Positions 1 through 64,000 of a stretch of DNA of 64,000 bases are shown piece by piece. Source of the stretch: a virus (taxonomy: Duplodnaviria > Heunggongvirae > Uroviricota > Caudoviricetes); IMG/VR virus record IMGVR_UViG_3300042448_001193. One strand, 5' to 3'. Under the pieces are notes generated by a model. The model searched no databases. It saw only the letters and a program-made list of their open reading frames with translations, and was not told where the DNA came from. The stretch's first letter is position 1. Each line of letters opens with the position of its first letter. The translations under genes and the position numbers were made by a program.

Positions 1-422
1 AAGCAAAGGTTTAAAATCTTTTGGAATCATATCAGCCTGGTGTAGAGTAAACGGAACGGCGACCAGTCTTTGCGGCTTGGGCGCCCAATTGATAAATTGA
101 ATATTTCGATGCACCTTGCCAGGTGCGCTCATTCGGCCGAGGTTTGGCCATGGCATACACAGTCAGTTTAACGCCATCAGAGGTCACGTAGGATTGCAAG
201 ACTTTCATACAATTTCCATTTCAGTGGGTTCAAAAACATTTGATGTTACAATAGTGCCGCCATTGATAACTTGATACAACTCAGCAACAGCTAGGATGTA
301 AAAAGTCATAACGCGACCAGTTGGCGTAATCAGGGTATACTGCATTGAATTCCTCAACAACTTATAACAGTACCTATTATACCAGGAATTCCGGAATTGT
401 CAATATACGAAAAAAGTATTCA

Positions 423-890
423 TTATACTTTCCAGATTTCCATGAAGCCTTCTTCCAGTGTCGGCTCTTCCCAATTGCCGATCATCCTATCAACAACATC
501 AATCGGAACAATTTTGTTGGGTCTTGATGCAAGGCGTCTTTCCAATTCTTGTCTTTCAGGAATAGGAAACACAACAGCAATGGCATAATAATTTGGAAGC
601 ATCCGAAACTTCTTGGCGCGAGTTCCGATTGAGGTTGAAGTTTGATCCCAAATAATATTGCGGCCAGCTTCCCTAGCTTCAATCACAGCATCCGTCATTC
701 TGTCAACTGCAATTGGCATATATTCTTGAAATGCTTCGGTGTATGTTTTGCCAGTTTGTGCAGCATACTCTTCAACGTATTGATCGGTTGATATAATAAC
801 GCAATCTTTTGTGAATGATTGATTGTTGGACCAAGTTGTCTTACCTGAAGCTGGAATGCCAACTAACATGTATAGTCTATTCATAATCAT
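423..890 (-). CDS. P-loop kinase, resembles the kinase domain of T4 polynucleotide kinase (Walker A GIPASGKTT; C-terminal RPNKIVPIDVVDRM like T4 Pnk RGTKAVPIDVLRSM)
   Basis: 155-aa ORF; Walker A motif and local similarity to T4 Pnk N-terminal domain recalled from memory. Confidence 0.55.
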   Translation of the reverse strand: MIMNRLYMLVGIPASGKTTWSNNQSFTKDCVIISTDQYVEEYAAQTGKTYTEAFQEYMPIAVDRMTDAVIEAREAGRNIIWDQTSTSIGTRAKKFRMLPNYYAIAVVFPIPERQELERRLASRPNKIVPIDVVDRMIGNWEEPTLEEGFMEIWKV

Positions 891-1114
891 ATAAAGCCTT
901 TACCAAAAACTTTAGGCGCAAGCGCACTGAAGTTTGCATCCTCACGTTCCGCAATTGTGTTCATGTGATACTCACACGGATAATGCCGAAGCAATCTGGA
1001 TGCTTGTCCACGAATACTTTTTGGCACTCGCGGCGTTTTCTTCGGATCAAGTAAGTCATAAAGAAATTTCTCAGTATTGATAACTGCGTTTGTTCTTTCA
1101 ACAGGTACTGTCAT
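887..1114 (-). CDS. hypothetical protein (75 aa), ATGA-coupled to downstream ORF
   Basis: ORF in minus-strand gene train, 4-nt overlap. Confidence 0.4.
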   Translation of the reverse strand: MTVPVERTNAVINTEKFLYDLLDPKKTPRVPKSIRGQASRLLRHYPCEYHMNTIAEREDANFSALAPKVFGKGFI

Positions 1115-1308
1115 AGATCACCACCATAAAACGGAATCAAAAGTTCCAGTGCATAAATCAATTGGTGATTCTTCGCAACATCTTCTGGATGAAGATATGT
1201 GCCTTCCTCAATATGAGATTTCAATTCCGCCTTTATATATTGATAACTATCTTTCAAGGACGCTAGTGCAATTCGGTCTGCGACTTCACCATCTAATTCA
1301 ATCATTAT
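1111..1308 (-). CDS. hypothetical protein (about 65 aa; start moved to MIELDG, preceded by GAGGAAG SD)
   Basis: ORF 1111..1416 trimmed to internal ATG with good SD; overlaps upstream gene end by 11 nt. Confidence 0.35.
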   Translation of the reverse strand: MMIELDGEVADRIALASLKDSYQYIKAELKSHIEEGTYLHPEDVAKNHQLIYALELLIPFYGGDL

Positions 1309-1696
1309 CTTCCTCTCTTGTGTGTTCACCACATGCAGTGTAAATCCATCCATGGCCGCGGCGCTTGCCTGGTTTGCCACATGTCTCACAAATTCTTCCA
1401 GACATACTCTCAGCAAACCAAATCATGCCGCGTGTGAGGTCATCACCACCACTAACATAAAATCTCAGTGTGCCAAACTTTTCCTTGACTTGTTCAACAA
1501 CAACTTGTGGAACATTCAGCCTAGGATTTTGATCAATGTATAGTTGAATACTGTCACACAATTGATCAATCAAATCAAACCAGCCATCACGACATTCAAA
1601 ACCCCAGTACATACAAGATTCTTGCATACTGGAATTCCGATTGACGAACATTTTAGGATATCGTTCGCACAGCAATTTATCCAATTCATCGTTCAT
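1298..1696 (-). CDS. hypothetical protein, Cys-rich C-terminus (CETCGKPGKRRGHGWIYTACGEH)
   Basis: 132-aa ORF, possible Zn-binding C-terminus. Confidence 0.45.
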   Translation of the reverse strand: MNDELDKLLCERYPKMFVNRNSSMQESCMYWGFECRDGWFDLIDQLCDSIQLYIDQNPRLNVPQVVVEQVKEKFGTLRFYVSGGDDLTRGMIWFAESMSGRICETCGKPGKRRGHGWIYTACGEHTREEDND

Positions 1697-2010
1697 ACAG
1701 CGTCCTCACGTTCCAGATATTTGTAAAAATCTTCATCCGTTTCATATACAAATTCTGTACCATCAGCATGAATGCAATGTGGACCAGGAGTTTTACCCGG
1801 CTCAAATTCATATAGAAACCATTCAACACTTTCGGTATAATCACCAAACAATGCACGAATCAAAAGAGTACGTTGGATATGACACTGTTCAAAATATTCA
1901 CTCTCAAAAAAGATACTATTGATATCCCGAGGAACAGAACAAATATATTTGTCCTGCTTTATATCACTAGCACGTAATTGTCGCACCACATCAATCAATT
2001 CTTTATTCAT
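1693..2010 (-). CDS. hypothetical protein (105 aa)
   Basis: ORF, ATGA overlap with downstream gene. Confidence 0.45.
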   Translation of the reverse strand: MNKELIDVVRQLRASDIKQDKYICSVPRDINSIFFESEYFEQCHIQRTLLIRALFGDYTESVEWFLYEFEPGKTPGPHCIHADGTEFVYETDEDFYKYLEREDAV

Positions 2011-2102
2011 TTTCGTATTTCAAATTAGGTTTACGCCACAATAGCCAGCCAAGGTAAATGCCATTGACCCAAGCCAACAAAATAAGACCAGCAATTTCAA
2101 AC

Positions 2103-2366
2103 TCAGTCATCTTGAATTCCAAAACTATCTAGAATATTTGCGCCGATGTTTTTACGACCATCATGCTCCATAAGACCAGCAGTCAATGCACATTGCCGAA
2201 CAATCAACTCGGCAAACTTTTCCAATTCATCTTCCCAACATTCAGCAAATGCTCGCGCTGGTGTTTCGGTTACGTCATAAGTAAACTCAATGCTTGCTTG
2301 TTCAGCAAGTTCTCTAAATTGTTTATTCATTTTCAAACTCGGCCATCTCGCGGGCGACTTCCTCAA
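2103..2366 (-). CDS. member of multicopy small-protein family (ELAEQA ... EKFAELIVRQCA ... FGIQDD)
   Basis: shared N-terminal, central and C-terminal motifs with 6 other ORFs in this window. Confidence 0.55.
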   Translation of the reverse strand: MRKSPARWPSLKMNKQFRELAEQASIEFTYDVTETPARAFAECWEDELEKFAELIVRQCALTAGLMEHDGRKNIGANILDSFGIQDD

Positions 2367-2495
2367 CCCATGACACAGGCACGTTCAGCGTGTCAGCCAC
2401 ATTTTGCCACGACTCGCCGCGTTCCAGCATATCTTGAACATCCATCCAAAGCTCTGACATAACAGACATAAATTTCTCCAGTTAGTTTCTCTATC

Positions 2496-3068
2496 TTACA
2501 ACAAAACGTCATCATTGTCAAGTGTCCATCCACGTTCCAGGAATTTCTGTTGCCTTTTCGCAACAGGCTCTCTACCACCAGGATTTTTTACCAATCTTTT
2601 CCTATCAATAACATCAAGTTGATTTTCCGAAATATAAAATACATTCTCAGCTAAATCCAAATATGGCAAGCAATGTATATAATCAAACTTTTTTCTTTCA
2701 GTGTAATAATCACCCAATGTAATTATTTGAAAGTCATTGATCAGTGTGATGGCATTTTCGGTAATTAGCGGTTGTGAACTTTGTAGATTACCATACTTTG
2801 CAGCCACATCCATGATATAGTCAGAGTAGTCACAAATTATAATGTCGCGCAGGTACTGAATTTTTGCGGGATCACGGAGCCAGAAATCATAGTCTTTTGG
2901 CTCTTCTTTATGATATATTGAAGAGGTACAAGAACCAGACAGAATGCAGCTATCGTGAATCATCCACCACAGCGCCTTAGGCAACAAGTCCTTCTGTTTA
3001 TAGAGCTTTAGTACTACATCGCCTTTCAAGGTAGTAGCAGTTTTATTCCAAGATGTATTAGTATTCAT
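2496..3068 (-). CDS. hypothetical protein (190 aa)
   Basis: long ORF, first gene of leftward unit diverging from promoter region at about 3.1 kb. Confidence 0.5.
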   Translation of the reverse strand: MNTNTSWNKTATTLKGDVVLKLYKQKDLLPKALWWMIHDSCILSGSCTSSIYHKEEPKDYDFWLRDPAKIQYLRDIIICDYSDYIMDVAAKYGNLQSSQPLITENAITLINDFQIITLGDYYTERKKFDYIHCLPYLDLAENVFYISENQLDVIDRKRLVKNPGGREPVAKRQQKFLERGWTLDNDDVLL

Positions 3069-3159
3069 AAATTATTCTCAAGTACCGACACCGACGATTC
3101 TACGCACATTTCCACCGGTTGTCAAGTTGTTTTTTTGCAACACCAACATCTTTTACCTA

Positions 3160-3187
3160 TTGACAATTACCATGGGCGTGGTATAAT
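3160..3187 (+). promoter_or_regulatory. sigma70-like early promoter cassette (TTGACA 3160-3165, 16-nt spacer, TATAAT 3182-3187, TGn extended -10)
   Basis: ttgacaattaccatgggcgtggtataatagagcc; member of repeated cassette. Confidence 0.7.
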
Positions 3188-3219
3188 AGAGCCTTAGACA
3201 GACAGAAAGCGAGACCCTA

Positions 3220-3468
3220 ATGCGAACCAAACAGTTGATCCGTGGCTTGAAAAACTCCCAACGTATCCGTGTGATCCTCAATAATGTAGCATTTTTTACT
3301 ACAGCATCGGGGACTGACGATATCATGTATCGTAACCAGCGCATCGCGGTTCAGTTTGCACTGGAGCGTATGGTTAAAGAAAAAATTACCGGACTCGCGA
3401 CCACCTTTTCGTGCTACAATGAAAAGATGGAATCCGAGCGTATCCAAGTACAGGTGGACTTAGTATGA
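3220..3468 (+). CDS. hypothetical early protein (82 aa)
   Basis: first ORF after promoter; ATGA-coupled to 3465..3626. Confidence 0.45.
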   Translation: MRTKQLIRGLKNSQRIRVILNNVAFFTTASGTDDIMYRNQRIAVQFALERMVKEKITGLATTFSCYNEKMESERIQVQVDLV

Positions 3469-3626
3469 CAAGAATTCTTTTTTATCGCCTCCAAGCTCTG
3501 GAAGCCTTGCGCTGCACTTCAATGCAAGCCACCAAAATTGGTGATATTTGGTGCGAAGGTTGGATCAGCGAAGCGGACATGGAAACATTCCGACTGAATG
3601 GCTGGTGGTACGAAGTTCAGAAGTGA
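3465..3626 (+). CDS. hypothetical small protein (53 aa, MTRILFYRLQALEALRC...)
   Basis: below track threshold; ATGA overlap with upstream stop. Confidence 0.3.
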   Translation: MTRILFYRLQALEALRCTSMQATKIGDIWCEGWISEADMETFRLNGWWYEVQK

Positions 3627-3641
3627 GTACTTTTACTGTAC

Positions 3642-3669
3642 TTGACAATTACCTAGAACCTGGTATAAT
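3642..3669 (+). promoter_or_regulatory. early promoter cassette (TTGACA 3642-3647, TATAAT 3664-3669)
   Basis: gagtacttttactgtacttgacaattacctagaacctggtataatagagact. Confidence 0.7.
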
Positions 3670-3699
3670 AGAGACTTAGAACGAAACGAAGGAATCAAA

Positions 3700-3866
3700 A
3701 TGGATATCACAACAGCAATCGCGCAAATCAACCAAGAAGCCGAACACTTGGGCTTGGGTCTTCTGGAAACATTGCAAGATATCCAAGAGCGTGGCGAGAT
3801 GGTCTACAGTGACAAGACTATGCGCGCCTATCGCGTGTTCATGGCTCAAGGCGCTAAATTTTTCTA
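3700..3866 (+). CDS. hypothetical small protein (55 aa, MDITTAIAQINQEAEHLG...)
   Basis: manual ORF downstream of promoter with SD AAGGAAT. Confidence 0.35.
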
Positions 3867-3876
3867 AGGAGTAGTT

Positions 3877-4158
3877 ATGAAGCAAAATTATACAATGTAT
3901 ATTTACAAAGCCGACCGCCGTTGCAAGACTGGTGAGCGCCTGTTCTCCACTACCGTGTGGCCTAACCGTGATGAAGCCACGATCCGCCGCGAGTGCAACG
4001 AATTGTATGACCTGTATCCCGCGACAAAAGGGTGGCGCTTTGAATGTCACCCAACCACAATTACCGTCAAAAGTTACATGACTGGCGAGGATGTCCAAAT
4101 CGACCGCGACACACCATGGTGTTGTAATCCTGCGTCAGAATCTTTTTGGTCAATGTAA
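3877..4158 (+). CDS. hypothetical protein (93 aa)
   Basis: ORF with SD AAGGAG upstream. Confidence 0.5.
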   Translation: MKQNYTMYIYKADRRCKTGERLFSTTVWPNRDEATIRRECNELYDLYPATKGWRFECHPTTITVKSYMTGEDVQIDRDTPWCCNPASESFWSM

Positions 4159-4164
4159 AACCAC

Positions 4165-4192
4165 TTGACAAGTCTCCACCAATCTGTATAAT
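4165..4192 (+). promoter_or_regulatory. early promoter (TTGACA 4165-4170, TATAAT 4187-4192)
   Basis: cttgacaagtctccaccaatctgtataatagaacc. Confidence 0.6.
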
Positions 4193-4291
4193 AGAACCTA
4201 TGAAACTGATTACTGAAATCTTCCAAGCCGCCATCATCGCCACTCTGATGTTTGGTCCTTTCTTTTATTACTTCCTTTTTATGATGAAACC

Positions 4292-4471
4292 ATGATCCGA
4301 GTTATTTTGGCCTGGGCGATCCTAAGCGCCCTCATTGCATTCTTGATTACCATGTTCCGAAGTTTGTCTGGTAAACAAAAATGGCAGTTGACAAAAGTTG
4401 TTGGCTATGCTACAATGTGTTCTCTTATCGCAGTAGCAATTCTTGTTGGTATTGTTGTCCTCTTTTAAGGA
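4292..4471 (+). CDS. small membrane protein (59 aa, two hydrophobic segments)
   Basis: manual ORF; hydrophobic; contains promoter-like TTGACA-17-TACAAT at 4388-4416. Confidence 0.3.
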
Positions 4472-4565
4472 GTTATCATGTTCAGTGACCTTTTGCTAAG
4501 GCCCTTGTATTTCATCCTGGGCTTCCTTGTTTGTTTTGTTCTTTTTTCTTTTGGAGTTCTTTAAT

Positions 4566-5363
4566 ATGAATCGTTACCTGAAACTTGGCGCTATCGCCGC
4601 AGCCGTTGCTTTGACTTCCGCATGTACTCGTATTGAAACTGGTGAGGTCGGTGTTCGTGTCGGCTTTGATAAACAGGTGCAGTCTGGTGAGTTGCTGCCT
4701 GGATCATTCAACCAAACTATCGTTGGCACTATTTTGACTTTCCCAGTCAAGGACGTTAACGTAGTCCTGGAGAATATGACACCCGTTGCAAAAGACAACA
4801 GCACCATGAAAGACTTGGACGCTGTGGTTGTTTACAACATCAATCCACAAACCGTTGCTGAACTATACTCCGCAAAGAACAAATCGTTCCACGCAGAATT
4901 CAAAGGTGACACATATGTGATGTATAACTATGTGGTGCAAAACGCACGGAATGCCATCTACAAAGCCGCACGAAAGTATGAAGCATTGGACATGGCTGAT
5001 AACCGCACGGATATGGAAAACTATATCAAGGATGAAATTCAGCGAAACCTTGCTGAGGAAAAACTTGACGGTAGTATCACTATCTCCCAGGTCATGATCC
5101 GTAACGTATTGCCAAGTGATACAGTGGTAGAATCCGCTAACGCATTGGTTCGTAGCAAAAACGAATTGAAGCAAAAGGAAGTGGAAGTGAAAACTGCTGA
5201 GGCCGAAAGCCGTCGTATGGCTGCATTGGCTAACAACTCAGGCAGTTCCATTGCATTCATGCAAGCACAAGCTATGTTGAATATCTCAGAAGGTATCAAG
5301 AACGGCAAGGTGCAGACAATCGTTGTGCCATCCAACTTCAATGCTTTGATGATGGGTAAGTAA
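4566..5363 (+). CDS. SPFH/band-7 (prohibitin-like) domain lipoprotein; lipobox LTSAC
   Basis: start placed at MNRYLKLG with GGAG SD; signal/lipobox then SPFH-like sequence and C-terminal coiled coil. Confidence 0.5.
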   Translation: MNRYLKLGAIAAAVALTSACTRIETGEVGVRVGFDKQVQSGELLPGSFNQTIVGTILTFPVKDVNVVLENMTPVAKDNSTMKDLDAVVVYNINPQTVAELYSAKNKSFHAEFKGDTYVMYNYVVQNARNAIYKAARKYEALDMADNRTDMENYIKDEIQRNLAEEKLDGSITISQVMIRNVLPSDTVVESANALVRSKNELKQKEVEVKTAEAESRRMAALANNSGSSIAFMQAQAMLNISEGIKNGKVQTIVVPSNFNALMMGK

Positions 5364-5380
5364 ACATTTCGGAGTGGTGA

Positions 5381-5737
5381 ATGAAAGCCTATCTGCATGG
5401 AAAAATCCACGCTAAAAAATATGGAGGAGTCGCCGATGACTACGCAGACATTGACGACTTCATTGACAGCTCTAAAGCATCGGTTGCAGATGTGCGGCAC
5501 CGAGCCGTACTACACTCTGCTTTTGGCTGTTTTGTCGTTGAACAAATGTTCGGTAGAACCAGAATTAATTCAGATGGCAAAGAGTACAGCCCAAGAGACA
5601 TTGCCGAAGACCACATTCAGCAAGACCTAGGCTTCATTCCTACCATGGAAATGTATCTAAACAACATGACGCTCCAACCTTGGATGTCAGGCACAATGAA
5701 AACCAACCGTAGTAAATTTATCAAACTTGAGGACTAA
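5381..5737 (+). CDS. hypothetical protein (118 aa)
   Basis: ORF in plus-strand operon. Confidence 0.45.
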   Translation: MKAYLHGKIHAKKYGGVADDYADIDDFIDSSKASVADVRHRAVLHSAFGCFVVEQMFGRTRINSDGKEYSPRDIAEDHIQQDLGFIPTMEMYLNNMTLQPWMSGTMKTNRSKFIKLED

Positions 5738-6152
5738 CATGTCAATAATTAAAGCTGGATATCGTATTACCGTCACCTCTTGGGAAAATGACGCAGACAA
5801 TTACAATACCAAAACTGTCGAGGGTTTGAATGAAGATGAAGTTAATTTTCATATTGATCTTTTGAAGTTGATTGTGGGTAGTAACAGCAACGACAAAACA
5901 GTATTCGGTAACATGTATAATCCTAGGGATAGTGAACTTGAAGCATTTCAGGAAGCTGTTATTAGAGTTTTTCTGAAACATTCACGGCCAGATAGCATCT
6001 ATGAACCTCTAGATATTGCAATGGACATTATCGGCGAGTACACTGGTTATGGTGGTGATGGGTTCTACACCCGTGTAGCAGAATCTATTGTGGTCGAGTT
6101 CGTTCCACAAGAAATTATTATTGAAGACGTATCAACTAAATTTGGAGTTTAA
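5727..6152 (+). CDS. hypothetical protein (141 aa)
   Basis: ORF. Confidence 0.5.
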   Translation: MRTNMSIIKAGYRITVTSWENDADNYNTKTVEGLNEDEVNFHIDLLKLIVGSNSNDKTVFGNMYNPRDSELEAFQEAVIRVFLKHSRPDSIYEPLDIAMDIIGEYTGYGGDGFYTRVAESIVVEFVPQEIIIEDVSTKFGV

Positions 6153-6154
6153 TC

Positions 6155-6637
6155 ATGAAACAAATCAACGAAATCGAAGCATTGTTCGACCAAATGAACG
6201 CCGAAATGGAAGAACTGAAAGCGACATACCAGAAACGCGGCCAAGAAATTTTCAAACTTGCATTCAAAGAATTCTTTGATGCAAATCCTGAGGTAAAGGT
6301 TGTCGGCTGGCGTCAATACACTCCATACTTCAATGATGGAGATGCATGTACATTCAATTGCTATGCATCATACGCATTTGTTTCCAATGCAGTGGACTAT
6401 GATAGTGTCCGGTATGGTGAATATGAAGGTGATGATGAAACTGTTTGGATCAATGATCCCGACTATGGTGATCACAATGAAGAATTGATTCCTGATTCCG
6501 TTTCTGCGAATAGTGAAGCATTGCGCAAATTGCTTTCTAAGATTTCGGATGATGTGTTCCTTGACATGTTCGGCGATCACTGCAAGGTGTTTGCGACCCG
6601 TGAAGGTTTTGATGTTCAAGAATATGACCACGACTAA
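6155..6637 (+). CDS. hypothetical acidic protein (160 aa)
   Basis: ORF. Confidence 0.5.
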   Translation: MKQINEIEALFDQMNAEMEELKATYQKRGQEIFKLAFKEFFDANPEVKVVGWRQYTPYFNDGDACTFNCYASYAFVSNAVDYDSVRYGEYEGDDETVWINDPDYGDHNEELIPDSVSANSEALRKLLSKISDDVFLDMFGDHCKVFATREGFDVQEYDHD

Positions 6638-6866
6638 TACGCGAATCCAAGAATTTATTCTGGAAGCAACAGTGACGACTGATGTGTATAATCCTGATAC
6701 AGGTATTACACATTACCGTGAATTCTTTGACCATGAAAAGTTTGCTGAGTTGATTGTGAAGGAATGTGCCGAAGTTGCTCAGATGAACACTCCCGATACC
6801 GAGGAGTGTGAATATACACATCTTATCAGTGAAAAGATAAAAGAACATTTCGGAATTGAAGAATGA
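6624..6866 (+). CDS. multicopy family member (MTTTNTRIQEFILEA ... EKFAELIVKECAEVA ... HFGIEE)
   Basis: start trimmed to ATG 6624; family motifs. Confidence 0.5.
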   Translation: MTTTNTRIQEFILEATVTTDVYNPDTGITHYREFFDHEKFAELIVKECAEVAQMNTPDTEECEYTHLISEKIKEHFGIEE

Positions 6867-7321
6867 ACGCAACTAACCCTATTGAAACCCTAGCTGGCTG
6901 TATGGCTCATGCCGCATATGTGGCGTTTCCTGAATACAAGTATCAAGACCGCGACTGGGCCAAACATGATAAGTGGCGAGCTACGCTGACGCGAGAAGAA
7001 ATGAAAACAGCGGTAGCACCAGCCGATTGTTTTGTTGAGAAGTCTCGCAAGCATTCATTATATGACTTGACTGTGTACAATATGTTTCCACAGACCTGGA
7101 GTAGCACAGCACTAGGCTTCGGTGGGATTGGTGGTCAAGCTATTACCAGTGCATATGTTTGTATCATTGAAAGCGACTTGGTTGGTGGCTTTGCAGTGTA
7201 CTTTGGTGGTAGACCGGCTTATGTTATCAACCGACCTAATGAAAAGTTTATAGAAGACATTGAGCGACACCGTATGGTAGATGCCAAGTTAGGAAAGGCT
7301 ACGTATGAACGAACGAATTAA
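6863..7321 (+). CDS. hypothetical protein (152 aa), ATGA-coupled to family member
   Basis: ORF. Confidence 0.5.
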   Translation: MNATNPIETLAGCMAHAAYVAFPEYKYQDRDWAKHDKWRATLTREEMKTAVAPADCFVEKSRKHSLYDLTVYNMFPQTWSSTALGFGGIGGQAITSAYVCIIESDLVGGFAVYFGGRPAYVINRPNEKFIEDIERHRMVDAKLGKATYERTN

Positions 7322-7583
7322 AGACCTTGCAAGAGAAGCCGGCTATTACCTTTATGATCTAACTGAAACACATGAAATCAAAACTGTTGAAACTGACAGT
7401 ACAGACGAGTGGATCACATTAGAAAAGTTTGCCGAGCTAATTGTTCAGGAATGTGCTAGAATTGCCAGAGCAACACCTTTTCCAGATACTGATGTTGAAG
7501 TTAGAAAAACGTTCGGACATACATGGGATATGGCTGCTAGTGAAGCTGGTCGTGAAATTGTAAATCATTTTGGAGTTAAGTAA
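7305..7583 (+). CDS. multicopy family member (MNERIKDLAREAGYY ... EKFAELIVQECARIA ... HFGVK)
   Basis: family motifs. Confidence 0.55.
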   Translation: MNERIKDLAREAGYYLYDLTETHEIKTVETDSTDEWITLEKFAELIVQECARIARATPFPDTDVEVRKTFGHTWDMAASEAGREIVNHFGVK

Positions 7584-7897
7584 TGTGGAATAAATTTAAA
7601 TCATTGCCGTTGTCTGTGCAGTTATCAATCGGATTCCTAATCGGACTTTTGACTGTTGCCATTATAGTATTTCCGCCAGCGGGTATTGTACTTGGAACAA
7701 TTGTAGCCGGTTTCAGGGTGTTCATCTATTTGACTGATGGTGTGTAATATGAGCAACCTTTGGTTCAATATTAGATTTGGTACCAGACACTGGCAGTGGG
7801 GTCCTGATGGTATGTCATGGAGAGTGAATCCCTATTTTATAGAGAATGCACCCACAAAGTGGTTTGAAATATACTGTTTGTTTGGAAGAGTGCCGGA

Positions 7898-8119
7898 ATG
7901 ACTAAAAAGAAAGAAGCAAAGAAGTTTATGTATGGCGTAGGCTTCTATTGGGAAGGCGATAGCGGTCACGTAGGTCTGTATGCATCTGGTAGCGAAGTCT
8001 TTTATGGCACAATGGAAGAAGCCAAGAACTTCCAAGCATACTGTCAGTCACGCCCAGATAACAGAGGTAAGGAAAAGCGCGAGTATAAGATATTCCAACT
8101 TATCGAGGTACCAGAGTGA
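7898..8119 (+). CDS. hypothetical protein (73 aa)
   Basis: ORF; coupled train 7898-9111. Confidence 0.45.
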   Translation: MTKKKEAKKFMYGVGFYWEGDSGHVGLYASGSEVFYGTMEEAKNFQAYCQSRPDNRGKEKREYKIFQLIEVPE

Positions 8120-8334
8120 ATCAACCCATAACATTTTATAACACCAGTTTCACAGGTGTATTACCCACCTCAGCCGTGGGTAAAGGCGTTATAAACAAAA
8201 CAGTCTGGGAACAAACCACGTATCCCAATGGCTCAGTAGTCACCAGAAGCTATCATGATACCATTGAAGTGTATGATAAAAATGCAGTCGTGACCAAACA
8301 CAATCAACAAAACATTATAGACATGATGGTATGA
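8116..8334 (+). CDS. hypothetical protein (72 aa)
   Basis: ATGA overlaps. Confidence 0.45.
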   Translation: MNQPITFYNTSFTGVLPTSAVGKGVINKTVWEQTTYPNGSVVTRSYHDTIEVYDKNAVVTKHNQQNIIDMMV

Positions 8335-8525
8335 ACGATAAAGACAATATCAAAGCTGGCGCAGATATGAACGCAGGTGATGGTGGTTATAGAATAGGCA
8401 CTCAGGAAGCATATGAGGAGTTTGTAAAGCTCCGAAACGAAGCCATAGCACTAGCCAAAAAAGAAGGTATCAAAGAACGCCACTATACCAACTCAGGTAA
8501 ACCGATTGACTTTCCTGATAGATGA
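8331..8525 (+). CDS. hypothetical protein (64 aa)
   Basis: ATGA overlaps. Confidence 0.4.
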   Translation: MNDKDNIKAGADMNAGDGGYRIGTQEAYEEFVKLRNEAIALAKKEGIKERHYTNSGKPIDFPDR

Positions 8526-9111
8526 CAAAGATGTTTGGCATACATTAGATGCTGACGATCTTTGGATTTATGATAAGCTAATCCTAGCCAAGAAACTTGG
8601 ATATAAAGCCGCGCCCGCAGGTGTTCCAGTTGATAGCCCTAATTGGTACATTGTTCGCCCTATAACCAATCTCCGCATGATGAGTCGTGGTGCAGCAAAG
8701 CAATGGCTAACGCCCAATGATGTTAACGCAATTCCAGATGGTTATTTTTGGTGTGAGTTTTTCACTGGTGACCATATCTCAGTAGACTATCATTATGGTC
8801 AACAACACATTTGTGTACAAGGGTTTAGAAACAGTGATAGGCTTGATAGATTTTGCAGATGGACTAAAATAGATAAGCACATTCCAATACCACTTCCGCT
8901 AAAGCACTTATCAGAAAAATACGAATGGATCAATGTAGAGTATGTTGGTGGTAATCCGATTGAAGTCCATGCAAGGTACAATGACGACTTCACCAACCAT
9001 TCATGCAACACTATAATACCCGTTTGGAAAAACGAATCCATTGAGCAACCACCAGGTTCTTCATGGTACGAATCGCCCTCAGCAGAACGATTAGGATTTT
9101 GGATATACTAA
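8506..9111 (+). CDS. hypothetical protein (201 aa)
   Basis: ORF. Confidence 0.5.
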   Translation: MTFLIDDKDVWHTLDADDLWIYDKLILAKKLGYKAAPAGVPVDSPNWYIVRPITNLRMMSRGAAKQWLTPNDVNAIPDGYFWCEFFTGDHISVDYHYGQQHICVQGFRNSDRLDRFCRWTKIDKHIPIPLPLKHLSEKYEWINVEYVGGNPIEVHARYNDDFTNHSCNTIIPVWKNESIEQPPGSSWYESPSAERLGFWIY

Positions 9112-9153
9112 AAGTAATACTTTAGTCTTACACCAAGTTTAGTCAGGTATTGG

Positions 9154-9181
9154 TTGACACTTACCGGAAACCTGGTATAAT
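9154..9181 (+). promoter_or_regulatory. early promoter cassette (TTGACA 9154-9159, TATAAT 9176-9181)
   Basis: ttgacacttaccggaaacctggtataatagagccatagacag. Confidence 0.7.
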
Positions 9182-9210
9182 AGAGCCATAGACAGTAAGA
9201 AAGACAAATC

Positions 9211-9399
9211 ATGGCCTTCGAATCAAAAATCCTCTCCCTTGTTGCTAAAGTCACCACCGATGCTGAATTCACCAGCGGTACTCTTTTCGTGACATGCACT
9301 CCACGTGAGGCCGCTAAAATCCAAACGATTTTGGAAAATCCCGCTTACGGCGTGATTGTCTCTCCTGTTGGTGATCAATTTGCTTTTGACTTTGTTTGA
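9211..9399 (+). CDS. hypothetical protein (62 aa)
   Basis: ORF after promoter. Confidence 0.4.
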   Translation: MAFESKILSLVAKVTTDAEFTSGTLFVTCTPREAAKIQTILENPAYGVIVSPVGDQFAFDFV

Positions 9400-9513
9400 T
9401 TGGAGTTTTTATGTTTGAATTTTTAGTCGTTGTTTGTGTTGTGTTGGTCTTGGTTGGTGGCACTGTTAGTGGCTCCGTTGAGACCTTAGGTTAATCCTTT
9501 CATTGGAGTTATC

Positions 9514-9810
9514 ATGAAAATCGCTCGGACTATTCTTGATCAAATTGGATATCTAGACCCATGGGCTATGTATGCTTGGGGTGCAGTAGACCTCACTGAT
9601 ATGGGTGATGGCTTACAATTTAAAACAACTGGTATGACACCATTCAAAGGTTTGGTGTATATCCAATACAAGCCTTGCCCTGACCTGTATAACATCACAT
9701 TTATGCAAGTCCGTAAGGTCAAAGGCGTTCCTACAGTGAAAGTCCGCAAGATAGTGGTGGACGTATATGCTGAGGACTTGATTCGTACCATTGACGAATT
9801 CGTAGGATGA
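9514..9810 (+). CDS. hypothetical protein (98 aa)
   Basis: ORF with SD. Confidence 0.5.
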
Positions 9811-10013
9811 TCCAAATGAAATTCAAACTAGGTGACACCGTTAGAAAAGTGTCTGGCTCACAGTGGCATGGCACCATTGTGGGAACTTATAGCACCAAAC
9901 TTACACCAGAAGGCTATGCTGTGGAAAGTTTCACAGAGGTGGGTTCAGTCCAGATTTATCCAGCTAAGGCGTTGGAACTATTCACACCCAATAAAAAGAG
10001 TACTTCCGACTGA
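9807..10013 (+). CDS. hypothetical protein (68 aa)
   Basis: ATGA overlap. Confidence 0.45.
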
Positions 10014-10025
10014 CTTGACAATTAC

Positions 10026-10053
10026 CTATAACCTGGTATAATAGAGACTTAGA
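10026..10053 (+). promoter_or_regulatory. early promoter cassette (TTGACA 10026-10031, TATAAT 10048-10053)
   Basis: cttgacaattacctataacctggtataatagagact. Confidence 0.7.
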
Positions 10054-10069
10054 TAGAAAGAAACAGGAG

Positions 10070-10453
10070 TTGGAAATGGCACGTGAAACAGTAGCACAAC
10101 GTAATGCACGATACGCCCAAGAGCGTGAAACATACCTCGCAAAGCAAGTGGATGAATATCCACAGCGCCTCATGCTTGCTCTGGCACGTGCTACAAAAGC
10201 ATACTTTGAACTCACTGTAAGTAACAACAACAAGTTCCAACTTACTAACCGTAACGACCGTTATGATTATTTCTCTTTGGCTTACGCACATTCTCCCGAT
10301 AGCCAAGAACAATTAGAATCGTTGGAATATGATCTGGATCGCCATGAAGCGGAACTTGCTGAACGTAAGCGCCTGGCCGAAGTAAAGGCAGAGGCATTGC
10401 GTAAGGTCAATGAATTGTTGACTGCGGAAGAGCGTGAATTGTTGAACTTGTAA
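10070..10453 (+). CDS. hypothetical coiled-coil protein (127 aa)
   Basis: ORF; heptad-rich C-terminus. Confidence 0.5.
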   Translation: MEMARETVAQRNARYAQERETYLAKQVDEYPQRLMLALARATKAYFELTVSNNNKFQLTNRNDRYDYFSLAYAHSPDSQEQLESLEYDLDRHEAELAERKRLAEVKAEALRKVNELLTAEERELLNL

Positions 10454-10512
10454 ATACTGAGTACTTTCCACTGACTTGATCCGTACCATTGACGAATTCG
10501 TAGGATGATATT

Positions 10513-10716
10513 ATGAAACTGAATAAATTTATTGAACAATTGCAAAAACTCCAAACCGAGGGTCATGGCGATAAGGAAGTTTTCTATCGGCACGGCGCCT
10601 CAGGTGATTGTGGTCCATTGTCCTCAGCATTCATTACCGATGAAGTAGATGGTGATTGTGGTCCATTTGACCTAGACGAAGGTGAAGAGTATGTTTCCAT
10701 CTATGCAGGAAATTGA
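10513..10716 (+). CDS. hypothetical protein (67 aa; GDCGP x2)
   Basis: ORF. Confidence 0.45.
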   Translation: MKLNKFIEQLQKLQTEGHGDKEVFYRHGASGDCGPLSSAFITDEVDGDCGPFDLDEGEEYVSIYAGN

Positions 10717-10731
10717 GTACTTTTCACTGAC

Positions 10732-10759
10732 TTGACAATTACCTATAACCTGGTATAAT
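10732..10759 (+). promoter_or_regulatory. early promoter cassette (TTGACA 10732-10737, TATAAT 10754-10759)
   Basis: tgagtacttttcactgacttgacaattacctataacctggtataatagagccatagacag. Confidence 0.7.
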
Positions 10760-10784
10760 AGAGCCATAGACAGAAAGATTCCAA

Positions 10785-11009
10785 ATGACCAAACAATTCG
10801 TCCAAGTCAGTGCCCACAAAGATAGCAATAACTTTGCTCACTGGAGCAATCTGAGTATCATGGCAAGCATGGGTCTGACTGCTGAACAGGCCCTGCGCCG
10901 CTTGCAAGCCATGGCTGATAACTACGCACTGAACGGATATACCATTGAGTGGATCCGTGAGGATTTTGATGCCGCTTACGAAGAAATGTACGGAGACCTG
11001 TTTGTATGA
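10785..11009 (+). CDS. hypothetical protein (74 aa)
   Basis: ORF. Confidence 0.45.
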   Translation: MTKQFVQVSAHKDSNNFAHWSNLSIMASMGLTAEQALRRLQAMADNYALNGYTIEWIREDFDAAYEEMYGDLFV

Positions 11010-11212
11010 CAAAAGTATACACTGTAGAGTTCCATGACAAGACTATGGACTTCCGTCTGGTGCGATGGACAACCATTAGCCCAGGTATTCGCTCAGGTGA
11101 AGACCTGAAACGGTTTGATTCCGAGGACGAAGCTATGAAAGTGGCGGACTGGATGAACGTGGGCGAAGAGTGGGACCTGTACCACCACCAATTGTGTGAA
11201 TTTGATAATTGA
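11006..11212 (+). CDS. hypothetical protein (68 aa)
   Basis: ATGA overlap. Confidence 0.45.
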   Translation: MTKVYTVEFHDKTMDFRLVRWTTISPGIRSGEDLKRFDSEDEAMKVADWMNVGEEWDLYHHQLCEFDN

Positions 11213-11227
11213 GTACTTTTACTGTAC

Positions 11228-11255
11228 TTGACAATTACCAGAAACCTGGTATAAT
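11228..11255 (+). promoter_or_regulatory. early promoter cassette (TTGACA 11228-11233, TATAAT 11250-11255)
   Basis: cttgacaattaccagaaacctggtataatagaaccataccag. Confidence 0.7.
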
Positions 11256-11450
11256 AGAACCATACCAGATAGAAAGACACCAATGAGAACTTACCAAGCA
11301 TTCTACAAAAACCGCGTTATCACCGTAACTGCATCCACCTCATATGAGGCGCAGTTGAAAGCCGCAGCCGTGTTCAAGGCACGTAAGTCCTATGATGTGG
11401 CTATCGTGTTGGCTGATACACCCGTTTTTATTGATTGAAGGAAACCTACC

Positions 11451-11831
11451 ATGAATGACAAAGAAGCATTGAAGCTGGCGCTGGAGGCGTTGGAGTGGAA
11501 CATGGACTATCTACCATCGCAAGGTCACGGCACATCAATGGCGAGTAAAGCCATCACCGCCATCAAGCAAGCCCTTGAAGCACCTGTGCAGAAACGCCCA
11601 CCCAACTGTGGAACGGGCTATTGTTCGTGCGTTGAATGCGTGATGGAACCCGCAGCACAGCCAGCACAGCAAGAGCCGATTAACGTAGCGCAAGCCTATG
11701 CGATGGCTCAGGTCTGCTTAGATTTGCATGATGCCCTCGGCTGCAAGTGGGGTGACAACCCGTATCTTGCAATAGACCGACTCAAAACCGCAGCACCTGT
11801 GCAGGAGCCTGTGGCGTGGCGTGGCGTGTGA
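11451..11831 (+). CDS. hypothetical protein (126 aa)
   Basis: ORF. Confidence 0.5.
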   Translation: MNDKEALKLALEALEWNMDYLPSQGHGTSMASKAITAIKQALEAPVQKRPPNCGTGYCSCVECVMEPAAQPAQQEPINVAQAYAMAQVCLDLHDALGCKWGDNPYLAIDRLKTAAPVQEPVAWRGV

Positions 11832-11849
11832 GATTCCACTACGGCACGG

Positions 11850-12071
11850 ATGGTATGGCTAAACGAATTGGTGATTGGAAACTTTATGGATATTCACCGA
11901 CTCCCGAGGAAGACAAAGAAATCGAACCCCTCTACACCACCCCACCCCAGAACCATGTTTGACTTTATACTAGCCTTGATACAGGCCATTTTGATTTTCC
12001 TGATCCTATCTTTATGGGTGATGTTAGCCGTCATACCTGGAATCTACCACCTAGTGAAATTAGTACTTTAG
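11850..12071 (+). CDS. hypothetical protein with C-terminal transmembrane helix (73 aa)
   Basis: ORF; hydrophobic tail. Confidence 0.35.
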   Translation: MVWLNELVIGNFMDIHRLPRKTKKSNPSTPPHPRTMFDFILALIQAILIFLILSLWVMLAVIPGIYHLVKLVL

Positions 12072-12077
12072 TCTGAC

Positions 12078-12105
12078 TTGACAATTACCAGAAACCTGGT
12101 ATAAT
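12078..12105 (+). promoter_or_regulatory. early promoter cassette (TTGACA 12078-12083, TATAAT 12100-12105)
   Basis: cttgacaattaccagaaacctggtataatagagccatacacc. Confidence 0.7.
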
Positions 12106-12133
12106 AGAGCCATACACCAGAGAAGGAAAGAAC

Positions 12134-12370
12134 ATGTACACAACAATTTGGTCAGGCCGCAATGTCCGTGCTGCACTGACAGTAAAGGTGCTCCAAGAGT
12201 CACCAGCAGCTATCAAATTTGTAGTAGCAGATAATGAAAAAGCTACCTTTTGGTTGCCAAAGAAAGCATTGAAAATGGTGGATGAATGCTATGACTTAGC
12301 ATTTTGGTTCACAAAAGGTGAGTACCTGGCCAGTCTGTTCAACCGCTATGCTAACCACTATAAGACTTAA
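12134..12370 (+). CDS. hypothetical protein (78 aa)
   Basis: ORF. Confidence 0.45.
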   Translation: MYTTIWSGRNVRAALTVKVLQESPAAIKFVVADNEKATFWLPKKALKMVDECYDLAFWFTKGEYLASLFNRYANHYKT

Positions 12371-12519
12371 TAGGAGAAAATGATGTTAATGATTAGTTTG
12401 ATTTTGTATGCCGTCCTTGGCCTAGTGCTGGGTCTTTTGGGTATCAATGTGATTGAAAAGCCCATTGAATTCATAGCGATTATGGCTCTAGTCGCAATGA
12501 TTGATTTGAAGGGAAGTAT

Positions 12520-12732
12520 GTGAGTGAACGAATAAAAGAACTTGCTGAACAGGCTACTAGAAGCAAATACTGGAATGCCACAACTCAGGTAATGATTGAA
12601 GATTTTGATAAAGAAAAGTTCGCCCAGTTGATTGTGGCAGAATGTGCCGAGATTGCACTTACTGATGGACAAGCAACTGGTAACTTTGAGGTCTTCAATA
12701 AGATTACAAAACATTTCGGAGTTGAAGAATGA
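12520..12732 (+). CDS. multicopy family member (MSERIKELAEQATRS ... EKFAQLIVAECAEIA ... HFGVEE)
   Basis: family motifs. Confidence 0.55.
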   Translation: MSERIKELAEQATRSKYWNATTQVMIEDFDKEKFAQLIVAECAEIALTDGQATGNFEVFNKITKHFGVEE

Positions 12733-13061
12733 ACGTTAAAGCATTGTACCGCTGCACCGATTGCGGCCATGAACAAACCGTAACAGAAATCCATACCGAA
12801 GACGGTAGTGTCTATGTGGGTAGTGGCGCCAACTGGTGTGACGAATGCATGGATGGTCTTCCGGAACGAGTAGAGCCCAGGGAAAAAACCCTACTAGGTA
12901 AAGTCCTCACACAAGAGCACCACGACTACCTAATCCAACTGAGGGATTCTGGTGCCACCAACATGTGGGGAGCTACACCCTATATTGAACGGGAGTTTGG
13001 TGTACCGTACGTGGATGCAAAGGCCATTCTATTGGAGTGGATTGAGTATATGTCCAAGTGA
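12729..13061 (+). CDS. Zn-ribbon protein (CTDCGHEQT ... CDEC), ATGA-coupled to family member
   Basis: 110-aa ORF with two CxxC pairs. Confidence 0.5.
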   Translation: MNVKALYRCTDCGHEQTVTEIHTEDGSVYVGSGANWCDECMDGLPERVEPREKTLLGKVLTQEHHDYLIQLRDSGATNMWGATPYIEREFGVPYVDAKAILLEWIEYMSK

Positions 13062-13076
13062 GTACTTTTGATGTAC

Positions 13077-13104
13077 TTGACAATTACCAGAATCCTGGTA
13101 TAAT
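13077..13104 (+). promoter_or_regulatory. early promoter cassette (TTGACA 13077-13082, TATAAT 13099-13104)
   Basis: gtgagtacttttgatgtacttgacaattaccagaatcctggtataatagaacc. Confidence 0.7.
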
Positions 13105-13324
13105 AGAACCATACCAAGACGAAAGATACCAATGAAATATACTGTCCAAGAACTCGCCCTCCAATACGCCGAAAAGCTGGTGGCATTTCACGAAGCAAAA
13201 AACAGCGACCAAGAAGATCGGAGTCATGTTCTCCGCGCCTATGAAGAATGGTGCCATGCTCAGGCTGCATTGGACACTGCCTGCGAACGCGCCGCTAAAC
13301 TTCTGGCTTGAATAAGGAAATACC

Positions 13325-13531
13325 ATGTCGTGGATATTAGATGGACAAAAAATCTCGGCTTGCTACCTTGGCACAGCCGTCACTGGTCGAGTTGTCTCCA
13401 GTCGCGTGAAGTATGGTGGCAGTGTCCAATACTCAGTAGAGCTGGACGAACCTGTCCAGTTGCCTTGGCGCTCAGAGCCTACCAGTTTTCTTCTGGTGGA
13501 TAAGAACGAAGTAATTGATGTAATCGGATGA
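13325..13531 (+). CDS. hypothetical protein (68 aa)
   Basis: ORF. Confidence 0.4.
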   Translation: MSWILDGQKISACYLGTAVTGRVVSSRVKYGGSVQYSVELDEPVQLPWRSEPTSFLLVDKNEVIDVIG

Positions 13532-13624
13532 AAACCCTAGCCCAACAATACATGGATATGGTGGACCAGTATGATATGGTCCCTGAGGATGCTCTGGTGG
13601 ATATCCTAAAGCTATTGGAGAAGG

Positions 13625-13843
13625 TTGCTCCAGATGCACTCCGTACGGAGATTGAAAACATTGAGGAGTATATCTCCAGCTGGTCGGAGTGACATGACCA
13701 AGCATTACTTTGTGGTCTATAAGTCCTACCAAAGACCTGGGCTAGAACACTTTGAGGTTGATGCTGCTAATAAAGCAGAAGCACGGAGAATGTTTCTGGA
13801 AGCCAACATCAAGCACGATTACATTATCAAGATTATATTATGA
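13625..13843 (+). CDS. hypothetical protein (true start probably MTKHYFVV at about 13694)
   Basis: ORF; ATGA-coupled to next family member. Confidence 0.35.
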   Translation: MLQMHSVRRLKTLRSISPAGRSDMTKHYFVVYKSYQRPGLEHFEVDAANKAEARRMFLEANIKHDYIIKIIL

Positions 13844-14073
13844 ACGAACGAATTAAAGAACTTATGATTGAGGCTTTTCAGAGTCACTACGGTGATCCAG
13901 TTACGCCAGTGTCTAGAGAAAAAGCTGTTGAATTAGTCAGTGGCTGGGGAGAAAAGTTCGCCCAATTGATCGCCGAAGATTGTGCTAAGATGTTGGACGA
14001 AGATTCATACATCATGCCCGAACTCGGTGGTTACGCTCACGACATTCGTACACGCTATGGAGTCCAAGAATGA
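13840..14073 (+). CDS. multicopy family member (MNERIKELMIEAFQ ... EKFAQLIAEDCAKM ... YGVQE)
   Basis: family motifs. Confidence 0.55.
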   Translation: MNERIKELMIEAFQSHYGDPVTPVSREKAVELVSGWGEKFAQLIAEDCAKMLDEDSYIMPELGGYAHDIRTRYGVQE

Positions 14074-14318
14074 AAACAATTTACAAATACACAGTAACCG
14101 GTCGCTCCGACACAGAAATGCCGGTTGGTGCCCGTATACTCCATTGCAATATGCAGGGAAAAGATTTCTGTATGTGGGCACTGGTAGACACTGATGCTCA
14201 AATAGAACCTCGAACCTTTGAGGTTGTAGGGACTGGATGGGAACTGGACGAGAATATGTTCTACATTGGGACCTGTCTCGAGGGGTCATTTGTTTGGCAT
14301 ATTATGGAGATTGTATGA
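14070..14318 (+). CDS. hypothetical protein (82 aa)
   Basis: ATGA overlaps both sides. Confidence 0.45.
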   Translation: MKTIYKYTVTGRSDTEMPVGARILHCNMQGKDFCMWALVDTDAQIEPRTFEVVGTGWELDENMFYIGTCLEGSFVWHIMEIV

Positions 14319-14542
14319 ACGAACGAATTGAAGAACTAATGTTTGAGGCTGGTAGGTATGCTGATAAAAATACCGGAAGTTCAGACCGAAGTGGGATGTG
14401 GGTGTATCAATATAGTGAAAAGTTCGCCGAGTTGATTGTGAAAAAATGTATGGAACTTACCAAACGGTGTTCCACTGGTAAAGGCATACACGATTTATTT
14501 GCCGATGAAATCATTAAAGAACATTTCGGAGTTGAAGAATGA
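14315..14542 (+). CDS. multicopy family member (MNERIEELMFEAGRY ... EKFAELIVKKCMEL ... HFGVEE)
   Basis: start trimmed to ATG 14315 (ATGA overlap with upstream stop). Confidence 0.55.
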   Translation: MNERIEELMFEAGRYADKNTGSSDRSGMWVYQYSEKFAELIVKKCMELTKRCSTGKGIHDLFADEIIKEHFGVEE

Positions 14543-14692
14543 TTTATATTAACCTACTATTTGTTGTGACCAGTGCATACTTTTTGTCCGTATCTGAGAA
14601 CAAACCCTCCATTATACTCCATGCCGTGGCTTTGGCACTGAATACATTGGCGGTGATTCTCCACCTAGCCATTATGTAATACTTTCTTCTGA

Positions 14693-14720
14693 CTTGACAA
14701 TTACTGGAATCCTGTTATAA
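14693..14720 (+). promoter_or_regulatory. early promoter cassette (TTGACA 14693-14698, TATAAT 14715-14720)
   Basis: cttgacaattactggaatcctgttataatagaaccatac. Confidence 0.65.
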
Positions 14721-14908
14721 TAGAACCATACTAAGACGAAAGATGACCATGCAAACCCAATTGACTGTAGCAGAATTGATCCGTATTTTGCAAGCATTGC
14801 CAGACCAGGATGCCAGCGTTGAGATGGCCATGAACCAAGAGTATCAAAGCCCAGTTTTCGCCTCGGACATCCATGTTTGGGGTGATACCATTGTAATCGG
14901 AGAGTAAT

Positions 14909-15295
14909 ATGGCCATTGGACATGTATACTTAATTGGACCCATCAAACCCCACAAAGGTTGGACTAGTGGAACTGGAACATGGCCATTCAAAATTGGTGT
15001 TTCCAAAAGCAATAAAGGTGTAGCCAAACGCCTGTCAACTTTGAATACCGGAAACTGGTTGCAGTTGGGCATAGAATATATCTCACCTCAAATTCCAGAA
15101 CCATATGACGTTGAATTGTATTTACATAAGAATTACTCCAAGAGACTAATCAGAGGCGAATGGTTCAAATTATCCTATGCTGAATTCAAATATATTGTAG
15201 ACCGTCTGGATAAGGAACCGGCTGAAACCTTCGATTCAATGAGGGACCGCGGTGCTCACATACGGGAATGGCGCGATAACCACGCCTTGTGGTAA
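14909..15295 (+). CDS. T5orf172/MUG113-type GIY-YIG-like domain protein
   Basis: VYLIGP ... KIGVS ... RLSTLNTGN ... GEWF pattern characteristic of T5orf172 domain. Confidence 0.55.
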   Translation: MAIGHVYLIGPIKPHKGWTSGTGTWPFKIGVSKSNKGVAKRLSTLNTGNWLQLGIEYISPQIPEPYDVELYLHKNYSKRLIRGEWFKLSYAEFKYIVDRLDKEPAETFDSMRDRGAHIREWRDNHALW

Positions 15296-15314
15296 AAGAG
15301 AACTTTCCACTGAC

Positions 15315-15342
15315 TTGACAATTACCGGAATCCTGGTATAAT
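15315..15342 (+). promoter_or_regulatory. early promoter cassette (TTGACA 15315-15320, TATAAT 15337-15342)
   Basis: cttgacaattaccggaatcctggtataattgtatgg. Confidence 0.65.
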
Positions 15343-15584
15343 TGTATGGAAGAAAGCGAGAATTGATTATGAAAAAGACCTACGCCATGTTTACTCCAGC
15401 CGGAGATGCTGCTGTCCGTAACATCACCTTAGCGGCTAAAGCTGCTAAATTGTCCTGGACTACAGTTGATGCTATGTTGACTGCATTGTCCTATGACTCA
15501 CGTTATGCTGAGGCGCTGGATACGGAAGTCCGTGAATGTGTTTATGCCGAGTTGAGCAAATCAGCCAAAACCTATATTCTGTAA
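15342..15584 (+). CDS. hypothetical protein (about 70-80 aa)
   Basis: ORF. Confidence 0.4.
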   Translation: MYGRKRELIMKKTYAMFTPAGDAAVRNITLAAKAAKLSWTTVDAMLTALSYDSRYAEALDTEVRECVYAELSKSAKTYIL

Positions 15585-15586
15585 TT

Positions 15587-16024
15587 ATGAAAATCAAATA
15601 CGCTGTTGTATACACCGGAGATAGCATTGATACCGTGATGTGTGGAAATCGGATATCCCGAGCCGCGCACTGCGCCCAACAACATTATGGTATTGATCAC
15701 ACATTCATTTTACATAGAAACGCAGAAAAGGCTCTCGATAACCTTTTGCGAATGTATGCTCTAACTTTAGATTATGATATTGATTTTACAGATAGACAAA
15801 TTGAATATAACACTCATAGATTGGCGTGGTATAAAAATGAGCTCCTAACTGCTATCATGCATGATCAAAGAGGTCGAGCCGGTGCCATGAAAAGGCAGGT
15901 TAATCGTGTAACGAATTGTATTGCTAAGAATCGCGAGGAACTGAGTAAACTTCTGGATGAGTTAGCCCTGGTTCATGTGAAGCCTGTTCCTTTCGTTATC
16001 GTTGAGGTTCAAGTGGCCTCATAA
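15587..16024 (+). CDS. hypothetical protein (145 aa; start MKIKYAVVY)
   Basis: ORF trimmed to ATG just after upstream stop. Confidence 0.45.
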   Translation: MKIKYAVVYTGDSIDTVMCGNRISRAAHCAQQHYGIDHTFILHRNAEKALDNLLRMYALTLDYDIDFTDRQIEYNTHRLAWYKNELLTAIMHDQRGRAGAMKRQVNRVTNCIAKNREELSKLLDELALVHVKPVPFVIVEVQVAS

Positions 16025-16169
16025 TCATTGATTTTAAAACGGTCTTCTCCAAGTCAATAGGCATGCGGGTTCCAAGAGCCCGGATTTCGGATATCCGATT
16101 CTATTGATGGTTATTGCGTGGATAGTATGGTAGTACCAATCCAGGCATTTATGCATACTTTCCACTGAC

Positions 16170-16197
16170 TTGACACCAGATCCACCTGTGGTATAAT
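16170..16197 (+). promoter_or_regulatory. orphan early-type promoter (TTGACA 16170-16175, TATAAT 16192-16197) with no plus-strand ORF downstream
   Basis: cttgacaccagatccacctgtggtataattgtatcag; runs into 3' end of minus-strand gene 16242..16673. Confidence 0.55.
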
Positions 16198-16241
16198 TGT
16201 ATCAGATCGAAGCAAAAGGCAGGGTGGACGGTGGGAGTGGG

Positions 16242-16673
16242 CTACCGTTGGATCAAGTTCCGCTTCATCACTTTACATGAACACCACTCATTGTACCATC
16301 TGTCGCTTAGTAGTGCCTCATACTGAAATATAAAGTGGGTTTCATAATAGGTACACTCGGAGCGGGTCTTACACAGGCGGATGATGTACCGCTCAAAGTT
16401 ATCTACCCCAAGTGTAGCCACATCCTCTAGCAAAGTCTTATTGGATCCATAGTAATCTTGCCAATCACTAGCAAGGCGGATCTTCTTCCTCTTACCCTTT
16501 ACTGTTCTATAGCCAGCTTTGGTGAAGAACTTCTTACCAACATAGCGGCGACCGGTCACCTTGTTCATTATAACATAGATGAAACCCCAGTGCCCATCAA
16601 GCATTTCATCCGTAACTGGCTTACCGTTATCAATCGTCCATGCTGTCATCGGACTCCTCGGACGGCGTATCAA
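16242..16673 (-). CDS. GIY-YIG-like endonuclease-family protein (GFIYVIMNKVTGRRYVGKK)
   Basis: 143-aa ORF with GIY...YVG motif; start of minus-strand block. Confidence 0.4.
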   Translation of the reverse strand: MIRRPRSPMTAWTIDNGKPVTDEMLDGHWGFIYVIMNKVTGRRYVGKKFFTKAGYRTVKGKRKKIRLASDWQDYYGSNKTLLEDVATLGVDNFERYIIRLCKTRSECTYYETHFIFQYEALLSDRWYNEWCSCKVMKRNLIQR

Positions 16674-16803
16674 TTAGATATTCTGCACAGAAAGGACAAT
16701 GAATTGGATCGGCGTTGCACTCGTCTCCATCATATACTATCTTGAAGGCGTTGTCACAATTTTCGCATTCGTGCTTTATTGTATTCATGCATTTCCTTTA
16801 TTC

Positions 16804-17121
16804 TTATAACCATGAGGTATCGTCCTCATCGTGATATGTATGCATGTTATCTGTGGTCAGCGGAATGTCCAGCATCCAATCCGGATCCTCAAGGACGTAT
16901 TCACCGGACCGCTCAAGGGCTCTATTCTTATTCAGGCGATTGGCAAAATCCGATGCGATGGACCTGGTGGCGGCTCCTTCAGGACTCGCGTGATAGGCCA
17001 ATAGTTTCGCGGACTTCTGCGCCTTCAATTCATCGGACTGTGGGCGACTATTGCCGCATGATTGACCACAAAAACGCCCTCTCTTTTTATGTTGGGCGCC
17101 ACATACCGGGCATGTTTTCAT
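16804..17121 (-). CDS. Zn-ribbon protein (CPVCGAQHKKRGRFCGQSCGN)
   Basis: 105-aa ORF with Cys cluster. Confidence 0.5.
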   Translation of the reverse strand: MKTCPVCGAQHKKRGRFCGQSCGNSRPQSDELKAQKSAKLLAYHASPEGAATRSIASDFANRLNKNRALERSGEYVLEDPDWMLDIPLTTDNMHTYHDEDDTSWL

Positions 17122-17230
17122 AATGCAATATTTATAGGAAACGTCAGTAGTGGAGTAGCACTGTGCTTTTATACAGTGGTTTCAGCAAGGATATTGCTAG
17201 GATTACACCATTATTGAAAGGATATTGCTA

Positions 17231-17419
17231 TTATTTCAATGATTGAGCTATCTTTTGAGCCATTTCCATTAGTTCTTTATACTCATTGACCATCTCTTGG
17301 TACTTGTTTGTCTTGAATGTGATACTGCTATAGGTGGATGCTTCAAACTCTGCTTGTTTACCATTGATATAGTATTGAATTAGCTCTTGGATCTTTTGAT
17401 TGATTTCTTGATTTGTCAT
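17231..17419 (-). CDS. hypothetical protein (62 aa)
   Basis: ORF. Confidence 0.4.
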   Translation of the reverse strand: MTNQEINQKIQELIQYYINGKQAEFEASTYSSITFKTNKYQEMVNEYKELMEMAQKIAQSLK

Positions 17420-17434
17420 TGGTTTTCCTTTTGT

Positions 17435-17635
17435 TTACCAGTCGGATTCGTCTGTGATTGATACTGTTACTGTCGTGTCATAGTTGCTTATTGGTACGTC
17501 TACGCTTGCTGTGAGGATTGTTCCTATACCGGATGAATCATCACATTCTATTGTTACTCTTGGTGCATTCGGAAATGTATCTATAAACTTCTGAATGTCT
17601 ATTAGTTCTTGTCTGCTGAGGATAATTTTATTCAT
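17435..17635 (-). CDS. hypothetical protein (66 aa)
   Basis: ORF. Confidence 0.4.
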   Translation of the reverse strand: MNKIILSRQELIDIQKFIDTFPNAPRVTIECDDSSGIGTILTASVDVPISNYDTTVTVSITDESDW

Positions 17636-17943
17636 TTGTTGTGGTGCTCCAGAATAATTTGCTTTACTTTGTTCATTGAAAAGACTGTTGCATTAGATTC
17701 AAATGAATAACTGGATCGGATGATTCTATAGATTTCGGATGCGTCTTCTCTATTATACCAGGTGCCGATGAATGAGCCATGGATTTCTTTTAGGCCATGG
17801 AGCATACATGGATCAGTTACGTACCGATATTGATATTGCTCCCATTTTTCCGGATGATTTTTTGCGATATCACGGACATAATCTCCATATTGCCGCCAAC
17901 ACCCGGCTATGATCCAATATTGTGTTTTATTAATTCTAGGCAC
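17632..17943 (-). CDS. hypothetical protein, tandem paralog A (GSFIGTWYNREDA)
   Basis: 103-aa ORF, about 45 percent identical to next gene. Confidence 0.5.
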   Translation of the reverse strand: MPRINKTQYWIIAGCWRQYGDYVRDIAKNHPEKWEQYQYRYVTDPCMLHGLKEIHGSFIGTWYNREDASEIYRIIRSSYSFESNATVFSMNKVKQIILEHHNK

Positions 17944-18325
17944 CTACTGCTCCTACTGGTTTACCATATCGGTCTAGGACCTTTCTTGCGGTGAATAGTC
18001 CTGGATTGTATGTGTTTTCGGCGTACCCGATGTGGCTTGCACTTATGATTCCATAGATTATTCTTGCGTCTTCTCTATTATACCAGGTGCCGATGAATGA
18101 GCCTCGCATGTTTCTTTGACCTCTGATTATATCAACATGCCGGACATACCGATAATCATATTGCTCCAACCTTTCTGGATGAATGTCTGTAATATGGCGG
18201 ATGTATTCCACATATTCTTGGTGATTTCCTGTTATCACCCAATAGATTGGCTTACGCTTCTCATTCCAAACCAACGCCTGTAATACCCATGCTGCTACTA
18301 CATCATCGTCTAACATCTTCTTCAC
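17936..18325 (-). CDS. hypothetical protein, tandem paralog B (GSFIGTWYNREDA)
   Basis: 129-aa ORF; shares exact 37-nt stretch with paralog A. Confidence 0.5.
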   Translation of the reverse strand: MKKMLDDDVVAAWVLQALVWNEKRKPIYWVITGNHQEYVEYIRHITDIHPERLEQYDYRYVRHVDIIRGQRNMRGSFIGTWYNREDARIIYGIISASHIGYAENTYNPGLFTARKVLDRYGKPVGAVGA

Positions 18326-18893
18326 CTGTTACGCCATATAAGATTTGCATCACATCCAGGATACAATCGTCCACTGGGTTGTGCTTTGTAATTTCAAGAA
18401 AGGAGTCCCACTTTGGATAGTCCACTTTCACATAGCCATTCTTGGTACCATACAGAAAATCTACCGCTGTACGGACATCTCGCCACCTGTAGTGTGGAAA
18501 GATATGCTCCAACTCGCATTGCTCTACGATATCATCCAGGACTAATTGATCCAGATTACCACGGGCCCATACCCAACTGTCCGGTTCATCAAAGGACCGG
18601 GCCCACTTGCACATCCTTTCATAGCCCTGTTCAAATGGTACATCAGCGGTGGATGGCTTGAAGGACTTGATCCGTACATTGTCACATTGTTTAGACCACC
18701 ATTCAATGGTGCTTTTGTCGCTCTCACGTTTCAGGCGTTGGATTTGATCCGATACACTGAATTTGGCAAAGAACGTATTTGCTCGGAGTGTCTCGGGCCT
18801 TGGCTTGGACTCAGGATCAAACCAGGTACAAGCCATTGATAGAATAACAGAATTGGATCGCTTACCTAGCGTCTCCACATCAAACATAAACAT
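18303..18893 (-). CDS. dexA: DEDD-family 3'-5' exonuclease, T4 DexA-like (MFMFDVETLG)
   Basis: N-terminal Exo I motif FDxET and resemblance to T4 DexA N-terminus. Confidence 0.55.
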   Translation of the reverse strand: MFMFDVETLGKRSNSVILSMACTWFDPESKPRPETLRANTFFAKFSVSDQIQRLKRESDKSTIEWWSKQCDNVRIKSFKPSTADVPFEQGYERMCKWARSFDEPDSWVWARGNLDQLVLDDIVEQCELEHIFPHYRWRDVRTAVDFLYGTKNGYVKVDYPKWDSFLEITKHNPVDDCILDVMQILYGVTGEEDVRR

Positions 18894-19192
18894 TATTTAC
18901 GTGCCCTTCCGCAGACAAATGCTGCTTTCAAATAATCAATAACAATCTGCTTGGTGCGTGGGTCATCACTGAAATGGCTCAGGAGCCACTCTGACCTCAT
19001 GCTGAATCCTTGCAGTTCATTGAACCAATCGTCAAACTCTGGATACTCATACCGTGTTAGGATATTGCACTGTGATAATGTAAGGTCACTATAATCTGAG
19101 TGGCATGTATCACACTCATAATAAAATAGGTTGTCGGTCAGTTTTATCTCAGCCTGACCATCGCCGCAAACGTCACACGTTACTGTTTTCAT
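18893..19192 (-). CDS. Zn-ribbon protein (CDVCGDG ... CDTCHSD)
   Basis: 99-aa ORF with two CxxC pairs. Confidence 0.45.
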   Translation of the reverse strand: MKTVTCDVCGDGQAEIKLTDNLFYYECDTCHSDYSDLTLSQCNILTRYEYPEFDDWFNELQGFSMRSEWLLSHFSDDPRTKQIVIDYLKAAFVCGRARK

Positions 19193-19625
19193 TGTATATT
19201 TCCACGTTGTTCAAAATTGGTTCTTTTATTGTCTTACTTAGATGCACGATTGTTTTGAATTCTTTGCACCATGGTATATCAGTCCGAATCACGTATGTCC
19301 ACAATCCGGCTTTGATTGATGTATCTATCATATGTTTCGTGCCGGTTGATGTGCCATTCCAAAATGCTATGCACTGTTCGGCATACTTAGACATTTCCAC
19401 ATTCCTCATGGGTCCTGCTTTGCGCCCATGTGTGTCCCAATCAGCCGGAAATAATTTCAGTTGCTTGCCATGCATTGTGGCCCAACGCTCACCAAGTGTA
19501 TCAGCACCGGCTGCATGACCGGATACTACCTCAGTGATTTCAACCCATGGTGGTATTGTACTCATGTATCCACTGAAATACTTCCAGTCTTCAAAACCAC
19601 GCCCACCACATATGATTGTCTTCAT
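19173..19625 (-). CDS. SLOG-like (DUF2493/DprA/LOG-like Rossmann) protein (ICGGRGFED ... GADTLGERWA ... NGTSTGTKHMI)
   Basis: Gly-rich phosphate-binding-like motifs typical of SLOG superfamily; motif-level only. Confidence 0.4.
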   Translation of the reverse strand: MKTIICGGRGFEDWKYFSGYMSTIPPWVEITEVVSGHAAGADTLGERWATMHGKQLKLFPADWDTHGRKAGPMRNVEMSKYAEQCIAFWNGTSTGTKHMIDTSIKAGLWTYVIRTDIPWCKEFKTIVHLSKTIKEPILNNVEIYNENSNV

Positions 19626-19816
19626 GAATAATCACCACTGTATTGTTTCCGTATATAATCAAAGACTCTCTTTTGGTCATACTCCCACACATCCGCAGGT
19701 GTCTTCATGTCCAATGCATAATTTGGTGTGTCCCACCACAGGTTGACCATCCGCTGGTTGCCAAGCAGAGGCAACAACAATGCATTGATCCTATCGACCT
19801 CATCATCAATTCTCAT
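19622..19816 (-). CDS. hypothetical protein (64 aa)
   Basis: ATGA overlap. Confidence 0.4.
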   Translation of the reverse strand: MRIDDEVDRINALLLPLLGNQRMVNLWWDTPNYALDMKTPADVWEYDQKRVFDYIRKQYSGDYS

Positions 19817-20091
19817 AATATTCTTTCATCTTGATATGAATAGCCCTTACCGAATACAATACCTAGGATGGTAATAGTTGTCTGTTGGTAGTAATCATAT
19901 TCAAATTCTTCATAGTCAAACAACCTATCACCTATCCCAATCAGGATGTACCAGTTTTCTTCATGTTCCCAGTACTTATCATTGTCGTGTGGATTGGGCG
20001 CGGCATACCACTTGATACGATAGTTCCAGTGCAATTCTTTTTCATGTAATTCAAATTGTTGTGTGTATTTCATGAGTCTATTATACTCCAA
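19813..20091 (-). CDS. hypothetical protein (92 aa)
   Basis: ORF. Confidence 0.45.
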   Translation of the reverse strand: MEYNRLMKYTQQFELHEKELHWNYRIKWYAAPNPHDNDKYWEHEENWYILIGIGDRLFDYEEFEYDYYQQTTITILGIVFGKGYSYQDERIL

Positions 20092-20095
20092 AGAA

Positions 20096-20119
20096 AATCC
20101 CGAGTCAAGCTCGGGATTG
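20096..20119 (-). terminator. rho-independent terminator (atcccgag-cttgac-tcgggat then TTTTCTTTGG on minus strand)
   Basis: perfect 8-bp GC-rich stem followed by T-run in minus orientation. Confidence 0.6.
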
Positions 20120-20143
20120 ATTGTTTACCTGGTGGTTAGGTTG

Positions 20144-20293
20144 TTATGGTTGTGCCGTGAGAATATTCGGAACCTCAGGAGGTTCCGGCAACTCATTGTA
20201 ATTACCATCTGGATAGTTAGACAACATAAATTCAATGTCGGCTGCGATCCTGTTGGTGACTTCACCATCTTCGTTTAGTATTTCATATATCAT
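20144..20293 (-). CDS. hypothetical small protein (49 aa, MIYEILNEDGEV...)
   Basis: manual ORF between Gly-rich gene and terminator. Confidence 0.3.
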   Translation of the reverse strand: MIYEILNEDGEVTNRIAADIEFMLSNYPDGNYNELPEPPEVPNILTAQP

Positions 20294-20305
20294 ATGTTTG
20301 CTCCG

Positions 20306-21094
20306 TTATGCAAGAAAATATTCAATGATTACACCACCAACACCACCAGCAACGGCGTAGCCTTGGTAGTTGGTGAAGCCTCCTCCACCAAATTTTCCTG
20401 CTGCGCCGCTATAACCGCCACCCGCAAATAGTCCAGCCTGCGCCGCAAAGCCATTGCCCGAGCCGCTCATGCCTCCCTGTCCAGGATGTGGAGTAATTTG
20501 ACGGCCATAATCTCCCCACCAGTAGTAATAAATTCCACCGAGAGGTTGCAGTAGTCTTCCACCAAGAAAGCCATCGGAAGTATGTTCTACACCCACAAGA
20601 GCACCAGTCACTGATGCTCCTGCATATTGGACGGACGATGCTGCGGGTGTCGTTCCATATACTCCAACAGCGCCTCCTCCAAAATAATCTCCATTTCCTG
20701 CGCTTCCACCTGTCACATTCATAATATTTCCGCCAGAGGCAGTGCCTCCAGCACCACCAGTGCCTGTGGAAATTGCACCACCGTTTGCTGTCAATGTTGT
20801 GATGCCTGAGCCTGATACCGTTGTAGTGCCACCAGCTGTGCCTGGATATCCGCCTGCGCCGCCTGCACCAACAGTCAGTGTCAGCACGACACCGGAAGAA
20901 AGGGATACAAGCGACTGTGCCAGTCCTCCACCACCACCTCCACGGTACGCACCGCCGCCGCCACCGCCACCGCCACCTCCGATTGCAGTGATCAAATACT
21001 TACCTGAGACTGGTGTAGTAAAGCTGCCGGAGGTATTTGTGCTGTATTGAATTGGCACTCCGCCAGCAGCAAAAAATTGACTCATCGTACTCAT
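20306..21094 (-). CDS. glycine-rich protein with poly-Gly runs (G10, G6) and G/T/A-rich low-complexity C-terminus
   Basis: 262-aa ORF; frame chosen over overlapping Pro-rich plus-strand alternative because it sits in the minus gene train with terminator. Confidence 0.5.
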   Translation of the reverse strand: MSTMSQFFAAGGVPIQYSTNTSGSFTTPVSGKYLITAIGGGGGGGGGGAYRGGGGGGLAQSLVSLSSGVVLTLTVGAGGAGGYPGTAGGTTTVSGSGITTLTANGGAISTGTGGAGGTASGGNIMNVTGGSAGNGDYFGGGAVGVYGTTPAASSVQYAGASVTGALVGVEHTSDGFLGGRLLQPLGGIYYYWWGDYGRQITPHPGQGGMSGSGNGFAAQAGLFAGGGYSGAAGKFGGGGFTNYQGYAVAGGVGGVIIEYFLA

Positions 21095-21104
21095 GTGTTA
21101 TTCC

Positions 21105-21437
21105 TTAATTAAAAACCCAGCCGCGTGTTGCATCGGCGTAAACAAGCTGTAACGGTACAAAGTTTGCGTCAAGTGTCATGTTCTCAGCCAATGACATAAT
21201 GTTGCTACCGTTTCTTGCGATAACGGCTGTGGTTGTACCGCTACTGTTTTGTATTTTCACCCAATCTCCTGCGGTGGGAGATGAGGGCAGAGTTAGTGTC
21301 AATGATGCGGTCAACACATACGTGCGGAAAGCCACGGCTGTAGTGTTTGTACCGATTACCTGTATAATTTCTCTAGCTGAAGTTCGTATTGTGTCATCAG
21401 GAAATTTAACGCCTGTTGCTACCAAATAAGTTGCCAT
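21105..21437 (-). CDS. hypothetical beta-rich protein (110 aa)
   Basis: ORF immediately upstream of Gly-rich gene. Confidence 0.5.
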   Translation of the reverse strand: MATYLVATGVKFPDDTIRTSAREIIQVIGTNTTAVAFRTYVLTASLTLTLPSSPTAGDWVKIQNSSGTTTAVIARNGSNIMSLAENMTLDANFVPLQLVYADATRGWVFN

Positions 21438-21463
21438 CTGTATATCCTCAATTGATCTTATAT

Positions 21464-21715
21464 TTATACAGACAAAACAGTGGGATCCAGCATTGTTATC
21501 ATGTTGATGAATTTAACGGCATCGTCCTCATCAATGAAATACCTCAAGAATGTCTGTCCTGTGTACTTGGACACAATGATTAATAAAACATCTGAATTTT
21601 TATGAACGGAGAATTTTATAATCCATCCGTTCTTTAGCGCAGGCTGGAAGTATGAGGTGTTACTTCTTATTTCCTGCAAAAGCAAGTTCCGTGCTCTCGA
21701 TGATTTTTCTTGCAT
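21464..21715 (-). CDS. hypothetical protein (83 aa)
   Basis: ORF. Confidence 0.4.
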   Translation of the reverse strand: MQEKSSRARNLLLQEIRSNTSYFQPALKNGWIIKFSVHKNSDVLLIIVSKYTGQTFLRYFIDEDDAVKFINMITMLDPTVLSV

Positions 21716-21872
21716 TCTTGGTAATTTCGTCCGCTACATTGGTTAGTCCATGTAAGTATGTAGCATATTCAGTACCTGCAAATTTCTTCAATGCATCGAT
21801 GCCTGAGTGTGTAGCAGTTGAATTGATTTGAATAGCAGTCAGTGCTAGTTCTTTGAATTTAGTATTGTCCAT
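21660..21872 (-). CDS. hypothetical protein (70 aa)
   Basis: ORF; overlaps previous in different frame. Confidence 0.35.
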   Translation of the reverse strand: MDNTKFKELALTAIQINSTATHSGIDALKKFAGTEYATYLHGLTNVADEITKNARKIIESTELAFAGNKK

Positions 21873-22046
21873 TTTGTATCCTTATTGTAAAGCGATTGGT
21901 GCTTTGCTGAATAGATGTTTTATCTCAGCGATTGTTGATAGAATTGTTTTTAGCATGTTATATGGTGTCCTCGTTAGTGAGCAACACCATACAATTATAT
22001 ATCAGAAAATGTTGTATTGCAACATGATTTTACTAGAGTACCGAGT

Positions 22047-22343
22047 CTAATCAATCTTATAGGCAGTACGTAGAATTTTCACTTGATCATTTGGTGCTAG
22101 ATATGCACGAACACGGAAGGTGCGAGTAGCACGGGCATGATCCTCAACCATAGTAAACTCTACCAGTTTGTTTTCTAACATGTATTCCAGCATTTCCATT
22201 AGTAAACGCTTTTTTATCTCTTCTTTGCCGCCAACAACATTGTTCATCATATCAATTGCATCCAACTCAGACACCATATATGAACCAACAACCATTTTGC
22301 CACCGATAGGATAGTCATGTGAAGTGAACGTTACATCATTCAT
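22047..22343 (-). CDS. hypothetical protein (98 aa)
   Basis: ORF. Confidence 0.45.
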   Translation of the reverse strand: MNDVTFTSHDYPIGGKMVVGSYMVSELDAIDMMNNVVGGKEEIKKRLLMEMLEYMLENKLVEFTMVEDHARATRTFRVRAYLAPNDQVKILRTAYKID

Positions 22344-22481
22344 CTTTGTTCTTTATGTTCATCATAATTGCAAGCGATAACATGAACCACCAGCCAGACC
22401 AGTCATGCACCGCAACAAGCCATGCTGTGCCTGCAACAATTGCAAAATTGTATATCAGTACGGCAACGCCGAGCATGGTCT
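22329..22481 (-). CDS. small membrane protein (50 aa, MSKTMLGVAVLIYNF...)
   Basis: manual ORF, two hydrophobic segments. Confidence 0.3.
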
Positions 22482-22484
22482 TAC

Positions 22485-22688
22485 TCATAGTTTTTTGACT
22501 TGTGCCCAACCAATATCAGTTGTTGGTCGTATCATGTGAATTGTGCCATCATCACACAATGCAAACAGCATTATCTGTCCTGTGCCGGTGGTTGATGTTG
22601 CGATTTGGATAGCTTTGCGATCCAACTCTTTTACTTTCTCTTGTTTAGCTTCAGTTGCCATTTTCTTCTTCCTTTGTTTTGAATGCAC
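22485..22688 (-). CDS. hypothetical protein (67 aa)
   Basis: ORF. Confidence 0.4.
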   Translation of the reverse strand: MHSKQRKKKMATEAKQEKVKELDRKAIQIATSTTGTGQIMLFALCDDGTIHMIRPTTDIGWAQVKKL

Positions 22689-22884
22689 GAATTATATCAT
22701 ACACGCCATCGGCGCTTTTGTCAATGTAAATTTCTGGTCCAAAGCCAGCATACTCAAACTTATGATCACCAACCAAATCAAAGGCATCAATCATAATTTC
22801 TGGTTCACCCATTACGGAGTGGTATTCAGCATCGTAAGAGTAATACAGGTCTTCAAGTTGGTGAATTAAATCAATCAACTTCAT
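22651..22884 (-). CDS. hypothetical acidic protein (77 aa)
   Basis: ORF. Confidence 0.4.
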   Translation of the reverse strand: MKLIDLIHQLEDLYYSYDAEYHSVMGEPEIMIDAFDLVGDHKFEYAGFGPEIYIDKSADGVYDIIRAFKTKEEENGN

Positions 22885-23174
22885 TTACCAAACTCTTTCA
22901 GTAAGTCCTCAACAATTTGCTTCTTGATGCCACCAATCATGCCATGATCATATGTGGTAAACGTTTTCTTTTTGCAAGACTCTTCAACCGATTGGATAAC
23001 TTCCTCAAGCATCCTATCATATAGGCCTTGAAGTTGTTCATCATACAGTGAGGACCAATCGATGTTATCTGGACCAGGACCATATGGTTCATTGTCCCAG
23101 AATGCAAAGCCTGCATCTCTAGCTAGTTCTTGAAGTTTTTTGTTTAATGTCATAGTGACTCCATTATAATACAA
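22881..23174 (-). CDS. divergent multicopy-family member (LNKKLQELARDAGF ... LLKEFGK)
   Basis: N- and C-terminal family motifs; central part differs. Confidence 0.4.
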   Translation of the reverse strand: MYYNGVTMTLNKKLQELARDAGFAFWDNEPYGPGPDNIDWSSLYDEQLQGLYDRMLEEVIQSVEESCKKKTFTTYDHGMIGGIKKQIVEDLLKEFGK

Positions 23175-23212
23175 AACAGAGCAGTTGTAAAGCTGCCCTG
23201 TTCATTTTTACC

Positions 23213-24211
23213 TTATGCCCAAACGTCATCCCATGTGCCAGACAAGGCACCTTTGGCATAGTCTGTGCTCCGATTCTCAAAGAAGTTGGTATGTGTAGGA
23301 GCATTGATCATTTCTTCCACCCATGGTAATGGATTCCTCTTGACCTTAAAGATACCTTTCATACCCAAACCAATCAGTCTACGGTCAGCAATGTAACGGA
23401 TGTATTTCTTCAATTCATCCTTGGTCAGACCTTCTCCCTCTGCGATACCGAAAGCCAAATCAATGAATCTATCTTCCAATTCTACCATTTTCTCAGCGAT
23501 GGTGTAGATGGAGCCTTTGAGTTCATCGTTCCAGATTTCTGGATTCTCACCGATGTATGTCTTGAACAATTTCATCATGTTCTCGGCATGCATCGTTTCA
23601 TCAACGATAGACCAGGTAACGATTTGACCCATGCCTTTCATCTTACCATGGCGTGGGAAGTTCAACAACATAATGAATGAGCTAAACAATTGCATACCTT
23701 CAGTGAATGCACTGAACACCGCAATGTGCCTTGCTGTGTTTTCTTTAGTGCCATTCTTGTTTGAGATATCTAGCACATAGTCATGCTTGTCCTTCATCTC
23801 CTGATACGATAGAAATTCATTGTAGGTTGTTTCAGGCAGACCAAGAGTTTCAATCAAGTGACTATATGCAGCCACATGCAATGCTTCCCGTGCTGCGAAG
23901 CCCAACAACATCATACGAACTTCTGGCTGTGGGAAGTATGGAAGATAGTTCTTCACATAACCACCAGCAACGTCAATGTCACCTTGTGTGAAGAATCTAA
24001 AGATGTTTGTCAGAAACTTCTTTTCATCATCAGTAAGTCTTTTCTTCCAGTCCTTGACGTCCTCCATCATCGGACATTCTGTATGCAACCAGTGACTCTG
24101 TTCGTGTTTCAACCATGCATCGTAGGCCCAAGGATAAGAAAATGGTTTGAACGAACTACGTTCATCAGTCAGTTTTGATTCTACATTTTTCTTTGTCATT
24201 CTTTTATCCAA
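23213..24211 (-). CDS. nrdB: ribonucleotide reductase class I beta subunit
   Basis: ferritin-like di-iron motifs (EALHVAAYSHLIETLG; MHAENM), 332 aa. Confidence 0.85.
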   Translation of the reverse strand: MDKRMTKKNVESKLTDERSSFKPFSYPWAYDAWLKHEQSHWLHTECPMMEDVKDWKKRLTDDEKKFLTNIFRFFTQGDIDVAGGYVKNYLPYFPQPEVRMMLLGFAAREALHVAAYSHLIETLGLPETTYNEFLSYQEMKDKHDYVLDISNKNGTKENTARHIAVFSAFTEGMQLFSSFIMLLNFPRHGKMKGMGQIVTWSIVDETMHAENMMKLFKTYIGENPEIWNDELKGSIYTIAEKMVELEDRFIDLAFGIAEGEGLTKDELKKYIRYIADRRLIGLGMKGIFKVKRNPLPWVEEMINAPTHTNFFENRSTDYAKGALSGTWDDVWA

Positions 24212-24441
24212 TTTTCTAATTTATCTTTTGTCACCAGGCCGACCATTCTACGAACTTCGATGTTTTCATCAAGCATGACCAGTGTAGGAACCGATCTGAT
24301 TCCATAATCAACAGCCAATTCAGACTGTTCATCAATATCAATGACTTCAATCGGTAGGTTGGTGTCAACACCATCTATCAATTTAGCCATAGCTTTGCAT
24401 GGTTGGCACCATGATGCGGTGAATCTCAATACTTTTCTCAT
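24196..24441 (-). CDS. thioredoxin (WCQPCK active site), about 81 aa after start adjustment
   Basis: CxxC motif in thioredoxin context; start 2 nt after nuclease stop. Confidence 0.7.
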   Translation of the reverse strand: MRKVLRFTASWCQPCKAMAKLIDGVDTNLPIEVIDIDEQSELAVDYGIRSVPTLVMLDENIEVRRMVGLVTKDKLENWIKE

Positions 24442-24442
24442 A

Positions 24443-24880
24443 TCAGCACCATGATGTTTTAGCTTCGCCGTAGTACTCACGGGCAAAACCATTTGTTATC
24501 AACATTTGACGCAGGCTCTTGCCGTCAAGCAAAATATCACCCAATACACGCCCACCATATTTGTCCCAACCCATCAATACAACTTGGCGTTTCTGTGCCC
24601 CATTGATTTGTGCCTTAGTGAATGCAGTTGCAGCTTGACCACGTGCATCTTCACTTGGGCACATTGCGCGATGACCCTTCTCAGGTGTATCAACACCAAA
24701 TACACGGACACTCAATTCCTTTTTCAGAGGCTCAGGCAACCAGTTAGCTTGAAACGCCACTGTGTCACCATCAATTACTCTGGTCAATACTGCATCATAT
24801 GCAACACCAGCTTTTTCTTTTTGTGCAAAACTTGCGATTGCGGTTAGTGCTATCATAGCACCGATTATTATTTTTTTCAT
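24443..24880 (-). CDS. secreted staphylococcal-nuclease (SNase/thermonuclease) domain protein with signal peptide
   Basis: MKKIIIGAMIALTAIASFA signal; TRVIDGDTVAF ... GVDTPE SNase motifs. Confidence 0.7.
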   Translation of the reverse strand: MKKIIIGAMIALTAIASFAQKEKAGVAYDAVLTRVIDGDTVAFQANWLPEPLKKELSVRVFGVDTPEKGHRAMCPSEDARGQAATAFTKAQINGAQKRQVVLMGWDKYGGRVLGDILLDGKSLRQMLITNGFAREYYGEAKTSWC

Positions 24881-24894
24881 TTTTATTCCTTTTG

Positions 24895-26688
24895 TTATTG
24901 GCAAGCTAGGCATTCATCACCACCAATGATTGCACTCAAGTCCAATTCTTTGATGATTTCACGCTCAATGCGCTTTGATACCTTATCCGCTTTAGCCAAC
25001 TTCTCACTGCGGCAATAGTACAAAGTCTTCAACCCACGTTTCCATGCTAGGAAATGGCAAGCATGGATATACTTGATGTGTGCATCTGGACGGAAGAATA
25101 GATTCAAACTCTGTGCTTGATCAATGTATGGCTGTCTATCTGCGGCGTGTTCAATGACCCAACGCTGATCAATCTCCATAGAAGTCTTGAACACTTCACG
25201 ATCATTTTCATTCATCCATGTTAGGTGTTGCACCGAGCCATCGTTGGCAATGATTGACGACCAAACTTCATCAGCCCAGCCATCTGTATGAGTCTCAGCT
25301 TCTTTCTGAATGATCTTGTCCAACCAACGATTCTTGTTCAGTGAAGAACCACTCAGTGTGTCTTGGCGATAAGCATTTGCGCGGTATGGTTCAATGGATG
25401 GTGATGTATTGCCCATGATGATGGACGATGATGCATTTGGTGCAATAGCCCACATGTGGCTGAATCTGCGGCCTGTGCCGACAGCATCAGGTGCCTCACC
25501 TCGCTCTTTACCCAACTCAAGATTAGCAACAGCGCCCTTTGTATGGATGTTCTTGAACATCTGGATGTTGTATGACTTAGCCATCACACCTTCAAATGCA
25601 ATTCCCTTTTTCTGCAAGAATGCATGGAAGCCCAGTGCACCGATACCAATGCTTCGCTCACGCATAGCAGAGAATTTAGCCCTTGCGATGGTGTCTGGTG
25701 CATTGTCGATGAAGTATTGCAAAACGTTGTCTAACATCTCTGCGATATCACGAATGAATAGTGGATCATCTTTCCATTCATCATAGTACTCCAGATTCAC
25801 GGAAGACAGGCAACACACCGCGGTGCGGTCTTTGTTTGTTGGAAGAATGATTTCAGAACACAGATTGGATTGTGCAATCTTCAAGCCCAAGTCTTTCTGA
25901 AACTGTGGCATTGCACGATTGCTTGTGTCAATGAAGTGGATGTATGGCTCACCTGTCAACATACGCATTTCAAGGACTTGTTGCCACAACTCTTTAGCTG
26001 ATACTGTATCACGAATGGTGTTATCATGTGGATCACGGAAGTGCCAACTATCATCAGCATTTGGATCCAACATAGCCTGCTCAACCAATTGCATGAAGTC
26101 ATCGGTGATATTGATACCGTGATGCAAGTTCAAGGCCCGCATATTTGGATCACCAGTTGGCTTCCTCATATCCAAAAATAGAGGAATATCTGGATGGCTA
26201 ATATCAAGATAAGCGGCATAAGAACCGCGGCGAGTACGGCCCTGCCTATAGGCGAGGCTTGATGCATCATAAGTCCTAAGATGAGGCATGATGCCAGTAG
26301 ACTTGTCATCAGCAGAACGAATAGCGAATCCAATTCCAATACCTCCGCCGAGCATACTCAGCCAGTTTACCTCCGAGAGACAATCCACCAAACCTTCTGC
26401 ACTATCGTGGAGATATGGTAGAAAGCAAGAAATAGGTAGGCCCCGGCTGCTACGACCAAAAGAAAGGATAGGTGTAGAATAGCTGAGCCAATGCTTAGAA
26501 GAATATTCATACAACCTCTGAGCATGTGCTTGATTAGATCCAAAAGTTTTGCTGACAAACGCGAATCTCTCCTGTGGTGATTGTTCCTCATCTTTCATGT
26601 AGCTTTCTTTAAGGCGCTTCCTACCTAAATCATCGAATAGATTATCCCGAGAATAATCCACTCTAATATCGTGAACGATACTTTCCAT
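24895..26688 (-). CDS. nrdA: ribonucleotide reductase class I alpha subunit (short form without N-terminal ATP cone)
   Basis: SNLCSEI active-site motif; 597 aa. Confidence 0.8.
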   Translation of the reverse strand: MESIVHDIRVDYSRDNLFDDLGRKRLKESYMKDEEQSPQERFAFVSKTFGSNQAHAQRLYEYSSKHWLSYSTPILSFGRSSRGLPISCFLPYLHDSAEGLVDCLSEVNWLSMLGGGIGIGFAIRSADDKSTGIMPHLRTYDASSLAYRQGRTRRGSYAAYLDISHPDIPLFLDMRKPTGDPNMRALNLHHGINITDDFMQLVEQAMLDPNADDSWHFRDPHDNTIRDTVSAKELWQQVLEMRMLTGEPYIHFIDTSNRAMPQFQKDLGLKIAQSNLCSEIILPTNKDRTAVCCLSSVNLEYYDEWKDDPLFIRDIAEMLDNVLQYFIDNAPDTIARAKFSAMRERSIGIGALGFHAFLQKKGIAFEGVMAKSYNIQMFKNIHTKGAVANLELGKERGEAPDAVGTGRRFSHMWAIAPNASSSIIMGNTSPSIEPYRANAYRQDTLSGSSLNKNRWLDKIIQKEAETHTDGWADEVWSSIIANDGSVQHLTWMNENDREVFKTSMEIDQRWVIEHAADRQPYIDQAQSLNLFFRPDAHIKYIHACHFLAWKRGLKTLYYCRSEKLAKADKVSKRIEREIIKELDLSAIIGGDECLACQ

Positions 26689-26702
26689 CTTGTCTCCTGT
26701 TA

Positions 26703-27386
26703 TTATTTTGATACGAACTCTTGCGCCAAAGGAAATACCTCAGCGATCACTTTGGCAATTTCAATTGCCATTTCCCTGTGTTCTTTTTGCGTTGCTTTTT
26801 CAGAGCGGACTTCTATGTAGTGAATGAAGGAACGCAGTGTACCATTGATGTACATGCGTGACACGGTATTTCCTTCGGGTAGAATGGCTCTGGCTTGCTC
26901 TTTTGCAATACCCTTTTCCATTGCCCAAGCATAGACTTCCTTTGATTTTTGAATTAAATCTCGCTGTAAATTTTGCCACTGATATGCAATCTGACGATGA
27001 CTATCATTATTCATATCAAGTTCAATTGAATTTTGACGATTCTTGGTGTCTTGCAGCCTCGCTTCACGAAACACAAAATCTAGGTCCTTAGTTGGATCAG
27101 CATATCGTTGGCTAAACTCCTGAAAAGAGAATGACCTGTGGCGTAGAATCTGTCGGGCGATATCGCGGGTAGTTTCAACTTCAACACATGCAGACACCAT
27201 CTCCAGAGGACTCCAGTGCTTATTCTTGACCAAGTAATTGATCAGTTTTGTGGATGTTTCTGTGTTTAGTTGGTTTGCAGGATTTGATACTCTTGCACAA
27301 AATGCAATTAGTTCTTGCATATCATATAAGCCTTCATTGGCAATCTCACGGGAGGGTTTACTATAGCTAATCAGTCGCGCTTTCAT
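26703..27386 (-). CDS. thyX: flavin-dependent thymidylate synthase
   Basis: RHRSFSFQEFSQRY (ThyX RHR-X7-8-S motif), 227 aa. Confidence 0.75.
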   Translation of the reverse strand: MKARLISYSKPSREIANEGLYDMQELIAFCARVSNPANQLNTETSTKLINYLVKNKHWSPLEMVSACVEVETTRDIARQILRHRSFSFQEFSQRYADPTKDLDFVFREARLQDTKNRQNSIELDMNNDSHRQIAYQWQNLQRDLIQKSKEVYAWAMEKGIAKEQARAILPEGNTVSRMYINGTLRSFIHYIEVRSEKATQKEHREMAIEIAKVIAEVFPLAQEFVSK

Positions 27387-27387
27387 G

Positions 27388-28419
27388 TTATACTTTCTTC
27401 CAATAATTAAAATTAATTTGTGCTTCGATACCTTTGAAGGTGTTATTACTTATGATATCTTCTATTTCATCAGGTGATATCCCACTCATAACCATTTCAT
27501 TGATATCTTTGCCGTCTACGGTGTCGGGCCATACAACGATGTTATGGCCATGTTTGATTGCATCGCCCATGAGATTGACGATTTCTCTATTTCTAGGTTC
27601 ATTGTCATATATCAGGACTGTCTTTTCAGCATTCAATTGCTTTGCTGTGATGGTCAAGCTGGAATCTCCAGAGCCAACACAATTGTCCAAGAACAACGAG
27701 TCAATCGGTCCTTCGACAATCTTTATGGGTTGAGATATATCTATGCGGTCTAGGCCATAGATTAACTTGTTCTCACTGGTATTTGTCTTGATAGTGACAT
27801 AGCGCAACTTATAGTCAGCAGTCACCAACGCACGACCGGATACACCAATCAGTGCGTTATATGAATCATAGAACGGTATGACCAGTCTTGCATCAGCGGT
27901 GATCTTATCTTTGCCATGGTCAGGATATACCTCATCACAGAACTTTTTGTAGTTTGCAGTGAAGTATAGATTCTTGTAATGCTCTAGTGGAATCTTACGA
28001 TTCTTCAAATAAGAAACACAGAAGTGTTGGTCAGGTAGCTTATCGCATCGTTCGGCATTATCGAAAATCTTTTTCTCTACCTTACCAAATCTGGTCACAG
28101 GAACATCAAACAATGTTCGGCGAGTTGATACACCATTGTATTCACCAGACTTGTATTTCTCTAGGACATATTCTTTGTGGATGGTACCATCAAGTCGCTT
28201 GATAAAATTACCAAGAGACATACTCTCACCACAGTTGTGGCAAAGGTAAAAAAGACCATTTCCGCGCCGGTAGATATACCCACGCATCTTGGTCTTGTTT
28301 TTGTGTGAGTCCCCGCATAGAGGACAACGGACGTTGAATAGGTAATCAGACTTGCGCTGATACTTATTGAAACGGTGTGTGATTCGTTGAACGAATGATA
28401 GATCGGTGGACAGACTCAT
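27388..28419 (-). CDS. gp61: DNA primase (T4 gp61-like): Zn ribbon CPLCGDSHKNK plus TOPRIM EGPIDSLFL
   Basis: 343 aa, same size as T4 gp61. Confidence 0.75.
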   Translation of the reverse strand: MSLSTDLSFVQRITHRFNKYQRKSDYLFNVRCPLCGDSHKNKTKMRGYIYRRGNGLFYLCHNCGESMSLGNFIKRLDGTIHKEYVLEKYKSGEYNGVSTRRTLFDVPVTRFGKVEKKIFDNAERCDKLPDQHFCVSYLKNRKIPLEHYKNLYFTANYKKFCDEVYPDHGKDKITADARLVIPFYDSYNALIGVSGRALVTADYKLRYVTIKTNTSENKLIYGLDRIDISQPIKIVEGPIDSLFLDNCVGSGDSSLTITAKQLNAEKTVLIYDNEPRNREIVNLMGDAIKHGHNIVVWPDTVDGKDINEMVMSGISPDEIEDIISNNTFKGIEAQINFNYWKKV

Positions 28420-28456
28420 AGCTATACATTATATACACATCCACCAAAAAGTCAAG

Positions 28457-28894
28457 CTAATTGAATAGTTTACCTAGTGTTGCTAGATTAACATTTGTTA
28501 CCAGCCATGCGAATATGACTACACCACCGGTAACAAACCATTTCCATTCAAGGATCTTTTTTAGCGCGGAATCTTCTTCCTTATTATGCTTGGAAATATC
28601 AGCCCTCAGTGACTTGATTTCCTCCATAATACGGCGTTCCGTCAATTCTATCTTATCTGATAGGTTCCTGTCAACTGTGGAGATGCGAGAATGCATCTCC
28701 TTTATGTCTGCAACCGTGTCACTTTTTCTTTTTTCCATATCATTATAGATTTGATTGACGACACGATCATGATTGTCCATGAGTCTATCGATAACTTTGT
28801 CCATTTTATCACAAAGCACAGTCAGTGATGAAACCTGTGTCTTTAGAACACCCACATCCACTTTCATATCGATACACTCTTTTTCGTCAGACAT
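28457..28894 (-). CDS. coiled-coil protein with C-terminal transmembrane anchor (145 aa)
   Basis: ORF; hydrophobic C-terminus. Confidence 0.45.
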   Translation of the reverse strand: MSDEKECIDMKVDVGVLKTQVSSLTVLCDKMDKVIDRLMDNHDRVVNQIYNDMEKRKSDTVADIKEMHSRISTVDRNLSDKIELTERRIMEEIKSLRADISKHNKEEDSALKKILEWKWFVTGGVVIFAWLVTNVNLATLGKLFN

Positions 28895-29085
28895 TATTTT
28901 TTCTCTGGAACTTTAGTGCCTTCAAGTTTCTTATGAATCTTGATTGTCTTGCAGACTTCTTTTACTTTACCAGATTTTGCGTCTTTTTCTTCAACGCAAA
29001 CTTTTTTAGTTTCTGGTTGTTTGTCCGTTGCATATGCTGGAATCAGTGCAAAAGCCAACACAAGTGATGCAATTAGTTTTTTCAT
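28894..29085 (-). CDS. small secreted lysine-rich protein with signal peptide (63 aa)
   Basis: MKKLIASLVLAFALIPAYA signal. Confidence 0.45.
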   Translation of the reverse strand: MKKLIASLVLAFALIPAYATDKQPETKKVCVEEKDAKSGKVKEVCKTIKIHKKLEGTKVPEKK

Positions 29086-29315
29086 GAGTTTTTCTCCGTT
29101 TTCTTATTTATAGATGCGAATTTCTCAGATGCAGTGAATCCAAGACCAGCCATTGTCAAATATATCATACCCTCAAACATGTATGATTCCACTTTGTAGT
29201 CCCAAAATAGATTAGCAATGAATGCTGTACCACATAACACAAATGCTAGAAAAGTCACAACTCTCTTACTACTAAGAGAATTGTTATGTGAGTCGTCTAG
29301 CATCCCGTTTAGCAT
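29082..29315 (-). CDS. two-TM small membrane protein, holin candidate
   Basis: 77 aa, two hydrophobic helices, charged C-terminus, in lysis cassette. Confidence 0.45.
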   Translation of the reverse strand: MLNGMLDDSHNNSLSSKRVVTFLAFVLCGTAFIANLFWDYKVESYMFEGMIYLTMAGLGFTASEKFASINKKTEKNS

Positions 29316-29863
29316 TATAGCTCCGGCTGTGGTGCAGGTGCAGGTGCTGGCTTGCCGCCGTAGCCCATGATAACTTGTCCAGCTGGTGCAGGTGCTTCAA
29401 CATTGAAAGATGTCTCTGCTCTCATAACAGGTGCTACAGATGCTTTAGCAGGCTCAGCTTGTACTCTTGCAAACTCAACAGTATTCTTAGCGGCCGAATT
29501 AGCATTATCTTGTGCTTGCTTCATCATAGCCATCTTTGCATCATTCTCTTCTTTAGTGCCGCCAGCAAGCATAATGCCTGATAGTGTACCAGTCAAGAAA
29601 GTGGCAATAGGCACAATCAACTCAAAGAATTTCTGATCAATTGGGCTGATAGCATTCAGTGGTTGTGTCACAAAAATTAGTGAGTACAACACAACAAATA
29701 CGATACCAGTTAGAGTCAATGCAAGACATACGCCGATGAAAAACTTCAATCGGGCCATCAATTGCTCTTCGGTGTACATTACATTATTTTGCACAGGCTT
29801 CTCCTTTAGCTGGCGCTGGGCAAGTCGCTGGCGCAACTGCTCCCAAAACATTTTTATTTTCAT
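29315..29863 (-). CDS. membrane protein with Pro/Ala-rich C-terminus (possible antiholin/lysis regulator)
   Basis: 182 aa, TM helices, PAPAPAPQP tail. Confidence 0.4.
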   Translation of the reverse strand: MKIKMFWEQLRQRLAQRQLKEKPVQNNVMYTEEQLMARLKFFIGVCLALTLTGIVFVVLYSLIFVTQPLNAISPIDQKFFELIVPIATFLTGTLSGIMLAGGTKEENDAKMAMMKQAQDNANSAAKNTVEFARVQAEPAKASVAPVMRAETSFNVEAPAPAGQVIMGYGGKPAPAPAPQPEL

Positions 29864-30077
29864 CTGGTGGTCCTAATCTAGGGTCTCTCTGCCCTTTGAA
29901 TACATGTTCAGGGCAAGTTCTTGTCACATCACATGCTGGTTTTTGACAAACTGGTTTATCCCAGTTTTCTGGATTTTGGCAAGGATAGCGAAATCTATCA
30001 CCACCAAAAATAGCTAGTGCTAGAGGTAAAAGAATTAATACACCTAGCCACTTAAATAATTTCACATCACTGTTCAT
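29784..30077 (-). CDS. N-terminal TM, Cys-rich small protein (97 aa)
   Basis: ORF upstream of endolysin. Confidence 0.4.
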   Translation of the reverse strand: MNSDVKLFKWLGVLILLPLALAIFGGDRFRYPCQNPENWDKPVCQKPACDVTRTCPEHVFKGQRDPRLGPPDENKNVLGAVAPATCPAPAKGEACAK

Positions 30078-30703
30078 TAGTGTGCTCCCAAGACATGGAG
30101 CGCATGTTCATAATGCTTGATACGATCCTCAAGACCAATAGTGCCGCCGTTGATTCGCTTTGTCAATGTAACAATATCACCCTTGTCAGCCCACTGATTC
30201 AGATTGTTTGTTTCCCAGAACCAGCAAGCTGATTGTGCAGCACCTTCAAACGTCAACAGATATTCGGACGCATCTTCTACTGAAATTTGTAGAGATTCTG
30301 CAAACCATGTGTAGTTGCTCTTGCCCGTCAATTGAATCAAGCCCTTGCCAGCATAGCGCCAGCCGTCACCAGTTTCTGGTGCACCATTGCCCATACGATT
30401 AGCATACACCAGATTAGCAATAGCTTCCTGCTTGTTTGGCTTACTTGCATATTCGTTTGCCATAGCATCAGTTGGAAAATACTTTGGAAAAATCTTGCGT
30501 AGAGTTACAGCCTTATAATTCAGATTTTCTTTGAGTACCATGAAGTTACCAGACTCATGGGCACACTGTGCAACAAATGCTGCGATACGCTGTGGTGTAT
30601 TGATGTTATAATCAGGCAGCAATTGTGACAGCGCGGCATGCCAGTTGTCGATGTATGGATTCTTCGGTAGAAGTTTCCTTAGTTGGTCTTTAGTTAGTTC
30701 CAT
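30077..30703 (-). CDS. endolysin, glycoside hydrolase family 19 (AAFVAQCAHESGNF)
   Basis: GH19 catalytic motif; 208 aa. Confidence 0.75.
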   Translation of the reverse strand: MELTKDQLRKLLPKNPYIDNWHAALSQLLPDYNINTPQRIAAFVAQCAHESGNFMVLKENLNYKAVTLRKIFPKYFPTDAMANEYASKPNKQEAIANLVYANRMGNGAPETGDGWRYAGKGLIQLTGKSNYTWFAESLQISVEDASEYLLTFEGAAQSACWFWETNNLNQWADKGDIVTLTKRINGGTIGLEDRIKHYEHALHVLGAH

Positions 30704-30969
30704 TATTGTAACACCTCAAATATTTTTTGTTGTTTTTCATGCCACTCAATCCATGCATCCATTTTGACTGCACAGCTATAATACATGTTGTAATTCTCGG
30801 TAACATTTTTTGCAATATCACTCAACTTTGCGTCCTCAGCTAACAGCTTCAGTGGAGCACATTTTTGTTTCAGCATAAGTGGAGCATCTGGAAATTTCAT
30901 AGTGACGGGCACAGTTGTTGAACAACCCACCAACAGAAATACCATAAAGCATGTTATGATTGATTTCAT
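30703..30969 (-). CDS. o-spanin (outer-membrane lipoprotein, lipobox LLVGC)
   Basis: 88 aa; signal plus Cys; immediately follows i-spanin. Confidence 0.6.
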   Translation of the reverse strand: MKSIITCFMVFLLVGCSTTVPVTMKFPDAPLMLKQKCAPLKLLAEDAKLSDIAKNVTENYNMYYSCAVKMDAWIEWHEKQQKIFEVLQ

Positions 30970-31421
30970 TTTTTTGCATCCGGCGGTGTTGCTGCTTTGT
31001 TCAGTGAAATTATGAATTCTTTAGGTATTTCACACTCACCGCCAGCGATAAATTTTGTGTCGTACTTGATAACCTCTTTGTCAACATACTTGATAACTTC
31101 TTCACCACGCTCTTTAACGATCTTTGTATTGTTGACCACTTTCTCAACAATTTTGACATTCTCTTCCGCAGCTTTGGCTTGCGCTTCAGCGACTTTGATT
31201 TGAAGTTCCTTAACTCTTGCTTCCCACTGTTCGTTGTTACTGATTGCACCTGCCATGTAAGTGCCCAATGCTATCAAAATAATAGACACCATCTGTATCG
31301 GTGTCTTATAGACATATACAAACGGAATGAACTTCATGACAAAAGTTGCAGCAAGACCTAATACACCAGCTAAAAAGCAAGCATAGAAAATCCAGTTAGG
31401 AAGCCATTGCAAAATCCACAT
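30966..31421 (-). CDS. i-spanin (N-terminal TM, coiled-coil periplasmic domain)
   Basis: 151 aa; ATGA overlap with o-spanin. Confidence 0.6.
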   Translation of the reverse strand: MWILQWLPNWIFYACFLAGVLGLAATFVMKFIPFVYVYKTPIQMVSIILIALGTYMAGAISNNEQWEARVKELQIKVAEAQAKAAEENVKIVEKVVNNTKIVKERGEEVIKYVDKEVIKYDTKFIAGGECEIPKEFIISLNKAATPPDAKK

Positions 31422-31422
31422 T

Positions 31423-31755
31423 TTAGTTGCCTCTGCCGTATCTCAGGTATACCATTGCACCAGTTTGTTCATCTTCTAGCACAATGCCTTCTTTCCAGTT
31501 GGCATTAGCATAGTCTGCAATCTCTTTGGACACACCAGAATCACCAAGATAGGATTCAAATCTGGCGCCCTTACGTTTCAGCATCTTAGCCATGACAAAG
31601 GATTTGGATGGCACAGTGAATACGGTAGAACCAGCAAACTTCTTACGTTTAATGCCTGGTTCAGCTTGATTTGGAATATTAGGGTTTGGCACACCGATAC
31701 CAGCTACATTACCACCACCTACAGAGTTTGTTGGAGCATCTTCTTTTATTGTCAT
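31423..31755 (-). CDS. hypothetical protein (110 aa)
   Basis: ORF. Confidence 0.45.
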   Translation of the reverse strand: MTIKEDAPTNSVGGGNVAGIGVPNPNIPNQAEPGIKRKKFAGSTVFTVPSKSFVMAKMLKRKGARFESYLGDSGVSKEIADYANANWKEGIVLEDEQTGAMVYLRYGRGN

Positions 31756-32144
31756 TTTATTTCCCTAAGAACCTCAGCAACTTTCATGTCAACATCTATG
31801 TCTGACGATATGATGTTATTGCCTCTAATACCCATAACAACACTCGGCATGTAATTTAGAAACAGCAGATATGTTTTGAGTGTGTGGTAATCCTCTTTAT
31901 GTACCTTGAAAAACAACATTCTAGTAGCAACTTCAACACCAAAAACATTGTATAGCACTATCAAGTGATTGATGACAAGACGCTCACGCATCTCGCCTTC
32001 TTTTCGATAACGATAGAACAGGCGCTTCAAATAATTGAACCGCTTCATGTCTTCTTTGAACTCACTCATAATGCAATTAGGCTTATCATAAGCCTTGACT
32101 GCATATAGTAGGATGTTCTCACTAGTCAAATCATCAAAAGACAT
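31752..32144 (-). CDS. hypothetical protein (130 aa)
   Basis: ORF. Confidence 0.45.
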   Translation of the reverse strand: MSFDDLTSENILLYAVKAYDKPNCIMSEFKEDMKRFNYLKRLFYRYRKEGEMRERLVINHLIVLYNVFGVEVATRMLFFKVHKEDYHTLKTYLLFLNYMPSVVMGIRGNNIISSDIDVDMKVAEVLREIK

Positions 32145-32145
32145 T

Positions 32146-32508
32146 TTAGCTTTCGTCTTCCCCTTCCAGTTCAGACATTGCTTGCTCTACACCACTTTCA
32201 TCCATAATCTCAGCATAAAAATCATAGTATCCATCATCCGTTGGATAATACAGAATATACAGAAAACTATCGCCAGATAAGTGTGTTGCTAATTCTTCAC
32301 CTTCAGTGTTCAAATCATAAAGGGACTCAAATGCGATTCCCTCAAGATAAAGTATTTTACGAATCTTTGCGATACCCGATTCTGGTGTCAAGACAGGCTG
32401 AGTTAGCTCAACCATCAACAACAGATTGAGTTTACCCTGCGTTACTGAGTCAATGGAGACTTCATCTCCACCATCCATTGACTCCGTGATGAATTCTTTG
32501 AAATTCAT
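32146..32508 (-). CDS. small acidic protein with T4 CTS-like leader MNFKEFITE|S; candidate packaged internal protein
   Basis: N-terminus resembles T4 IP leader MKTYQEFIAE. Confidence 0.5.
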   Translation of the reverse strand: MNFKEFITESMDGGDEVSIDSVTQGKLNLLLMVELTQPVLTPESGIAKIRKILYLEGIAFESLYDLNTEGEELATHLSGDSFLYILYYPTDDGYYDFYAEIMDESGVEQAMSELEGEDES

Positions 32509-33068
32509 TAGCTGTCTGCAAACACTGTGTCATCGGAAGCGTCAGCAACACCTGCTTGACCGATGCTGCCCATAGCAACAAGAGTCTCTGTGTGTTCGCG
32601 CCCGACACGACCACCCATGGTGATTGTAATTGATACGTTAGAGTTTGGCACCGCGCCGATTGTTGGTGCAGCCAAGTAGTTACCACCAGTTGTCAGTGTA
32701 ATACCAGTAATCAACTTTGCACCGTTTGTAACGATACGTGCGTTAGCGGAAGTGTTACCTGTGCCACCGCCAGTGAATGTCAAGAATACGTTACCGTCAG
32801 GTGAGTATGAACTTGCATTCGCTGTAAGTGTTGCAACAGGACCTGTGCCTTGCTTTACAACAACCCAACCTGCGTGTGCTCCTTTTGGATTAGCCGCAAC
32901 GCCCTGTTCAGTACTGTCAACACCGAAAATGCCAACAGCTTGTCTAGGTGTGAATGCACCGATAGTTGTGCTACCAAACAGTGTTGCTCCGTTTGCATTG
33001 TTAGTAGCTGCAACGCCTGCGTGTTTTGGTGCCGCGTTGCTTGAATCTGATTTTGCCCATAGTGTCAT
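32508..33068 (-). CDS. Gly/Thr/Ala-rich beta protein, possible virion structural/decoration protein
   Basis: 186 aa, composition. Confidence 0.45.
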   Translation of the reverse strand: MTLWAKSDSSNAAPKHAGVAATNNANGATLFGSTTIGAFTPRQAVGIFGVDSTEQGVAANPKGAHAGWVVVKQGTGPVATLTANASSYSPDGNVFLTFTGGGTGNTSANARIVTNGAKLITGITLTTGGNYLAAPTIGAVPNSNVSITITMGGRVGREHTETLVAMGSIGQAGVADASDDTVFADS

Positions 33069-33094
33069 TTATGACTCCTTTTGTTATTGTTTAT

Positions 33095-34762
33095 TTATGT
33101 TTTGATGATCTGTGATGATAGCTCAGGTTCAGCTTGGAATGTATCAGCTTTTTCTTTGCTAGATGACTTAGAATTCTTAGCCAAATCTTTTACGATGCCA
33201 GCAGTCTTAGACAGTGAACGTTTCGCAGGTGTGCTTGTTTTCTCAAAAGAATCTTCCGGCTCTTGCTCTTCTTTTAGACCTGCTTGTTTACGTGCAGCAG
33301 TCTTTGCGAGGTGCTTAACTCTAGACATTGCTGTGTGTTTTGCGCCAGATTTGTCTGTTGTCACTTTTGTTGTATTTTTGGTATAAGGACCATCAAATGG
33401 AACCTCATAACGCTCTTTACCCAAGTCTGTTGCAGTTTGTTCAGCAGTAATGATAGGTGTAGGCTTCGCAGGCTTCTTAGCTGGTCCGGATGTGAAACGA
33501 CCAGCGTCCGGATTCTCGTTGGAGTTGCTAGTTTGACCAACTTCTTCCGCCACAACACTCTCAGCTTTGTACTTCTTAAACATATCAGTACCTTTTCTTG
33601 GTGCAAGACCTTGTGTGCGATATGCAGCAGCAGAAACAGCAGCGTATCGTTTTGTCTTCTTACTCGCCTCAGCGTTTGTGCCGGTGCCAGGCAATTCTCT
33701 TGCGCTGTCCATTGCTTTATTGACATAGGAGCCAAGAGTTTTCTTTGACAACTCATCAATCTGCTCAACTTCTTCCTTCATCCCTGTACGGCGAGACTCA
33801 CCTTCAATGTATGAGTGTAGTGATTCTACATCACTTTGAACTTTAGATAGTTTGTTCTGATACCACTCTTCAATTTCACCACCCATCTCAATGAACTCAA
33901 GAATTTCTTCAGCGGCATACTTGATGAAGTGTAGTTGCGTTTGGGCCATCTCAGTTTTTTCGGTGGTATCCGATTCAGCTTGCTCATTGATTTCAGCTTG
34001 TTTCAGAATACCTTTGACCAATGGTGCCTTTAATTGACGATGACGTGGAACTGGAATGTGGTGCTTTGCTTCTGGATGTGTGTATACATCGTGGCTACCT
34101 GATGTGCGCGAAAGTTTCCAACCACGCTTCTTCAGATGTTGATGCACAGCACGGGTATCCATGTTAGCACCAGGCATTTCATCTAGTTGCTCAACATCAA
34201 CAGACTCATCCCACTGCTTACCACGTGCCGCATTTCTAGCCGCAGATTTTGCACCATAGTTTTGTTGCAGTCTCTCAGCATCATACTTATGTACTGTAGC
34301 GCCTTTGACTTTCTTTGCAACGTTCTCGGCATGAGACTTGGTATCAAATGTTTTCCAGTGACGACCATTGACATGTACTGAGTGATAGTCTTTGGCGTCA
34401 GCTTCGGCCAGTTCAACCTCTTCATTAGTCTGTGAGTTTTTCAAATCCTTCTCGGATGGTGCACCCTCTGAGCCAGGCTTACGCATACGTTCACCTGAAC
34501 CTTTTTTGATTCTTTCACGCTTGGCATGAATGTTGTCCCACAGACCAGCTTCTTCAATGGTTTCTTCTTCTTTGATGGATTTGCCAGCAGATTTATCACC
34601 ATAAGTTGCCTGACGTTTTTTAGCAAGGTCGAGCTTATCTTTGACAGCTTTTCCCAACTTCGGATCAGCCTTCAGCATCCATCCTGTTCCAAGAGACTTT
34701 TTACCCTCTTCCAAAATGTCCTCACCGCGGACAAGACTTGCAATCTGCTTGAAACTTCTCAT
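33095..34762 (-). CDS. large charged protein with CTS-like leader (MRSFKQIASLVRGE|D) and internal HicA/YcfA-like domain (KKRGWKLSRTSGSHDVYTHPEAKHHIPVPRH ... KGILKQA)
   Basis: start set at ATG overlapping upstream stop (TAATG); HicA motif recognised by eye. Confidence 0.5.
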   Translation of the reverse strand: MRSFKQIASLVRGEDILEEGKKSLGTGWMLKADPKLGKAVKDKLDLAKKRQATYGDKSAGKSIKEEETIEEAGLWDNIHAKRERIKKGSGERMRKPGSEGAPSEKDLKNSQTNEEVELAEADAKDYHSVHVNGRHWKTFDTKSHAENVAKKVKGATVHKYDAERLQQNYGAKSAARNAARGKQWDESVDVEQLDEMPGANMDTRAVHQHLKKRGWKLSRTSGSHDVYTHPEAKHHIPVPRHRQLKAPLVKGILKQAEINEQAESDTTEKTEMAQTQLHFIKYAAEEILEFIEMGGEIEEWYQNKLSKVQSDVESLHSYIEGESRRTGMKEEVEQIDELSKKTLGSYVNKAMDSARELPGTGTNAEASKKTKRYAAVSAAAYRTQGLAPRKGTDMFKKYKAESVVAEEVGQTSNSNENPDAGRFTSGPAKKPAKPTPIITAEQTATDLGKERYEVPFDGPYTKNTTKVTTDKSGAKHTAMSRVKHLAKTAARKQAGLKEEQEPEDSFEKTSTPAKRSLSKTAGIVKDLAKNSKSSSKEKADTFQAEPELSSQIIKT

Positions 34763-34763
34763 A

Positions 34764-36557
34764 TTACTCTCCCTTGGCTTGCTTGGTGGCCGTAGCGTAC
34801 ATAACAGACTTAGCATCTTTGCCATAACGCTCTTTGAAGCCAGCAATGTTCTTCTTCATGCCTTTGACATTCTTTTCCAATGCAGCCTTTTCAGCGGTGG
34901 TCAATGAACGCTCTTCAATTTGCTCAACTTCTTCCTTAGCTAAACGATCAACAGCTTTGCCCATGTTTTCGCGGCGCTTCCAAGACTTAGCAAAAGTTTT
35001 ATCTGCTTTCTCCATGCTCTTTCTAGCATCATTGTAGCGTGAATCTTTACGTGCAGCTTCTGAATCATTAGCATGTTGACGAGTCAATGCGCCCTTGTGT
35101 GCAACATCATGAGATGCTTTCTTGACATAGGATGCTAGTGTAGACTTCTTTAGTTCATCTAGTTGTTCAAATTCTTCAGTTTGCATGAAGTTTTCAACAT
35201 CTTCAACAGTAAATTCAAGTTCATCTAAGTTTTCATATTCTTCTCTAGTCAAACGTTTAACAGCTTTTTTAACGCCGCGGTCTCGCTTTTTAATCACACG
35301 CTGATCTGCTTTCATTTCGCGGGCGTTACGAACCTGATCAGCTTTTTTTTCAGGTTGGGCACCATACGCCACGCTTGCAATATTATGCTCTCTATCTGCT
35401 TGACTTCTTACAGCTTTATTGATGTATGAACCGAGTGTCTTCTTACTTAACTCATCAATTTGTTCAACTTCTTCTTTAGTCAAACGATCTACCGCTCTTT
35501 GTATACCAGTAGTTGAATTTTTAAGTCTACGGAAGTTTCCTGGCGTCCTACGATTTCGTTCCAGTGTAGTAAGATGATGACCTACCTCGTGTGCGGCATA
35601 CCTCACCCTGCCTTGGGCTTTATTGATATATTTACCAAGAGTCTTCTTGCTCAGTTCATCTAGTTGTTCAAATTCTTCAGTTTGCATGAAGTTTTCAACA
35701 TCTTCAACAGTAAATTCAAGTTCATCTAAGTTTTCATATTCTTCTCTAGTCAAACGTTTAACAGCGCGATCAACGCCGCGATTTCGCTTTTTAATCACAC
35801 GTTCATCTTTTTTTATTTCGCGGGCTTGCTGTTTCACATCAGCTTTTTTTTCAGGTTGGTCGCCAAAGTGCAGACGTCCAATATTATAATCTTTATTTGC
35901 TACACTGCTTACAGCTTTATTGATGTATGAACCGAGTGTCTTCTTACTTAACTCATCAATTTGTTCAACTTCTTCTTTAGTCAAACGATCTACCGCTCTT
36001 TGTATACCAGTAGTTGAATTTTTAACTTTACGGACATGTTGTGGGGACGGTTTAAGTTTAGAAACATCACGTCCTATCATGTATGATCTATTTCTCACAT
36101 TATCTCGGGCAGCCTTAATATATTTACCAAGAGTCTTCTTGCTCAGTTCATCTAGTTGTTCAACAGATTCTTGCTTGACAGCTTGCACAGCAGGCTTTGC
36201 AACTTCAGCTTTGCTCTTGCCAATGGACTTGTCTTGTGCTATCTTGATCTCTTTGTTGAACTCTTCTTGAGATGCTTCTTCTTTTGTATACTTCTTAGTG
36301 TACACAGTGCCTGTGGAGATTTTCTTAGCATCGTGGCCAGTCTTCTCACCTTTTTCAGCAGTTTGGCGTGGAGTATTCTTCCAGTCAAATGGGCTAGCAG
36401 GCTTCTTGGCTTCCTCTTTGCGCAACAACTTGAAGTCGTGTGCATCAACTTTGCCGTTTTTGTTTTTATCGATCTTGTGTTGATCGCCTTTCAGTGCTTC
36501 GTCCACAACAGCTTTCACTGCTTCGGCCACTGATTTTAGAATTTTATCGTTGAACAT
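34764..36557 (-). CDS. large K/E-rich repeat protein with CTS-like leader (MFNDKILKSVAE|A); about 5 copies of EQ(I/L)DELSKKTLG(S/K)YINKA
   Basis: 597 aa; internal 0.5-kb tandem nucleotide duplications. Confidence 0.55.
   Translation of the reverse strand: MFNDKILKSVAEAVKAVVDEALKGDQHKIDKNKNGKVDAHDFKLLRKEEAKKPASPFDWKNTPRQTAEKGEKTGHDAKKISTGTVYTKKYTKEEASQEEFNKEIKIAQDKSIGKSKAEVAKPAVQAVKQESVEQLDELSKKTLGKYIKAARDNVRNRSYMIGRDVSKLKPSPQHVRKVKNSTTGIQRAVDRLTKEEVEQIDELSKKTLGSYINKAVSSVANKDYNIGRLHFGDQPEKKADVKQQAREIKKDERVIKKRNRGVDRAVKRLTREEYENLDELEFTVEDVENFMQTEEFEQLDELSKKTLGKYINKAQGRVRYAAHEVGHHLTTLERNRRTPGNFRRLKNSTTGIQRAVDRLTKEEVEQIDELSKKTLGSYINKAVRSQADREHNIASVAYGAQPEKKADQVRNAREMKADQRVIKKRDRGVKKAVKRLTREEYENLDELEFTVEDVENFMQTEEFEQLDELKKSTLASYVKKASHDVAHKGALTRQHANDSEAARKDSRYNDARKSMEKADKTFAKSWKRRENMGKAVDRLAKEEVEQIEERSLTTAEKAALEKNVKGMKKNIAGFKERYGKDAKSVMYATATKQAKGE
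35130..36180. repeat. imperfect tandem duplication of about 0.5 kb (2 copies plus partial third) inside gene 34764..36557
   Basis: blocks 35141-35285 vs 35642-35775 and 35413-35525 vs 35914-36025 nearly identical; partial at 36117-36170. Confidence 0.75.
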
Positions 36558-36583
36558 GGTTTTTCCTTTTTGTTTTATGTTAA

Positions 36584-38236
36584 TTAGTTATGTTCCTGCC
36601 AGTTTACAATGCCCACAGCATCATCGTTGTTGGTAGTGGCTATTGCTGCCAAACACCATATGTCTGATACACCTGCTATAGTTCTACCTAACTGTTGACT
36701 AAAGTCTATTTCGTTGCTAGTAACTTGAGCGGATCCGCCCTTATTAGATCCTACAAATACACCTTGCGTTATTACTTTGCCGCCAGATAATGCTGTAGCA
36801 GAGATGTCATACTCTACTGTACTGTCTGTGTCAGCACTGGTCCAATTAGCATCAGTCAATGTGGGATTGAGAATAATGCGATATGAAAAGGCTGCTTGTT
36901 GTAGTCCAAATACATCGAACGCAGTGGGCACTACAATAGAGTCCGGGGCTGTTGACTTCATGCGTAAACAGACTAATGGTCTGTACACGGTATTGCTGAG
37001 GTCCTTACCAGTTAGTGCTGTTCCTATGGCACGGGTAAAACTGCGATTACTATAACCGCCTTCCGACATAACTGTACTACAGATTGCTCTCATTGAGGCT
37101 GCGGGTCCAGTGCTGATCAATTCATATCGTAGGGGTAACGTAGCACTGGTCATATAGACCTTGTTTAATATGTTGGCATGATGAAAACTGTGACAAACGA
37201 TGAACTGTCCGTTAATCACAAATCCACAACGAACTGTCCCTACACCTAACCATTCTATGTCTGTCCAGAAGATTTGTGCTTTGGTTACATCTAATGTTAT
37301 TCCGCTGGCTCCAGTTCCATCTAATTTATCACCATTCCACAAACTTTGAGGGAATTTTTCCGTAGTGTCATCTACTGAACCAGAAGTGTATTTTCTAATA
37401 ACTAGATTTTTTGTGGTGTCTGCTACTTCAAAGTAGATGCCGTTCTGTGCTCCGAAATAGCCTGCTCGTTGTGTAACGCCAGCGGTAGGAGCGTTCATAA
37501 CAAAGGTCAACAGAACCAATAGACTCTTACCAGGCTGGTAGGAAAATACCTGTTTAGTCTGACGAATGGCCGATCCTGCTCCTGTAGCGCTCATTAGAAT
37601 AGAACTTTCGTTAGGTAAGAAAGAGGAAGTGACAGAGCCTGTGTCCACTTGGTCCCACTTGTATGTATTGTCAAAGTAACGCAGACCACCATCGAACAGT
37701 GTATATGGATTACTTACACGCAACCGTCCAAACGCATCAGTGGCCGCTGCCCCCAAAGTTACAGCACTGGTGCCAGTTAGGGTAGCATTTACATTACCAC
37801 TAATAGGTATAGGATTGCCGCTGTCGTTTTTAATCTCTACCTCAGGCATAGTGCCAATGTTAACTGTAGGAGTGCCGCTGATAGTAACTGTGGTATTTTC
37901 CAATGCTGACAATGTGTTTGCCGATAAACTAACGATGCCGTCTGTGCCAATGTTAACATTTCCGCCTATTGGCATATAAGATACAGTCAATAAACCACTT
38001 GTGCCAACTTCCGTAATGTGTGTATGAACTGGGTTTTCTGGCGAACTTGCGACATTAACCGTATCCACAAAATTCACGTTTCCAGTAATTGTGATATTTT
38101 CTGAACCAAGAGTTACTGGTAAAGGATTTGAGAGAGAAACGATATCACCATTAGCGTTATTAGCCAACATCATCACCTCATATCGAGATGAAATCTTCGG
38201 ATCTAGCGCACCAATATCTTTATTAAATTGTGCCAC
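36584..38236 (-). CDS. 550-aa probable virion structural protein (no CTS leader)
   Basis: long ORF, beta-rich, many NxT/S. Confidence 0.45.
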   Translation of the reverse strand: MAQFNKDIGALDPKISSRYEVMMLANNANGDIVSLSNPLPVTLGSENITITGNVNFVDTVNVASSPENPVHTHITEVGTSGLLTVSYMPIGGNVNIGTDGIVSLSANTLSALENTTVTISGTPTVNIGTMPEVEIKNDSGNPIPISGNVNATLTGTSAVTLGAAATDAFGRLRVSNPYTLFDGGLRYFDNTYKWDQVDTGSVTSSFLPNESSILMSATGAGSAIRQTKQVFSYQPGKSLLVLLTFVMNAPTAGVTQRAGYFGAQNGIYFEVADTTKNLVIRKYTSGSVDDTTEKFPQSLWNGDKLDGTGASGITLDVTKAQIFWTDIEWLGVGTVRCGFVINGQFIVCHSFHHANILNKVYMTSATLPLRYELISTGPAASMRAICSTVMSEGGYSNRSFTRAIGTALTGKDLSNTVYRPLVCLRMKSTAPDSIVVPTAFDVFGLQQAAFSYRIILNPTLTDANWTSADTDSTVEYDISATALSGGKVITQGVFVGSNKGGSAQVTSNEIDFSQQLGRTIAGVSDIWCLAAIATTNNDDAVGIVNWQEHN

Positions 38237-38614
38237 TTAGCAATTCCATTTTCTTAGTGCGAGAGCTTTACGGGACGGCTCTCCGTTAGGTTTCTTCATC
38301 GGACCTTCCACTCCACCCATTCTAGCACAGAATGACTTGCGACGGTTAGCAGCTTTACTGCCCGGTGTCAATTTTGATGGTGGTGTTGTAACCGGTGCTT
38401 TTAGATTGCCGCCATCTTTTCTGTTGTAGTAGTCACGACCCTTTTGAGTTAGACCACCAGTAGAGCTTTTTAGTCCTTTAGCATCAACTGCGGCTTCCAC
38501 TACAGTTTCTTCTTTCATACAAGAATCGGGTGAGTATGCTTTCTTACCTGGAACAGGTTTATAGCCTTTCCAGCAGCGCCCAGCTTCAGTGACAAAATCT
38601 TTATAGTTTTTCAT
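38237..38614 (-). CDS. small protein with CTS-like leader MKNYKDFVTE|A
   Basis: 125 aa; ATGA overlap with upstream 843-aa gene. Confidence 0.5.
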   Translation of the reverse strand: MKNYKDFVTEAGRCWKGYKPVPGKKAYSPDSCMKEETVVEAAVDAKGLKSSTGGLTQKGRDYYNRKDGGNLKAPVTTPPSKLTPGSKAANRRKSFCARMGGVEGPMKKPNGEPSRKALALRKWNC

Positions 38615-41142
38615 AGGTAATTCTTTCCTCTGAACGTGCTAAGTGATATGCCATGTTTAGCCAGTTCATCTTGTTTTTGTGCACCAATTGACGCTGTGGT
38701 TGAATCCCCACCCATTTCAGCAACAGGTTTCTTTTTCAGAGGATTCACTTTGCCATTCTTGTCATTGATTTCGCCCATGTCACGCCCAATGCCTTCGCCA
38801 CCAGCAGCCATGGACATGCCAGTTTCTATGCCTTTGTCGATGGCTTCTTTGAACGTGTTTTTGGCTTGCGAGAGGGTGAGCTTGCCTTTAAAGCGGCTGG
38901 CTTCGTGGATGTTTTTGGTGCTGGCTTCGGCACTGGCACTGGCACTTGTTCCTGCACTGTTACCACTGGAACTTCCACTTCCACTTTCGGTAATGGCTCT
39001 GGTACTACTACGACCGGAACTTCCACTTTCGGCAATGGTTGTGGCTCCGGTGCTGACTCCGGCACTACGGCTGGTGCTTCCACTTTCGGCAATGGTTGTG
39101 GCTCCGGTTCCACTGGCGGTTTGCTCTTCACAAAGAAACTTTTCACGAATTTCAACATTTACATTCTCCTTTAATTTAACTATGTAACCTTTGTCTGTCT
39201 TAACGACTTCACCACCTTTGGTGTGTGCGTCTTTAGCAGCATTGTTTCGTATTGCATATACTTTAGGCTTGTTGCCTGATGCAATATATGTAGCTCCATC
39301 TTTTACGGCAGTTCTTTCACCACTGATACTTTCGGAGACAAACATGGATTTTCCGAGCGTCAATAGATTGTATGCACCAGAATCAGACATTTCTGTGTGG
39401 TCCACGTGCTCCTCAACTTCCTGCTCTTCCACTTCTGCATCTCCATTGCCAGTCAGCATCTTCATTGCTTTTTGTAGCTCTTCTGGGGTATCAGCTTTGA
39501 AAGTAACTGAAACGGCCTCAAAAAGATTCTGAAAATCTTCGTTGATAGACTCTTTGACTGGTTTCTTGGGCACAGGCTTTTGGCTACTAGCTCCACTCAT
39601 AGGAACTTCAGCAGTTTTCTTAATCATCTTTTGCTGTTCAGCGTGTGTTGGATCCTGCACCAAAGTTCCGTGAACTGTGTGATGTGTGACTTTACCATTC
39701 TTACCATATCGGCCATAGCCATAGTATTGTAGCCCAAGGCGTCTAGCTTCATCAGTTGCTTTGTTTTCGCCCTCAGCGGAGTGTGGAATAGACAGTTCCG
39801 TGCCTTTCTTAGGAACAGGCAAGGTGTCTTTCTTCTGTAGTTCACCAGCAACCCAAGCCTTAGCTTGCTCATTCTTAGGTGGTGCTTGAACAAACTTTTG
39901 GACAGTCTTGAAGATGTTGTTCATCTCTTCTTTCTTGGCTTTGACCACTTCTGGTGCTGCGGTGCGCAAGTCTTCAGAGTTATCAAATTCAATATAGCTG
40001 TTGCCAAACAACTTAGCCATCTCTGGGCGTGAATTGTTTACTGCGTCCCACTTTTCTTTACGAATATTCTCAGGAACTGTACGACCACCTCTTTGCCCAC
40101 GCTCAACGTTTCTCTGTGCAGAAATTTCATCGCGTGTAACAACGGCAACCATAGAAGTTTCATAGCCAATTTCTTCTAAGTTTTTCTTTATCTTGGCATA
40201 CTTTGCGGGATCATCGCCTGTGCCATTGATAATGATGCCGTTGCGACCCAACAGCGCCAGCTTCTGCTTCAACTCTGTCATGTCTTTTGCTTTACCGCGA
40301 ACAAGTGTCCGTGCATCAGCTTCAGTCTCTGGCATTTTCTTGTCCAGATTATTCTTGTCCATCAGAAACTCAAGTGCTTTGTCTGAGTTGATTTCAATCA
40401 AGCCATGACCAGCAAGTGTGTTATCCAACACATAGTCTTTACCTGAGCCTGGACCGCCCGATAGAAACACAGCCTTGAAGATGCCTTTATCGTGGACACC
40501 CTCAGATAGGATCATCTGAATTTGTGATCGGAAATCTTCTTTGACTTGCATTCCCTTGCGCACATCATTATACAATTCTTTAGCGTGTTCTGGCGCTACG
40601 TGACTTGGAATGCCTTTTTTGAATTCTTTGAAGTTGCCTTTTGATGCATGGCTACGCATCTTGGATGCAGACATACCAGATACACCCTCAGCATCAGGAT
40701 CACGCTCACCAGCGGAGTGTACGTGAATACCACGAAACTTGAAGTATCCATGCGTACCTTTTACGCCATTGTATTTGTGTAAAATCTTCTCATACTCACC
40801 AGTTCTATCGGATCCTGCAACCATGTGCAAATGTGTAGCGCCAGCTTTGTGGAGTTTTGATGCTTGAGCCAGAAAGTTTGGATGTTCTTTACTGGAGGTT
40901 GTGATATTCGTGTCAGGAAAATATCGTTGTGCGTGTTTGACTTTTTGCTCACCTGAGAGTGGATTCTTCTCAGCGTCCTGTGAATGCGATAGAACCACGT
41001 GGTGTGTTCCTCTCACAGACTTAGCAACATCTTTGACTTTATCAACCAGTTTTGCATGACCGGTTGTTGGTGGATTCATGCGTCCGAACGCAAGGACCGC
41101 ATGTTTTTCTGTTGTTTCTTCTAAATATTGTCTGAACTTCAT
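38611..41142 (-). CDS. 843-aa fusion protein: CTS-like leader MKFRQYLEE|T; HxGH nucleotidyltransferase domain (GRMNPPTTGHAKL); P-loop kinase domain (FLSGGPGSGKD); repetitive low-complexity C-terminus (GATTIAESGS repeats)
   Basis: motifs read from translation; NadR-like (NMNAT plus kinase) architecture is inference. Confidence 0.5.
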   Translation of the reverse strand: MKFRQYLEETTEKHAVLAFGRMNPPTTGHAKLVDKVKDVAKSVRGTHHVVLSHSQDAEKNPLSGEQKVKHAQRYFPDTNITTSSKEHPNFLAQASKLHKAGATHLHMVAGSDRTGEYEKILHKYNGVKGTHGYFKFRGIHVHSAGERDPDAEGVSGMSASKMRSHASKGNFKEFKKGIPSHVAPEHAKELYNDVRKGMQVKEDFRSQIQMILSEGVHDKGIFKAVFLSGGPGSGKDYVLDNTLAGHGLIEINSDKALEFLMDKNNLDKKMPETEADARTLVRGKAKDMTELKQKLALLGRNGIIINGTGDDPAKYAKIKKNLEEIGYETSMVAVVTRDEISAQRNVERGQRGGRTVPENIRKEKWDAVNNSRPEMAKLFGNSYIEFDNSEDLRTAAPEVVKAKKEEMNNIFKTVQKFVQAPPKNEQAKAWVAGELQKKDTLPVPKKGTELSIPHSAEGENKATDEARRLGLQYYGYGRYGKNGKVTHHTVHGTLVQDPTHAEQQKMIKKTAEVPMSGASSQKPVPKKPVKESINEDFQNLFEAVSVTFKADTPEELQKAMKMLTGNGDAEVEEQEVEEHVDHTEMSDSGAYNLLTLGKSMFVSESISGERTAVKDGATYIASGNKPKVYAIRNNAAKDAHTKGGEVVKTDKGYIVKLKENVNVEIREKFLCEEQTASGTGATTIAESGSTSRSAGVSTGATTIAESGSSGRSSTRAITESGSGSSSGNSAGTSASASAEASTKNIHEASRFKGKLTLSQAKNTFKEAIDKGIETGMSMAAGGEGIGRDMGEINDKNGKVNPLKKKPVAEMGGDSTTASIGAQKQDELAKHGISLSTFRGKNYL
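38885..39125. repeat. about 60-bp tandem repeats encoding GATTIAESGS(S/T)xRS units
   Basis: ccactttcggcaatggttgtggctccggt recurring; generates spurious overlapping ORFs. Confidence 0.7.
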
Positions 41143-41196
41143 TTACTCCGCCTCTACAGCAAGTTTCATTATAGTCTATTTAGCAAAAAACAATTG

Positions 41197-41889
41197 TCAA
41201 TCTCTGACTAATTCTCCAGTCCTGGCGATCATTCCTGTGCAATACACACGGTCAACCTCAACCAGCTTATCTTTTGGAATGTGCAAAAAATGCACATGTT
41301 CTGTGTCCAATTGTCCAAGAATATTGAGATTTTTCTGTAATATTTCAAAATAATCATCAGCTAGACTGGAGCACAGTGAGAACAGTCTTGTGTCCAAGCA
41401 ATGTGTTGCACCAGAAACAACAGGATTCATCCATGTTTCATTGCGGCGCTTAAACACATAATGTCCTTGCTTGTCTGTATAATATGAAATGTCAAAGCCA
41501 TCATCAAGGACATATCTACCAGACAACTTGAATATTCTATCACACACGATTCCTTGCCTCTTTATGAAATTCAGCATTTCCATAAGAATGACTGTTTCAC
41601 CATGACTCTTCATGCCATGAGTTGAAAACATCTTGACTGCATGATGATCATTGAAACTCACAACCTTACAATATTCTTGCAGTTCATCTATCATTCCACC
41701 AAGTGGCGCAACTGAGATATCAGCGAGAAAGATCATAGCTGTTGGATCTTTCTCACGAATAGATTTCAGTGTGTCCAGTGTGTCGTTGAACCTCTGTATT
41801 GTATTGAAAACGCCAGCTTGTGTGAGCAAAGCGGAAGTTACGATGAATACATTCATGTGTGATTGAAGTCTCTGAATATGACAAACCAA
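41197..41889 (-). CDS. hypothetical protein, possible nucleotide-sugar transferase (230 aa)
   Basis: ORF in transferase cluster; weak. Confidence 0.35.
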   Translation of the reverse strand: MVCHIQRLQSHMNVFIVTSALLTQAGVFNTIQRFNDTLDTLKSIREKDPTAMIFLADISVAPLGGMIDELQEYCKVVSFNDHHAVKMFSTHGMKSHGETVILMEMLNFIKRQGIVCDRIFKLSGRYVLDDGFDISYYTDKQGHYVFKRRNETWMNPVVSGATHCLDTRLFSLCSSLADDYFEILQKNLNILGQLDTEHVHFLHIPKDKLVEVDRVYCTGMIARTGELVRD

Positions 41890-42683
41890 TAGTCAGGATT
41901 GACATAATTGATTTTGAAGTCGTGCGGTGACATTTTGTATGACATGAGCAACATGGACTGATCATCATCAATCAAATCCACTTCAATGTAGTTCATTATT
42001 GCCCGTGTCATGAGTGTTGCCATTTGCTTCCACTTTTCAACTGGTGCAACGATGTGACAGCCTTGGACGTACACATTATTTGTCTTGACGATATTGAATA
42101 TAGGTTCAGCTTCGTCAGGGTTGGAGAAACAGAACAGATTGATTAGATTCTGTGTGTTGAACTTCCATTCCATTCCAGCAGGACAGAATGTATCTTCACG
42201 CACATATCCAAAGTCTAACCAAGCAGCCGTGCCTGTTGACACATGACCCATCTTAATTGCTGTATTGACAAACAAAGATTTGGCGTAATTTATGAACACA
42301 TAATGTGGCGACCAATACTCAGGCATCGTTGGTTGATTCAGATGCGCAATAAACTCAGGGCGTCTTTGAATGTGTGCGATACGACTCAGTAGCTGGTTGT
42401 TGTCTTCAAAAATGTTATCAGCAACAACACAGATGATATCGTCACGATAACTCTTGATGGTGTCAATGAATTTGCTTTCGGTGAAAACAACGATAGGATT
42501 CTTTAGCTCAGTTAGTCGCTTGAATCTGTCCAGATATGTCTGTGTGTCACGCTTTAGGTAGTGTGGCAGTTGCTGACCATTTAGAGTACCTTCCCAATTT
42601 GACCTACCAATGTCAAAGAACGCAGTTACAATTGTGACAGTCTCACTCATTTCTTGATCCAGTACCATACATCGTTTGCACAA
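41853..42683 (-). CDS. hypothetical protein, possible glycosyltransferase (276 aa)
   Basis: ORF in transferase cluster; weak. Confidence 0.35.
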   Translation of the reverse strand: MCKRCMVLDQEMSETVTIVTAFFDIGRSNWEGTLNGQQLPHYLKRDTQTYLDRFKRLTELKNPIVVFTESKFIDTIKSYRDDIICVVADNIFEDNNQLLSRIAHIQRRPEFIAHLNQPTMPEYWSPHYVFINYAKSLFVNTAIKMGHVSTGTAAWLDFGYVREDTFCPAGMEWKFNTQNLINLFCFSNPDEAEPIFNIVKTNNVYVQGCHIVAPVEKWKQMATLMTRAIMNYIEVDLIDDDQSMLLMSYKMSPHDFKINYVNPDYWFVIFRDFNHT

Positions 42684-43201
42684 GTTTGTACTTCTGCGCC
42701 GTGCTTGGCTGCAAATTCATTTACCGCACGATTTACACCTTCGATGACATTGTAATCGTGACCTGCAAAAACACCACCAGATTTTACTTTACTGAAGTAA
42801 TTCTCACAGTCAATCGTGACTTGTTCGTATGTGTGTATTCCATCAATAAATATGAAATCGAGTGAGTCATCTTCAAAATGATTGACCATATTATCCGAGA
42901 AATCACGATGCATGACGAATCTATCACCGAACTCAGCACAGTAATCCAGAATCTGTTTGTGCATGTCAACACGATCTGTCAGGAATCTACCATTCCAGTC
43001 TTCATAGTTGACATACGGATCAATACCATGCAACACCAACTCAGGTAAGTTTTTCAGCAAATAGTGTGTTGTGTGGCCTTCAGCACAGCCGATCTCCAAA
43101 CCAACCTGTGGTCCCTTATCACGCAATAGTAGCAGAAGTCCTTTACCTGAACAAATCCACTCATTGGCAGGATTAGTATTCATTACAATGTAATCGCTCA
43201 T
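42647..43201 (-). CDS. class I SAM-dependent methyltransferase (GLEIGCAEGHTT), macrocin-O-MTase/FkbM-like
   Basis: SAM-binding motif I. Confidence 0.5.
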   Translation of the reverse strand: MSDYIVMNTNPANEWICSGKGLLLLLRDKGPQVGLEIGCAEGHTTHYLLKNLPELVLHGIDPYVNYEDWNGRFLTDRVDMHKQILDYCAEFGDRFVMHRDFSDNMVNHFEDDSLDFIFIDGIHTYEQVTIDCENYFSKVKSGGVFAGHDYNVIEGVNRAVNEFAAKHGAEVQTCANDVWYWIKK

Positions 43202-43210
43202 AATATTCTT

Positions 43211-44095
43211 TCATGTAGTAATAGTAAAATACTTAGGAGATGACCCAGTATCAGTTTCAGTTGTAATCTTCACATCATACTTATCATAGAAGTATTTTGT
43301 CCACTCAGGCACTCGGTCGTACTGATGCACAATAACGAAAGGCTCACCATCGGCGTTCTTAACAACACCATCTTCCATGTATGGACGATCCTCAAGTAAA
43401 TATGGACCAAACTCGTCCATCTGGTCTGGTTTATTTGTCACATGTGCATTCAATGCCCAGCCATCCATCAGTGGAAGACATGTCGCCACCTCGTTCCATG
43501 GCTTGAAACTCAGCAACATATTATATGCAGCTTGATCAGCAACCCAGTCGGGACGATTACTAGACATTTGAAATAGTGCAAAGCACAGGTCCTTGATGTA
43601 TTCTGTTGTGCCCGCTAGGATGCCCACGTTGAATACTTCATGTTCTTTGATATCCTCATAGAAGTATTGACCAAAGTTTTTGATGATGTTTTCACGATTC
43701 CATCGCTCATGCTGAATCTGGATTGCTTCCGATTGTGCTACGATACCTTTGTAGCTACCATATAGATTGTGTAGATACAAGCTAGGATTGCTCTGAAATA
43801 TCACATCACGAACATCTGTAGTGATGACATAGCGATATTTGTTATGGTACTTTTTCAGGAAATCGTAGATGTATAGGAAGCGCATCATGTGAATCATCAT
43901 GTTGCCTTGCTTTGGATGCTCAACAACAGTCACACCAGCGTCTTCAATCTCTAACACAATACTTTTCGGTGCATCAATTGCAATCAGTACAATATCACCA
44001 TCGAAGCCAGTTTCTTTGATGGAATGAATCCACGGCTTGACAACGTTGAAGTCGCTGTAGTTACTAAATGCACCAATTATTAAATCTTTCGCCAT
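43211..44095 (-). CDS. hypothetical protein (294 aa) in transferase cluster
   Basis: ORF; overlaps GT2 gene end. Confidence 0.4.
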   Translation of the reverse strand: MAKDLIIGAFSNYSDFNVVKPWIHSIKETGFDGDIVLIAIDAPKSIVLEIEDAGVTVVEHPKQGNMMIHMMRFLYIYDFLKKYHNKYRYVITTDVRDVIFQSNPSLYLHNLYGSYKGIVAQSEAIQIQHERWNRENIIKNFGQYFYEDIKEHEVFNVGILAGTTEYIKDLCFALFQMSSNRPDWVADQAAYNMLLSFKPWNEVATCLPLMDGWALNAHVTNKPDQMDEFGPYLLEDRPYMEDGVVKNADGEPFVIVHQYDRVPEWTKYFYDKYDVKITTETDTGSSPKYFTITT

Positions 44096-44808
44096 GGATA
44101 GTTTCCTTTCAAATGCTGTTGCATCGCATTATTACCGCGAATAAAGAATGAGTCCTGTACAGAGTCTGCGCGACTCGCCACCCTATAGTTTACAGTATAT
44201 TGACCATTCGTGTCAAATGTTTTCGACTTGGCCATCATAAATGCCGAAAGAATTCTATCAACTTCAGGTTGATCGTTAGGATGTCTAGCTCTACGATACC
44301 AATATGGAGCAAATTCTAGTGCGGCCATCTTCGGTATCATGAAACAGTTCACATCAACAAAATTGTCACCGATCACCGATTGCCACTTACCAAGTGATTC
44401 ACAGTCATCATTACAAATGTAGTTGCCATCCTGATCAACGATTTTGCGTAATGAGTATGCCCAATCATTACCTCTTGTGAGTTGGTTAACTAGCGATTCA
44501 ATGTGATTATCATCGTACCAATTGTCTTGGTCTAGAAAGCACAGGTATTCGCCCTCAGCAATAAATGTCATAGCACCATAGATACGATGACCATTGTATT
44601 GGCTATGACCTGTGTTATATGGTAATGTGAGTATACTAGCATATCGTGATCCGACAATGGAATCTAGTGCATTTTCATAATGCTCAACTCCATCAACAAC
44701 GATTAGATGCTGTATGTTCTTGTATGTTTGATTATCAACAGACCGAACTGCGTCAGCTAATTGAGCAGTTCCTGTTGTTGGTGTAATTACTGTGATCAAT
44801 GGGTTCAT
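44080..44808 (-). CDS. family-2 glycosyltransferase (ITVITPT ... DxD FLDQDNWY)
   Basis: GT-A N-terminal motif and DxD. Confidence 0.55.
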   Translation of the reverse strand: MNPLITVITPTTGTAQLADAVRSVDNQTYKNIQHLIVVDGVEHYENALDSIVGSRYASILTLPYNTGHSQYNGHRIYGAMTFIAEGEYLCFLDQDNWYDDNHIESLVNQLTRGNDWAYSLRKIVDQDGNYICNDDCESLGKWQSVIGDNFVDVNCFMIPKMAALEFAPYWYRRARHPNDQPEVDRILSAFMMAKSKTFDTNGQYTVNYRVASRADSVQDSFFIRGNNAMQQHLKGNYPWRKI

Positions 44809-44824
44809 AATATAATTGAGTTAG

Positions 44825-45130
44825 TTACTGACCTGGAGTATCTCGTTTGTATCGCTTGACTAGCAAGTCTGTGCCCTCTTGCCCTGCGCCAGCTGGTGGC
44901 AGAATGTCTGGATTAGGAGACTTCTTTTCTTCATGCACACTTTTATGTAGCTGAACTCCAGTGACTTTCTGGACCATATCCCAAGCATCCTTTGTTCGCT
45001 TGTTCTTCACATGATCATCAAATTTCTTTTTCTGTTCAGGTGTAGCTTTTTGCTTGAATTTGATAAGTTCCATAATGCCGATGTTACCAGCATAAGATGC
45101 TTCTTTCACCAGTTCTTTGAATGACTGCAT
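44825..45130 (-). CDS. small basic protein with CTS-like leader MQSFKELVKE|A
   Basis: start at ATG overlapping upstream stop (TAATG). Confidence 0.45.
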   Translation of the reverse strand: MQSFKELVKEASYAGNIGIMELIKFKQKATPEQKKKFDDHVKNKRTKDAWDMVQKVTGVQLHKSVHEEKKSPNPDILPPAGAGQEGTDLLVKRYKRDTPGQ

Positions 45131-46362
45131 TATTTGTCCCACGCTTTCTGTGCGGTGAAGTTTGCATGACTGAATTCAAGTCTATCAACCAACTTGACGG
45201 CATTACCTTTTAGTCGATCAACAGCAACAAAGCCTTCTGGATTCGTGACCTTAAATCCATCATCTGTACGTAAGAATGCACCAGTAACTTGACGCATCTG
45301 TTGTAACTTTTTGATAATGATATTCTTGGAATCAACGATCATATTCATGATATCAAAAATCTTAACAAGCTCGGCAAAGTTGCTTCGATAGAATCGCATG
45401 ATTTCATTCTTTTCAGCTTGACGCTTGAGTTTAGTGTCTTCTCTTTTAGCGGCAATAATCTCTTTGTTCAGCTTGTCTTCAATCCATTTCAACAGTCCTT
45501 TCGCATGTTCCGTTGTATCTTTGATGTGTTCACCGGAACGAACTTTCGTGTTGTTGTATGTTTTGATCTGAACATTGAATATCTCAGAGGTAGCAATACG
45601 ATTCAGGGTCATGCTACTGGTTCTTTGGAACAGGGATCCTGCTTGAGATAAAATAGCTGTGATTTCTTTAGTCTCTTTTTCGGTAAATGTGACTGTACCA
45701 GATGCGTCAACGAAATATGCATCACGGAACCAAACATCCTTAGTTGCTTTCATTCTACCAATATCGATGTTGAATGAAGACTTCAAATCTGCGATTGTCT
45801 TTCCTGTGTATGCCGTATGAAACACAATACCCATTTGTGCTGTCAACATGGACTTAGCTAGTGCAGAATCTTCAGGAACCGCATACACGATTGTGTTTGG
45901 TTGAAATGTCACATACTTGACACCATCAATCGTTGCTTTCTTGATATCACCTTTAGCAAACATCATGTCGCCTTGCAGAATGCCATCGATACCAATCTTA
46001 GGCAAGTATGCTAGTGCAACCTTCAGTTTCTTATTCAGGCCTTCACCTGGATGATTTCTGTCAATATCTTCATCGGTGTAGTTCAGCTTTGCATCTTTGT
46101 TGAAGATGCCTTTTGTGGCTACAAAGAACTTACCATTCTCTGGATTAGTGCCAGCAAATACAGCAGGTGCACCGTCCCATTTTGTGGTAATGTTTACCTT
46201 GCCGTCTGAATTGCCAGCAAGCATGTCTCTGAGTGATCGCAAAAAGTTGATTGCATCTCTCGTACCAGCTACACCGCGATTTAGAACTTCTTCCTCGATA
46301 TGCTCTAGGTGAACGTTCTTGCCTTCTTTTGAGGACTCTGTTAGGAATTCTTTGAATTTCAT
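45130..46362 (-). CDS. covalent nucleotidyltransferase (ligase/capping superfamily, KxDG motif TTKWDGAP) with CTS-like leader MKFKEFLTE|S; candidate packaged RNA/DNA ligase
   Basis: motif I KWDG plus downstream DGI/K-rich motifs; start set at TAATG overlap. Confidence 0.4.
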   Translation of the reverse strand: MKFKEFLTESSKEGKNVHLEHIEEEVLNRGVAGTRDAINFLRSLRDMLAGNSDGKVNITTKWDGAPAVFAGTNPENGKFFVATKGIFNKDAKLNYTDEDIDRNHPGEGLNKKLKVALAYLPKIGIDGILQGDMMFAKGDIKKATIDGVKYVTFQPNTIVYAVPEDSALAKSMLTAQMGIVFHTAYTGKTIADLKSSFNIDIGRMKATKDVWFRDAYFVDASGTVTFTEKETKEITAILSQAGSLFQRTSSMTLNRIATSEIFNVQIKTYNNTKVRSGEHIKDTTEHAKGLLKWIEDKLNKEIIAAKREDTKLKRQAEKNEIMRFYRSNFAELVKIFDIMNMIVDSKNIIIKKLQQMRQVTGAFLRTDDGFKVTNPEGFVAVDRLKGNAVKLVDRLEFSHANFTAQKAWDK

Positions 46363-47123
46363 TACGTAAAACACCCTAAACTTAAATCTTTTTTGATAAT
46401 TGTGACACTTTTGCCATCAACTGGAGCAATGTTGAATGGTGATTTTTTGCTTGATGGTATAGAAAATTGCATTTCAAAAGTGAACTGATAATTGCCGCTA
46501 CCTTTATATTGAACCCTGGCTCTATAAGTTGCTTTTGCAGAAGTACCGAAGCGAGGAACGTCTTTCAGCTTTAAGGGATTTTTTGAGCCCATTAAGTAGA
46601 AACCGTGAGTGCCAACATTTACATAGTAAGTATCTTTTTTGTTGTAATAATCTTCAATTTCTTTTGCACTAATCTCACCACGAATATCTTGAAAAGTATC
46701 TCTATCCCTTTCATATCTCTTTTGAGGAGATAGTTTACCTGCAGTGGCTTCCCATAATGGATCTTTATCTCTCTTGAAAGGAATTTCTTTCCACTCAGCT
46801 TTAAGTCTTTTGAATAATCCAACTTCTTCAGCTAGATTCTTAATAAAGAACTTTTCAGCATCATCTTCACTGACATTGCCAAATTTCCAGGGACTTTTTT
46901 TATCTTTCGCATCATATTTCAAAACAAGGGAACCAGCGGACGCTGCCGTGATTTTCAATTCACAACCAGCTTTGTCTTTCTTATGTTCAAGCATCAAATC
47001 TGGTTGATCATGTCCTGCTCCCGCTGGCTTAAAACTTTTAGGCACAAGACCCATAGGTTTCAAGACATTAGCGGCATTTATTTCGTATTGGAAGCCTTGT
47101 TGAGCGGCCATAAAAATCTCCAT
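46362..47123 (-). CDS. hypothetical protein (253 aa); possible PD-(D/E)xK-like motif QPDLMLEHK
   Basis: ORF; motif speculative. Confidence 0.4.
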   Translation of the reverse strand: MEIFMAAQQGFQYEINAANVLKPMGLVPKSFKPAGAGHDQPDLMLEHKKDKAGCELKITAASAGSLVLKYDAKDKKSPWKFGNVSEDDAEKFFIKNLAEEVGLFKRLKAEWKEIPFKRDKDPLWEATAGKLSPQKRYERDRDTFQDIRGEISAKEIEDYYNKKDTYYVNVGTHGFYLMGSKNPLKLKDVPRFGTSAKATYRARVQYKGSGNYQFTFEMQFSIPSSKKSPFNIAPVDGKSVTIIKKDLSLGCFT

Positions 47124-47134
47124 TTATTGGATAT

Positions 47135-48532
47135 TTATACACGAACACCTTCGAACTTTGAGTTGAATTTACGCTCACGATTACCAAAGGTATTGATAGG
47201 CTTGTCATCAACTTGACCAGAATCTATGATGTTCTGTGCAATATCCTCAACATCATACAGCCTCATCTTGGATTTGTCAACACCAATCACGAATTTCTTA
47301 TTCTCGTTAGGATCACTGTATCGATTCTTGAGTTGTTTCACCATGATTTGATTCAGTTGGTGCAATTCTTCTGTACTGATCAATGCGAACATAAAGTCAG
47401 CAGTTGCAGGCAAACCAAATGATTCTGAGGTATCTTCAAGGCCAACGTCTGAGTTGCTGAAACCACTTCGTGTTGTCTGTGTTGCAGAAACGATAGGCAC
47501 GTTGAATTCAACTGCAAGGCCGCGCAACTCTTCAGCAATAGCTTTGATGTATGTGTATGAGTTTACACTTGCACCCATCTTCATTCTAGAGGAACAGCAG
47601 ATGTTCAGATAGTCGATAAAGATGATCTTTGGTCGAAAGTTCTTTTTCAGGTGCAATTCGTTCAACAGTGAACGGAAGTGCATTGATCCAGCAGCCGCAG
47701 TTGGATACTCTTTGATGACTAACTTACCTTGTGCTTTGTTCTGAACAGCTTTGAATCTGCGAACATATTCATCTTTACTGATAACGTGGAGATCATTGAT
47801 TGCAATATTCAACAGATTCGCATCGATTCGTTCTGCAATCTTTTCCTCAGACATTTCCATGGTGATGTACAACACATCGGTGCCAGCCGAGATACAACCA
47901 GCAGCAACGTGACACATGAACAAACTCTTACCAACACCGGTACCAGCAAGTGCAATATTCAGTGTCTTGTTAGGCAAACCACCCTTGGTGATTTTGTTGA
48001 AGTAATCCAGATCAAACGGAACACGTTCTTCTTTCCTGTGATAGAATTCAAAACGACTTTCATAATCACTGATGTAGTCATGACCAACGTTCTGGTCAAA
48101 TGATACACCCAATGCATCAGCAAGAATCTTGGGAATCTCACCTTTGCCTTTGGTGCTTTTCTTATCATCAAGAATCGTTACAGATTCCATGATAGCATTG
48201 TAGATTGCTTTGTCCTGACAAAACTTTTCTGTCTGGTCAGTCAACCAATCAATGTTGGTTTCTTCATTACGTTGCTCATGAATTTCATTCAGTAACTCAA
48301 TGGCGCCACGAACCTGCTCTTCGGTATGATTCTTACCCTCAGTGAGATTAATAATCAATGCTTCATGTGTCGGCAAATTCTTGTATTTGTCCAGAAACTC
48401 ACGAACTTCATTGAATACAAGTTTCTCTACGTTATCAGAGAAGTATTCCTCTTGAATGAAAGGTATTGTTTTTCTGGTAAAGTCTTCATTATAAATCAGA
48501 CTCTTCAGAATAGATTTTTCTAGGCGATTCAA
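47135..48532 (-). CDS. gp41: replicative DnaB-family helicase (T4 gp41-like)
   Basis: Walker A GTGVGKS, RecA-like C-terminal domain, 465 aa. Confidence 0.8.
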   Translation of the reverse strand: MNRLEKSILKSLIYNEDFTRKTIPFIQEEYFSDNVEKLVFNEVREFLDKYKNLPTHEALIINLTEGKNHTEEQVRGAIELLNEIHEQRNEETNIDWLTDQTEKFCQDKAIYNAIMESVTILDDKKSTKGKGEIPKILADALGVSFDQNVGHDYISDYESRFEFYHRKEERVPFDLDYFNKITKGGLPNKTLNIALAGTGVGKSLFMCHVAAGCISAGTDVLYITMEMSEEKIAERIDANLLNIAINDLHVISKDEYVRRFKAVQNKAQGKLVIKEYPTAAAGSMHFRSLLNELHLKKNFRPKIIFIDYLNICCSSRMKMGASVNSYTYIKAIAEELRGLAVEFNVPIVSATQTTRSGFSNSDVGLEDTSESFGLPATADFMFALISTEELHQLNQIMVKQLKNRYSDPNENKKFVIGVDKSKMRLYDVEDIAQNIIDSGQVDDKPINTFGNRERKFNSKFEGVRV

Positions 48533-48857
48533 TTTGTGTTTCCGTTAAAATAATTTGAGAGAGGATGTCACCTATCATTGTAACAAATTCCTCACTATTT
48601 TCTAAGTCTTTTTTGTTGTGATTACCAGGTTTGACAACTTGATAACCAAACTTGAGTCTTGCGCCCATGCCAACTTCTTCTATGCTGGCATTAGTATAAT
48701 AATAAATGACACCCTCATACTCTGGTCGGAGTATGAGGATACCAGTCAAATCACTATCTTCAAAGTCGTGGAAGGAAAAGTCCTTCCCGACCTCAATTGA
48801 CTTCGGCGCTCTCCAGAACAGGAGTTTCTGCCAAAAGGCTTCCGTAAGCAATCCCAT
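48489..48857 (-). CDS. hypothetical protein (122 aa) in position of T4 gene 40
   Basis: synteny only. Confidence 0.4.
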   Translation of the reverse strand: MGLLTEAFWQKLLFWRAPKSIEVGKDFSFHDFEDSDLTGILILRPEYEGVIYYYTNASIEEVGMGARLKFGYQVVKPGNHNKKDLENSEEFVTMIGDILSQIILTETQIESPRKIYSEESDL

Positions 48858-49848
48858 ATTTACCTTTCACATAATCTTTGAATTTAGCATCAGCTAACAG
48901 TGGTTCCCAATACTCTGCATTATCCGTGTCTGCCAAACGCTTTTTATCACCTAATTCACCAGTCTCTTGGTCAACCTTTGCATACCATCCATTGCTTGGC
49001 TTCTGCACAAAGTTACCTTCAAGTGCAATATCCATCAAGCCTGAATATTTCTGAATACCACCCTCAAAAGTGACTAAGAAAGGAAATTTAGATTTTTCAC
49101 GGACGAATCTAGACTTTTCAATGTTGATAGTAAAATTATATCCTACCAAATCTGATCCTTCTTTCTCTTGCGCTTTACCGATAATGAATACCTGATTAGC
49201 GGAATACATTCCACCAGTGCCACCACTCATAACAGATTTGGAATACAATTCCATAGTTTGGTATGTGTGATTTACAGCAATACAAGGAATGTCTTTAGTT
49301 GTCAGATGCGGAGTAACAATTCTCCATAATGATTTCATCACACGGGCCCGAGTCATGTCAGCCACTGATTTACCATCAAGAGCATCTTCAACCTCTTTTT
49401 TGGATGCCAGGTTACCAACAGAATCTATAAAGATAACAACTTTATCGCCCCGCTCAAGTGCTTCAAGTCGCTTTGATAAATCAAACTTCAGGTGTTCAAG
49501 GTGTTCAATTGGTATATGTAACACCCGTTCAGTGTCTATACCATTGGTTTTGATATATTCTGGTGTGATTCCGAACTCAGAATCATAAAATAAACATATA
49601 GAATCCTTGTGATGATCCATATATGCTTTTACCATCACTAATCCCAAAAGCGACTTGAAGTGACGAGATGGACCAGCTAAAAAAGTTAGACCAGAACTTA
49701 GACCACCGTCAACTTCAGAAGATAGTGCGATGTTGATAATGGGAACACTTGTTGCGACACATTCTTTTTTATTGAAAAAAGAAGACTCACTTAGCAGTTC
49801 CGTATTTTTCAACGAATTGATTTTTTTCATTTTCTCAAGCAAACTCAT
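48793..49848 (-). CDS. uvsX: RecA-like recombinase UvsX
   Basis: extensive similarity to T4 UvsX (LAGPSRHFKS ... LFYDSEFGITPEY ... IFIDSVGNLASKKE). Confidence 0.9.
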   Translation of the reverse strand: MSLLEKMKKINSLKNTELLSESSFFNKKECVATSVPIINIALSSEVDGGLSSGLTFLAGPSRHFKSLLGLVMVKAYMDHHKDSICLFYDSEFGITPEYIKTNGIDTERVLHIPIEHLEHLKFDLSKRLEALERGDKVVIFIDSVGNLASKKEVEDALDGKSVADMTRARVMKSLWRIVTPHLTTKDIPCIAVNHTYQTMELYSKSVMSGGTGGMYSANQVFIIGKAQEKEGSDLVGYNFTINIEKSRFVREKSKFPFLVTFEGGIQKYSGLMDIALEGNFVQKPSNGWYAKVDQETGELGDKKRLADTDNAEYWEPLLADAKFKDYVKGKYGIAYGSLLAETPVLESAEVN

Positions 49849-49930
49849 ATTTACTCCGTTTCGTTTGTTATATTGTTGATTATTTTATAGAGGGAAACTA
49901 TCCCTCTTATCATTATTTATTGTCAGCACA

Positions 49931-52480
49931 TCAGCCAAAGAAGCTCTCAAGTGAATTTGTTTTCTCTGGCTTCCAATCAATGCAATCAAGAATGATTTTA
50001 ATTGGATCCAAATATGCTTTCTGGAATTGTACATCATAATCTACGTAGTTGTCAAGTCTAAACTCAGTAGGCAGTCTAGATGGATAAGAGATTACCGTAT
50101 CGTTGATTGGGTTCGGCTGACGTAGATATGTAAATTTCAGCTTTTCACCTTCTTGAATTACCTGATACTTTTTGGTCAGATCATGCTTTTTCAAAAGGTA
50201 ATTGTAGAGTAGCGCACCCTTGACATGAATTGGTGTACCCTTAGTATATATCTGGCTACTGTCTGAGTATGTGTTTAGACCATTCACAGAACGAGGAAAT
50301 GATATCTCTTCAGGCGGTAATTGACCAAACTCATTTCGGAATTCCTCAATGAATTTCTGCACAGTATCTTCATCAGTGGTAACAATCAACTTGATCGTTT
50401 GCTTCATCTTTTCACGGATAGCTGATGGAGTTGATGACTTGACCATTTCCAAACCCATAACTTTCATATGTGGTTCAGCATACTGGACACCTTCGTTGTT
50501 GTACACGTTCAGAATATATCGCTTCTTAGCAGTCCAGATACCTTTATCAGACAAGCCTTCACGCTTCATTTGCATCTTCTGTGCAAATGCTTTTACATAC
50601 GTAGCAAGGTCAAGATAAGACTTATCAATAAACGGTTGAATTTTATCTTCACATACACGGTCCATGAATTCGATGACTTTTGCTGGAGGTAGCGATAGTT
50701 TATCTGGCGCACCATACACCTTTGTAACAAGCTCATTAAGCCTGAGATATATCGAGTCCGTATCCGATGCAATAACATAATCAGTTCCATTCGTTTTCAG
50801 TAGGCTATTCATGTAGCCATTGAGTTTATTTTCAATCCAGCGAATCGACAACTGACCAGCAAGAGTAACGGCTAACGCAATTCTCAAGTCATAAAAACGG
50901 AAGTACTGTGAACCCATAGCACCATATGCAGAGTTCAATGAAACTTTCTTAGCAAGTTGCAGATTATTATATCTAGCAATTTTATTTTCCAATTCTGTGC
51001 GTTTAACAGGATCTTTTTCATTCTCGTATTCCTGTTGCGCACCCAACATCATCTTCTTGAATTTCTTACGATCATTGTACATGTCCTCAAGCATCTTAGG
51101 CACAAAGCCTTGGATATCTGTGCGAAAGAATTGTGCATTCGGCGTCAATGTAGCATTATCAAGATCAGCGAAATCAATCTCCTGATTCAACAGGCGTTCA
51201 ACGTCAACACTGGAAGATAAAATCTTGCGCATAGCAGGAGTATAATCTTTTGGATCAATCAGAGTTTCTGGCGAGATGTTGTATTGCATCATCAAATGCG
51301 GGTACAGCGAATTCAAGTCAAAAGATGCGACCCACTTATGTAGGCCAATCTGTGGTTCTTTGACATATGCACCCTCAAAAGCACCATCTTTCTTAGTGCT
51401 ACCTTTAGGAGGAACAATGATATTGCGTTCCAGTAGATAGTTGTGCATGATTGCATCCCACATGCGAGTCTGTGTGAATACATCTTCAAAATTAGACTTG
51501 GTATCAAACGCAAGAGTCAGCGACAACTCCAGCAACTTCAACTTGTCTTCAAGCTCTTCAATCAGCAAAACGTCAACGATGTTGTATTCAATGAACTTTT
51601 GATAGTTCATCTTATACAGTTGGTGCAGACTGTCAAATTCATCATATGACAGCTTGCTCTTACCCAACTCAACGTTGGCGATGTTGTCTAGACGATATGA
51701 CTCTTGTGACTTACCGCCTGGCGCAAACCATTTGTACAATTCAATGTAGTCCAGCGATGCAACACCTTTGATTTCATACGCGGTCATATCACGACCATTC
51801 ACAACAGCCTTACGCTCATGAATCATGTTCCATGGTGAAAGGCGCTTGGTTTGCTCTTCACCAAGAATCTTCATGAATCGGTTGTACAGATATGGAATAT
51901 CAAAGAACTTGGTGTTCCAACCAGTTATGATATCTGGGCAGTCATGAAACCAATCTTCAACGAATCTCTTACACAAATCATATTCATCACGACACTTTAG
52001 ATATGTGACGTTATCATTATAGTTGTTGAAATTACCGCAACCATACACTTTCATGTGCCCACCGATTCGCTTCACTGCGATAGCAGTGATAGGCTCATTG
52101 GCTTTATATGGATCAGGAAAACCATTCTCTGAGCCAACTTCAATATCGATGATATCAATAGCAATGTTTTCTTGCTTCCAATCGACCATACCCTTATGTT
52201 CGTCCGCAATAAATGCGTACTCATACTTGGTCATGCCAAAAATCTTGAAGTTCTGAACACCGTCATACTTTTCGATGAAATCTCGGCACTCACGAATGGA
52301 CCCAGGCTTGATTTCATCAAGGTACTCACCTTGAAGATTCTTCCATTGTGTTTGTTTATTGGTAGTCAAAAACAGTGACGGCGAGTAAGCAATTTTCATC
52401 TTTACTCGCCGCCCGTTTTCTACACCACGATAAAGAATATTGTTGCCAATACTGATTACGTTTGTGTAAAAGTTGCTCAT
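49931..52480 (-). CDS. gp43: family B DNA polymerase (T4 gp43-like) with 3'-5' exonuclease domain
   Basis: exo motif IDIEV, pol motif SDTDS, 849 aa. Confidence 0.9.
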   Translation of the reverse strand: MSNFYTNVISIGNNILYRGVENGRRVKMKIAYSPSLFLTTNKQTQWKNLQGEYLDEIKPGSIRECRDFIEKYDGVQNFKIFGMTKYEYAFIADEHKGMVDWKQENIAIDIIDIEVGSENGFPDPYKANEPITAIAVKRIGGHMKVYGCGNFNNYNDNVTYLKCRDEYDLCKRFVEDWFHDCPDIITGWNTKFFDIPYLYNRFMKILGEEQTKRLSPWNMIHERKAVVNGRDMTAYEIKGVASLDYIELYKWFAPGGKSQESYRLDNIANVELGKSKLSYDEFDSLHQLYKMNYQKFIEYNIVDVLLIEELEDKLKLLELSLTLAFDTKSNFEDVFTQTRMWDAIMHNYLLERNIIVPPKGSTKKDGAFEGAYVKEPQIGLHKWVASFDLNSLYPHLMMQYNISPETLIDPKDYTPAMRKILSSSVDVERLLNQEIDFADLDNATLTPNAQFFRTDIQGFVPKMLEDMYNDRKKFKKMMLGAQQEYENEKDPVKRTELENKIARYNNLQLAKKVSLNSAYGAMGSQYFRFYDLRIALAVTLAGQLSIRWIENKLNGYMNSLLKTNGTDYVIASDTDSIYLRLNELVTKVYGAPDKLSLPPAKVIEFMDRVCEDKIQPFIDKSYLDLATYVKAFAQKMQMKREGLSDKGIWTAKKRYILNVYNNEGVQYAEPHMKVMGLEMVKSSTPSAIREKMKQTIKLIVTTDEDTVQKFIEEFRNEFGQLPPEEISFPRSVNGLNTYSDSSQIYTKGTPIHVKGALLYNYLLKKHDLTKKYQVIQEGEKLKFTYLRQPNPINDTVISYPSRLPTEFRLDNYVDYDVQFQKAYLDPIKIILDCIDWKPEKTNSLESFFG

Positions 52481-52783
52481 TTAATATTTTGGAATTGTTG
52501 ATGCAATCTGGATGCCTGATCCGAACATTGTATTATACTGATTTTCTAGCTCACGCACAGGTGAATTGATGGTAAGAATGTCACTGCGATAGATTGTGAT
52601 GCCAGTTTCAAACTCTTGTGCATATTCTAGGTATGGAATAAATCCAAGCATTGGACCATCTTTGGTTACTTGAGTTGCGACTTGGACAGGCTTCTTGATA
52701 ACAATCAAGTCGCCAGCATACTCTTGCTCAACATCACCAAGAACCGTCTGATTGGTTTTGAAGGTAACAAGTTTCAATGTCAT
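52481..52783 (-). CDS. hypothetical protein (100 aa)
   Basis: ORF. Confidence 0.4.
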   Translation of the reverse strand: MTLKLVTFKTNQTVLGDVEQEYAGDLIVIKKPVQVATQVTKDGPMLGFIPYLEYAQEFETGITIYRSDILTINSPVRELENQYNTMFGSGIQIASTIPKY

Positions 52784-53079
52784 CGTGCTGGCTCCAGCAA
52801 CTTGTTGACATTAGCTTCACCGAAAAATGTTTTCAGTGTTACCCACTTCTTGGGAAACAACATTTCACGACCGCGGAAGTCATTGATGTTCAATGTTGGA
52901 TCATTGACCAGACCAACAAGCTCGACCATGTTGTCAAACTCACGCAGAAACAAGTCATACTTGTATGCTTGCAGATTATTTGCTACAGCCAATTTATAGG
53001 CTAGCTTCGATGTATCGATATTATTCAATTTCGATGTTACTCCATTGTTTAAGTTTTTCAAATTTATATTGTTTAGCAA
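52780..53079 (-). CDS. hypothetical protein (99 aa)
   Basis: ORF. Confidence 0.4.
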   Translation of the reverse strand: MLNNINLKNLNNGVTSKLNNIDTSKLAYKLAVANNLQAYKYDLFLREFDNMVELVGLVNDPTLNINDFRGREMLFPKKWVTLKTFFGEANVNKLLEPAR

Positions 53080-53299
53080 GCATTAGTCCTTTCCATTCTA
53101 CACCAACATCTTTTTTCACAAGCAAATCAATCATGGCTAACAGATCACCCAATTCTTCTTGGAGCATCTGGATATTCGTACAATCTTTACCAGGTTTTAT
53201 CTGGTCAGGACCGAAACGAAAGCACTTACTGATTGCTTGAGTTACCTCTGCACATTCTTCTTGGAGAATCAGCAGTATCTCTCTGGTATCTTCGTTCAT
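53021..53299 (-). CDS. MazG-like all-alpha NTP pyrophosphohydrolase (EECAEV ... EELGDLL)
   Basis: EExxE and EELGD motifs. Confidence 0.55.
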   Translation of the reverse strand: MNEDTREILLILQEECAEVTQAISKCFRFGPDQIKPGKDCTNIQMLQEELGDLLAMIDLLVKKDVGVEWKGLMLAKQYKFEKLKQWSNIEIE

Positions 53300-53303
53300 T
53301 ATA

Positions 53304-53849
53304 TCAGGCTTTCACGAAAGGTGCAAGCTCTGGAGCAGTCCAACCCTCAGGTTTTAGAACTTTACCATCCGCACGTTTGATAACTTTACCAGTTACCAAA
53401 TCAATTTTGGCTAAGTTACTTCGCGCAACCTCAGCCCATGCTCCATCAACATCGTAACCTTTCATCTTGCAGTAACCCAAGATAACCCAGATCATGTCCA
53501 TGCAAGCATCAAGTTGTTCAACCTCATCATTGGCTTTCATTGCGTCTTGAAATTCCCAATACTCTTCATTGATCAGATTACGATACAAGCTAACATTTTC
53601 TTTGCTAGGCAGTTGGTCACATGCATCAATGAATGTATTCACGTCCTGATTCATGTCGGTGTTCAGTTTTTTCAAAATAATTGCTCCATTTTCCATACTA
53701 ATATTTAATCTGGTACCTTCGTACCAACCCATGTCTTGCACCAAATCATCAGGCAACTGTAGAATGGCATCACCATTATCCAGAATCTCCACGATTTCAG
53801 CACTATAAGTTTTATCCTTCAATTGACACCCTCTTCCATTCATCACCAA
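53304..53849 (-). CDS. fusion of AbrB/MazE-like swapped-hairpin domain with MazG-like NTP pyrophosphohydrolase domain
   Basis: N-terminal AEIVEILDNGDAILQLP ... GAIILKK; C-terminal EEYWEFQDAM ... EQLDACMDMIWVIL. Confidence 0.45.
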   Translation of the reverse strand: MVMNGRGCQLKDKTYSAEIVEILDNGDAILQLPDDLVQDMGWYEGTRLNISMENGAIILKKLNTDMNQDVNTFIDACDQLPSKENVSLYRNLINEEYWEFQDAMKANDEVEQLDACMDMIWVILGYCKMKGYDVDGAWAEVARSNLAKIDLVTGKVIKRADGKVLKPEGWTAPELAPFVKA

Positions 53850-54126
53850 TTTTCATCCACAATCTGTCATCTTTTCCCACAGCCATTGCAACAGAGTTTG
53901 TCACACGCGGATTAGAATGAAATTGAATTCCATAAGGACTAGCTGGAGCTTTTGGTTCATCATATGATCCAGTAAGTTGTAGCGTGTAAGCAGTTTTCGG
54001 TGGTGCAAGATGTGTAATATCACGATTGGCTTCTCCAATCTCTTTTACTTGCCTATAAGATGCTGCACCCACAGCGAATGCACCGATGATGCCTGCACCT
54101 TTTAAAAAATTTCTTCGCATGTTCAT
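53812..54126 (-). CDS. small exported protein with twin-arginine (Tat) signal (MNMRRNFLKGAGIIGAFAVGAAS)
   Basis: RRxFLK motif plus h-region. Confidence 0.5.
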   Translation of the reverse strand: MNMRRNFLKGAGIIGAFAVGAASYRQVKEIGEANRDITHLAPPKTAYTLQLTGSYDEPKAPASPYGIQFHSNPRVTNSVAMAVGKDDRLWMKIGDEWKRVSIEG

Positions 54127-54551
54127 AATTTTTCCACTTTCACTCCGGCTCTCTCCAAGAACTGAACGCCATCAGCATTACGATAATGATTACGATAATA
54201 CACAGAAGAGATACCACTTTGAAAAACAAGTTTGGCGCAATCAATACAAGGGGCATGAGTGATAAACATAGTAGCACCGTCGCCAGACTCGGTACTTTTT
54301 GCCAGTTTTGCAATTGCGTTGGTTTCTGCATGTAATACCTCTGGTTTTGTTTTTAGTACGGGTGCACCCTTATCATAACCAACAATATTCTCACATGTAT
54401 TGTCCCAGCCAGATGGCATGCCGTTATATCCGATGGATATAATTCTATCATCTTTTACAACGATAGCACCGACCTGCAATCTAACTGCGGTTGAACAGTT
54501 AGCAAATGTTTCAGCAGTCGTCATGAATGCTTCAATGTGCTTTGTCTTCAT
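54123..54551 (-). CDS. cd: dCMP deaminase (HAETNAI ... PCIDCAKL)
   Basis: CDA Zn-binding motifs, 142 aa. Confidence 0.8.
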   Translation of the reverse strand: MKTKHIEAFMTTAETFANCSTAVRLQVGAIVVKDDRIISIGYNGMPSGWDNTCENIVGYDKGAPVLKTKPEVLHAETNAIAKLAKSTESGDGATMFITHAPCIDCAKLVFQSGISSVYYRNHYRNADGVQFLERAGVKVEKL

Positions 54552-54581
54552 AGCAATTATGTATGTTAGTTGAACATGCAG

Positions 54582-54977
54582 TCATTTTGTTTTCTCCGCA
54601 ATTTGTTTATAACCTGAAGTGGTAGGATGAACGCCATCTTTACTCAATCCTGTAATTGGAAGAACGGTGTCACCATACTCTTTTGACACATCTTGGATCA
54701 TCATCTGAATGTCTGGTTTTATTGCAGGTAAAATCCAAAAAACTCTAGCTGTTCCAACTTTCTCACGAATACGTTGAAGCTCTGCTTTAGTTCTAATGCC
54801 ATTATGATCATTGCTACCTAAACTAATGATCACAGTCTTTGCAGATAAATCATTTTTTAGATAGTTACGATTCCACTGCATACTGTTCCAACCAGTTTTT
54901 GCATGTACAACACACTCCGGTCTAGCCATGTGTGTTCCTACTGCAATACTGTCACCAAGAATTAAGCAATCAATCAT
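54582..54977 (-). CDS. SGNH/GDSL-type hydrolase (LILGDSIAVG)
   Basis: GDS block I motif. Confidence 0.5.
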   Translation of the reverse strand: MIDCLILGDSIAVGTHMARPECVVHAKTGWNSMQWNRNYLKNDLSAKTVIISLGSNDHNGIRTKAELQRIREKVGTARVFWILPAIKPDIQMMIQDVSKEYGDTVLPITGLSKDGVHPTTSGYKQIAEKTK

Positions 54978-55891
54978 ATGTCAAGGTATTGAAGTTCAAA
55001 ACGATCAGCGCAATCTTCATAATTGATGTATCCGCGTGGATTACATACAATGCGAGTTGAGCCGATCATGTAGTCAAAACGATCATGTGTATGACCGTGT
55101 GTCCATAGTTTGATCTGTGGATGATCAAGAATAAACTCTGACAAGTCAGAAGAGTATGCACCATTCATCATCACATCGTTTTGATATTGTGGCTTTGTTG
55201 ACAATTTACATGGAGCGTGGTGACCCACAACTACAAATTTTTCATCAAACATTCCCTCAATAACATGGCGAATATATTCCTTCATGGCTACATGATCCGC
55301 ATATGCATCTTCTGGGCTGAATGACGCAATATCTTCTTTGAATTTGAATCCATCAGGAATCGCCATTCCTTTTTCATCAAGTACGTATTGGCCATCATCG
55401 CCACGTTTGTATACAGGAACTTTACGAGTGACTACGCGCTTGCTATTTTTAACAATGCGGAAATCGTTCATCATGCTACGAACATGGTATAATGTTAGTG
55501 CATCACCATTGTTCATATCTGTCCACAAAGTGCCGCCAATAAATGTCACACCATTTACTGTAACATATTCACGGTCTAGAATGTGTAGATTTTTCAGATA
55601 TCCAAGTTTCTCTTTGAGTCTGGGAAGAGACAGTGCATAATCACCATGATAGTGTTCATGGTTGCCAGCAACATACAAGACTGTAGGAAATCGCTCGGAG
55701 CATTCTTGGAAGAATGTGTGATATCGATTAGACTTGTCGGATGCGCCCAACAGATTATGGACATCCTGGTCGTTCAACTCATTGGCTAAGCAAATGTCAC
55801 CTGAAAGAATCAGAACATCGGCGTTTTCTGTGTTTTGGAGGGAGATTGTTCCGAATTCTAGGTGTAGATCGGATGCGAGTGCAATTTTCAT
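54974..55891 (-). CDS. calcineurin-like metallophosphoesterase (ASDLHLE ... GNHEHY ... GHTH)
   Basis: MPE motifs. Confidence 0.65.
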   Translation of the reverse strand: MKIALASDLHLEFGTISLQNTENADVLILSGDICLANELNDQDVHNLLGASDKSNRYHTFFQECSERFPTVLYVAGNHEHYHGDYALSLPRLKEKLGYLKNLHILDREYVTVNGVTFIGGTLWTDMNNGDALTLYHVRSMMNDFRIVKNSKRVVTRKVPVYKRGDDGQYVLDEKGMAIPDGFKFKEDIASFSPEDAYADHVAMKEYIRHVIEGMFDEKFVVVGHHAPCKLSTKPQYQNDVMMNGAYSSDLSEFILDHPQIKLWTHGHTHDRFDYMIGSTRIVCNPRGYINYEDCADRFELQYLDI

Positions 55892-55901
55892 AATATAAGA
55901 T

Positions 55902-55935
55902 GCCTTTCTATGCTGTTAGTATAGCACAGAAAGGC
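55902..55935 (-). terminator. hairpin (gcctttct-N-agaaaggc) downstream of hsp20; overlaps minus-strand TTGACA-17-TATACT promoter (55918-55946) for the phosphoesterase gene
   Basis: inverted repeat plus promoter hexamers read on minus strand. Confidence 0.4.
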
Positions 55936-55949
55936 TTTCCTGTCAAGTA

Positions 55950-56432
55950 TTACTCTTGAAGAAGAGTTTTATTTTTGGTAGATTTGAGTACTTTATCGTT
56001 ACCACCAGAAGCGATTGGAATGCGTTTTGGCAGCTTTTCCTCAGGAATGACGTTCACTAGCTTGACGGTCAGAATACCGTTCTCCAGACCCGCTCCATCC
56101 ACCTGAACCGTGTCCGCCAGGCGAACAACTTTCTTGAATGCGCGAGTACCGATGCCTCGATGCAAATAAGAACGATTCTCATCCACAGTAGCTTTCTTGC
56201 CTGTGATGGTCAATTCACCCTTTAGTGTCTCGATTTCGATTTCGTCTTCCGAGAATCCCGCAACAGCAAGTTCAACCAAATAATTGTTGTCGTCTAGCTT
56301 GACGATGTTATGTGGTGGAAAAGTGTTTGCTGGAAGTTTTTCTAGTGCGAGTTGATCGAATGCATCAAAGAAACGATCAAAGCCGACAGTTTGTGGGACC
56401 AATGGTCCAAAGTTTATACGTCCTAATGTCAT
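55950..56432 (-). CDS. Hsp20/alpha-crystallin family small heat-shock protein (start MTLGRINFGP, SD AGGAG)
   Basis: alpha-crystallin domain motifs; start trimmed. Confidence 0.7.
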   Translation of the reverse strand: MTLGRINFGPLVPQTVGFDRFFDAFDQLALEKLPANTFPPHNIVKLDDNNYLVELAVAGFSEDEIEIETLKGELTITGKKATVDENRSYLHRGIGTRAFKKVVRLADTVQVDGAGLENGILTVKLVNVIPEEKLPKRIPIASGGNDKVLKSTKNKTLLQE

Positions 56433-56607
56433 AAGTTTTCTCCTATAAAAGCAAGTTGTGAAATGATACCTCGAAAGCGTATCGTTGTGCTGGTTACTTT
56501 CTCCAGCGTACACTAACGAGGTACAGTCTTATTCATCCGGACGCCTGAAAATGATCACTCATTCTCTAACCGTTAACGTCAAACGGCCCTAAGGTGGGTT
56601 CTGTTAT

Positions 56608-56790
56608 TTATACAATTTTGACAAATGCAGCACCATTCACAAAATATTTTCTTTGTGGGTTTTGCTCTGTGTATACCTGTATGAATGTCATTGTGCTATC
56701 GACACGTTTCTCATACAGGTTGCTTGTTATGACAATTTCACCTGTGTAGATGTTCTTTAGCTTTGTCAATTTCTCTTTCACTTTTTTCAT
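56608..56790 (-). CDS. hypothetical protein (60 aa)
   Basis: ORF. Confidence 0.35.
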   Translation of the reverse strand: MKKVKEKLTKLKNIYTGEIVITSNLYEKRVDSTMTFIQVYTEQNPQRKYFVNGAAFVKIV

Positions 56791-56799
56791 AATATAAAA

Positions 56800-57201
56800 T
56801 CACTCTGGACTCTTCTTACCTATGTTGTATTTGCTGACTAGCTCCCAATCGTCTTTCTCACGGAAGGGAATGATTTTGATATGGTGAATCTCAGCGATCT
56901 TGTCTACCATAATTTCTGGATTAACAATCGTAACTAAGCCCCACTGCTCAAGCAATTTGGCAATTGCATTACGTCTTTCAATGTCGTTGTCTACGATACT
57001 AGATGGCTTTCCATCCAATGCAAACAGTTCTTTAAAATGTGTAATGTAATATTGACCGCGCTTATGTAGGATATGGCACGACTGGTACAGTATTTTCTCT
57101 TTGCGAGAAGACACACCAATCCGTGTTAATGTCTCACGTACTTTCAAAAAATCATCTTGTTCTTTCAGCTTCACCTCAACAAATGTTGATAAATCTACCA
57201 T
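56800..57201 (-). CDS. regA: translational repressor RegA
   Basis: strong similarity to T4 RegA (DFLKVRETLTRIG ... ILYQSCHIL). Confidence 0.85.
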   Translation of the reverse strand: MVDLSTFVEVKLKEQDDFLKVRETLTRIGVSSRKEKILYQSCHILHKRGQYYITHFKELFALDGKPSSIVDNDIERRNAIAKLLEQWGLVTIVNPEIMVDKIAEIHHIKIIPFREKDDWELVSKYNIGKKSPE

Positions 57202-57203
57202 GG

Positions 57204-57590
57204 CTACTTCCCCAATCCACCTTTATCGGTCTTTTCTTTTAATTCTTGGATTTGTTTGTCAGTAAGCAGTCTGAGTGCATCCCTAGCTTTCGCATCAGAG
57301 AAACCGTAGAAAGATTTTATACATGCTATATCATCACTTTTTTCAGGCTTTATCCACTTATTGAAAGGCCTTTTCTTAGCCCTGATAGTATTTAGTAAAA
57401 AATCATTCTGTAGCTTTTTGTCCAGCTGGTGTCTACGATTCATTTCATTGGCATACAATACACAGTCTTTATGGTAGGACAGTGCTCGGTTGACCATGAA
57501 TGGTACGTATTCAGCCTCAGTAGATTCATCAACGATCAGTTGTTTCTTACCCTGCAGAATTTGATTTGCATATTCAAAGGGATTACTCAT
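57204..57590 (-). CDS. gp62: clamp-loader small subunit (T4 gp62-like, shortened)
   Basis: YVPFMVNRALS and RAKKRPFNKWIKP resemble T4 gp62 segments. Confidence 0.55.
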   Translation of the reverse strand: MSNPFEYANQILQGKKQLIVDESTEAEYVPFMVNRALSYHKDCVLYANEMNRRHQLDKKLQNDFLLNTIRAKKRPFNKWIKPEKSDDIACIKSFYGFSDAKARDALRLLTDKQIQELKEKTDKGGLGK

Positions 57591-57874
57591 ACTCTATCCA
57601 GTTTAATGCGAGGAACTTTATTCCATAGTTCCTCACTGACAACATTTCCATACTGATCGTGCTTTGTATGTTTCACCTGTAGTTCAACACCATCGGGCTG
57701 TCCATCTTTTGTCCATTCCACAACCCTAAATTGATAAGACAATGGATAAGGAACAACTGTGGGAAACGATCCAGTTATTGTAGCAGTCAAACCAGAAGAT
57801 GCCGGTGCATATGATGTGGGCAAACTGGAAATGATACTGGTTGTATCTAATTTAGTTGATTGGTCTAGCTTCAT
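57587..57874 (-). CDS. hypothetical protein (95 aa) inserted between 44 and 62
   Basis: ORF. Confidence 0.4.
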   Translation of the reverse strand: MKLDQSTKLDTTSIISSLPTSYAPASSGLTATITGSFPTVVPYPLSYQFRVVEWTKDGQPDGVELQVKHTKHDQYGNVVSEELWNKVPRIKLDRV

Positions 57875-58452
57875 GATAAAAACTCATTCAGATTATTTTT
57901 GATTCCGAAGTCACGCAATTGACCGGATTTAGAAGAAGGTATTCCCGTATTCCTTGTTGTATTTTCAGCAAGATTCAAAAGAGGAGGTTTACTCCAACGT
58001 CTTTGATATAGGTATATAAACTCCTGCTCAACAACACTCAGATATCCTCTAACATTTTGTGATAGAATGGAATTGCCAGGAACACAAACATTCATAAAAA
58101 TTGTTTTGTGTGGATTTATTTTAGGCAAATAATAGTCATGAAAGCCTCTATACTTTTCATCAAAAGTATCATTTATCTTTGTCAAGTTGCGCCAGTGATA
58201 TTTCTGGCGATATGCGAATCCTGTGAAATATTCTTTTTTGTTACTGTCATATGTGTACTCAAAAGATGTTCCACCAGACATGCCAATGTAGAAAGTATCT
58301 TCAAGTTCGTATGGCAAAACTTTATCACTTGGCTTTTCATCAAGAAAAGCAAATGCATATACTGCCGCAGTAATATGATTTTTCATCTCACGAATTTCAG
58401 TTTGAGTAAACCAACCCAATGATCTACCACCATCATCATACAAATAACTCAT
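57871..58452 (-). CDS. hypothetical protein (193 aa) inserted between 44 and 62
   Basis: ORF. Confidence 0.45.
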   Translation of the reverse strand: MSYLYDDGGRSLGWFTQTEIREMKNHITAAVYAFAFLDEKPSDKVLPYELEDTFYIGMSGGTSFEYTYDSNKKEYFTGFAYRQKYHWRNLTKINDTFDEKYRGFHDYYLPKINPHKTIFMNVCVPGNSILSQNVRGYLSVVEQEFIYLYQRRWSKPPLLNLAENTTRNTGIPSSKSGQLRDFGIKNNLNEFLS

Positions 58453-58736
58453 GCTAACATCCTAATCAAACCGATAGTGTCTATGGTAGTAAGCAAGAGG
58501 TAGTTAGCCAACATGCCAAAAGATTTGCGAGTAAAAGCAGCCCAAGCATAGAGACCGCAGCCGATGATCCAAATAGGATAAAGAGCAAGTAGGGGCGGAT
58601 TCGGGACTGTAAGAGCCATGGTAATGCTACAGCCAATTGAAATAGCCCAAGCAAGCAACTCAACGCCAAAACGAAAAGGATGAGAGTCAATGTCATTTTT
58701 GATCCACTCAATGGTTGGTTTAAAAAACGTAATCAT
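58449..58736 (-). CDS. multi-TM small membrane protein (95 aa)
   Basis: hydrophobic. Confidence 0.4.
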   Translation of the reverse strand: MITFFKPTIEWIKNDIDSHPFRFGVELLAWAISIGCSITMALTVPNPPLLALYPIWIIGCGLYAWAAFTRKSFGMLANYLLLTTIDTIGLIRMLA

Positions 58737-59674
58737 TTGAATTCCACACCAACCATCAACTCAGTCAAACATGCAACCGTGTTGATTTCTGCATCAGCAA
58801 CGAATGCATGTTTATACTGATAGTCTGCGAGAATAATCACAGCTTGAGGAATACTCTGTGGCTGCAACACATCATACATTCCATCGTAGAGTTTACGATA
58901 CAGTGTAGCTGGATCAATATCACTTGATGCAACCCACTTGCGCAAGGCACCAAAGTCTTTGTCTTTCAAAAACTTGATGACTTCACCCATGCTAACGTCA
59001 CCAACCTGTGACAGAATGCCAACGTCAATAGTCTTGTCTACGTTGGATGAATATCTTTGTAGTTCATTCAGAACACGGCGAAAGTCTGGAAAGTGTTTCT
59101 TCACAACCTCAGCGATTACTTTAGGATCAAACTTGACATTTTCCTCAGCAAGAATACCGGAAACACGCTTGAAGAATTGACCAGCCATTCCAGTTTTCTC
59201 AGGTGATTTCAGTGTGAAATCCACAACAGCACATCGGCTGTGCAGTGGATCAATGATCTTGTTTTTGAAGTTGCATGTGAAGATGAAAGAACAATTTGAT
59301 GCAAACTCTTCAATCACATTCCTGAATGCGGCTTGTGCGTTAGGTGAAAGATAATCAGCCTCATCAACGATGATGACCTTTCGTCCACCAGTGAATGACA
59401 TGGTAGAAGCAAAGTCTTTGATCTTGCTTCGTACCATATCAACACCAGTTTCATCTGAGCCATTGATGACCAAATAGTCTGCATCAACTTCATTACACAT
59501 CGCTTTAGCAACAGTAGTCTTACCAACACCTGCGCCACCATGTAGCAACAGGTTTGGAATTTCGTTCTTGTTGACGTACTCCTGAAAAGGAGCTTTCAGT
59601 CGGTCAGGAAGAATACACTCCGCGATTGTTTTTGGGCGATACCGTTCCACCCACAAAAGATGATCTAAACTCAT
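58733..59674 (-). CDS. gp44: clamp-loader AAA+ ATPase (T4 gp44-like)
   Basis: Walker A GGAGVGKTT, SRC-like motif region, 313 aa. Confidence 0.85.
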   Translation of the reverse strand: MSLDHLLWVERYRPKTIAECILPDRLKAPFQEYVNKNEIPNLLLHGGAGVGKTTVAKAMCNEVDADYLVINGSDETGVDMVRSKIKDFASTMSFTGGRKVIIVDEADYLSPNAQAAFRNVIEEFASNCSFIFTCNFKNKIIDPLHSRCAVVDFTLKSPEKTGMAGQFFKRVSGILAEENVKFDPKVIAEVVKKHFPDFRRVLNELQRYSSNVDKTIDVGILSQVGDVSMGEVIKFLKDKDFGALRKWVASSDIDPATLYRKLYDGMYDVLQPQSIPQAVIILADYQYKHAFVADAEINTVACLTELMVGVEFK

Positions 59675-59694
59675 ATTTCACTTTCAAATAACAA

Positions 59695-59702
59695 AATATA
59701 TA
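59695..59702 (+). promoter_or_regulatory. T4 late-promoter-like box TATAAATA upstream of homing endonuclease gene
   Basis: exact TATAAATA about 62 nt before ATG 59765. Confidence 0.4.
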
Positions 59703-59764
59703 AATAGGTATAGGTCGCCGAGCGGGAACTCGCACCTATTCTAACATGAAAGGACCATGCCAGC

Positions 59765-60325
59765 ATGATTATTTATCAAATCACCAACAAACTTACCGAT
59801 GATTTTTATATTGGTAAGACTAAGAATCATCAAGAACGATTCTATAGGCACAAGTATAACGCAACCCACAACAAAAGTCAAACATACATACACCGCGCCA
59901 TGAGAAAATATGGAGTAGAAAACTTCACATTTTCCATTTTGGAAGAAGTTGAGTCTCCGGAAGTTTTGAATCAACGAGAAATGTATTGGATAGATCAACT
60001 CAAACCAAAATACAATATGACTAGTGGTGGTGATGGCGGAGACACATCAAATTCACCAAACTACAGAGCAGCTATAAAAAGAATTCACTCAAATAAGAAT
60101 CCGAAAGATTACGCGACATATGGAATGCTGGGTAAAAAGCAATCTTGCAATTTTTTTGAGGCGATTACAAAAGCAAACTCATGTCCAGTCTCTTGTGATG
60201 GCGTTGTTTATGATTCGGTGGGAAAAGCCCAATCTTCTTTTCCTGGAATCAGTATCAGAAAACGATTGGATAGTGAAAAGTATCCAACGTTTTTCAGACT
60301 TAGACCTAAAACCAGAAGAAAATGA
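59765..60325 (+). CDS. GIY-YIG homing endonuclease (Seg-like) inserted between genes 44 and 45 on opposite strand
   Basis: IYQITN ... YIGKT ... R ... NF ... LE ... REMYWI motifs. Confidence 0.8.
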   Translation: MIIYQITNKLTDDFYIGKTKNHQERFYRHKYNATHNKSQTYIHRAMRKYGVENFTFSILEEVESPEVLNQREMYWIDQLKPKYNMTSGGDGGDTSNSPNYRAAIKRIHSNKNPKDYATYGMLGKKQSCNFFEAITKANSCPVSCDGVVYDSVGKAQSSFPGISIRKRLDSEKYPTFFRLRPKTRRK

Positions 60326-60331
60326 TATCAA

Positions 60332-61066
60332 TCAGGCTTCGCTGTTTGAACCAATCTCAGTTGCGATCCAATACTGAATCTGCTTTGCGGTATTCTTGAA
60401 ACTTGCGATACCCTTGAATGAAATTGACACTTCATATGCGCCAGGAATCATCTTCAAGTTTTCTGTTTTAAATAGCATAGAATATCGCTTGCCATTTCCA
60501 ACACCAACCTCAAGTTCATTCGTATGTGACGATGTATTTTTGTTGTCTAGTGCATGAAGGAAGATTTTTGATCCATCAGATTTGAGAGCAACGTGTGGCG
60601 TAGCAAGACGACCAGATGCTTTTACAATGTGTTCCAAATCTTCCTGTGACAACTGAAATGTCACATCAGGTGTTGGCATGTTCACACTCTTTTCCGGTGC
60701 GTTTTTGATGTTGCTCGCATCACAAATGCGGTAAACTGTTTTGCTTCGTCCTGATGCCGCAGAGACAACAACGGAATTCGTAGATTCTTCAAACACAAGT
60801 GTTGAATTCTCACCTTCAAGATCAAGTGCTGACAGAAAACGATTCAAGTCAAAGATACCAAAATCATTTGGAATAACCTCACTGATGGTAGTCTCAGCGA
60901 GAATTTGTTTCTGTGCGTCACATGTACGCAAAACATTACCTTGACGGAACACAATTCCATCATTGATGTTGGCGAAATTCTTCAAAATGCTTAGTGTGTC
61001 TTTAGATAGCTTCATAATATACTCCAATAAAAAATCAATTGTACAACATTCATTCTGCTTTGTCAA
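60332..61066 (-). CDS. gp45: sliding clamp (T4 gp45-like)
   Basis: N-terminus MKLSKDTLSILKNFANINDGIVF matches T4 gp45 MKLSKDTTALLKNFATINSGIML. Confidence 0.85.
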   Translation of the reverse strand: MTKQNECCTIDFLLEYIMKLSKDTLSILKNFANINDGIVFRQGNVLRTCDAQKQILAETTISEVIPNDFGIFDLNRFLSALDLEGENSTLVFEESTNSVVVSAASGRSKTVYRICDASNIKNAPEKSVNMPTPDVTFQLSQEDLEHIVKASGRLATPHVALKSDGSKIFLHALDNKNTSSHTNELEVGVGNGKRYSMLFKTENLKMIPGAYEVSISFKGIASFKNTAKQIQYWIATEIGSNSEA

Positions 61067-61400
61067 CAGAATATTTCACATCATGTTCGTATAGGAAATA
61101 CAAACAACATGCGGCGTGAGCGAGGTGATGAATACCAGATTCAGAATCTAGTTTTTCACCTTGTTTCCATGCCCATAGATGCCTTTGTAAGGCGGCAAAG
61201 TATCTGCGTTTGGAATCAGGCACTTTTTGCCAGTTGTCTGGCTCATACTTCTGTGCACCAAACGTCAGAACCTTTACCATTTCTTCCAGTGCTAGTGGCG
61301 GCACCAAATCATAGCGCAACTTGTCACTGTCAAATTTGCGACCGGGTGTGGTATCAGTCGCACTCACATGTACAGTTTCATCATCAGTGAAATGTCGCAT
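61050..61400 (-). CDS. hypothetical protein (116 aa)
   Basis: ORF. Confidence 0.4.
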   Translation of the reverse strand: MRHFTDDETVHVSATDTTPGRKFDSDKLRYDLVPPLALEEMVKVLTFGAQKYEPDNWQKVPDSKRRYFAALQRHLWAWKQGEKLDSESGIHHLAHAACCLYFLYEHDVKYSVDKAE

Positions 61401-62215
61401 TACAACTTTCCAGTCAACTCTGCAATCTTAGGCATGTTACCAGTGAAAGCGTATGTGCCAATATGTTGGGTCTTCATCCATGGGCACAGATAGATTTTAC
61501 CACCAGTTTTTCTCCACAGTTGGCAGAACATATAGTCCTCAGACAAATAACGATCAGAGCCACCGCCAGTTGCACTGTCTTTGGTATCAATGATTGTGTC
61601 AAAGTATGCGTGGATATAACGTGTGCCATCAAAGTTGGCTTGACCAACGTGATCGGGTTTGTATCGCAACTGAGGATAGGCTTCGGCCAGCACAGGGAAA
61701 ACTTCACGTTTCACCATCATAAATCCTGTACCAATCTCAAGAACTTCCAATGGCTCAGTCACTGTGAATTGTTGTGTGCCTTTTACTACGTTGAAAACGT
61801 AATCGCCCACCAAGTTTTCCAATTCGCTTGCGGGCATATCAGGATGTTTCCTTGCAGCCTCAGCAATATTATTCCAATTGATTGACTTCTTTGGATATGG
61901 TCCGCCAATAACATCTTTATCCAAAGCAAGTAGTGCCACAACGTCTTGAGGACTAAAATGTACGTCAGAGTCTATGAATAGCATATGCGTACAATCGGAA
62001 CGCAAAAATTCATCGACCAGATAATTTCTTGCGCGGGTAATTAATGATTCGTTGAATAGGAAAGAAAAACGAATTTCAACTCCATACTTCATCATCATCG
62101 TCTGTAAATCCAGGCAAGATTTCATATACATGCCGTGATTCATACCACCATACATTGGCGTTGCAATGAACAGTTTGTTCTTTTTCAAATCTTCAATTTT
62201 GACTTTGATTTCCAT
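61400..62215 (-). CDS. hypothetical protein, possible GT-A-like transferase (DSD motif) (271 aa)
   Basis: weak. Confidence 0.3.
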   Translation of the reverse strand: MEIKVKIEDLKKNKLFIATPMYGGMNHGMYMKSCLDLQTMMMKYGVEIRFSFLFNESLITRARNYLVDEFLRSDCTHMLFIDSDVHFSPQDVVALLALDKDVIGGPYPKKSINWNNIAEAARKHPDMPASELENLVGDYVFNVVKGTQQFTVTEPLEVLEIGTGFMMVKREVFPVLAEAYPQLRYKPDHVGQANFDGTRYIHAYFDTIIDTKDSATGGGSDRYLSEDYMFCQLWRKTGGKIYLCPWMKTQHIGTYAFTGNMPKIAELTGKL

Positions 62216-62221
62216 AATGTT

Positions 62222-62251
62222 TCCATAAATAAAGGGAGTGATACAGTATAT
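62222..62251 (-). terminator. perfect 12-bp stem hairpin (aagggagtgata-cagtat-tatcactccctt) with T-rich flank on minus strand
   Basis: inverted repeat; bidirectional terminator candidate. Confidence 0.6.
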
Positions 62252-62282
62252 ATCACTCCCTTGATCAGATTTTATTGATCAA

Positions 62283-62546
62283 TCAGGCAAAAGTGGCAAC
62301 ACGCTTTGTTTTAGACTGAGTAGCCAACATGCGCTTAGTTGGTGTACCCAGGCGATAGAAACTAATCTTGCGACCATCTTCCAAAGTCTTGGTGTTGGTA
62401 TAGATAGCATGACCTTCTTTGCGCAACTCGCCGATCCGTGCGGCGACATTGGAAATGCCAAATCGTACACGGGCTTGTGCGGTAGTAAAGGTATTGTATC
62501 CCTCAGTTTTGCTCAGAGCAAGCAACATTTTCTGTTTTACGTTCAT
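62283..62546 (-). CDS. small winged-helix/HTH-like DNA-binding protein (87 aa)
   Basis: ORF flanked by two strong hairpins. Confidence 0.4.
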   Translation of the reverse strand: MNVKQKMLLALSKTEGYNTFTTAQARVRFGISNVAARIGELRKEGHAIYTNTKTLEDGRKISFYRLGTPTKRMLATQSKTKRVATFA

Positions 62547-62617
62547 AAGAACTCCATAATAAAATCACACTTGTTTTGTGAGAGGTGATTGAAATCTCAT
62601 TACACATGATAGCATAA

Positions 62618-62645
62618 CGCCCAGAGTAAATCAATACTCTGGGCG
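62618..62645 (-). terminator. perfect 11-bp stem hairpin (cgcccagagta-aatcaa-tactctgggcg) downstream of AAA ATPase gene
   Basis: inverted repeat. Confidence 0.5.
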
Positions 62646-62660
62646 GTAAACATGTGTCAA

Positions 62661-63872
62661 TTAGAAAGGAATTTCTTCATCAACTGGAACGCGCTTCATT
62701 GTGGGAACAGCCTGTTCGTCAGCAGGAATTTTGGCTTTTGTAGCCTCAACGTCCAGTTTAGTGTACAAGTCAAGGAAGGATGTCTTGGTATCGATATCAA
62801 AACGATTCAGACACAAGCCAACAGCCTTCAGGCGGTCACCATGCACACCATAAGTTTTGCAGATGTGTACCAAACGGCGAGTGGAGATAATCTCGTCCAC
62901 ACCACCTTCTGCAAAGGTCTTCCGTGTGATATCAGCCCAAGTCACCAACAGATCGGCAAATTCATCATCTTGACGACCGAATGCAGCCATTTCCTTACGC
63001 ACAATTTTCTTTTCAACTGCGGTTGGTGGATATTCTTGTTCATAGGTATTCAAGAAACGCTCAAGGAAGGCTTCGTTCAAAACGTTGGTGAACATATAAC
63101 GACCATCATCGGAGCCTTTACCTTTTGTGTTAGCCGTAGCAACAACGGTAAAGCCCTCAGCGGGTGCAACCAATTCATTCTTCTTTTTCAGCAAGAATGG
63201 TTTGCCTTCCAGAACACGTTGGAGACATGCCAAATTCTGTGCACCATAATCGATTTCGTCAATACACAATACAGCGCCTTGGCGGGCTGCTACGGTAACA
63301 GGACCATCACGCCATTCCATCTGACCATTAATCAGTACATAGTTACCAAGCAAGTCGCCTTCATCGGTGTCAGGTGTCATTGACACACAGATAAATTTGC
63401 GACCAAGTTTGGCACAAGCCTGTTCGACGGACATGGTCTTACCGTTACCAGATTGACCAGTGATAAAGATGGGAAAGAATTGGTTGCTTTTGAAGATGGA
63501 AACCAAGTCATCAAAATTACCAAACGGAACATAATTCTTGTACTTTTGTGGAACAAGATTCTCAGTTTCCAACTGAGTTACAAGATTGGAGATTCGTGGT
63601 GCATCAACCACTTCTTTTTTAGTGTCTGGCTTTTTAGTAGTCATGGGAACAACATTTTGAACCAATGCAGTAGGCATTTTATACATGCCGCGTCCTGCGC
63701 GATTGGCTAGGTCTTTGAGGAACCATTGAGGTTCCTTGATATCATTTTCTGCACACAGGCTTTTGACTTCCTGCAATGTCATAAACTCTTTACCAGTTGC
63801 GCTGGCAATGGCAATAAACTTCTCACGCTTGTCCATCTGAATGGTACGCATAATAAACTCCAAATCAATCAA
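62661..63872 (-). CDS. MoxR/CobS-like AAA+ ATPase (AAA_5; GQSGNGKT Walker A)
   Basis: Walker A/B, 403 aa; CobS-like assignment tentative. Confidence 0.55.
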   Translation of the reverse strand: MIDLEFIMRTIQMDKREKFIAIASATGKEFMTLQEVKSLCAENDIKEPQWFLKDLANRAGRGMYKMPTALVQNVVPMTTKKPDTKKEVVDAPRISNLVTQLETENLVPQKYKNYVPFGNFDDLVSIFKSNQFFPIFITGQSGNGKTMSVEQACAKLGRKFICVSMTPDTDEGDLLGNYVLINGQMEWRDGPVTVAARQGAVLCIDEIDYGAQNLACLQRVLEGKPFLLKKKNELVAPAEGFTVVATANTKGKGSDDGRYMFTNVLNEAFLERFLNTYEQEYPPTAVEKKIVRKEMAAFGRQDDEFADLLVTWADITRKTFAEGGVDEIISTRRLVHICKTYGVHGDRLKAVGLCLNRFDIDTKTSFLDLYTKLDVEATKAKIPADEQAVPTMKRVPVDEEIPF

Positions 63873-64000
63873 ATCAATAAACTAATTATACAAGGAACAT
63901 ACCACAAAGTCAAGTGGTATGTTGTAAAAATCACACAGCAATTTCTGTAATGAATCGGTTCACAAGAACGCGGCTGACTTGCTTCTTTTTATTCATCTTG

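Follow-up and report, generated by a model that had tools for sequence, protein, structure and literature searches.

Leaders resembling T4 capsid-targeting sequences on five proteins encoded between gp41 and gp61 of a T4-like phage

Five proteins encoded in the window (the whole 64,000-nucleotide stretch of DNA analyzed here) begin with a leader of 9 or 10 residues that is nearly identical to the tag that loads proteins into the T4 head. The leader behaves as a modular signal at the peptide level, is restricted to one gene block, and is not randomly distributed. We consider it likely that the 410-, 101-, 843-, 125-, and 120-aa proteins bear T4-type capsid-targeting sequences as their leaders. 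The near identity of these leaders to the T4 tag suggests, by analogy, that the virion probably carries the proteins and delivers them along with its DNA. The mechanism itself is known from T4; its probable use in this lineage had not been described. A sequence-only reading of the same DNA had proposed seven such proteins. All seven ORFs were recovered on the minus strand with the N termini it gave, but the 555- and 597-aa proteins fall outside the pattern. The features are as follows, with a slash marking the predicted cut.

47132..47139, minus strand: TATAAATA, T4-type late-promoter consensus directly upstream of the 253-aa gene
46362-47123, minus strand: 253-aa gene, first gene of the block
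45130..46362, minus strand: 410-aa protein, leader MKFKEFLTE/S (46336-46362), short linker, then DUF6267 over the whole length
44825..45130, minus strand: 101-aa basic protein, leader MQSFKELVKE/A (45101-45130), mature pI 9.6, no known family
38611..41142, minus strand: 843-aa protein, leader MKFRQYLEE/T (41116-41142), PHROG cytidyltransferase (E 1e-65)
38237..38614, minus strand: 125-aa basic protein, leader MKNYKDFVTE/A (38585-38614), Pfam DUF6321 (E 1.4e-25)
36584..38236, minus strand: 550-aa protein without leader, phrog_1645 (E 2.4e-110), PHROG annotation "virion structural protein"
34764..36557, minus strand: 597-aa basic Lys/Glu-rich repeat protein, candidate leader MFNDKILKSVAE/A, phrog_5709
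33095..34762, minus strand: 555-aa basic protein, N terminus MRSFKQIASLVRGE, HicA_toxin at residues 206-258 (Pfam E 2.1e-12, 47.4 bits, cutoff 27)
32146..32508, minus strand: 120-aa very acidic protein, leader MNFKEFITE/S (32482-32508), mature pI 4.05, no known family

The window encodes gp45/44/62, regA, gp43, uvsX, gp41, gp61, and nrdAB, as expected of a T4-like genome, and its polymerase is ∼52% identical to those of Kyanoviridae. This uncultured phage belongs to a distant Kyanoviridae-like branch. All five strong-leader genes lie within a 21-gene block between gp41 and gp61. The match of the 550-aa protein to a virion structural PHROG indicates that conventional virion components, too, are encoded in the block. 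The TAATG/ATGA start-stop overlaps described previously were seen at the 410-, 101-, 125-, and 120-aa genes. The late-promoter consensus has six matches across the window where 2.7 are expected; the site at the head of the block is accordingly suggestive but not significant. A 186-aa gene at 33068 is preceded by CATAAATA and a strong ribosome-binding site, and another short DNA cassette is repeated at gene junctions in other parts of the window.

A gp21-like prohead protease was found on a related contig and not on the window. IMG/VR contig L025, a relative reached through a chain of near-identical proteins and neither the window nor a contig proven identical to it, encodes gp20, gp21 (Peptidase_S77, E 1e−34), gp22 (T4_CASP), and gp23, the last 98% identical to that of the lineage. 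The gp21 of the lineage is ∼39% identical to T4 gp21, and its gp23 propeptide ends in ...GMLNE/T, an L-x-E site, compared with ...FLTE/A in T4.

In T4, capsid-targeting sequences are found on IPI, IPII, IPIII, and Alt (Mullaney & Black 1996; reviewed in PMC9026906 and PMC5694885), and genetics assigns positions 4 and 7 to targeting and positions 8 and 10 to processing (PMC9026906). From these positions we built the pattern ^M.{1,2}[FYW]..[FYWLIM][ILV].E, in which one residue of register slack was added after the 9-residue leaders had been seen; the strict T4 register is matched by just two of the five strong leaders. With the slack, the five fit the T4 genetics (aromatic at 4, hydrophobic at 7, I/L/V at 8, E at 10), so that the proposed comparison with T4 internal protein and Alt leaders shows agreement at all four key positions, with cut sites ITE, VTE, LTE, LEE, and VKE. 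Among the 128 called genes, these five match, against 0.09 expected from N-terminal composition (P = 4.6e−8). All five fall within the 21-gene block (hypergeometric P = 7.7e−5), and no window gene outside it matches. When every ATG with at least 40 codons downstream was searched in six frames, 8 of 830 matched: the 5 flagged gene starts and 3 internal methionines. As a positive control, the pattern found ipII and ipIII and nothing else in 44 kb of T4. The bias extends across the lineage: on 80 gp41-anchored viral contigs, the leader begins 47 of 364 ORFs downstream of gp41 versus 0 of 367 upstream (Fisher P = 1e−15), and in gp23-anchored structural regions it begins 1 of 940.

The DUF6267 domain of the 410-aa protein is predicted to have an RNA-ligase-like nucleotidyltransferase fold with a ∼130-residue helical insertion (residues 228 to 355 of the model). 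Sequence comparison with PDB chains gave no match for DUF6267, and Foldseek returned nothing significant. Residues 1 to 12 are the only low-confidence segment of the AlphaFold model (pLDDT 90.7). Across 120 DUF6267 homologues, F3, F/Y6, L/I7, and E9 are kept while positions 2, 4, 5, and 8 vary; the conserved positions are those functional in T4 genetics. The leader occurs in 27 distinct DNA versions, in which F3 is written TTC (20) or TTT (7), E9 is GAG (9) or GAA (18), CTA and TTA also alternate, and the 12 nucleotides upstream are not conserved. Asp occupies position 5 in 6 of the 27, but the P1 residue is Glu in all 27 and never Asp, which agrees with the block to processing that Asp causes in T4. 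Of the best 150 DUF6267 representatives (50% identity clusters), 40 carry the strict leader and others begin at the NxHLEHxED core. Proteins less than 50% identical on unrelated contigs share the leader, which hundreds of homologues retain.

The 843-aa protein consists of the leader, an HxGH cytidylyl/adenylyltransferase (residues ∼14 to 205), a Zeta-toxin/AAA_33 P-loop kinase (∼223 to 370; Pfam Zeta_toxin E 7.5e−13, AAA_33 E 8.5e−8), and a long Ser/Gly/Thr-rich tail. Aligned with six orthologues, it shows the leader, a variable linker, and then the FGRxNPPTxGH core. The cytidylyltransferase core lies behind a leader and a 4- to ∼70-residue linker in all seven Kyanoviridae-type orthologues, and the S-SM1 clade shows a leader and linker before the core in each of its 120 members. 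The homologues in Klebsiella phage K64-1, Erwinia phage Hallingskeid, and Pseudoalteromonas phage XG4 begin at the core, without a leader. The predicted enzymes of the set are the ligase-like DUF6267 protein and this nucleotidyltransferase-kinase, and the toxin-like domains are Zeta_toxin/AAA_33 here and HicA_toxin in the 555-aa protein.

Among the small proteins, the leader of the 101-aa protein is also present in relatives. In the 125-aa protein, a 30-residue spacer that ends in a second site, TVVE/A, precedes DUF6321; a natural 95-aa variant on nine contigs (MKNYKDFVVE/AAVDAKG...) lacks exactly this spacer and keeps the leader. Genes at the position of the 120-aa gene, just upstream of DUF7207, start with leader-like sequences in Melnitz (MKNFKNHIAE/E) and HTVC008M (MKSFKDFQNVNE).

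The 555- and 597-aa proteins are weak candidates, and neither matches the pattern. The RGE/D cut proposed for the 555-aa protein is not an (L/I/V)-x-E site. Its MRSFKQI start, conserved in one relative, resembles the targeting half of the motif, and (L/I/V)-x-E first occurs at ILE-18 and LEE-19, so that its leader would be IPI-like, 18 to 19 residues long. The 597-aa protein has a V-A-E/A site and lacks the aromatic pair; it contains five copies of E-x-x-E-Q-(I/L)-D-E-L-S-K-K-T-L-G-x-Y-I-x-K-A, each with an (I/L)-D-E site. Both proteins may still be loaded by this route, using leaders that are longer or degenerate.

Published virion proteomes bear on the cytidylyltransferase, the only cargo family with mass spectrometry support. 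In S-SM1 virions, T4-GC190 was detected with 25 peptide counts (PMC3037559); this protein, SSM1_190, starts MKKFSAFLNE/A and is the only true gene start with the motif in the 174-kb S-SM1 genome. ORF154, which starts MKNFSSFLTE/A, was detected in S-CREM2 virions (PMC10665884). The leaderless DUF6267 protein (T4-GC71) of S-SM1, S-PM2, and Syn9 is missing from the table of detected proteins (PMC3037559). Three other S-SM1 block proteins, T4-GC1453, 1454, and 1455, are in virions without a strict leader, indicating that the leader is not the sole route into the particle.

The shared N termini might instead reflect a nucleotide element, such as a translation-initiation region, a translational-coupling cassette, or a recombination module. 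The overlapping genes are translationally coupled, the 410- and 120-aa leaders closely resemble each other in DNA, AT-rich early codons favor K, N, F, and E, and a short cassette does recur at other gene junctions. However, the alternative codons and unconserved upstream nucleotides of the 27 DNA versions, the null drawn from the genes' own N-terminal composition, and the spread of the leader among divergent proteins on unrelated contigs largely refute this reading, which we regard as very improbable. Slimmer still is the chance that the segment has no signaling role and is just the opening helix of each fold or a fortuitous resemblance. Short amphipathic N-terminal helices are common and the 555- and 597-aa proteins match only loosely, but the data contradict this reading: the leader is common to five unrelated families with leaderless members, stands before linkers of very different lengths, coincides with the sole low-confidence part of an otherwise confident model, and would arise by chance with a probability of about 5e−8.

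The leader could also be a real peptide signal with another purpose, whether inhibitory propeptide, degron, non-capsid assembly tag, or membrane- or partner-docking helix, on proteins that act only in the producing cell. Enzymes could equally work in the cytoplasm, the leader-bearing Syn9 gp184 went undetected in the older Syn9 proteome, and the S-CREM2 authors allow for contamination by abundant, copurifying late proteins (PMC10665884). Against this stand the agreement with the T4 capsid-targeting sequence at all four genetically important positions, the gp21-type cut site that ends the leader, the leader-bearing orthologue in two independent virion proteomes from which the leaderless neighbor is absent, and the basic character of six of the seven mature candidates, as in T4 internal proteins (four of the five strong ones, the 120-aa protein being acidic). 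We judge a different purpose unlikely. Capsid targeting, as first proposed, is favored for the five by the T4-like genome, the machinery in relatives, the modular leader, and the orthologue detected in virions; for the 555- and 597-aa proteins, in which the aromatic pair or the canonical site is missing, it is a possibility.

By analogy with T4, capsid targeting would comprise docking, cleavage, retention, and injection. Each protein would be made late in infection with a 9- to 10-residue amphipathic N-terminal propeptide, whose residue pair (F/Y at 3 or 4 and F/Y/L three residues on) would dock to the gp22 core during prohead assembly. A gp21-type protease would then cut after the Glu of (I/L/V)-x-E, before a small residue (S/A/T), and the mature protein would be kept in the head alongside the DNA and probably enter the next host together with the genome. 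The cargo would be enzymatic, comprising the RNA-ligase-like DUF6267 protein and the fusion of an HxGH nucleotidyltransferase with a P-loop (zeta-like) kinase, together with DUF6321 and small basic and very acidic proteins. The fold relatives of the putative DUF6267 enzyme are the ATP-dependent RNA ligases T4 Rnl1, T4 Rnl2, Naegleria RNA ligase, and the Trl1 ligase domain.

Among the closest known systems is T4, where IPII and IPIII (MKTYQEFIAE/A) and IPI (MKTFKEF...ITE/A) compare with MKNYKDFVTE/A, MKFKEFLTE/S, and MNFKEFITE/S here, and Alt is cut at ITE-6 and LTE-619 (PMC5694885). Common to T4 and the putative propeptides here are a length of 9 to 10 N-terminal residues (about 19 in T4 IPI) and an aromatic/hydrophobic pair with a spacing of three residues, after which come (I/L/V)-x-E and a small residue; this lineage also has a gp21 Peptidase_S77 protease and gp22 core. 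As in T4, the putative cargo is mostly basic, dispensable-looking, and variable among close relatives. Unlike in T4, three of the five leaders have one residue fewer, and the cargo families are unrelated to Alt and the internal proteins, most of them being enzymes 400 to 840 residues long. The 843-aa protein is orthologous in its nucleotidyltransferase domain to S-SM1 T4-GC190 and S-CREM2 ORF154, with the same gp41-gp61 block and the same leader, but here that domain is fused to a zeta-like kinase, and this genome has four further leader-bearing proteins where S-SM1 has one. The S-SM1 (Sullivan et al. 2010, PMC3037559) and S-CREM2 (PMC10665884) papers report virion presence and offer no loading mechanism, and our literature search found no paper tying virion cytidylyltransferases or kinases of T4-like cyanophages to a capsid-targeting sequence or gp21. 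The giant phages phiKZ, 201phi2-1, and SPN3US also package ejection proteins, including enzymes, in the head and remove their propeptides after Glu with a gp21-related protease (PMC5694885), a likeness that is predicted for the proteins here. In those phages the sites are (S/A/G)-x-E and the propeptides often exceed 100 residues (PMC5694885), whereas the leaders described here have the site and the length of the T4 type.

A T4-like phage is indicated by the minus-strand genes of the window, which encode gp45, gp44, gp62, regA, gp43 polymerase, uvsX, gp41 helicase, gp61, and nrdA/B; the polymerase is ∼52% identical to those of the Kyanoviridae. Proteins identical to those of the window occur on up to 26 metagenomic contigs (longest, 142.8 kb) and are annotated as hypothetical throughout. 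All seven ORFs flagged in the sequence-only reading (120, 555, 597, 125, 843, 101, and 410 aa) are present as described within the block from gp41 to gp61. A near-identity DNA search with this block against 50,697 phage records returned nothing beyond one 55-bp match and no close isolate. The closest cultured relatives for the leader-block genes are Methylophilales phage Melnitz and Pelagibacter phage HTVC008M. The block is syntenic in these two phages and in S-PM2, S-SM1, Syn9, and S-CREM2, and its content differs even among near-identical relatives.

Leaders were sought with a pattern based on T4 genetics, in which residues 4 and 7 serve targeting and residues 8 and 10 serve processing (PMC9026906); its one-residue register shift is post hoc slack, added once 9-residue leaders had been seen. 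The pattern matches 8 of 830 ATGs in six frames, namely, five flagged gene starts and three internal methionines. The sequence-only reading had named a high motif frequency among other proteins as a way for its interpretation to fail, and the motif is rare outside the block: among the 128 genes, 5 matches were observed versus 0.09 expected from the phage's own N-terminal composition (P ∼ 5e-8), and all five genes fall within the 21-gene block (P ∼ 8e-5). The same pattern found only ipII and ipIII in a 44-kb control stretch of T4 and one true gene start in the whole 174-kb S-SM1 genome (1/240 genes). On 80 related viral contigs anchored at gp41, the leader was present in 0/367 ORFs upstream and 47/364 downstream (Fisher P ∼ 1e-15), and on 80 contigs anchored at gp23 it was present in 1/940 ORFs.

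Leaders had been assigned to seven proteins; five match the pattern, and the 555- and 597-aa proteins do not. In five of the seven, F or Y is followed three residues on by F, Y, or L, at positions 3/6 or 4/7. In the leader of the 555-aa protein the pair is F4/I7, and the 597-aa protein lacks the targeting pair. Sites of the form (L/I/V)-x-E precede a small residue in ITE↓S, VTE↓A, LEE↓T, VKE↓A, and LTE↓S, and also in VAE↓A of the 597-aa protein (arrows mark the predicted cut). We reject the GE↓D cut site formerly proposed for the 555-aa protein, whose only (L/I/V)-x-E sites there are ILE-18 and LEE-19. Sites cut in T4 Alt are ITE-6 and LTE-619 (PMC5694885), which can be set beside the ITE, VTE, LTE, LEE, and VKE of the window.

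The window contains no head genes. These were reached by following identical or near-identical proteins onto longer contigs, through gp46/47 to gp23 on contig L016 and from there to IMG/VR contig L025, whose gp23 shares 98% identity with the L016 protein; the link between L016 and the window is indirect, via near-identical proteins of intermediate contigs. The gp21-like protease expected elsewhere in the genome was thus located on a related contig and not in the window. The gene order on L025 is as follows:

gp20
4594-6304, small core-like proteins: a 69-aa acidic protein and proteins of 236, 143, and 120 aa
gp21, prohead protease (Peptidase_S77, E = 1.3e-34), 56% identical to S-SM1 gp21 and 39% identical to T4 gp21
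gp22, scaffold (T4_CASP, E = 2.4e-65)
gp23

Two proteins of the gp20-gp21 interval have leader-like starts, MKSLQEFKSVVEE and MNFIELISQNKLSE. The small proteins occupy the same position as T4 gp67/gp68, which a review of cyanophage genomes gives as absent. The gp23 propeptide of this lineage ends in ...GMLNE↓T, the T4 equivalent being ...FLTE↓A.

Published virion proteomes bear on the leader-bearing proteins. In purified virions of S-SM1, 25 peptide counts were obtained for the cytidylyltransferase T4-GC190 (Sullivan et al. 2010, PMC3037559), and the same-block products T4-GC1453, 1454, 1455, 425, and 426 were also detected (PMC3037559). T4-GC190 is SSM1_190, which starts MKKFSAFLNE↓A and is the one motif-bearing gene of that genome; in S-SM1, the gene picked by the leader rule is the gene found in virions by mass spectrometry. 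The cytidylyltransferase ORF154 is likewise present in S-CREM2 virions (PMC10665884) and starts MKNFSSFLTE↓A. For leader-bearing proteins, presence in virions is documented in the literature for a single cargo family, by the orthologues S-SM1 T4-GC190 and S-CREM2 ORF154. The leaderless DUF6267 neighbor (T4-GC71) is missing from the table of detected proteins for S-SM1, S-PM2, and Syn9 (PMC3037559). The correlation between leader and detection is imperfect: certain products of the S-SM1 block lack a strict leader and are nevertheless in virions. A real signal for a destination other than the capsid is an alternative that we regard as improbable. A general rule by which a leader would imply detection in each of the three older cyanophage proteomes was rejected, as it fails for Syn9 gp184, which has a leader and was undetected. 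A recent cyanomyovirus proteome (PMC12801897) was uninformative for the cytidylyltransferase family.

The leader could also be read as a nucleotide-level element, as a structural first helix, or as a chance resemblance, and sequence variation among homologues bears on each. The residues F3, F/Y6, L/I7, and E9 are kept across 120 close homologues of the 410-aa protein, while the other leader positions and the linker length vary. The 27 distinct DNA versions of this leader use alternative codons at the conserved residues, and the upstream DNA is not conserved; therefore, selection acts on the peptide, and a nucleotide-level element is contradicted. Among these variants, the P1 Glu is never Asp, and position 5 takes Asp. 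Asp at P1 blocks processing in T4 (PMC9026906), a restriction that the leader's P1 position mirrors.

A first helix or a chance resemblance is contradicted by the motif statistics and by the existence of leaderless homologues, variable linkers, and a structural model. DUF6267 has 2,714 representatives at 50% clustering; among the best 150, a strict leader is found in 40 and near-variants are found in several more, while many begin straight at the conserved NxHLEHxED core. The DUF6267 homologues of S-PM2, S-SM1, and Syn9 are of the leaderless kind. An alignment of seven Kyanoviridae-type cytidylyltransferase orthologues shows the leader separated from the downstream FGRxNPPTxGH core by a linker of 4 to ∼70 residues. 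Around S-SM1, 120/120 homologues of this family have the leader, with variation only at the P2 residue, and those of Klebsiella phage K64-1, Erwinia phage Hallingskeid, and Pseudoalteromonas phage XG4 begin at the core. In the AlphaFold model of the DUF6267 protein (pLDDT 90.7), residues 1 to 12 are the sole low-confidence segment; an input of 20 sequences at ≥74% identity gave a pLDDT of 55, and 58 diverse representatives gave the confident model. In a naturally occurring 95-aa form of the DUF6321 protein, the leader is kept and the deletion removes precisely the 30 residues that separate VTE-10 from a second site, VVE-40. The population contains both 125- and 95-aa forms of this protein (window 38237-38614, minus strand; P0528 and P0530), and the spacer absent from the shorter form contains Cys and is flanked by two V-x-E↓A sites.

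T4-type capsid targeting is the best-supported reading of the leaders, which are themselves observed in the sequence. By analogy with T4, the leader would dock the precursor on the gp22 core and gp21 would cut it off after Glu; the mature protein would stay in the head and would probably enter the next host with the DNA.

The sequence-only reading held that the set includes predicted enzymes and a toxin-like domain, and Zeta_toxin in the 843-aa protein and HicA in the 555-aa protein do score above Pfam thresholds. The 843-aa protein combines an HxGH cytidylyl/adenylyl-transferase domain, a zeta-toxin/AAA_33 P-loop kinase (PF06414, 48.8 bits, cutoff 22.3; PF13671, 33 bits, cutoff 27) with the Walker A motif GGPGSGKD, and a long low-complexity tail; no epsilon-type antitoxin is evident. 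An adenylyltransferase fold is seen in the 410-aa DUF6267 protein, which has the lysine of motif I (KxDG) as well as motifs IV and V. Foldseek returned no significant PDB match to its model, sequence and profile searches of the same database yielded low-complexity helical matches only, and NCBIfam gave nothing further. DUF6267, the HxGH nucleotidyltransferase, and the P-loop kinase are adjacent in the window and fused in various pairs elsewhere, DUF6267 being joined to either of the other two; HTVC008M has a stand-alone kinase gene. These fusions suggest that the three activities work together.

The 125-aa protein belongs to DUF6321, and the 101- and 120-aa proteins match no known family. The HicA domain of the 555-aa protein (PF07927, residues 206 to 258, 47.4 bits, cutoff 27, E = 2.1e-12; phrog_353 "toxin," E = 1.4e-14) is embedded in 555 residues, unlike free-standing HicA. 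The 597-aa protein is Lys/Glu-rich and has five repeats with one (I/L)-D-E site apiece; speculatively, it might be a polyprotein cut at these gp21-type sites into small basic peptides. The repeat E-x-x-E-Q-(I/L)-D-E-L-S-K-K-T-L-G-x-Y-(I/V)-x-K-A is present in five copies in this protein (34764-36557, minus strand) and in one copy in the 555-aa protein (33095-34762, minus strand). Two further candidate cargo proteins were noted in relatives. In Melnitz, a RimK-like ATP-grasp enzyme encoded outside the block (L001, 82-1131) starts MTQKFSQFITE↓E. In HTVC008M, a 359-aa protein (L004, 23783-24862) has a 19-residue leader, MKTFTDFSTDLLRLKTQLE↓G, that is strikingly like the T4 IPI leader, MKTFKEFTSTTTPVSTITE↓A.

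Other features of the region were recorded. The late-promoter motif TATAAATA lies directly 5' of the first block gene; with 6 copies in the window versus 2.7 expected, its enrichment is not significant, and it is therefore counted as a local hint only. CATAAATA is found upstream of the gene for a 186-aa protein. The 253-aa product of the first block gene was considered as an orthologue of the leader-bearing 361-aa protein of Melnitz or of S-SM1 virion protein T4-GC1453, and BLAST found no similarity to either. Amid the leader-bearing genes lies a glycosyltransferase, HtrL_YibB, and methyltransferase island (41197-44808, minus strand), in place of which relatives have different sugar-nucleotide and glycosyltransferase gene sets. 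In the window, gp45 and gp44 are separated by a GIY-YIG homing-endonuclease gene (59765-60325, plus strand), and in a 98%-identical relative (L006, 3120-3791 and 7139-7822), the polymerase and gp41 genes are interrupted by LEM-3/GIY-YIG and I-TevI-like genes. A common C-terminal peptide, ...(K/T)(E/K)HFG(V/I)EE, ...NHFGVK, or ...TKFGV before the stop, closes the products of at least five small plus-strand genes that look early, including ORFs that end near 7585 and 6152. A 22-nt sequence, AACATTTCGGAGTTGAAGAATG, occurs three times with at most one mismatch versus 0 expected:

6844-6865, plus strand, copy of the 22-nt sequence
12710-12731, plus strand, copy of the 22-nt sequence
14520-14541, plus strand, copy of the 22-nt sequence

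It includes a Shine-Dalgarno sequence and the ATGA overlap of the next gene, with conservation reaching past the Shine-Dalgarno sequence, and is either a common C-terminal tail or a mobile translational-coupling cassette. Upstream of gp45, contigs L008-L010 and L015 of relatives encode PF20691 TAGT (T4 alpha-glucosyltransferase-like), dCMP deaminase, MazG/dGTP_diPhyd_N, and PRA-PH, some of which are also found at 53-56 kb of the window. Located near the replication module, these genes point to DNA that is hypermodified and possibly glycosylated, in which case injected anti-restriction cargo would make biological sense.

More tentatively, and with some doubt on our part, this abundant, uncultured lineage, Melnitz/HTVC008M-type phages, and many cyanophages may pre-load the capsid with a functionally linked kit of an RNA-ligase-like nucleotidyltransferase, an HxGH nucleotidyltransferase, and a P-loop kinase, with perhaps the HicA-type RNase domain protein and the acidic small protein, all injected and acting before phage gene expression by means of an ancient and portable capsid-targeting sequence. 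If so, their roles may be RNA (tRNA) repair after cuts by a host defense nuclease, restoration of nucleotide cofactors, or host mRNA shut-off; the targeting sequence would predate the split of T-even and marine T4-like phages and would make ordinary enzymes into injected effectors.

That a capsid-targeting sequence lets T4-like phages load diverse proteins has already been suggested (PMC9026906). We found no link in the literature between such sequences and cyanophage, pelagiphage, or Kyanoviridae proteins, and two reviews, covering T4-related and cyanophage genomes, are silent on internal proteins. Cyanophage proteomics reported enzymes in virions and gave no mechanism (PMC3037559, PMC10665884). 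"Nonstructural" enzymes recur in T4-like cyanophage virion proteomes with their entry unexplained, and a T4-type leader offers a testable mechanism. The form M-x(1,2)-[FY]-x-x-[FYL]-[ILV]-x-E↓ provides a rule for predicting which proteins are packaged by marine and freshwater phages of a very abundant group. DUF6267 (ligase-like), DUF6321, and the nucleotidyltransferase-kinase become candidate first-minute effectors of host takeover or counter-defense, and the leaders could be of practical use as portable tags that bring foreign proteins into the capsids of phages other than coliphages. Coliphage T4 and distant Kyanoviridae-type phages would have kept in common the targeting peptide, the scaffolding core, and the gp21 protease. 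The flagged proteins are basic (pI 9.1 to 10.1), as are the T4 internal proteins, except for the 120-aa protein, which is strongly acidic (pI 4.05). The capsid-targeting sequence of T4 is textbook knowledge, and the leader proteins are further members of this known T4 mechanism, not categorically new.

Follow-up and report, generated by a model that had tools for sequence, protein, structure and literature searches.

The window, by which we mean the whole 64,000-nt stretch of viral DNA analysed here, belongs to a Melnitz-like T4-type marine myophage. It encodes a T4-type replisome (gp43, gp41, gp61, gp44/62, gp45 and UvsX) as well as RegA, and the DUF6267 gene of the locus described below finds its best phage-database match in Melnitz-3, a cultured phage whose corresponding locus is syntenic and shares these N-termini and junctions. 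The head genes gp21, gp22 and gp23 lie outside the window; we expect them from the T4-type core genome, which includes gp21 (PMC9026906), and from Melnitz. Melnitz-3 encodes the gp21 protease, gp22 and gp23, and its gp23 contains ..FLSE/AAP.. (here and below a slash marks a junction). Locus order is kept in diverged carriers. Megablast of 10 kb against cultured phages gave no match, and neither an Rfam nor a tRNA scan of the window yielded a hit.

The gene under study runs on the minus strand from an ATG at 34762 to a stop at 33095-33097. A Shine-Dalgarno-like AAGGGAGAG stands ahead of the ATG at 34775-34767, and the TAA of the upstream gene lies 1 base before it; a longer form starting at TTG 34846 is unlikely, since it would overlap that gene. 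A protein identical to the 555-aa product (P0001) is present on 21 public contigs of up to 142.8 kb. The homologue set comprises at least about 1,500 proteins in ~100 clusters at 50% identity, from which come an alignment of 67 homologues of the whole protein (A1) and one of 37 diverse HicA cassettes (A2). The gene contains the following features:

33095..34762 (-): putative HicA-containing cassette polyprotein ORF, 555 aa (ORF list, ribosome-binding site, coupled start)
34709..34762 (-): CTS-like N-terminal propeptide (candidate), residues 1-18, MRSFKQIASLVRGEDILE, ending in I-L-E (CTS-like regex match)
34550..34708 (-): GWMLKADPKLG cassette, residues 19-71, bounded by ILE/ and IEE/ (recurs elsewhere in homologues)
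34403..34549 (-): GLWDNIHAKRERIK..GAPS cassette, residues 72-120, bounded by IEE/ and LAE/ (phrog_16028, 8e-17)
34178..34402 (-): variable cassette, residues 121-195, closing linker VDVEQLDE/ (conserved L193/E195)
33983..34177 (-): HicA cassette, residues 196-260, MPGANMDTRAVH...ILKQAEINE (Pfam, AF2, Foldseek; translation checked)
34091..34093 (-): codon of His224, putative catalytic His of G222-S-H224 (alignment A2, PDB alignment)
33752..33982 (-): acidic helical-hairpin cassette, residues 261-337, ending in EEVEQIDE/ (AF2 helices, charge)
33269..33751 (-): basic region, residues 338-498, starting with LSKKTLGSYVNKA... and ending in GLKE/ (start motif shared with the 597-aa neighbour)
33095..33268 (-): conserved C-terminal cassette ..TPAKRSLSKTAGIVKDLAK..FQAEPELSSQIIKT, residues 499-555 plus stop (alignment A1)

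Cassettes of the 555-aa protein and its neighbours

The first-pass annotation described a K/E/A-rich, highly charged protein, which the composition confirms (K 12.8%, A 10.5%, E 10.5%; 33% charged residues; pI 9.2). It also called the protein largely low-complexity, and that description gives way to a mosaic of conserved cassettes with [LIVM]-x-E joints. Read from its sequence, the product is a modular string of cassettes of ~50-160 aa; with at least eight modules, it is not a small (50-100 aa) mono-domain HicA. To either side of the HicA cassette the frame runs on unbroken and conserved in hundreds of homologues, and cassette order among homologues is highly plastic. The GWMLKADPKLG cassette, for instance, occupies other positions in homologues, such as one close to the C-terminus of P0062. 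In 44 marine phage records the phrog_16028 cassette has a small ORF to itself, and in the pelagiphage HTVC168P it forms a 49-aa basic protein whose gene lies between the scaffold and capsid genes. Within the variable cassette, E195 is invariant and L193 nearly invariant across the 67 homologues of A1, and columns 508-552 of the same alignment, in the C-terminal cassette, are nearly invariant. The basic region carries a net charge of +14. Other members of the family add DUF5824; HicA is the only cassette of the present protein with an assignable activity.

The hairpin cassette (pI 4.4, net charge -13) is modelled by AF2 as helices 262-292 and 297-325 with pLDDT 63-77. We asked whether it could serve the basic HicA cassette as an antitoxin within the same chain and rejected the idea: no more than 106 of the 202 long HicA proteins have the hairpin motif, which lies on either side of HicA at variable distance and so is no obligate partner.

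The genes around the ORF with CTS-like starts or repeat architecture are:

32146..32508 (-): 120-aa acidic protein, start MNFKEFITE/S (CTS-like regex)
34764..36557 (-): 597-aa repeat protein, upstream neighbour and putative polyprotein, with repeat units of 65-81 aa and 22 aa (phrog_5709)
38237..38614 (-): 125-aa DUF6321 protein, start MKNYKDFVTE/A (CTS-like)
38611..41142 (-): 843-aa nucleotidyltransferase-like and Zeta_toxin/AAA_33 kinase-like protein, start MKFRQYLEE/T (CTS-like)
44825..45130 (-): 101-aa protein, start MQSFKELVKE/ASYAGNIG (CTS-like regex, BLASTP)
45130..46362 (-): 410-aa DUF6267 protein, start MKFKEFLTE/S (CTS-like)

The 597-aa neighbour contains a ~500-bp tandem duplication (82% identity), and each of its eight [LI]xE sites coincides exactly with the end of a repeat unit. 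A motif shared between the two proteins had been noticed at first pass and is indeed there: EEVEQIDELSKKTLGSYVNKA, residues 330-350, recurs in the 597-aa ORF, where EEVEQIDELSKKTLGSYINKA is found twice along with four looser variants. The DNA agrees at just 49 of 63 nt, with synonymous changes and a codon-family switch; it is thus the amino-acid motif that is kept. Recent DNA duplication was rejected as its source on the same figure, there being no long direct repeat linking both genes.

Several neighbours have informative relatives. The Melnitz homologue of the 120-aa acidic protein starts MKNFKNHIAE/, and the DUF6267 protein is 50% identical to Melnitz-3 gp16. The cassette of the 101-aa protein is internal in the homologue P0117, where it follows GKISE/; the BLASTP alignment of the two (59% over 63 aa, E 9e-23) begins at the x-E/A junction. 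In HTVC168P the DUF6321 domain makes up an 81-aa basic protein of its own, with its gene between those for scaffold and capsid, and the GLWxNIH and DUF6321 sister cassettes both occur at that place as tiny basic proteins. A gene matching phrog_1645, annotated as 'virion structural protein', lies two genes from the 555-aa ORF. A GH19 endolysin gene lies ~2.4 kb from the cluster, and in T4 ipII and ipIII adjoin the lysozyme gene e. NCBIfam and PDB sequence searches of the neighbouring CTS proteins yielded nothing useful. No T4-type late promoter TATAAATA is present upstream of the 555-aa gene; a CATAAATA overlapping its stop codon more probably belongs to the gene that follows. Ahead of the 843-aa CTS gene stands a sigma-70-like TTGACA/TATAAT pair, whose 21-nt spacer is non-canonical.

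The HicA domain

Residues 196-260 form a genuine HicA domain with its catalytic motif kept. The domain had been proposed at first pass from the segment now numbered 210-256, with residues of about 235-290 named for an HHpred search; the assignment holds, and the range is slightly off. Pfam HicA_toxin (PF07927) matches residues 206-258 over profile positions 4-58 of 58 (E 2.1e-12, 47.4 bits, gathering score 27), PHROG 353 ('toxin') matches the 555-aa protein at 1.4e-14, and a profile of the cassette finds PDB HicA sequences at 1.6e-12. As a sequence match, this is far beyond chance. The AF2 model of the 65-aa cassette (pI 10.4, net charge +7) has pLDDT 88-91 and an alpha-beta-beta-beta-alpha topology (helix 203-212, strands 216-221, 224-228 and 235-239, helix 246-256). 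The best five Foldseek matches in the PDB are all HicA, headed by 6g26_E (target-normalised TM 0.84, rmsd 1.0 Å over 56 columns) and followed by 1whz, 4c26 and 4p78. Three cassette positions, G19, W20 and H29, are invariant in A2. H29 corresponds to His224, which is nearly invariant in A1 and aligns with the H24A position of Burkholderia pseudomallei HicA in 4c26 and 6g26; Gly22 and His24 of that toxin (BpsHicA) are needed for toxicity (PMC11594946).

With the whole 555-aa protein as query, tblastn against cultured phages found only the 38-aa GLWDNIH cassette; with the HicA cassette, tblastn against the phage database found only the classical HicA genes of the temperate phages HP1, HP2 and Bbif-1, and no cultured phage of that database carries this HicA cassette family. 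The first-pass annotation saw no HicB-like partner next to the gene. A Pfam scan bears this out: no HicB family is found in the ORFs from 28.4 to 46.4 kb, which accordingly contain no bicistronic hicB-hicA operon of the type II HicAB kind, and the precomputed Pfam annotations of related loci list none.

Junctions and N-termini

Across its relatives the HicA cassette begins at positions ranging from residue 8 to residue 766, and what precedes it is constant in one respect. An exhaustive search of representatives (clusters at 50% identity) gave 87 embedded HicA cassettes, and [LIVM]-x-E stands directly before the cassette in 87/87, with [LI]-x-E in 79; the three residues concerned lay outside the search query, and the background per position is 2.6% for [LIVM]-x-E and 1.5% for [LI]-x-E. 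Other cassettes follow the same rule behind differing upstream contexts: GRPSQ directly follows [LIVM]xE in 27/27 contexts, and LSKKTLGSY does so in 31/31 distinct contexts. L/I-x-E is the sequence after which gp21, the prohead protease of T4, makes its cuts (PMC9026906). The combination of a hydrophobic P3 and Glu at P1 is kept at the junctions even though the linkers differ (AFLKE/, GKISE/, SMLE/). P3 is sometimes V or M, and at the downstream end of the HicA cassette the junction mostly reads V-x-E or I-x-E, a few members having none. In the AF2 model of the 555-aa protein, residues 15-31 and 180-194 have low pLDDT, and linkers of low pLDDT contain seven of the nine distinct [LI]xE positions, and two sites (289 and 299) lie within the predicted helical hairpin; the enrichment of [LI]xE over composition is modest within this protein. 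The conserved EEVEQLDE may alternatively serve as a linker for structure or recombination and not as a protease site. Most likely, the 555-aa protein is a polyprotein that the prohead protease cuts; the effector would then be the ~65-aa HicA and not the 555-aa protein.

Every one of the 87 HicA cassettes opens with Met, an invariance that does not follow from the polyprotein reading.

The N-termini tell a similar story. T4 IPII and IPIII begin with MKTYQEFIAE, and several N-termini at this locus and in its homologues, compared as sequences, are near-identical to the experimentally defined T4 CTS, including its terminal hydrophobic-x-E. Six ORFs of the window at 32-46 kb have CTS-like starts (regex: 7 matches against 0.72 expected). 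Stand-alone HicA proteins of ~80 aa start with MLTFKEFIAE, MLSFKEFISE or MKSFKDFLHE; one of them, P0205, adjoins a DnaB-type helicase and DUF5824/DUF6321 cassette proteins. Starts in the family of the long protein include MRSFKQIAS.., MKNFGELASE.. and MKSFSILFTE... The first-pass annotation had called the 555-aa protein itself CTS-bearing. At the level of sequence this has support, but its own N-terminus, MRSFKQIASLVRGEDILEE, resembles the T4 CTS more loosely than do those of its neighbours and several homologues: the start MRSFKQIASLVRGEDILE/E has an aromatic residue at position 4 and a hydrophobic one at position 7, lacks Glu at position 10, and reaches its first [LI]xE at residues 16-18.

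A proposed capsid-targeted polyprotein and its alternatives

The account we favour, and consider somewhat probable, is that of a capsid-targeted, protease-cut polyprotein that frees an antitoxin-free HicA RNase of ~65 aa for injection. The T4-CTS-like N-terminus would bring the 555-aa protein into the prohead scaffolding core, where a gp21-type protease (L/I-x-E) would sever it at the conserved [LIVM]-x-E cassette junctions. Several small, mostly basic proteins would be freed, among them a 65-aa HicA-type endoribonuclease (residues 196-260). Free HicA would exist only within the closed prohead, and we propose that a HicB antitoxin is for this reason unnecessary. The cassette would be ejected with the DNA at infection, as are the T4 internal proteins and Alt, and would act on the RNA of the new host, either as a fast mRNA/tmRNA shut-off or as a counter to host defence. 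Packaging, cleavage, ejection, the RNase activity and its target are all steps that we infer. Comparative evidence makes capsid delivery of the 555-aa protein considerably more plausible, though still as a prediction.

We extend this account only tentatively, to marine T4-type 'bead-string' polyproteins at large, which may be loaded into heads, cut by the maturation protease and injected as mini-effectors, including an antitoxin-free HicA RNase activated in the prohead. Proteolytic compartmentalisation would then stand in for the antitoxin, and the CTS-tagged nucleotidyltransferase/Zeta-type kinase and DUF6267 proteins would be co-injected enzymes.

It is unlikely, in our estimate, that the protein is head-internal and processed while the HicA-fold cassette is no RNase effector but a nucleic-acid-binding or DNA-condensing protein, or a decoy for HicB or HicAB-based defence. 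Such a role would suit the strongly basic cassette, its company of other small basic cassettes and the occurrence of sister cassettes as tiny basic proteins in podophage head modules. The HicA fold is moreover the dsRNA-binding-domain fold, and some toxic HicAs, BpsHicA among them, are without demonstrated RNase activity (PMC11594946). However, Gly-x-His is invariant or nearly so in hundreds of diverged cassettes, with His replaced by Tyr only in rare members (P0067), which argues for a retained active site and not for mere charge.

Quite unlikely is an uncut, multidomain 'polyvalent protein' that is packaged and injected whole, with HicA working in-chain and the linkers serving as spacers or as recombination joints for shuffling. 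Polyvalent proteins with 2-15 disparate domains are widespread, are predicted to be co-injected with DNA and include Zeta-toxin-type domains (PMC5512222); a Zeta_toxin protein is a neighbour here, the order of cassettes is highly plastic, and a common linker could promote recombination. Yet the gp21-site pattern is exact even where the remainder of the linker differs, and these cassettes also occur as separate proteins that follow a cleavable CTS, their junctions in alignment. Given its diverged DNA, the motif common to the 555-aa and 597-aa proteins is no recent recombination footprint, and HicA is absent from the polyvalent-protein domains listed in PMC5512222.

A cytoplasmic, non-virion host-takeover or anti-defence protein, possibly early or middle, seems very unlikely. 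The MKxF.. starts and x-E junctions would then need another explanation, for instance a common region for translation initiation or the action of a different protease. Consistent with this are the missing upstream late promoter, the sigma-70-like promoter pair ahead of a neighbouring CTS-type gene, the nucleotidyltransferase/kinase and DUF6267 enzymes, which would be unusual capsid cargo, and the presence of GLWxNIH in podophages without a T4-type prohead protease, in some cases beside RNR genes. Against it stand the several N-termini that nearly match the T4 CTS, its hydrophobic-x-E end included, the phrog_1645 neighbour and the sister cassettes between the scaffold and capsid genes of HTVC168P; in addition, a cytoplasmic, antitoxin-less HicA would endanger the phage's own mRNAs.

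We give almost no credence to an ordinary small toxin gene, nested or mis-merged, with translation starting at Met196 in what would be a degenerate toxin-antitoxin module: the opening Met and the canonical HicA size of the cassette would fit, but an internal start is rejected because the Met196 codon, unlike the true start, has no Shine-Dalgarno sequence (GAGCAACTAGATGAA ATG) and the identical linker also precedes cassettes without initial Met, and both the conserved frame on either flank and the lack of a nearby HicB speak against such a module.

If the polyprotein account is true, a virus carries a toxin without its antitoxin as an inert precursor that is freed only in a closed capsid. The T4 internal-protein/CTS paradigm, so far drawn from enterobacterial T-even phages, would reach abundant ocean myophages, and the polyprotein logic would multiply the cargo per targeting event. 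Many 'hypothetical' marine phage proteins would become candidate injected effectors of host takeover or counter-defence, and their natural targeting and cleavage tags could be tried for loading foreign proteins into phage heads.

Searches of the literature turned up no account of a HicA that is linked to a CTS or lies inside a polyprotein. With the type II HicAB toxins (BpsHicA, 4c26/6g26; Yersinia pestis HicA3, 4p78; Escherichia coli HicA) the cassette shares the family (PF07927 / COG1724), the fold and Gly-x-His, and once excised (65 aa) it equals them in size. Unlike them, it forms part of a multi-cassette protein of 555 aa without HicB or a bicistronic operon, lies behind a protease-site-like junction, or behind a CTS in its stand-alone relatives, and is encoded by a lytic T4-type phage instead of a chromosome, plasmid or temperate phage. 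The locus resembles T4 IPI, IPII, IPIII and Alt in its MKTYQEFIAE-like N-termini, hydrophobic-x-E sites and small basic predicted products, and, like the loci of the T4 internal proteins, it is hyperplastic, lies close to lysis genes and fits the concept of effectors made beforehand and sent in together with the genome. It differs from them in that many cargo modules, known here from sequence alone, are concatenated with internal junctions, whereas each T4 protein has one CTS, and in that the cargo includes a predicted HicA RNase, while mature T4 internal proteins are without sequence homology. Polyvalent proteins (Iyer, Burroughs, Anand, de Souza and Aravind 2017; PMC5512222) join unrelated effector domains in one chain predicted to enter the host with DNA, as is proposed for the 555-aa protein, and likewise draw on toxin-derived domains, such as the Zeta-type domain next door here. 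The cassettes of the present protein are, by contrast, very small (about 50-80 aa) with regular protease-type junctions, and their predicted processor is the capsid maturation protease and not an embedded peptidase domain. The cutting at several x-E sites that we predict is known from the head-internal T4 gp22, gp67 and gp68 and from the inner-body and ejection proteins of phiKZ and SPN3US, where a gp21-type protease carries it out. Most fragments of those scaffold proteins are discarded, whereas the predicted ones of the 555-aa protein look like products and not waste, since each is a conserved, independently occurring module.

The HicA gene and its domain

The HicA-polyprotein ORF (555 codons, ATG at 34762, stop at 33095-33097, minus strand) is preceded by the ribosome-binding site AAGGGAGAG, and its ATG begins one base past the TAA of the upstream 597-aa repeat ORF. 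No late promoter was found upstream of the gene. As the first-pass annotation described it, the product is highly charged and rich in K, E and A (K 12.8%, A 10.5%, E 10.5%; 33% charged; pI 9.2). The Pfam HicA_toxin profile PF07927 matches residues 206-258 over essentially its entire length (E 2.1e-12; 47.4 bits, gathering score 27), and a match to PHROG 353 ('toxin') is concordant. Overall quality of the AlphaFold2 model, built from 67 homologues, is low (mean pLDDT 53); residues 200-258 alone are confident (pLDDT 88-91) and adopt an alpha-beta-beta-beta-alpha topology. In the PDB, Foldseek ranks HicA structures in all five top places, led by 6g26_E (target-normalised TM 0.84, rmsd 1.0 Å, 56 columns), and a profile of 37 diverse cassettes matches PDB HicA sequences at 1.6e-12. 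G19, W20 and H29 are invariant among these cassettes; H29, which is His224 of the 555-aa protein, aligns to the mutated His24 of Burkholderia pseudomallei HicA, whose family requires Gly22 and His24 for toxicity (PMC11594946). Profile, fold and catalytic motif place the cassette in the HicA family, although the 555-aa protein is not the small mono-domain protein typical of that family.

The cassette does not belong to a HicAB module: no HicB family occurs among the ORFs at 28.4-46.4 kb of the window or in related loci. The proposed common motif of the polyprotein and its 597-aa neighbour spans 21 aa and is kept at the protein level (49 of 63 nt identical). With the ORF, the HicA domain, the shared motif and the missing HicB all borne out, the original observation is confirmed.

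Directly downstream lies a 186-aa Gly/Thr/Ala-rich protein (32508-33068, minus strand). The T4 late promoter variant CATAAATA (33092-33099, minus strand) overlaps the HicA-gene stop codon, 22 nt upstream of this ORF. In the cultured relative Melnitz-3 the syntenic ORF, of similar size and N-terminus, carries the annotation 'putative S-layer protein'; in locus L006 the equivalent position is taken by a 99-aa ORF whose N-terminus is also similar.

A mosaic of cassettes and their junctions

The 555-aa protein has about 1,500 homologues, and sequence comparison shows it to be built as a cassette mosaic. When the 65-aa HicA cassette (residues 196-260) was used for an exhaustive search, 246 cluster representatives came up; in the best ~100 of these it is embedded in proteins of 130-1097 aa, almost invariant itself, with a start anywhere from residue 8 to 766. 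The flanking blocks recur in differing order and number:

GWMLKADPKLG block
GLWDNIHAKRERIK block (phrog_16028)
GRPSQRHPLEGHEYH... block
acidic helical hairpin
LSKKTLGSYVNKA... block
DUF5824
conserved C-terminal block

The AlphaFold2 model, with few structured blocks and low-confidence linkers between them, is consistent with beads on a string. Of 202 long HicA proteins, 106 have the acidic hairpin that follows HicA in the 555-aa protein, a frequency on which we rejected it as an obligate HicA partner. An internal start at the cassette's invariant first Met is unlikely because a Shine-Dalgarno sequence is absent.

Cassette boundaries follow a simple rule. [LIVM]-x-E stands directly before the first Met in all 87 representative embedded HicA cassettes (P1 Glu 87/87; [LI]-x-E in 79, P3 being occasionally V or M), against per-position backgrounds in the same proteins of 2.6% for [LIVM]-x-E and 1.5% for [LI]-x-E. 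The search query did not include the junction residues, which leaves this count free of search bias. The 67-sequence alignment has an invariant E195 and nearly invariant L193 and E260, the downstream Glu being missing in a few members. The same motif immediately precedes two further cassettes, GRPSQ (in 27 of 27 distinct contexts) and LSKKTLGSY (31/31), with differing linkers: AFLKE/, EVLEE/ and EQLEE/, where / marks the predicted cut. The T4 prohead protease gp21 recognises the short motif L/I-x-E and cleaves behind its Glu (PMC9026906). The 555-aa protein has nine distinct sites, of which seven (those after residues 18, 65, 71, 120, 195, 260 and 337) map to low-pLDDT linkers, and the site after 498 lies just beyond one; predicted cuts at 195 and 260 would free a HicA of 65 aa and pI 10.4. 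In the 597-aa neighbour all eight [LI]-x-E sites sit exactly at repeat-unit ends, and cuts there would give pieces of 65-81 and 22 aa.

This neighbour (34764-36557, minus strand) also contains a ~500-bp tandem duplication (35116-35415 versus 35617-35916, 82% identity), and its C-terminal 48-aa block (..GKDAKSVMYATATKQAKGE) has ~63% identity to small ORFs of Synechococcus phages S-B05, S-H68 and S-B43.

Capsid-targeting-like N-termini and the surrounding genes

T4 IPII and IPIII both start with MKTYQEFIAE/A. The ten-residue T4 capsid targeting sequence (CTS) suffices for packaging; its positions 4 and 7 drive targeting, and 8 and 10 processing (PMC9026906). A loose pattern for such starts, run on the six-frame translation of the window, gave seven matches against 0.72 expected (maximum 3 in 50 codon shuffles). 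Six are real ORF starts, all on the minus strand at 32.1-46.4 kb. The polyprotein, described earlier as CTS-bearing, does have a start that fits the pattern, but more loosely than its neighbours' starts.

CTS-like ORF starts in the window (start, strand, protein, N-terminus)
32508, minus, acidic protein of 120 aa, MNFKEFITE/S
34762, minus, HicA polyprotein of 555 aa, MRSFKQIASLVRGEDILE/E
38614, minus, DUF6321 protein of 125 aa, MKNYKDFVTE/A
41142, minus, NTase and Zeta-type kinase of 843 aa, MKFRQYLEE/T
45130, minus, 101-aa protein, MQSFKELVKE/A
46362, minus, DUF6267 protein of 410 aa, MKFKEFLTE/S

Polyprotein homologues begin MKNFGELASE.., MKSFSILFTE.. or MKRFSDFLE... In stand-alone HicA proteins of ~80 aa the domain directly follows a CTS-like leader (MLTFKEFIAE/, MLTFLEFITE/, MLSFKEFISE/, MLSFKEFIVE/, MKSFKDFLHE/), which canonical HicAs of 57-74 aa do not have. 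The neighbours of one of these, P0205, are a DnaB-type helicase, a cassette protein with DUF5824 and DUF6321, a repeat protein containing EEVEQIDEL, and a protein similar at its N-terminus to the window's 186-aa ORF. The 101-aa protein matches an internal cassette of the homologue P0117 (59% identity, E 9e-23) in an alignment that starts at the junctions VKE/A and ISE/A; a cassette can thus sit behind a CTS or an internal junction, with the same predicted mature N-terminus in both settings.

The window has T4-type replisome and accessory genes: a gp43-like DNA polymerase (~52% identity to cyanomyophage polymerases), UvsX, gp41 helicase and gp61 primase, gp44/62 clamp loader and gp45 clamp, RegA, NrdA/B and ThyX. 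The head genes fall outside it. Identical copies of the 555-aa protein are encoded on 21 public contigs, the longest of 142.8 kb; the phage collection holds no near-identical cultured phage, and the phage database no cultured carrier of a HicA cassette polyprotein. The best phage-database match of the DUF6267 protein is gp16 of Methylophilales phage Melnitz-3 (Kyanoviridae, 141 kb; 50% identity, full length), whose locus is syntenic with the window's. Its N-termini are alike (MQGFKTFLSE/, MKKFSELTSELIE/, MKKFSEIIE/, MKNFKNHIAE/), and internal junctions QLDE/, IDE/ and LDE/ precede DUF5824-type and other blocks. The Melnitz-3 genome further has genes for gp22, a core protein, and for a 'prohead core serine protease' starting MKLIAE/QIQE/; its gp23 propeptide region ends ..AFLSE/AAPTN.., which corresponds to the T4 gp23 cut position. 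Diverged carriers keep the order DUF6267, Zeta-type protein, variable polyproteins including HicA, DUF7207, lysis, ThyX and RNR.

In the T7-like Pelagibacter phage HTVC168P (L010), three tiny, extremely basic ORFs of 35, 49 and 81 aa (1448-1949) sit between the scaffold and major capsid genes. The 49-aa ORF is the GLWxNIHAKR (GLWxNIH) cassette and the 81-aa ORF is DUF6321, both stand-alone; this position links the two cassettes independently to head assembly, and the ORFs are possibly head-internal DNA-binding proteins of podophages.

Further genes lie nearby, including a lysis cassette (30077-31421) and a sugar/modification cluster between CTS-type genes (41197-44808):

30077-30703, minus, GH19 endolysin
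30703-30969, minus, LysC/Rz1-like lipoprotein
30966-31421, minus, membrane-anchored coiled-coil protein, inner spanin candidate
41853-42668, minus, HtrL_YibB
42647-43201, minus, Methyltransf_24
43211-44095, minus, glycosyltransferase (weak PHROG match)
44080-44808, minus, Glycos_transf_2

The 843-aa protein (38611-41142, minus strand) joins a cytidylyltransferase-like N-terminal domain and a Zeta_toxin/AAA_33 kinase-like domain, the second toxin-family domain within the putative head-cargo cluster, to a long Ser/Gly/Thr-rich tail with repeated TTIAE/SGS units; it has a weak PHROG polynucleotide-kinase match. Perfect TTGACA and TATAAT boxes (sigma-70-like, 21-nt spacer) lie 5' of its gene (41150-41195, minus strand). 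The DUF6267 protein (45130-46362, minus strand) contains 'TKWDGAP', like the KxDG motif of nucleotidyl-transferring ligases, and has no matches in PDB or NCBIfam. A GTG-started 550-aa ORF (36584-38236, minus strand; phrog_1645, 'virion structural protein') has ~44% identity to proteins of cyanomyophages S-RIM12 and S-RIM8 and the podophage Puniceispirillum phage HMO-2011, and is thus common to different morphotypes. Two ORFs resemble GIY-YIG homing endonucleases (59765-60325, plus strand; 16242-16649, minus strand), one on the opposite strand between the gp44 and gp45 genes, the other SegE-like. An SNase-like ORF (24443-24913, minus strand) between the NrdA and thioredoxin genes has an apparent signal or lipoprotein-like N-terminus.

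A possible route for HicA and its parallels

From the sequence features themselves we infer each further step. The CTS-like N-terminus would bring the 555-aa protein into the prohead core, where a gp21-type protease would sever its junctions; the small cassettes, the 65-aa HicA among them, would then stay beside the DNA and be expelled when the next host is infected. An antitoxin would be unneeded, because free HicA would form solely inside the sealed prohead. Once ejected, the predicted His224-dependent RNase might attack host mRNA or tmRNA, or counter defence. Packaging and processing of the polyprotein we regard as somewhat probable; the full scenario, with an injected active HicA RNase, is more tentative.

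Literature searches returned no report of CTS-linked HicA or comparable cassette polyproteins, and the HicAB modules listed in the HicAB review come from temperate phages only (PMC11594946). The case is so far entirely computational, and such a polyprotein would be of high interest to phage biologists. The cluster lies ~2.4 kb from the GH19 endolysin gene, and T4 ipII and ipIII adjoin the lysozyme gene e, an analogy of position only. The HicA polyprotein resembles polyvalent proteins (PMC5512222) and those head proteins of T4, phiKZ and SPN3US that are cut at several sites (PMC9026906), and its sequence predicts that it would work as the T4 internal proteins and Alt do.

Follow-up and report, generated by a model that had tools for sequence, protein, structure and literature searches.

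Does a T4-like phage pre-load its capsid with a two-domain enzyme, and on what would such an enzyme act once it entered the host? The question is raised by a gene in a 64,000-nucleotide stretch of DNA from a T4-like (Kyanoviridae-like) phage, hereafter the window, that joins a short leader, a nucleotidyltransferase, a P-loop kinase and a long tail in a single polypeptide of 843 aa (Table 1). With moderate confidence, we favor the reading that this gene encodes a capsid-targeted, internal and ejected protein of the polyvalent type, comprising an adenylyltransferase and a kinase that act on a nucleotide cofactor. NAD-type molecules are the single most likely, though unproven, class of substrate, with adenylylation of NMN or NaMN as the candidate reaction.

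Results

The ORF begins with ATG on the minus strand, in agreement with the original prediction, and it is not a chance reading frame, because it has 5347 homologues at E<=1e-5, matches 5474 representative clusters and encodes a protein that occurs in identical form on 18 public contigs. A megablast search with 20 kb of surrounding sequence turned up no cultured phage that is closely related. The AF2 model contains a predicted helix at aa 3-10 and two folded domains, at aa ~13-205 (pLDDT 89.5; hereafter the N domain) and ~215-436 (pLDDT 90.6).

Table 1. Features of the 843-aa gene and of leader-bearing ORFs elsewhere in the window, ordered by position
Feature	Coordinates	Strand	Basis or remark
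120-aa ORF, leader MNFKEFITES	32146..32508	-	leader pattern
Downstream gene, 125 aa, leader MKNYKDFVTEA, CWKGYK motif, DUF6321	38237..38614	-	overlaps 843-aa gene (ATGA)
Leader, nucleotidyltransferase, kinase and tail ORF, 843 aa	38611..41142, stop codon included	-	ORF call, homologue searches
Conserved tail block C3, aa 740-843	38614..38925	-	homologue alignments
Ser/Gly/Thr/Ala-rich tract, aa 671-745, GATTIAESGS twice and a degenerate copy	38908..39132	-	
Conserved basic tail block C2, aa 596-672	39127..39357	-	homologue alignments
Conserved tail block C1, aa ~436-520, includes EARRLGLQYYGYGRYGKNGKVTHH	39583..39837	-	homologue alignments
P-loop kinase domain, zeta-toxin/AAA_33/PNK class, aa 206-435	39838..40527	-	
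RNVERGQRGGRTVPENIRKEKW, Arg-rich lid segment	40048..40113	-	aligns with adenylate kinase lid and T4 PNK KRNSKRG
EINSDKA, nearly invariant Ser-Asp	40375..40395	-	alignment, hhalign to T4 PNK
FLSGGPGSGKD, Walker A/P-loop, aa 226-236	40435..40467	-	alignment
HIGH-superfamily (cytidylyltransferase-like, NMNAT/PPAT-like) nucleotidyltransferase domain, aa 13-205	40528..41106	-	
GMSASKMR, second nucleotidyltransferase signature (ISSTxxR-like)	40654..40677	-	alignments
GRMNPPTTGHAKL, (H/T)xGH ATP-binding motif, aa 20-32	41047..41085	-	alignments
MKFRQYLEE, aa 1-9, T4-type capsid-targeting-sequence-like leader	41116..41142	-	pattern, T4 comparison, PMC9026906
101-aa ORF, leader MQSFKELVKEA	44825..45130	-	leader pattern
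DUF6267 protein, 410 aa from ATG, leader MKFKEFLTES	45130..46362	-	

The protein starts with MKFRQYLEE, which resembles the start of T4 IPII and IPIII (MKTYQEFIAE) with a shift of one residue, and a neighboring ORF starts with MKNYKDFVTE, in exact register with the T4 sequence. As in T4 IPI, IPII, IPIII and Alt, the leader spans about ten residues, of which the fourth and seventh are aromatic, the eighth is aliphatic and the tenth is Glu. F4, F7 and E10 appear in the family consensus, and positions 4, 7, 8 and 10 are the determinants of the T4 capsid-targeting sequence (PMC9026906). A prohead-protease site is predicted after L-E-E. A loose form of the leader pattern, derived from the very five ORF starts that it recovers, had five matches when the window was translated in six frames, always at an ORF start, and none in 200 shuffles. 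The capsid-targeting leader that had been proposed for the 843-aa protein is T4-like and recurs on four unrelated ORFs of the window, a sharing among unrelated proteins of one genome that is also seen in the T4 internal proteins; most close homologues carry the same leader, as do genes 16, 17 and 18 of Melnitz. Against packaging, no prohead protease gene was seen in the 64-kb window. No T4 late-promoter motif (TATAAATA) was found upstream of the gene. A sigma-70-like promoter match (TTGACA-16-TAGACT), distinct from the T4 late consensus, lies just upstream and also counts against packaging, although such matches are no more frequent than chance in the surrounding region.

Mass spectrometry has detected three homologues in purified cyanophage virions (PMC9146016, PMC10665884, PMC9602691), and the family is reported in no fewer than four independent virion proteomes. 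The cyanophage proteins S-SZBM1_140, S-CREM2 gp154 and S-SCSM1 ORF91 share a homologous N domain (33-44% identity) and a gene position downstream of DNA polymerase, UvsX and gp41, and they differ from the 843-aa protein in their tails and in lacking the kinase domain; both of those whose N-termini were read, of the three detected in virions, carry the leader (S-SZBM1_140 and S-CREM2 gp154). Cyanophage authors warn that abundant cytoplasmic proteins might co-purify with virions (PMC10665884, PMC9602691), and the 843-aa protein may likewise be an ordinary cytoplasmic auxiliary metabolic enzyme, for example of the CoA type (PPAT with dephospho-CoA kinase), and its homologues contaminants of virion preparations. 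We consider this unlikely, given a T4-like leader that is shared with unrelated neighbors and present on two virion-detected homologues, the independent proteomes and an hhalign alignment of the kinase to CoaE that covers only the 30-column P-loop. Injection together with the DNA is instead probable, because a T4-style leader stands before two intact nucleotide-handling enzymes.

The N domain has an (H/T)xGH motif after strand 1, an ISxxxxR-type motif near its C-terminus and the Rossmann-like fold common to NMNAT, PPAT and GCT, all of which place it in the HIGH-signature superfamily. The HxGH-type motif noted earlier was found within GRMNPPTTGHAKL as TTGH (aa 26-29); G20, R21, G28 and H29 are invariant, G28 and H29 in both alignments (A1 and A4). 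S158 and R163 of the second signature are likewise invariant in A1 and A4, and K161 is invariant in A4 and nearly so in A1. Against the Pfam family CTP_transf_like (PF01467) the window protein scored 17.8-20.2 bits, with a cut-off of 21, and 28 of 28 homologues matched at E<=0.1 (best, 3e-7). A PDB profile search returned PPAT at 19 bits, the NMNAT MJ0541 at 16 and NadR at 14, hhalign of the domain profile gave 56% for PPAT, 11% for NadR and 1.6% for NadD, and structural alignment covered 140-159 residues of NMNAT and PPAT compared with 107-118 of sugar- and polyol-phosphate transferases. Identity to the NadM-type and archaeal NMNATs (2QJT, 1F9A) and to PPAT (CoaD) is only 10-17%, no profile exceeds 19 bits, and no counterpart has been assigned to the family-specific motifs GSDR and SAGERDPDAEG. 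Sequence profiles do not assign the N domain to any characterized family.

Likening the fusion to NadR proved accurate for domain order and not for family membership. Both NadR and the NARP3 enzyme Bas30_86 place a HIGH-type adenylyltransferase before a P-loop kinase, and the top Foldseek match of the two-domain model is NadR (6gyf, E 1.8e-6 over 443 columns), but the TIGR01526 NadR NMNAT equivalog model scored 14.6 bits (cut-off, 341.15), and hhalign of the N-domain profile with E. coli NadR reached 10.9% over 27 columns. There is no significant sequence relationship to NadR, and the kinase is of a different subclass, resembling generic P-loop kinases at least as much as it does NRK1 or the ribosylnicotinamide kinase of NadR. 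Unlike NadR and NARP3, the 843-aa protein lacks both an HTH domain and, within the window, a PnuC partner; no PnuC-like ORF was found there, and no coding-strand ORF of >=100 aa in the 64 kb has more than three hydrophobic segments. NARP3 is reportedly expressed after infection and not packaged. The 843-aa protein is an analogue of NadR in logic and not a member of its family, and we think the original prediction quite improbable if taken literally, as a virion-packaged NadR-type enzyme that converts NR to NMN and then NAD+, restoring NAD+ against Thoeris, DSR and SIR2 at entry. Fusions to ART, which would argue for an NAD link, are real but were seen in just 2 of 50 long homologues, and a single homologue carries ART-PolyVal.

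The second domain passes the Pfam gathering scores of Zeta_toxin (48.8 bits vs 22.3) and AAA_33 (33 bits vs 27), and all 24 of 24 homologues examined match the zeta-toxin/AAA_33 class. Its Walker A string lies where the original prediction had placed it, but the label of adenylate-kinase type fits the P-loop string and not the whole domain, which is of the zeta/PNK/AAA_33 class; a PDB search with the sequence alone returned nothing beyond weak matches to adenylate kinase, and profiles were needed. The Ser-Asp pair (aa 253-254) is kept in at least 90% of homologues, and the T4 PNK residue aligned with D254 is the Asp of NINRD, Asp35. The Asp after strand 2 (Asp35 in T4 Pnk, Asp67 in zeta) activates the acceptor hydroxyl.

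These features bring into view a polynucleotide 5'-kinase that would enter with the DNA and heal tRNA or mRNA cut by host anticodon nucleases, with the nucleotidyltransferase and neighboring products supplying further repair steps. The kinase aligns with T4 PNK by hhalign (94.5% over ~140-154 columns), and the conserved Asp falls in register; its best structural matches include C. thermocellum Pnkp, Pnkp1, T4 PNK, PSTK and the fungal tRNA-ligase kinase, and the nearest PDB sequence match to the C-terminal motif of the N domain is the TmcAL-like MJ0951, from a tRNA-modifying family. Yet the position aligned with the polynucleotide-specific Arg38 of T4 PNK, which binds the 3'-phosphate, is Leu here and Phe in the consensus, and neither a phosphatase nor a cyclic phosphodiesterase domain is present. 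We know of no HIGH-family enzyme in RNA end repair. The DUF6267 protein, considered as an RNA ligase for its KxDG- and EGFV-like motifs, an identity that would favor RNA repair, gave 0.3% against T4 Rnl1 by hhalign and no PDB ligase by phmmer or profile search; in these comparisons, with T4 Rnl1 and the PDB, the ligase idea found no support. Nucleic-acid repair is, in our judgment, a distinctly doubtful role for this protein.

The tail, which had been described as ~350 residues of low complexity with ~60-bp repeats, is repetitive over a much shorter span. Only aa 671-745 are Ser/Gly/Thr/Ala-rich, these residues making up 75% of the tract, and GATTIAESGS occurs there in two exact copies (aa 680-689 and 699-708) and one degenerate copy (aa 715-724). 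The underlying DNA holds three 45-nt copies at spacings of 48 and 57 nt (91% and 69% identity), and Tandem Repeats Finder reported no ~60-bp array. Length variation among relatives of >=90% identity is confined to aa 693-737. The conserved blocks C1, C2 and C3 are non-repetitive, and C1 co-occurs with the kinase domain in homologues.

The neighbors of the gene encode glycosyltransferases and DUF6321. The latter forms a single protein with the nucleotidyltransferase-kinase module in other phages, and P0229, P0269 and P0361 have DUF6267 fused ahead of the nucleotidyltransferase domain. Envelope or nucleotide-sugar chemistry, in which a zeta-like kinase acting on UDP-GlcNAc or another sugar and a TagD/HldE-like nucleotidyltransferase producing a CDP- or ADP-activated donor would weaken the wall at entry or feed the adjacent glycosyltransferases, is the least probable of the explanations considered, as the linkage to glycosyltransferases is not conserved, their cluster being absent from the syntenic cyanophage locus, and the fold of the N domain is nearer to NMNAT and PPAT than to the sugar- and polyol-phosphate transferases.

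Discussion

A capsid-targeted protein of this kind invites comparison with the internal proteins of T4, which are small and basic, whereas the 843-aa protein has two metabolic-type enzyme domains; they are packaged and ejected with the DNA, and we expect the same here. One of them, IPI, is a restriction inhibitor (PMC3012670). Like the polyvalent proteins (Iyer et al., 2017), the 843-aa protein combines unrelated enzymatic domains in one polypeptide encoded next to virion genes, and its relatives show extensive domain shuffling of the polyvalent type that involves ART, DUF6321, DUF5824 and LysM. Zeta-like kinases are listed among polyvalent-protein domains (Iyer et al., 2017), and the text of that study yields 0 matches for "cytidylyltransferase" or "NMNAT" as terms for a HIGH nucleotidyltransferase. 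Pfam searches found none of the polyvalent hub domains (MPTase, ArdC-N, MuF, DdrB-ParB, SNF2) in the 843-aa protein or in 50 long homologues.

We propose that the leader would direct the 843-aa protein into the scaffolding core during head assembly, that the prohead protease would cleave it after L-E-E and that tens to hundreds of copies may enter the host with the DNA. An NMNAT/PPAT-like adenylyltransferase and a PNK/zeta-class kinase, followed by a tail with a hypervariable Ser/Gly-rich linker, could then work one after the other on a small molecule of nucleotide type before phage gene expression. One step would be phosphorylation of a hydroxyl and the other transfer of AMP from ATP onto a phosphate, and the kinase may come first, acting on a riboside, or follow adenylylation, acting on a hydroxyl of a ribose in the dinucleotide. 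As a tentative extension, we suggest that the capsid is pre-loaded with a two-step enzyme that makes or alters NAD-type dinucleotides, by NMNAT-like chemistry or AvrRxo1-like phosphorylation, from the moment of DNA entry.

Cyanophage authors had already speculated that virion-carried NMNAT-like proteins alter NAD levels; the fusion to a kinase and the recognition of a T4-type capsid-targeting leader on the fused protein are new. To our knowledge, no earlier study had identified the leader on the cyanophage NMNAT-like proteins as a capsid-targeting sequence. Its recognition links scattered proteomic matches into a coherent picture, and the kinase fusion narrows the candidate chemistry to two-step pathways of kinase plus adenylyltransferase.

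The N-domain family is conserved and uncharacterized in T4-like cyanophages and in relatives infecting SAR11 and OM43, and the two domains of the 843-aa protein together match thousands of metagenome protein clusters. If our proposal is true, this would be the first virion-delivered metabolic counter-defense or take-over enzyme of its kind, and it would explain why a "cytidylyltransferase" is conserved in T4-like marine phages and repeatedly detected in their virions. If the enzyme pair acts on NAD or another cofactor at entry, metabolite restoration of the NARP1-3 type would extend to pre-packaged proteins. The leader, found on the 843-aa protein and on four neighboring ORFs, offers a testable rule for predicting which proteins marine T4-like phages inject.

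Conservation of the gene and its tail

The 843-codon ORF encoding the main protein, which opens with ATG, is clearly a gene, as its N-terminal part (aa 1-498) retrieves 5347 proteins (E<=1e-5), with 98% identity across the full query for the top match. Exhaustive searching of the cluster representatives gave 5474 matches, and an identical protein, always named 'hypothetical protein', occurs on 18 public contigs, the longest of 143 kb. Of the features that the original prediction had placed here, we located the 843-aa ORF, the HxGH-type motif GRMNPPTTGHAKL (aa 20-32) and the P-loop FLSGGPGSGKD (aa 226-236). Its description of the tail requires revision: instead of a low-complexity region of ~350 residues, only aa 671-745 are rich in Ser/Gly/Thr/Ala (75% of residues), and the GATTIAESGS units occur as two copies plus one degenerate third rather than as a ~60-bp tandem array. 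The underlying DNA repeats form a 45-nt family of three copies, spaced 48 and 57 nt apart, and Tandem Repeats Finder called neither this family nor such an array. Every length difference among relatives at least 90% identical lies inside aa 693-737, and the Ser/Gly/Thr/Ala-rich tract is therefore an indel hotspot. The remainder of the tail consists of three conserved blocks (aa ~436-520, 596-672 and 740-843), which co-occur with the kinase in a homologue set gathered with a query spanning both domains. A sigma-70-like promoter match precedes the gene, with a perfect TATAAT five bases beyond it; such matches show no enrichment in the main-gene region, and the T4 late-promoter sequence TATAAATA, sought upstream of the gene, was absent.

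Two predicted catalytic domains

The N domain (aa 13-205) is a distinct and active-looking family of HIGH nucleotidyltransferases. PHROG 'cytidyltransferase' families match aa 9-208 at 1e-65 and 2e-43 and the PHROG NMNAT family only at 2e-3, and the main protein falls slightly under the threshold of Pfam CTP_transf_like, which 28 of 28 tested homologues match. A PDB search with the family profile returned no significant characterised relative: the best match was the TmcAL-like MJ0951, via a C-terminal motif, and bit scores were 19 for PPAT, 16 for RibF, 16 for M. jannaschii NMNAT, 14 for L. lactis NadR and 12 for the phage NARP3 enzyme (9X6F). Using hhalign we obtained 56% for E. coli PPAT, 11% for NadR and 1.6% for NadD, each limited to the HxGH region. 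G20, R21, G28, H29, S158 and R163 are invariant in our alignments (K161 too in the larger one), and so are GSDR and SAGERD, two motifs specific to this family. The nearest fold is NMNAT by a small margin.

The kinase domain (aa 206-435) matches Pfam Zeta_toxin (7.5e-13) and AAA_33 (8.5e-8), in agreement with 24 of 24 homologues, and its PDB profile ranks adenylate kinase 1 (1.5e-7) ahead of UMP/CMP kinase, T4 PNK (8e-5) and zeta toxin (6e-4), with NadR not among the best 60 of 85 matches at E<=1. Against T4 PNK, hhalign gave 94.5% across about 140-154 columns, in which the RNxxRG lid also aligns and the nearly invariant Asp254 (INSD) meets the Asp of PNK NINRD, presumably the catalytic Asp35. 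The domain is best classed with the PNK/zeta kinases, which phosphorylate a hydroxyl group; the adenylate-kinase-type P-loop originally proposed holds for the FLSGGPGSGKD string and not for the domain as a whole. The position aligned to what we take to be PNK Arg38 is not conserved in the family, and an RNA end-healing enzyme would be an improbable identity for the main protein.

A model of both domains has NadR as its best Foldseek match (E 1.8e-6), with ATP sulfurylase/APS-kinase and TmcAL also matched, and on this model the NadR match reflects a common arrangement of HIGH nucleotidyltransferase and P-loop kinase. The predicted likeness to NadR extends to this arrangement; the kinase is of a different type from the ribosylnicotinamide kinases.

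Relatives and domain shuffling

The best 150 cluster representatives comprise 87 with nucleotidyltransferase followed by kinase, 34 with the kinase only, 28 with the nucleotidyltransferase only and one in reverse order. Among cultured phages of the collection, the fusion gave 0 records at >=80% cover of the full protein; HTVC008M and Melnitz encode the domains separately, ~50 kb apart in Melnitz, under the public names 'hypothetical protein' or 'cytidyltransferase'. Additional domains in 50 long homologues were DUF5824 (11), C-terminal DUF6321 (6), DUF5661 (2), ADP-ribosyltransferase (2) and LysM (1), and three metagenomic proteins have DUF6267 fused upstream of the N domain; DUF6321 in the window is a separate, overlapping downstream gene with its own leader. 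Such mixing and matching of domains in a gene located beside virion genes agrees with the concept of 'polyvalent proteins' (Iyer et al.), in whose survey zeta-like kinases are listed and this nucleotidyltransferase is not.

Leader and probable packaging

T4 internal proteins IPII and IPIII begin with MKTYQEFIAE, and the first ten IPIII residues are enough for capsid targeting, with positions 4 and 7 important for targeting and 8 and 10 for cleavage (PMC9026906). The main protein begins with MKFRQYLEE, and the DUF6321 ORF with MKNYKDFVTE, in exact register with the T4 sequence. A loose leader pattern has five matches in the six-frame translation of the window, all at starts of coding-strand ORFs of at least 100 aa (the DUF6267 protein, 101-aa ORF, main protein, DUF6321 protein and 120-aa ORF), and 0 in 200 shuffles, which is indicative only, as the pattern was built post hoc from the same starts. 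The leaders of homologues lend independent support to the putative capsid-targeting sequence: the N-domain protein alignment has the consensus F4, F7, E10, the leader occurs in 92 of 116 close homologues versus 0.76% of internal Met positions, and distant homologues without it begin right at the first beta strand. Mass spectrometry detected the homologues S-SZBM1_140 (MRFRQFIIEA), S-CREM2 gp154 (MKNFSSFLTEA) and S-SCSM1 ORF91 in purified virions (PMC9146016, PMC10665884, PMC9602691), and the S-SCSM1 authors mention one more case, in S-CBWM1; cyanophage authors also note that abundant proteins might co-purify with virions (PMC10665884, PMC9602691). From the leader, its distribution in homologues and their detection in virions, we infer on good grounds that the main protein is packaged; an unpackaged CoA-like metabolic enzyme is a doubtful reading.

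Gene neighbourhood

The window belongs to an uncultured T4-like phage and has genes for DNA polymerase, UvsX, a gp41-type helicase, ribonucleotide reductase and ThyX. Among cultured phages, its closest relatives are two Kyanoviridae, Pelagibacter phage HTVC008M and Methylophilales phage Melnitz. The order polymerase, UvsX, helicase, DUF6267 protein, main gene, virion proteins is common to the window, Synechococcus phage S-SZBM1 and the 164-kb metagenomic contig L002, and the first gene 3' of the DUF6321 gene encodes a structural protein of the virion (phrog_1645, 2.4e-110). Directly upstream of the main gene, the window lineage carries an inserted cluster of glycosyltransferase and methyltransferase genes, which is found in L002 and missing from the syntenic S-SZBM1 locus. 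This cluster may function in glycosylation of DNA, virion or envelope; that the main protein itself performs envelope or nucleotide-sugar chemistry has a slim chance.

Features of the window and of two cultured relatives
Feature	Position	Strand	Remarks
AAA_33 kinase, stand-alone, 155 aa	423-890	-	1.8e-19
YAcAr (YspA/cpYpsA-related SLOG) protein, 150 aa	19173-19625	-	2.6e-13
120-aa ORF	32146-32508	-	leader MNFKEFITES; no family match
Long-internal-repeat protein, 597 aa	34764-36557	-	units with EQLDELSKKTLGKYI and REEYENLDELEFTVEDVENFMQTEEFEQLDEL
DUF6321 ORF, 125 aa	38237-38614	-	Pfam 1.4e-25; ATGA overlap with main-gene stop; leader MKNYKDFVTEA
Main gene	38611..41142	-
Sigma-70-like promoter match	41173-41200	-	TTGACA-16-TAGACT; ~30 nt upstream of main-gene start codon
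HtrL_YibB-like, Methyltransf_24, unassigned, Glycos_transf_2 cluster	41197-44808	-	between leader-bearing genes
101-aa ORF	44825-45130	-	leader MQSFKELVKEA; no family match
DUF6267 protein	45130-46362	-	5e-111; leader MKFKEFLTES
HTVC008M (L001) gp129 kinase and gp130 nucleotidyltransferase	7998-10447		adjacent, separate; order kinase, transferase
Melnitz (L006) gene 18	2995-4947		separate gene

By their leaders, the 101-aa and 120-aa ORFs are candidate small internal proteins. The DUF6321 ORF has a Cys-flanked CWKGYKPVPG motif between leader and DUF6321; CWKGYK also precedes the nucleotidyltransferase domain in four homologues (P0242, P0253, P0263, P0266) and lies within S-SZBM1_139, a virion-detected protein. 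The conserved TKWDGAP, NPEGFVAV and KLVDRLEFS of the DUF6267 protein resemble motifs I, IV and V of ligases, a likeness unsupported by hhalign against T4 Rnl1 (0.3%) and by the PDB profile search, which found no ligase. The 597-aa repeat protein has only weak PHROG matches, and L002 has at a similar position a 646-aa gene product with a HicA_toxin Pfam match. YAcAr proteins are predicted binders of nucleotide or ADP-ribose-type ligands. The stand-alone AAA_33 kinase is only a distant relative of the main protein's kinase domain, with an hhalign value of 19% that is limited to the P-loop region.

Mechanism and implications

The main protein has both domains with intact catalytic motifs and a leader widely distributed in its family, homologues of which have been detected in virions, and its best-supported reading is a capsid-targeted, ejected two-enzyme protein. 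The leader would be cleaved after L-E-E, the protein ejected with the DNA, and both domains would act in sequence on one small molecule. In the known pairings of a kinase with a HIGH transferase (NadR, COASY, HldE, PAPS synthase), the product is always a nucleotide cofactor made by two successive reactions. NAD-related chemistry of some kind leads because the closest folds are those of NMNATs, some relatives carry fusions to ADP-ribosyltransferases, which use NAD, and AvrRxo1, a zeta-like kinase that reportedly phosphorylates NAD, is among the structural neighbours of the kinase; we consider it possible rather than probable. The literal NadR pathway, from NR through NMN to NAD+, is unlikely given the type of the kinase, and a membrane-ORF search of the 64-kb window found no nicotinamide riboside importer near the gene.

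Phage NAD reconstitution pathways are already established, among them NARP3 of Enterobacteriaceae phages, a NadR-like enzyme with PnuC (crystal structures 9X6F, 9X6H), to which the main protein has no significant similarity by profile search (E=1.2). Virion-carried 'NMNAT-like cytidylyltransferases' of cyanophages were reported earlier and discussed speculatively. New here are a PNK/zeta-class kinase fused to the transferase, the T4-type targeting leader recognised on the main and neighbouring proteins, and the domain-shuffling network. Our findings describe a family that is very widespread, conserved and probably injected.
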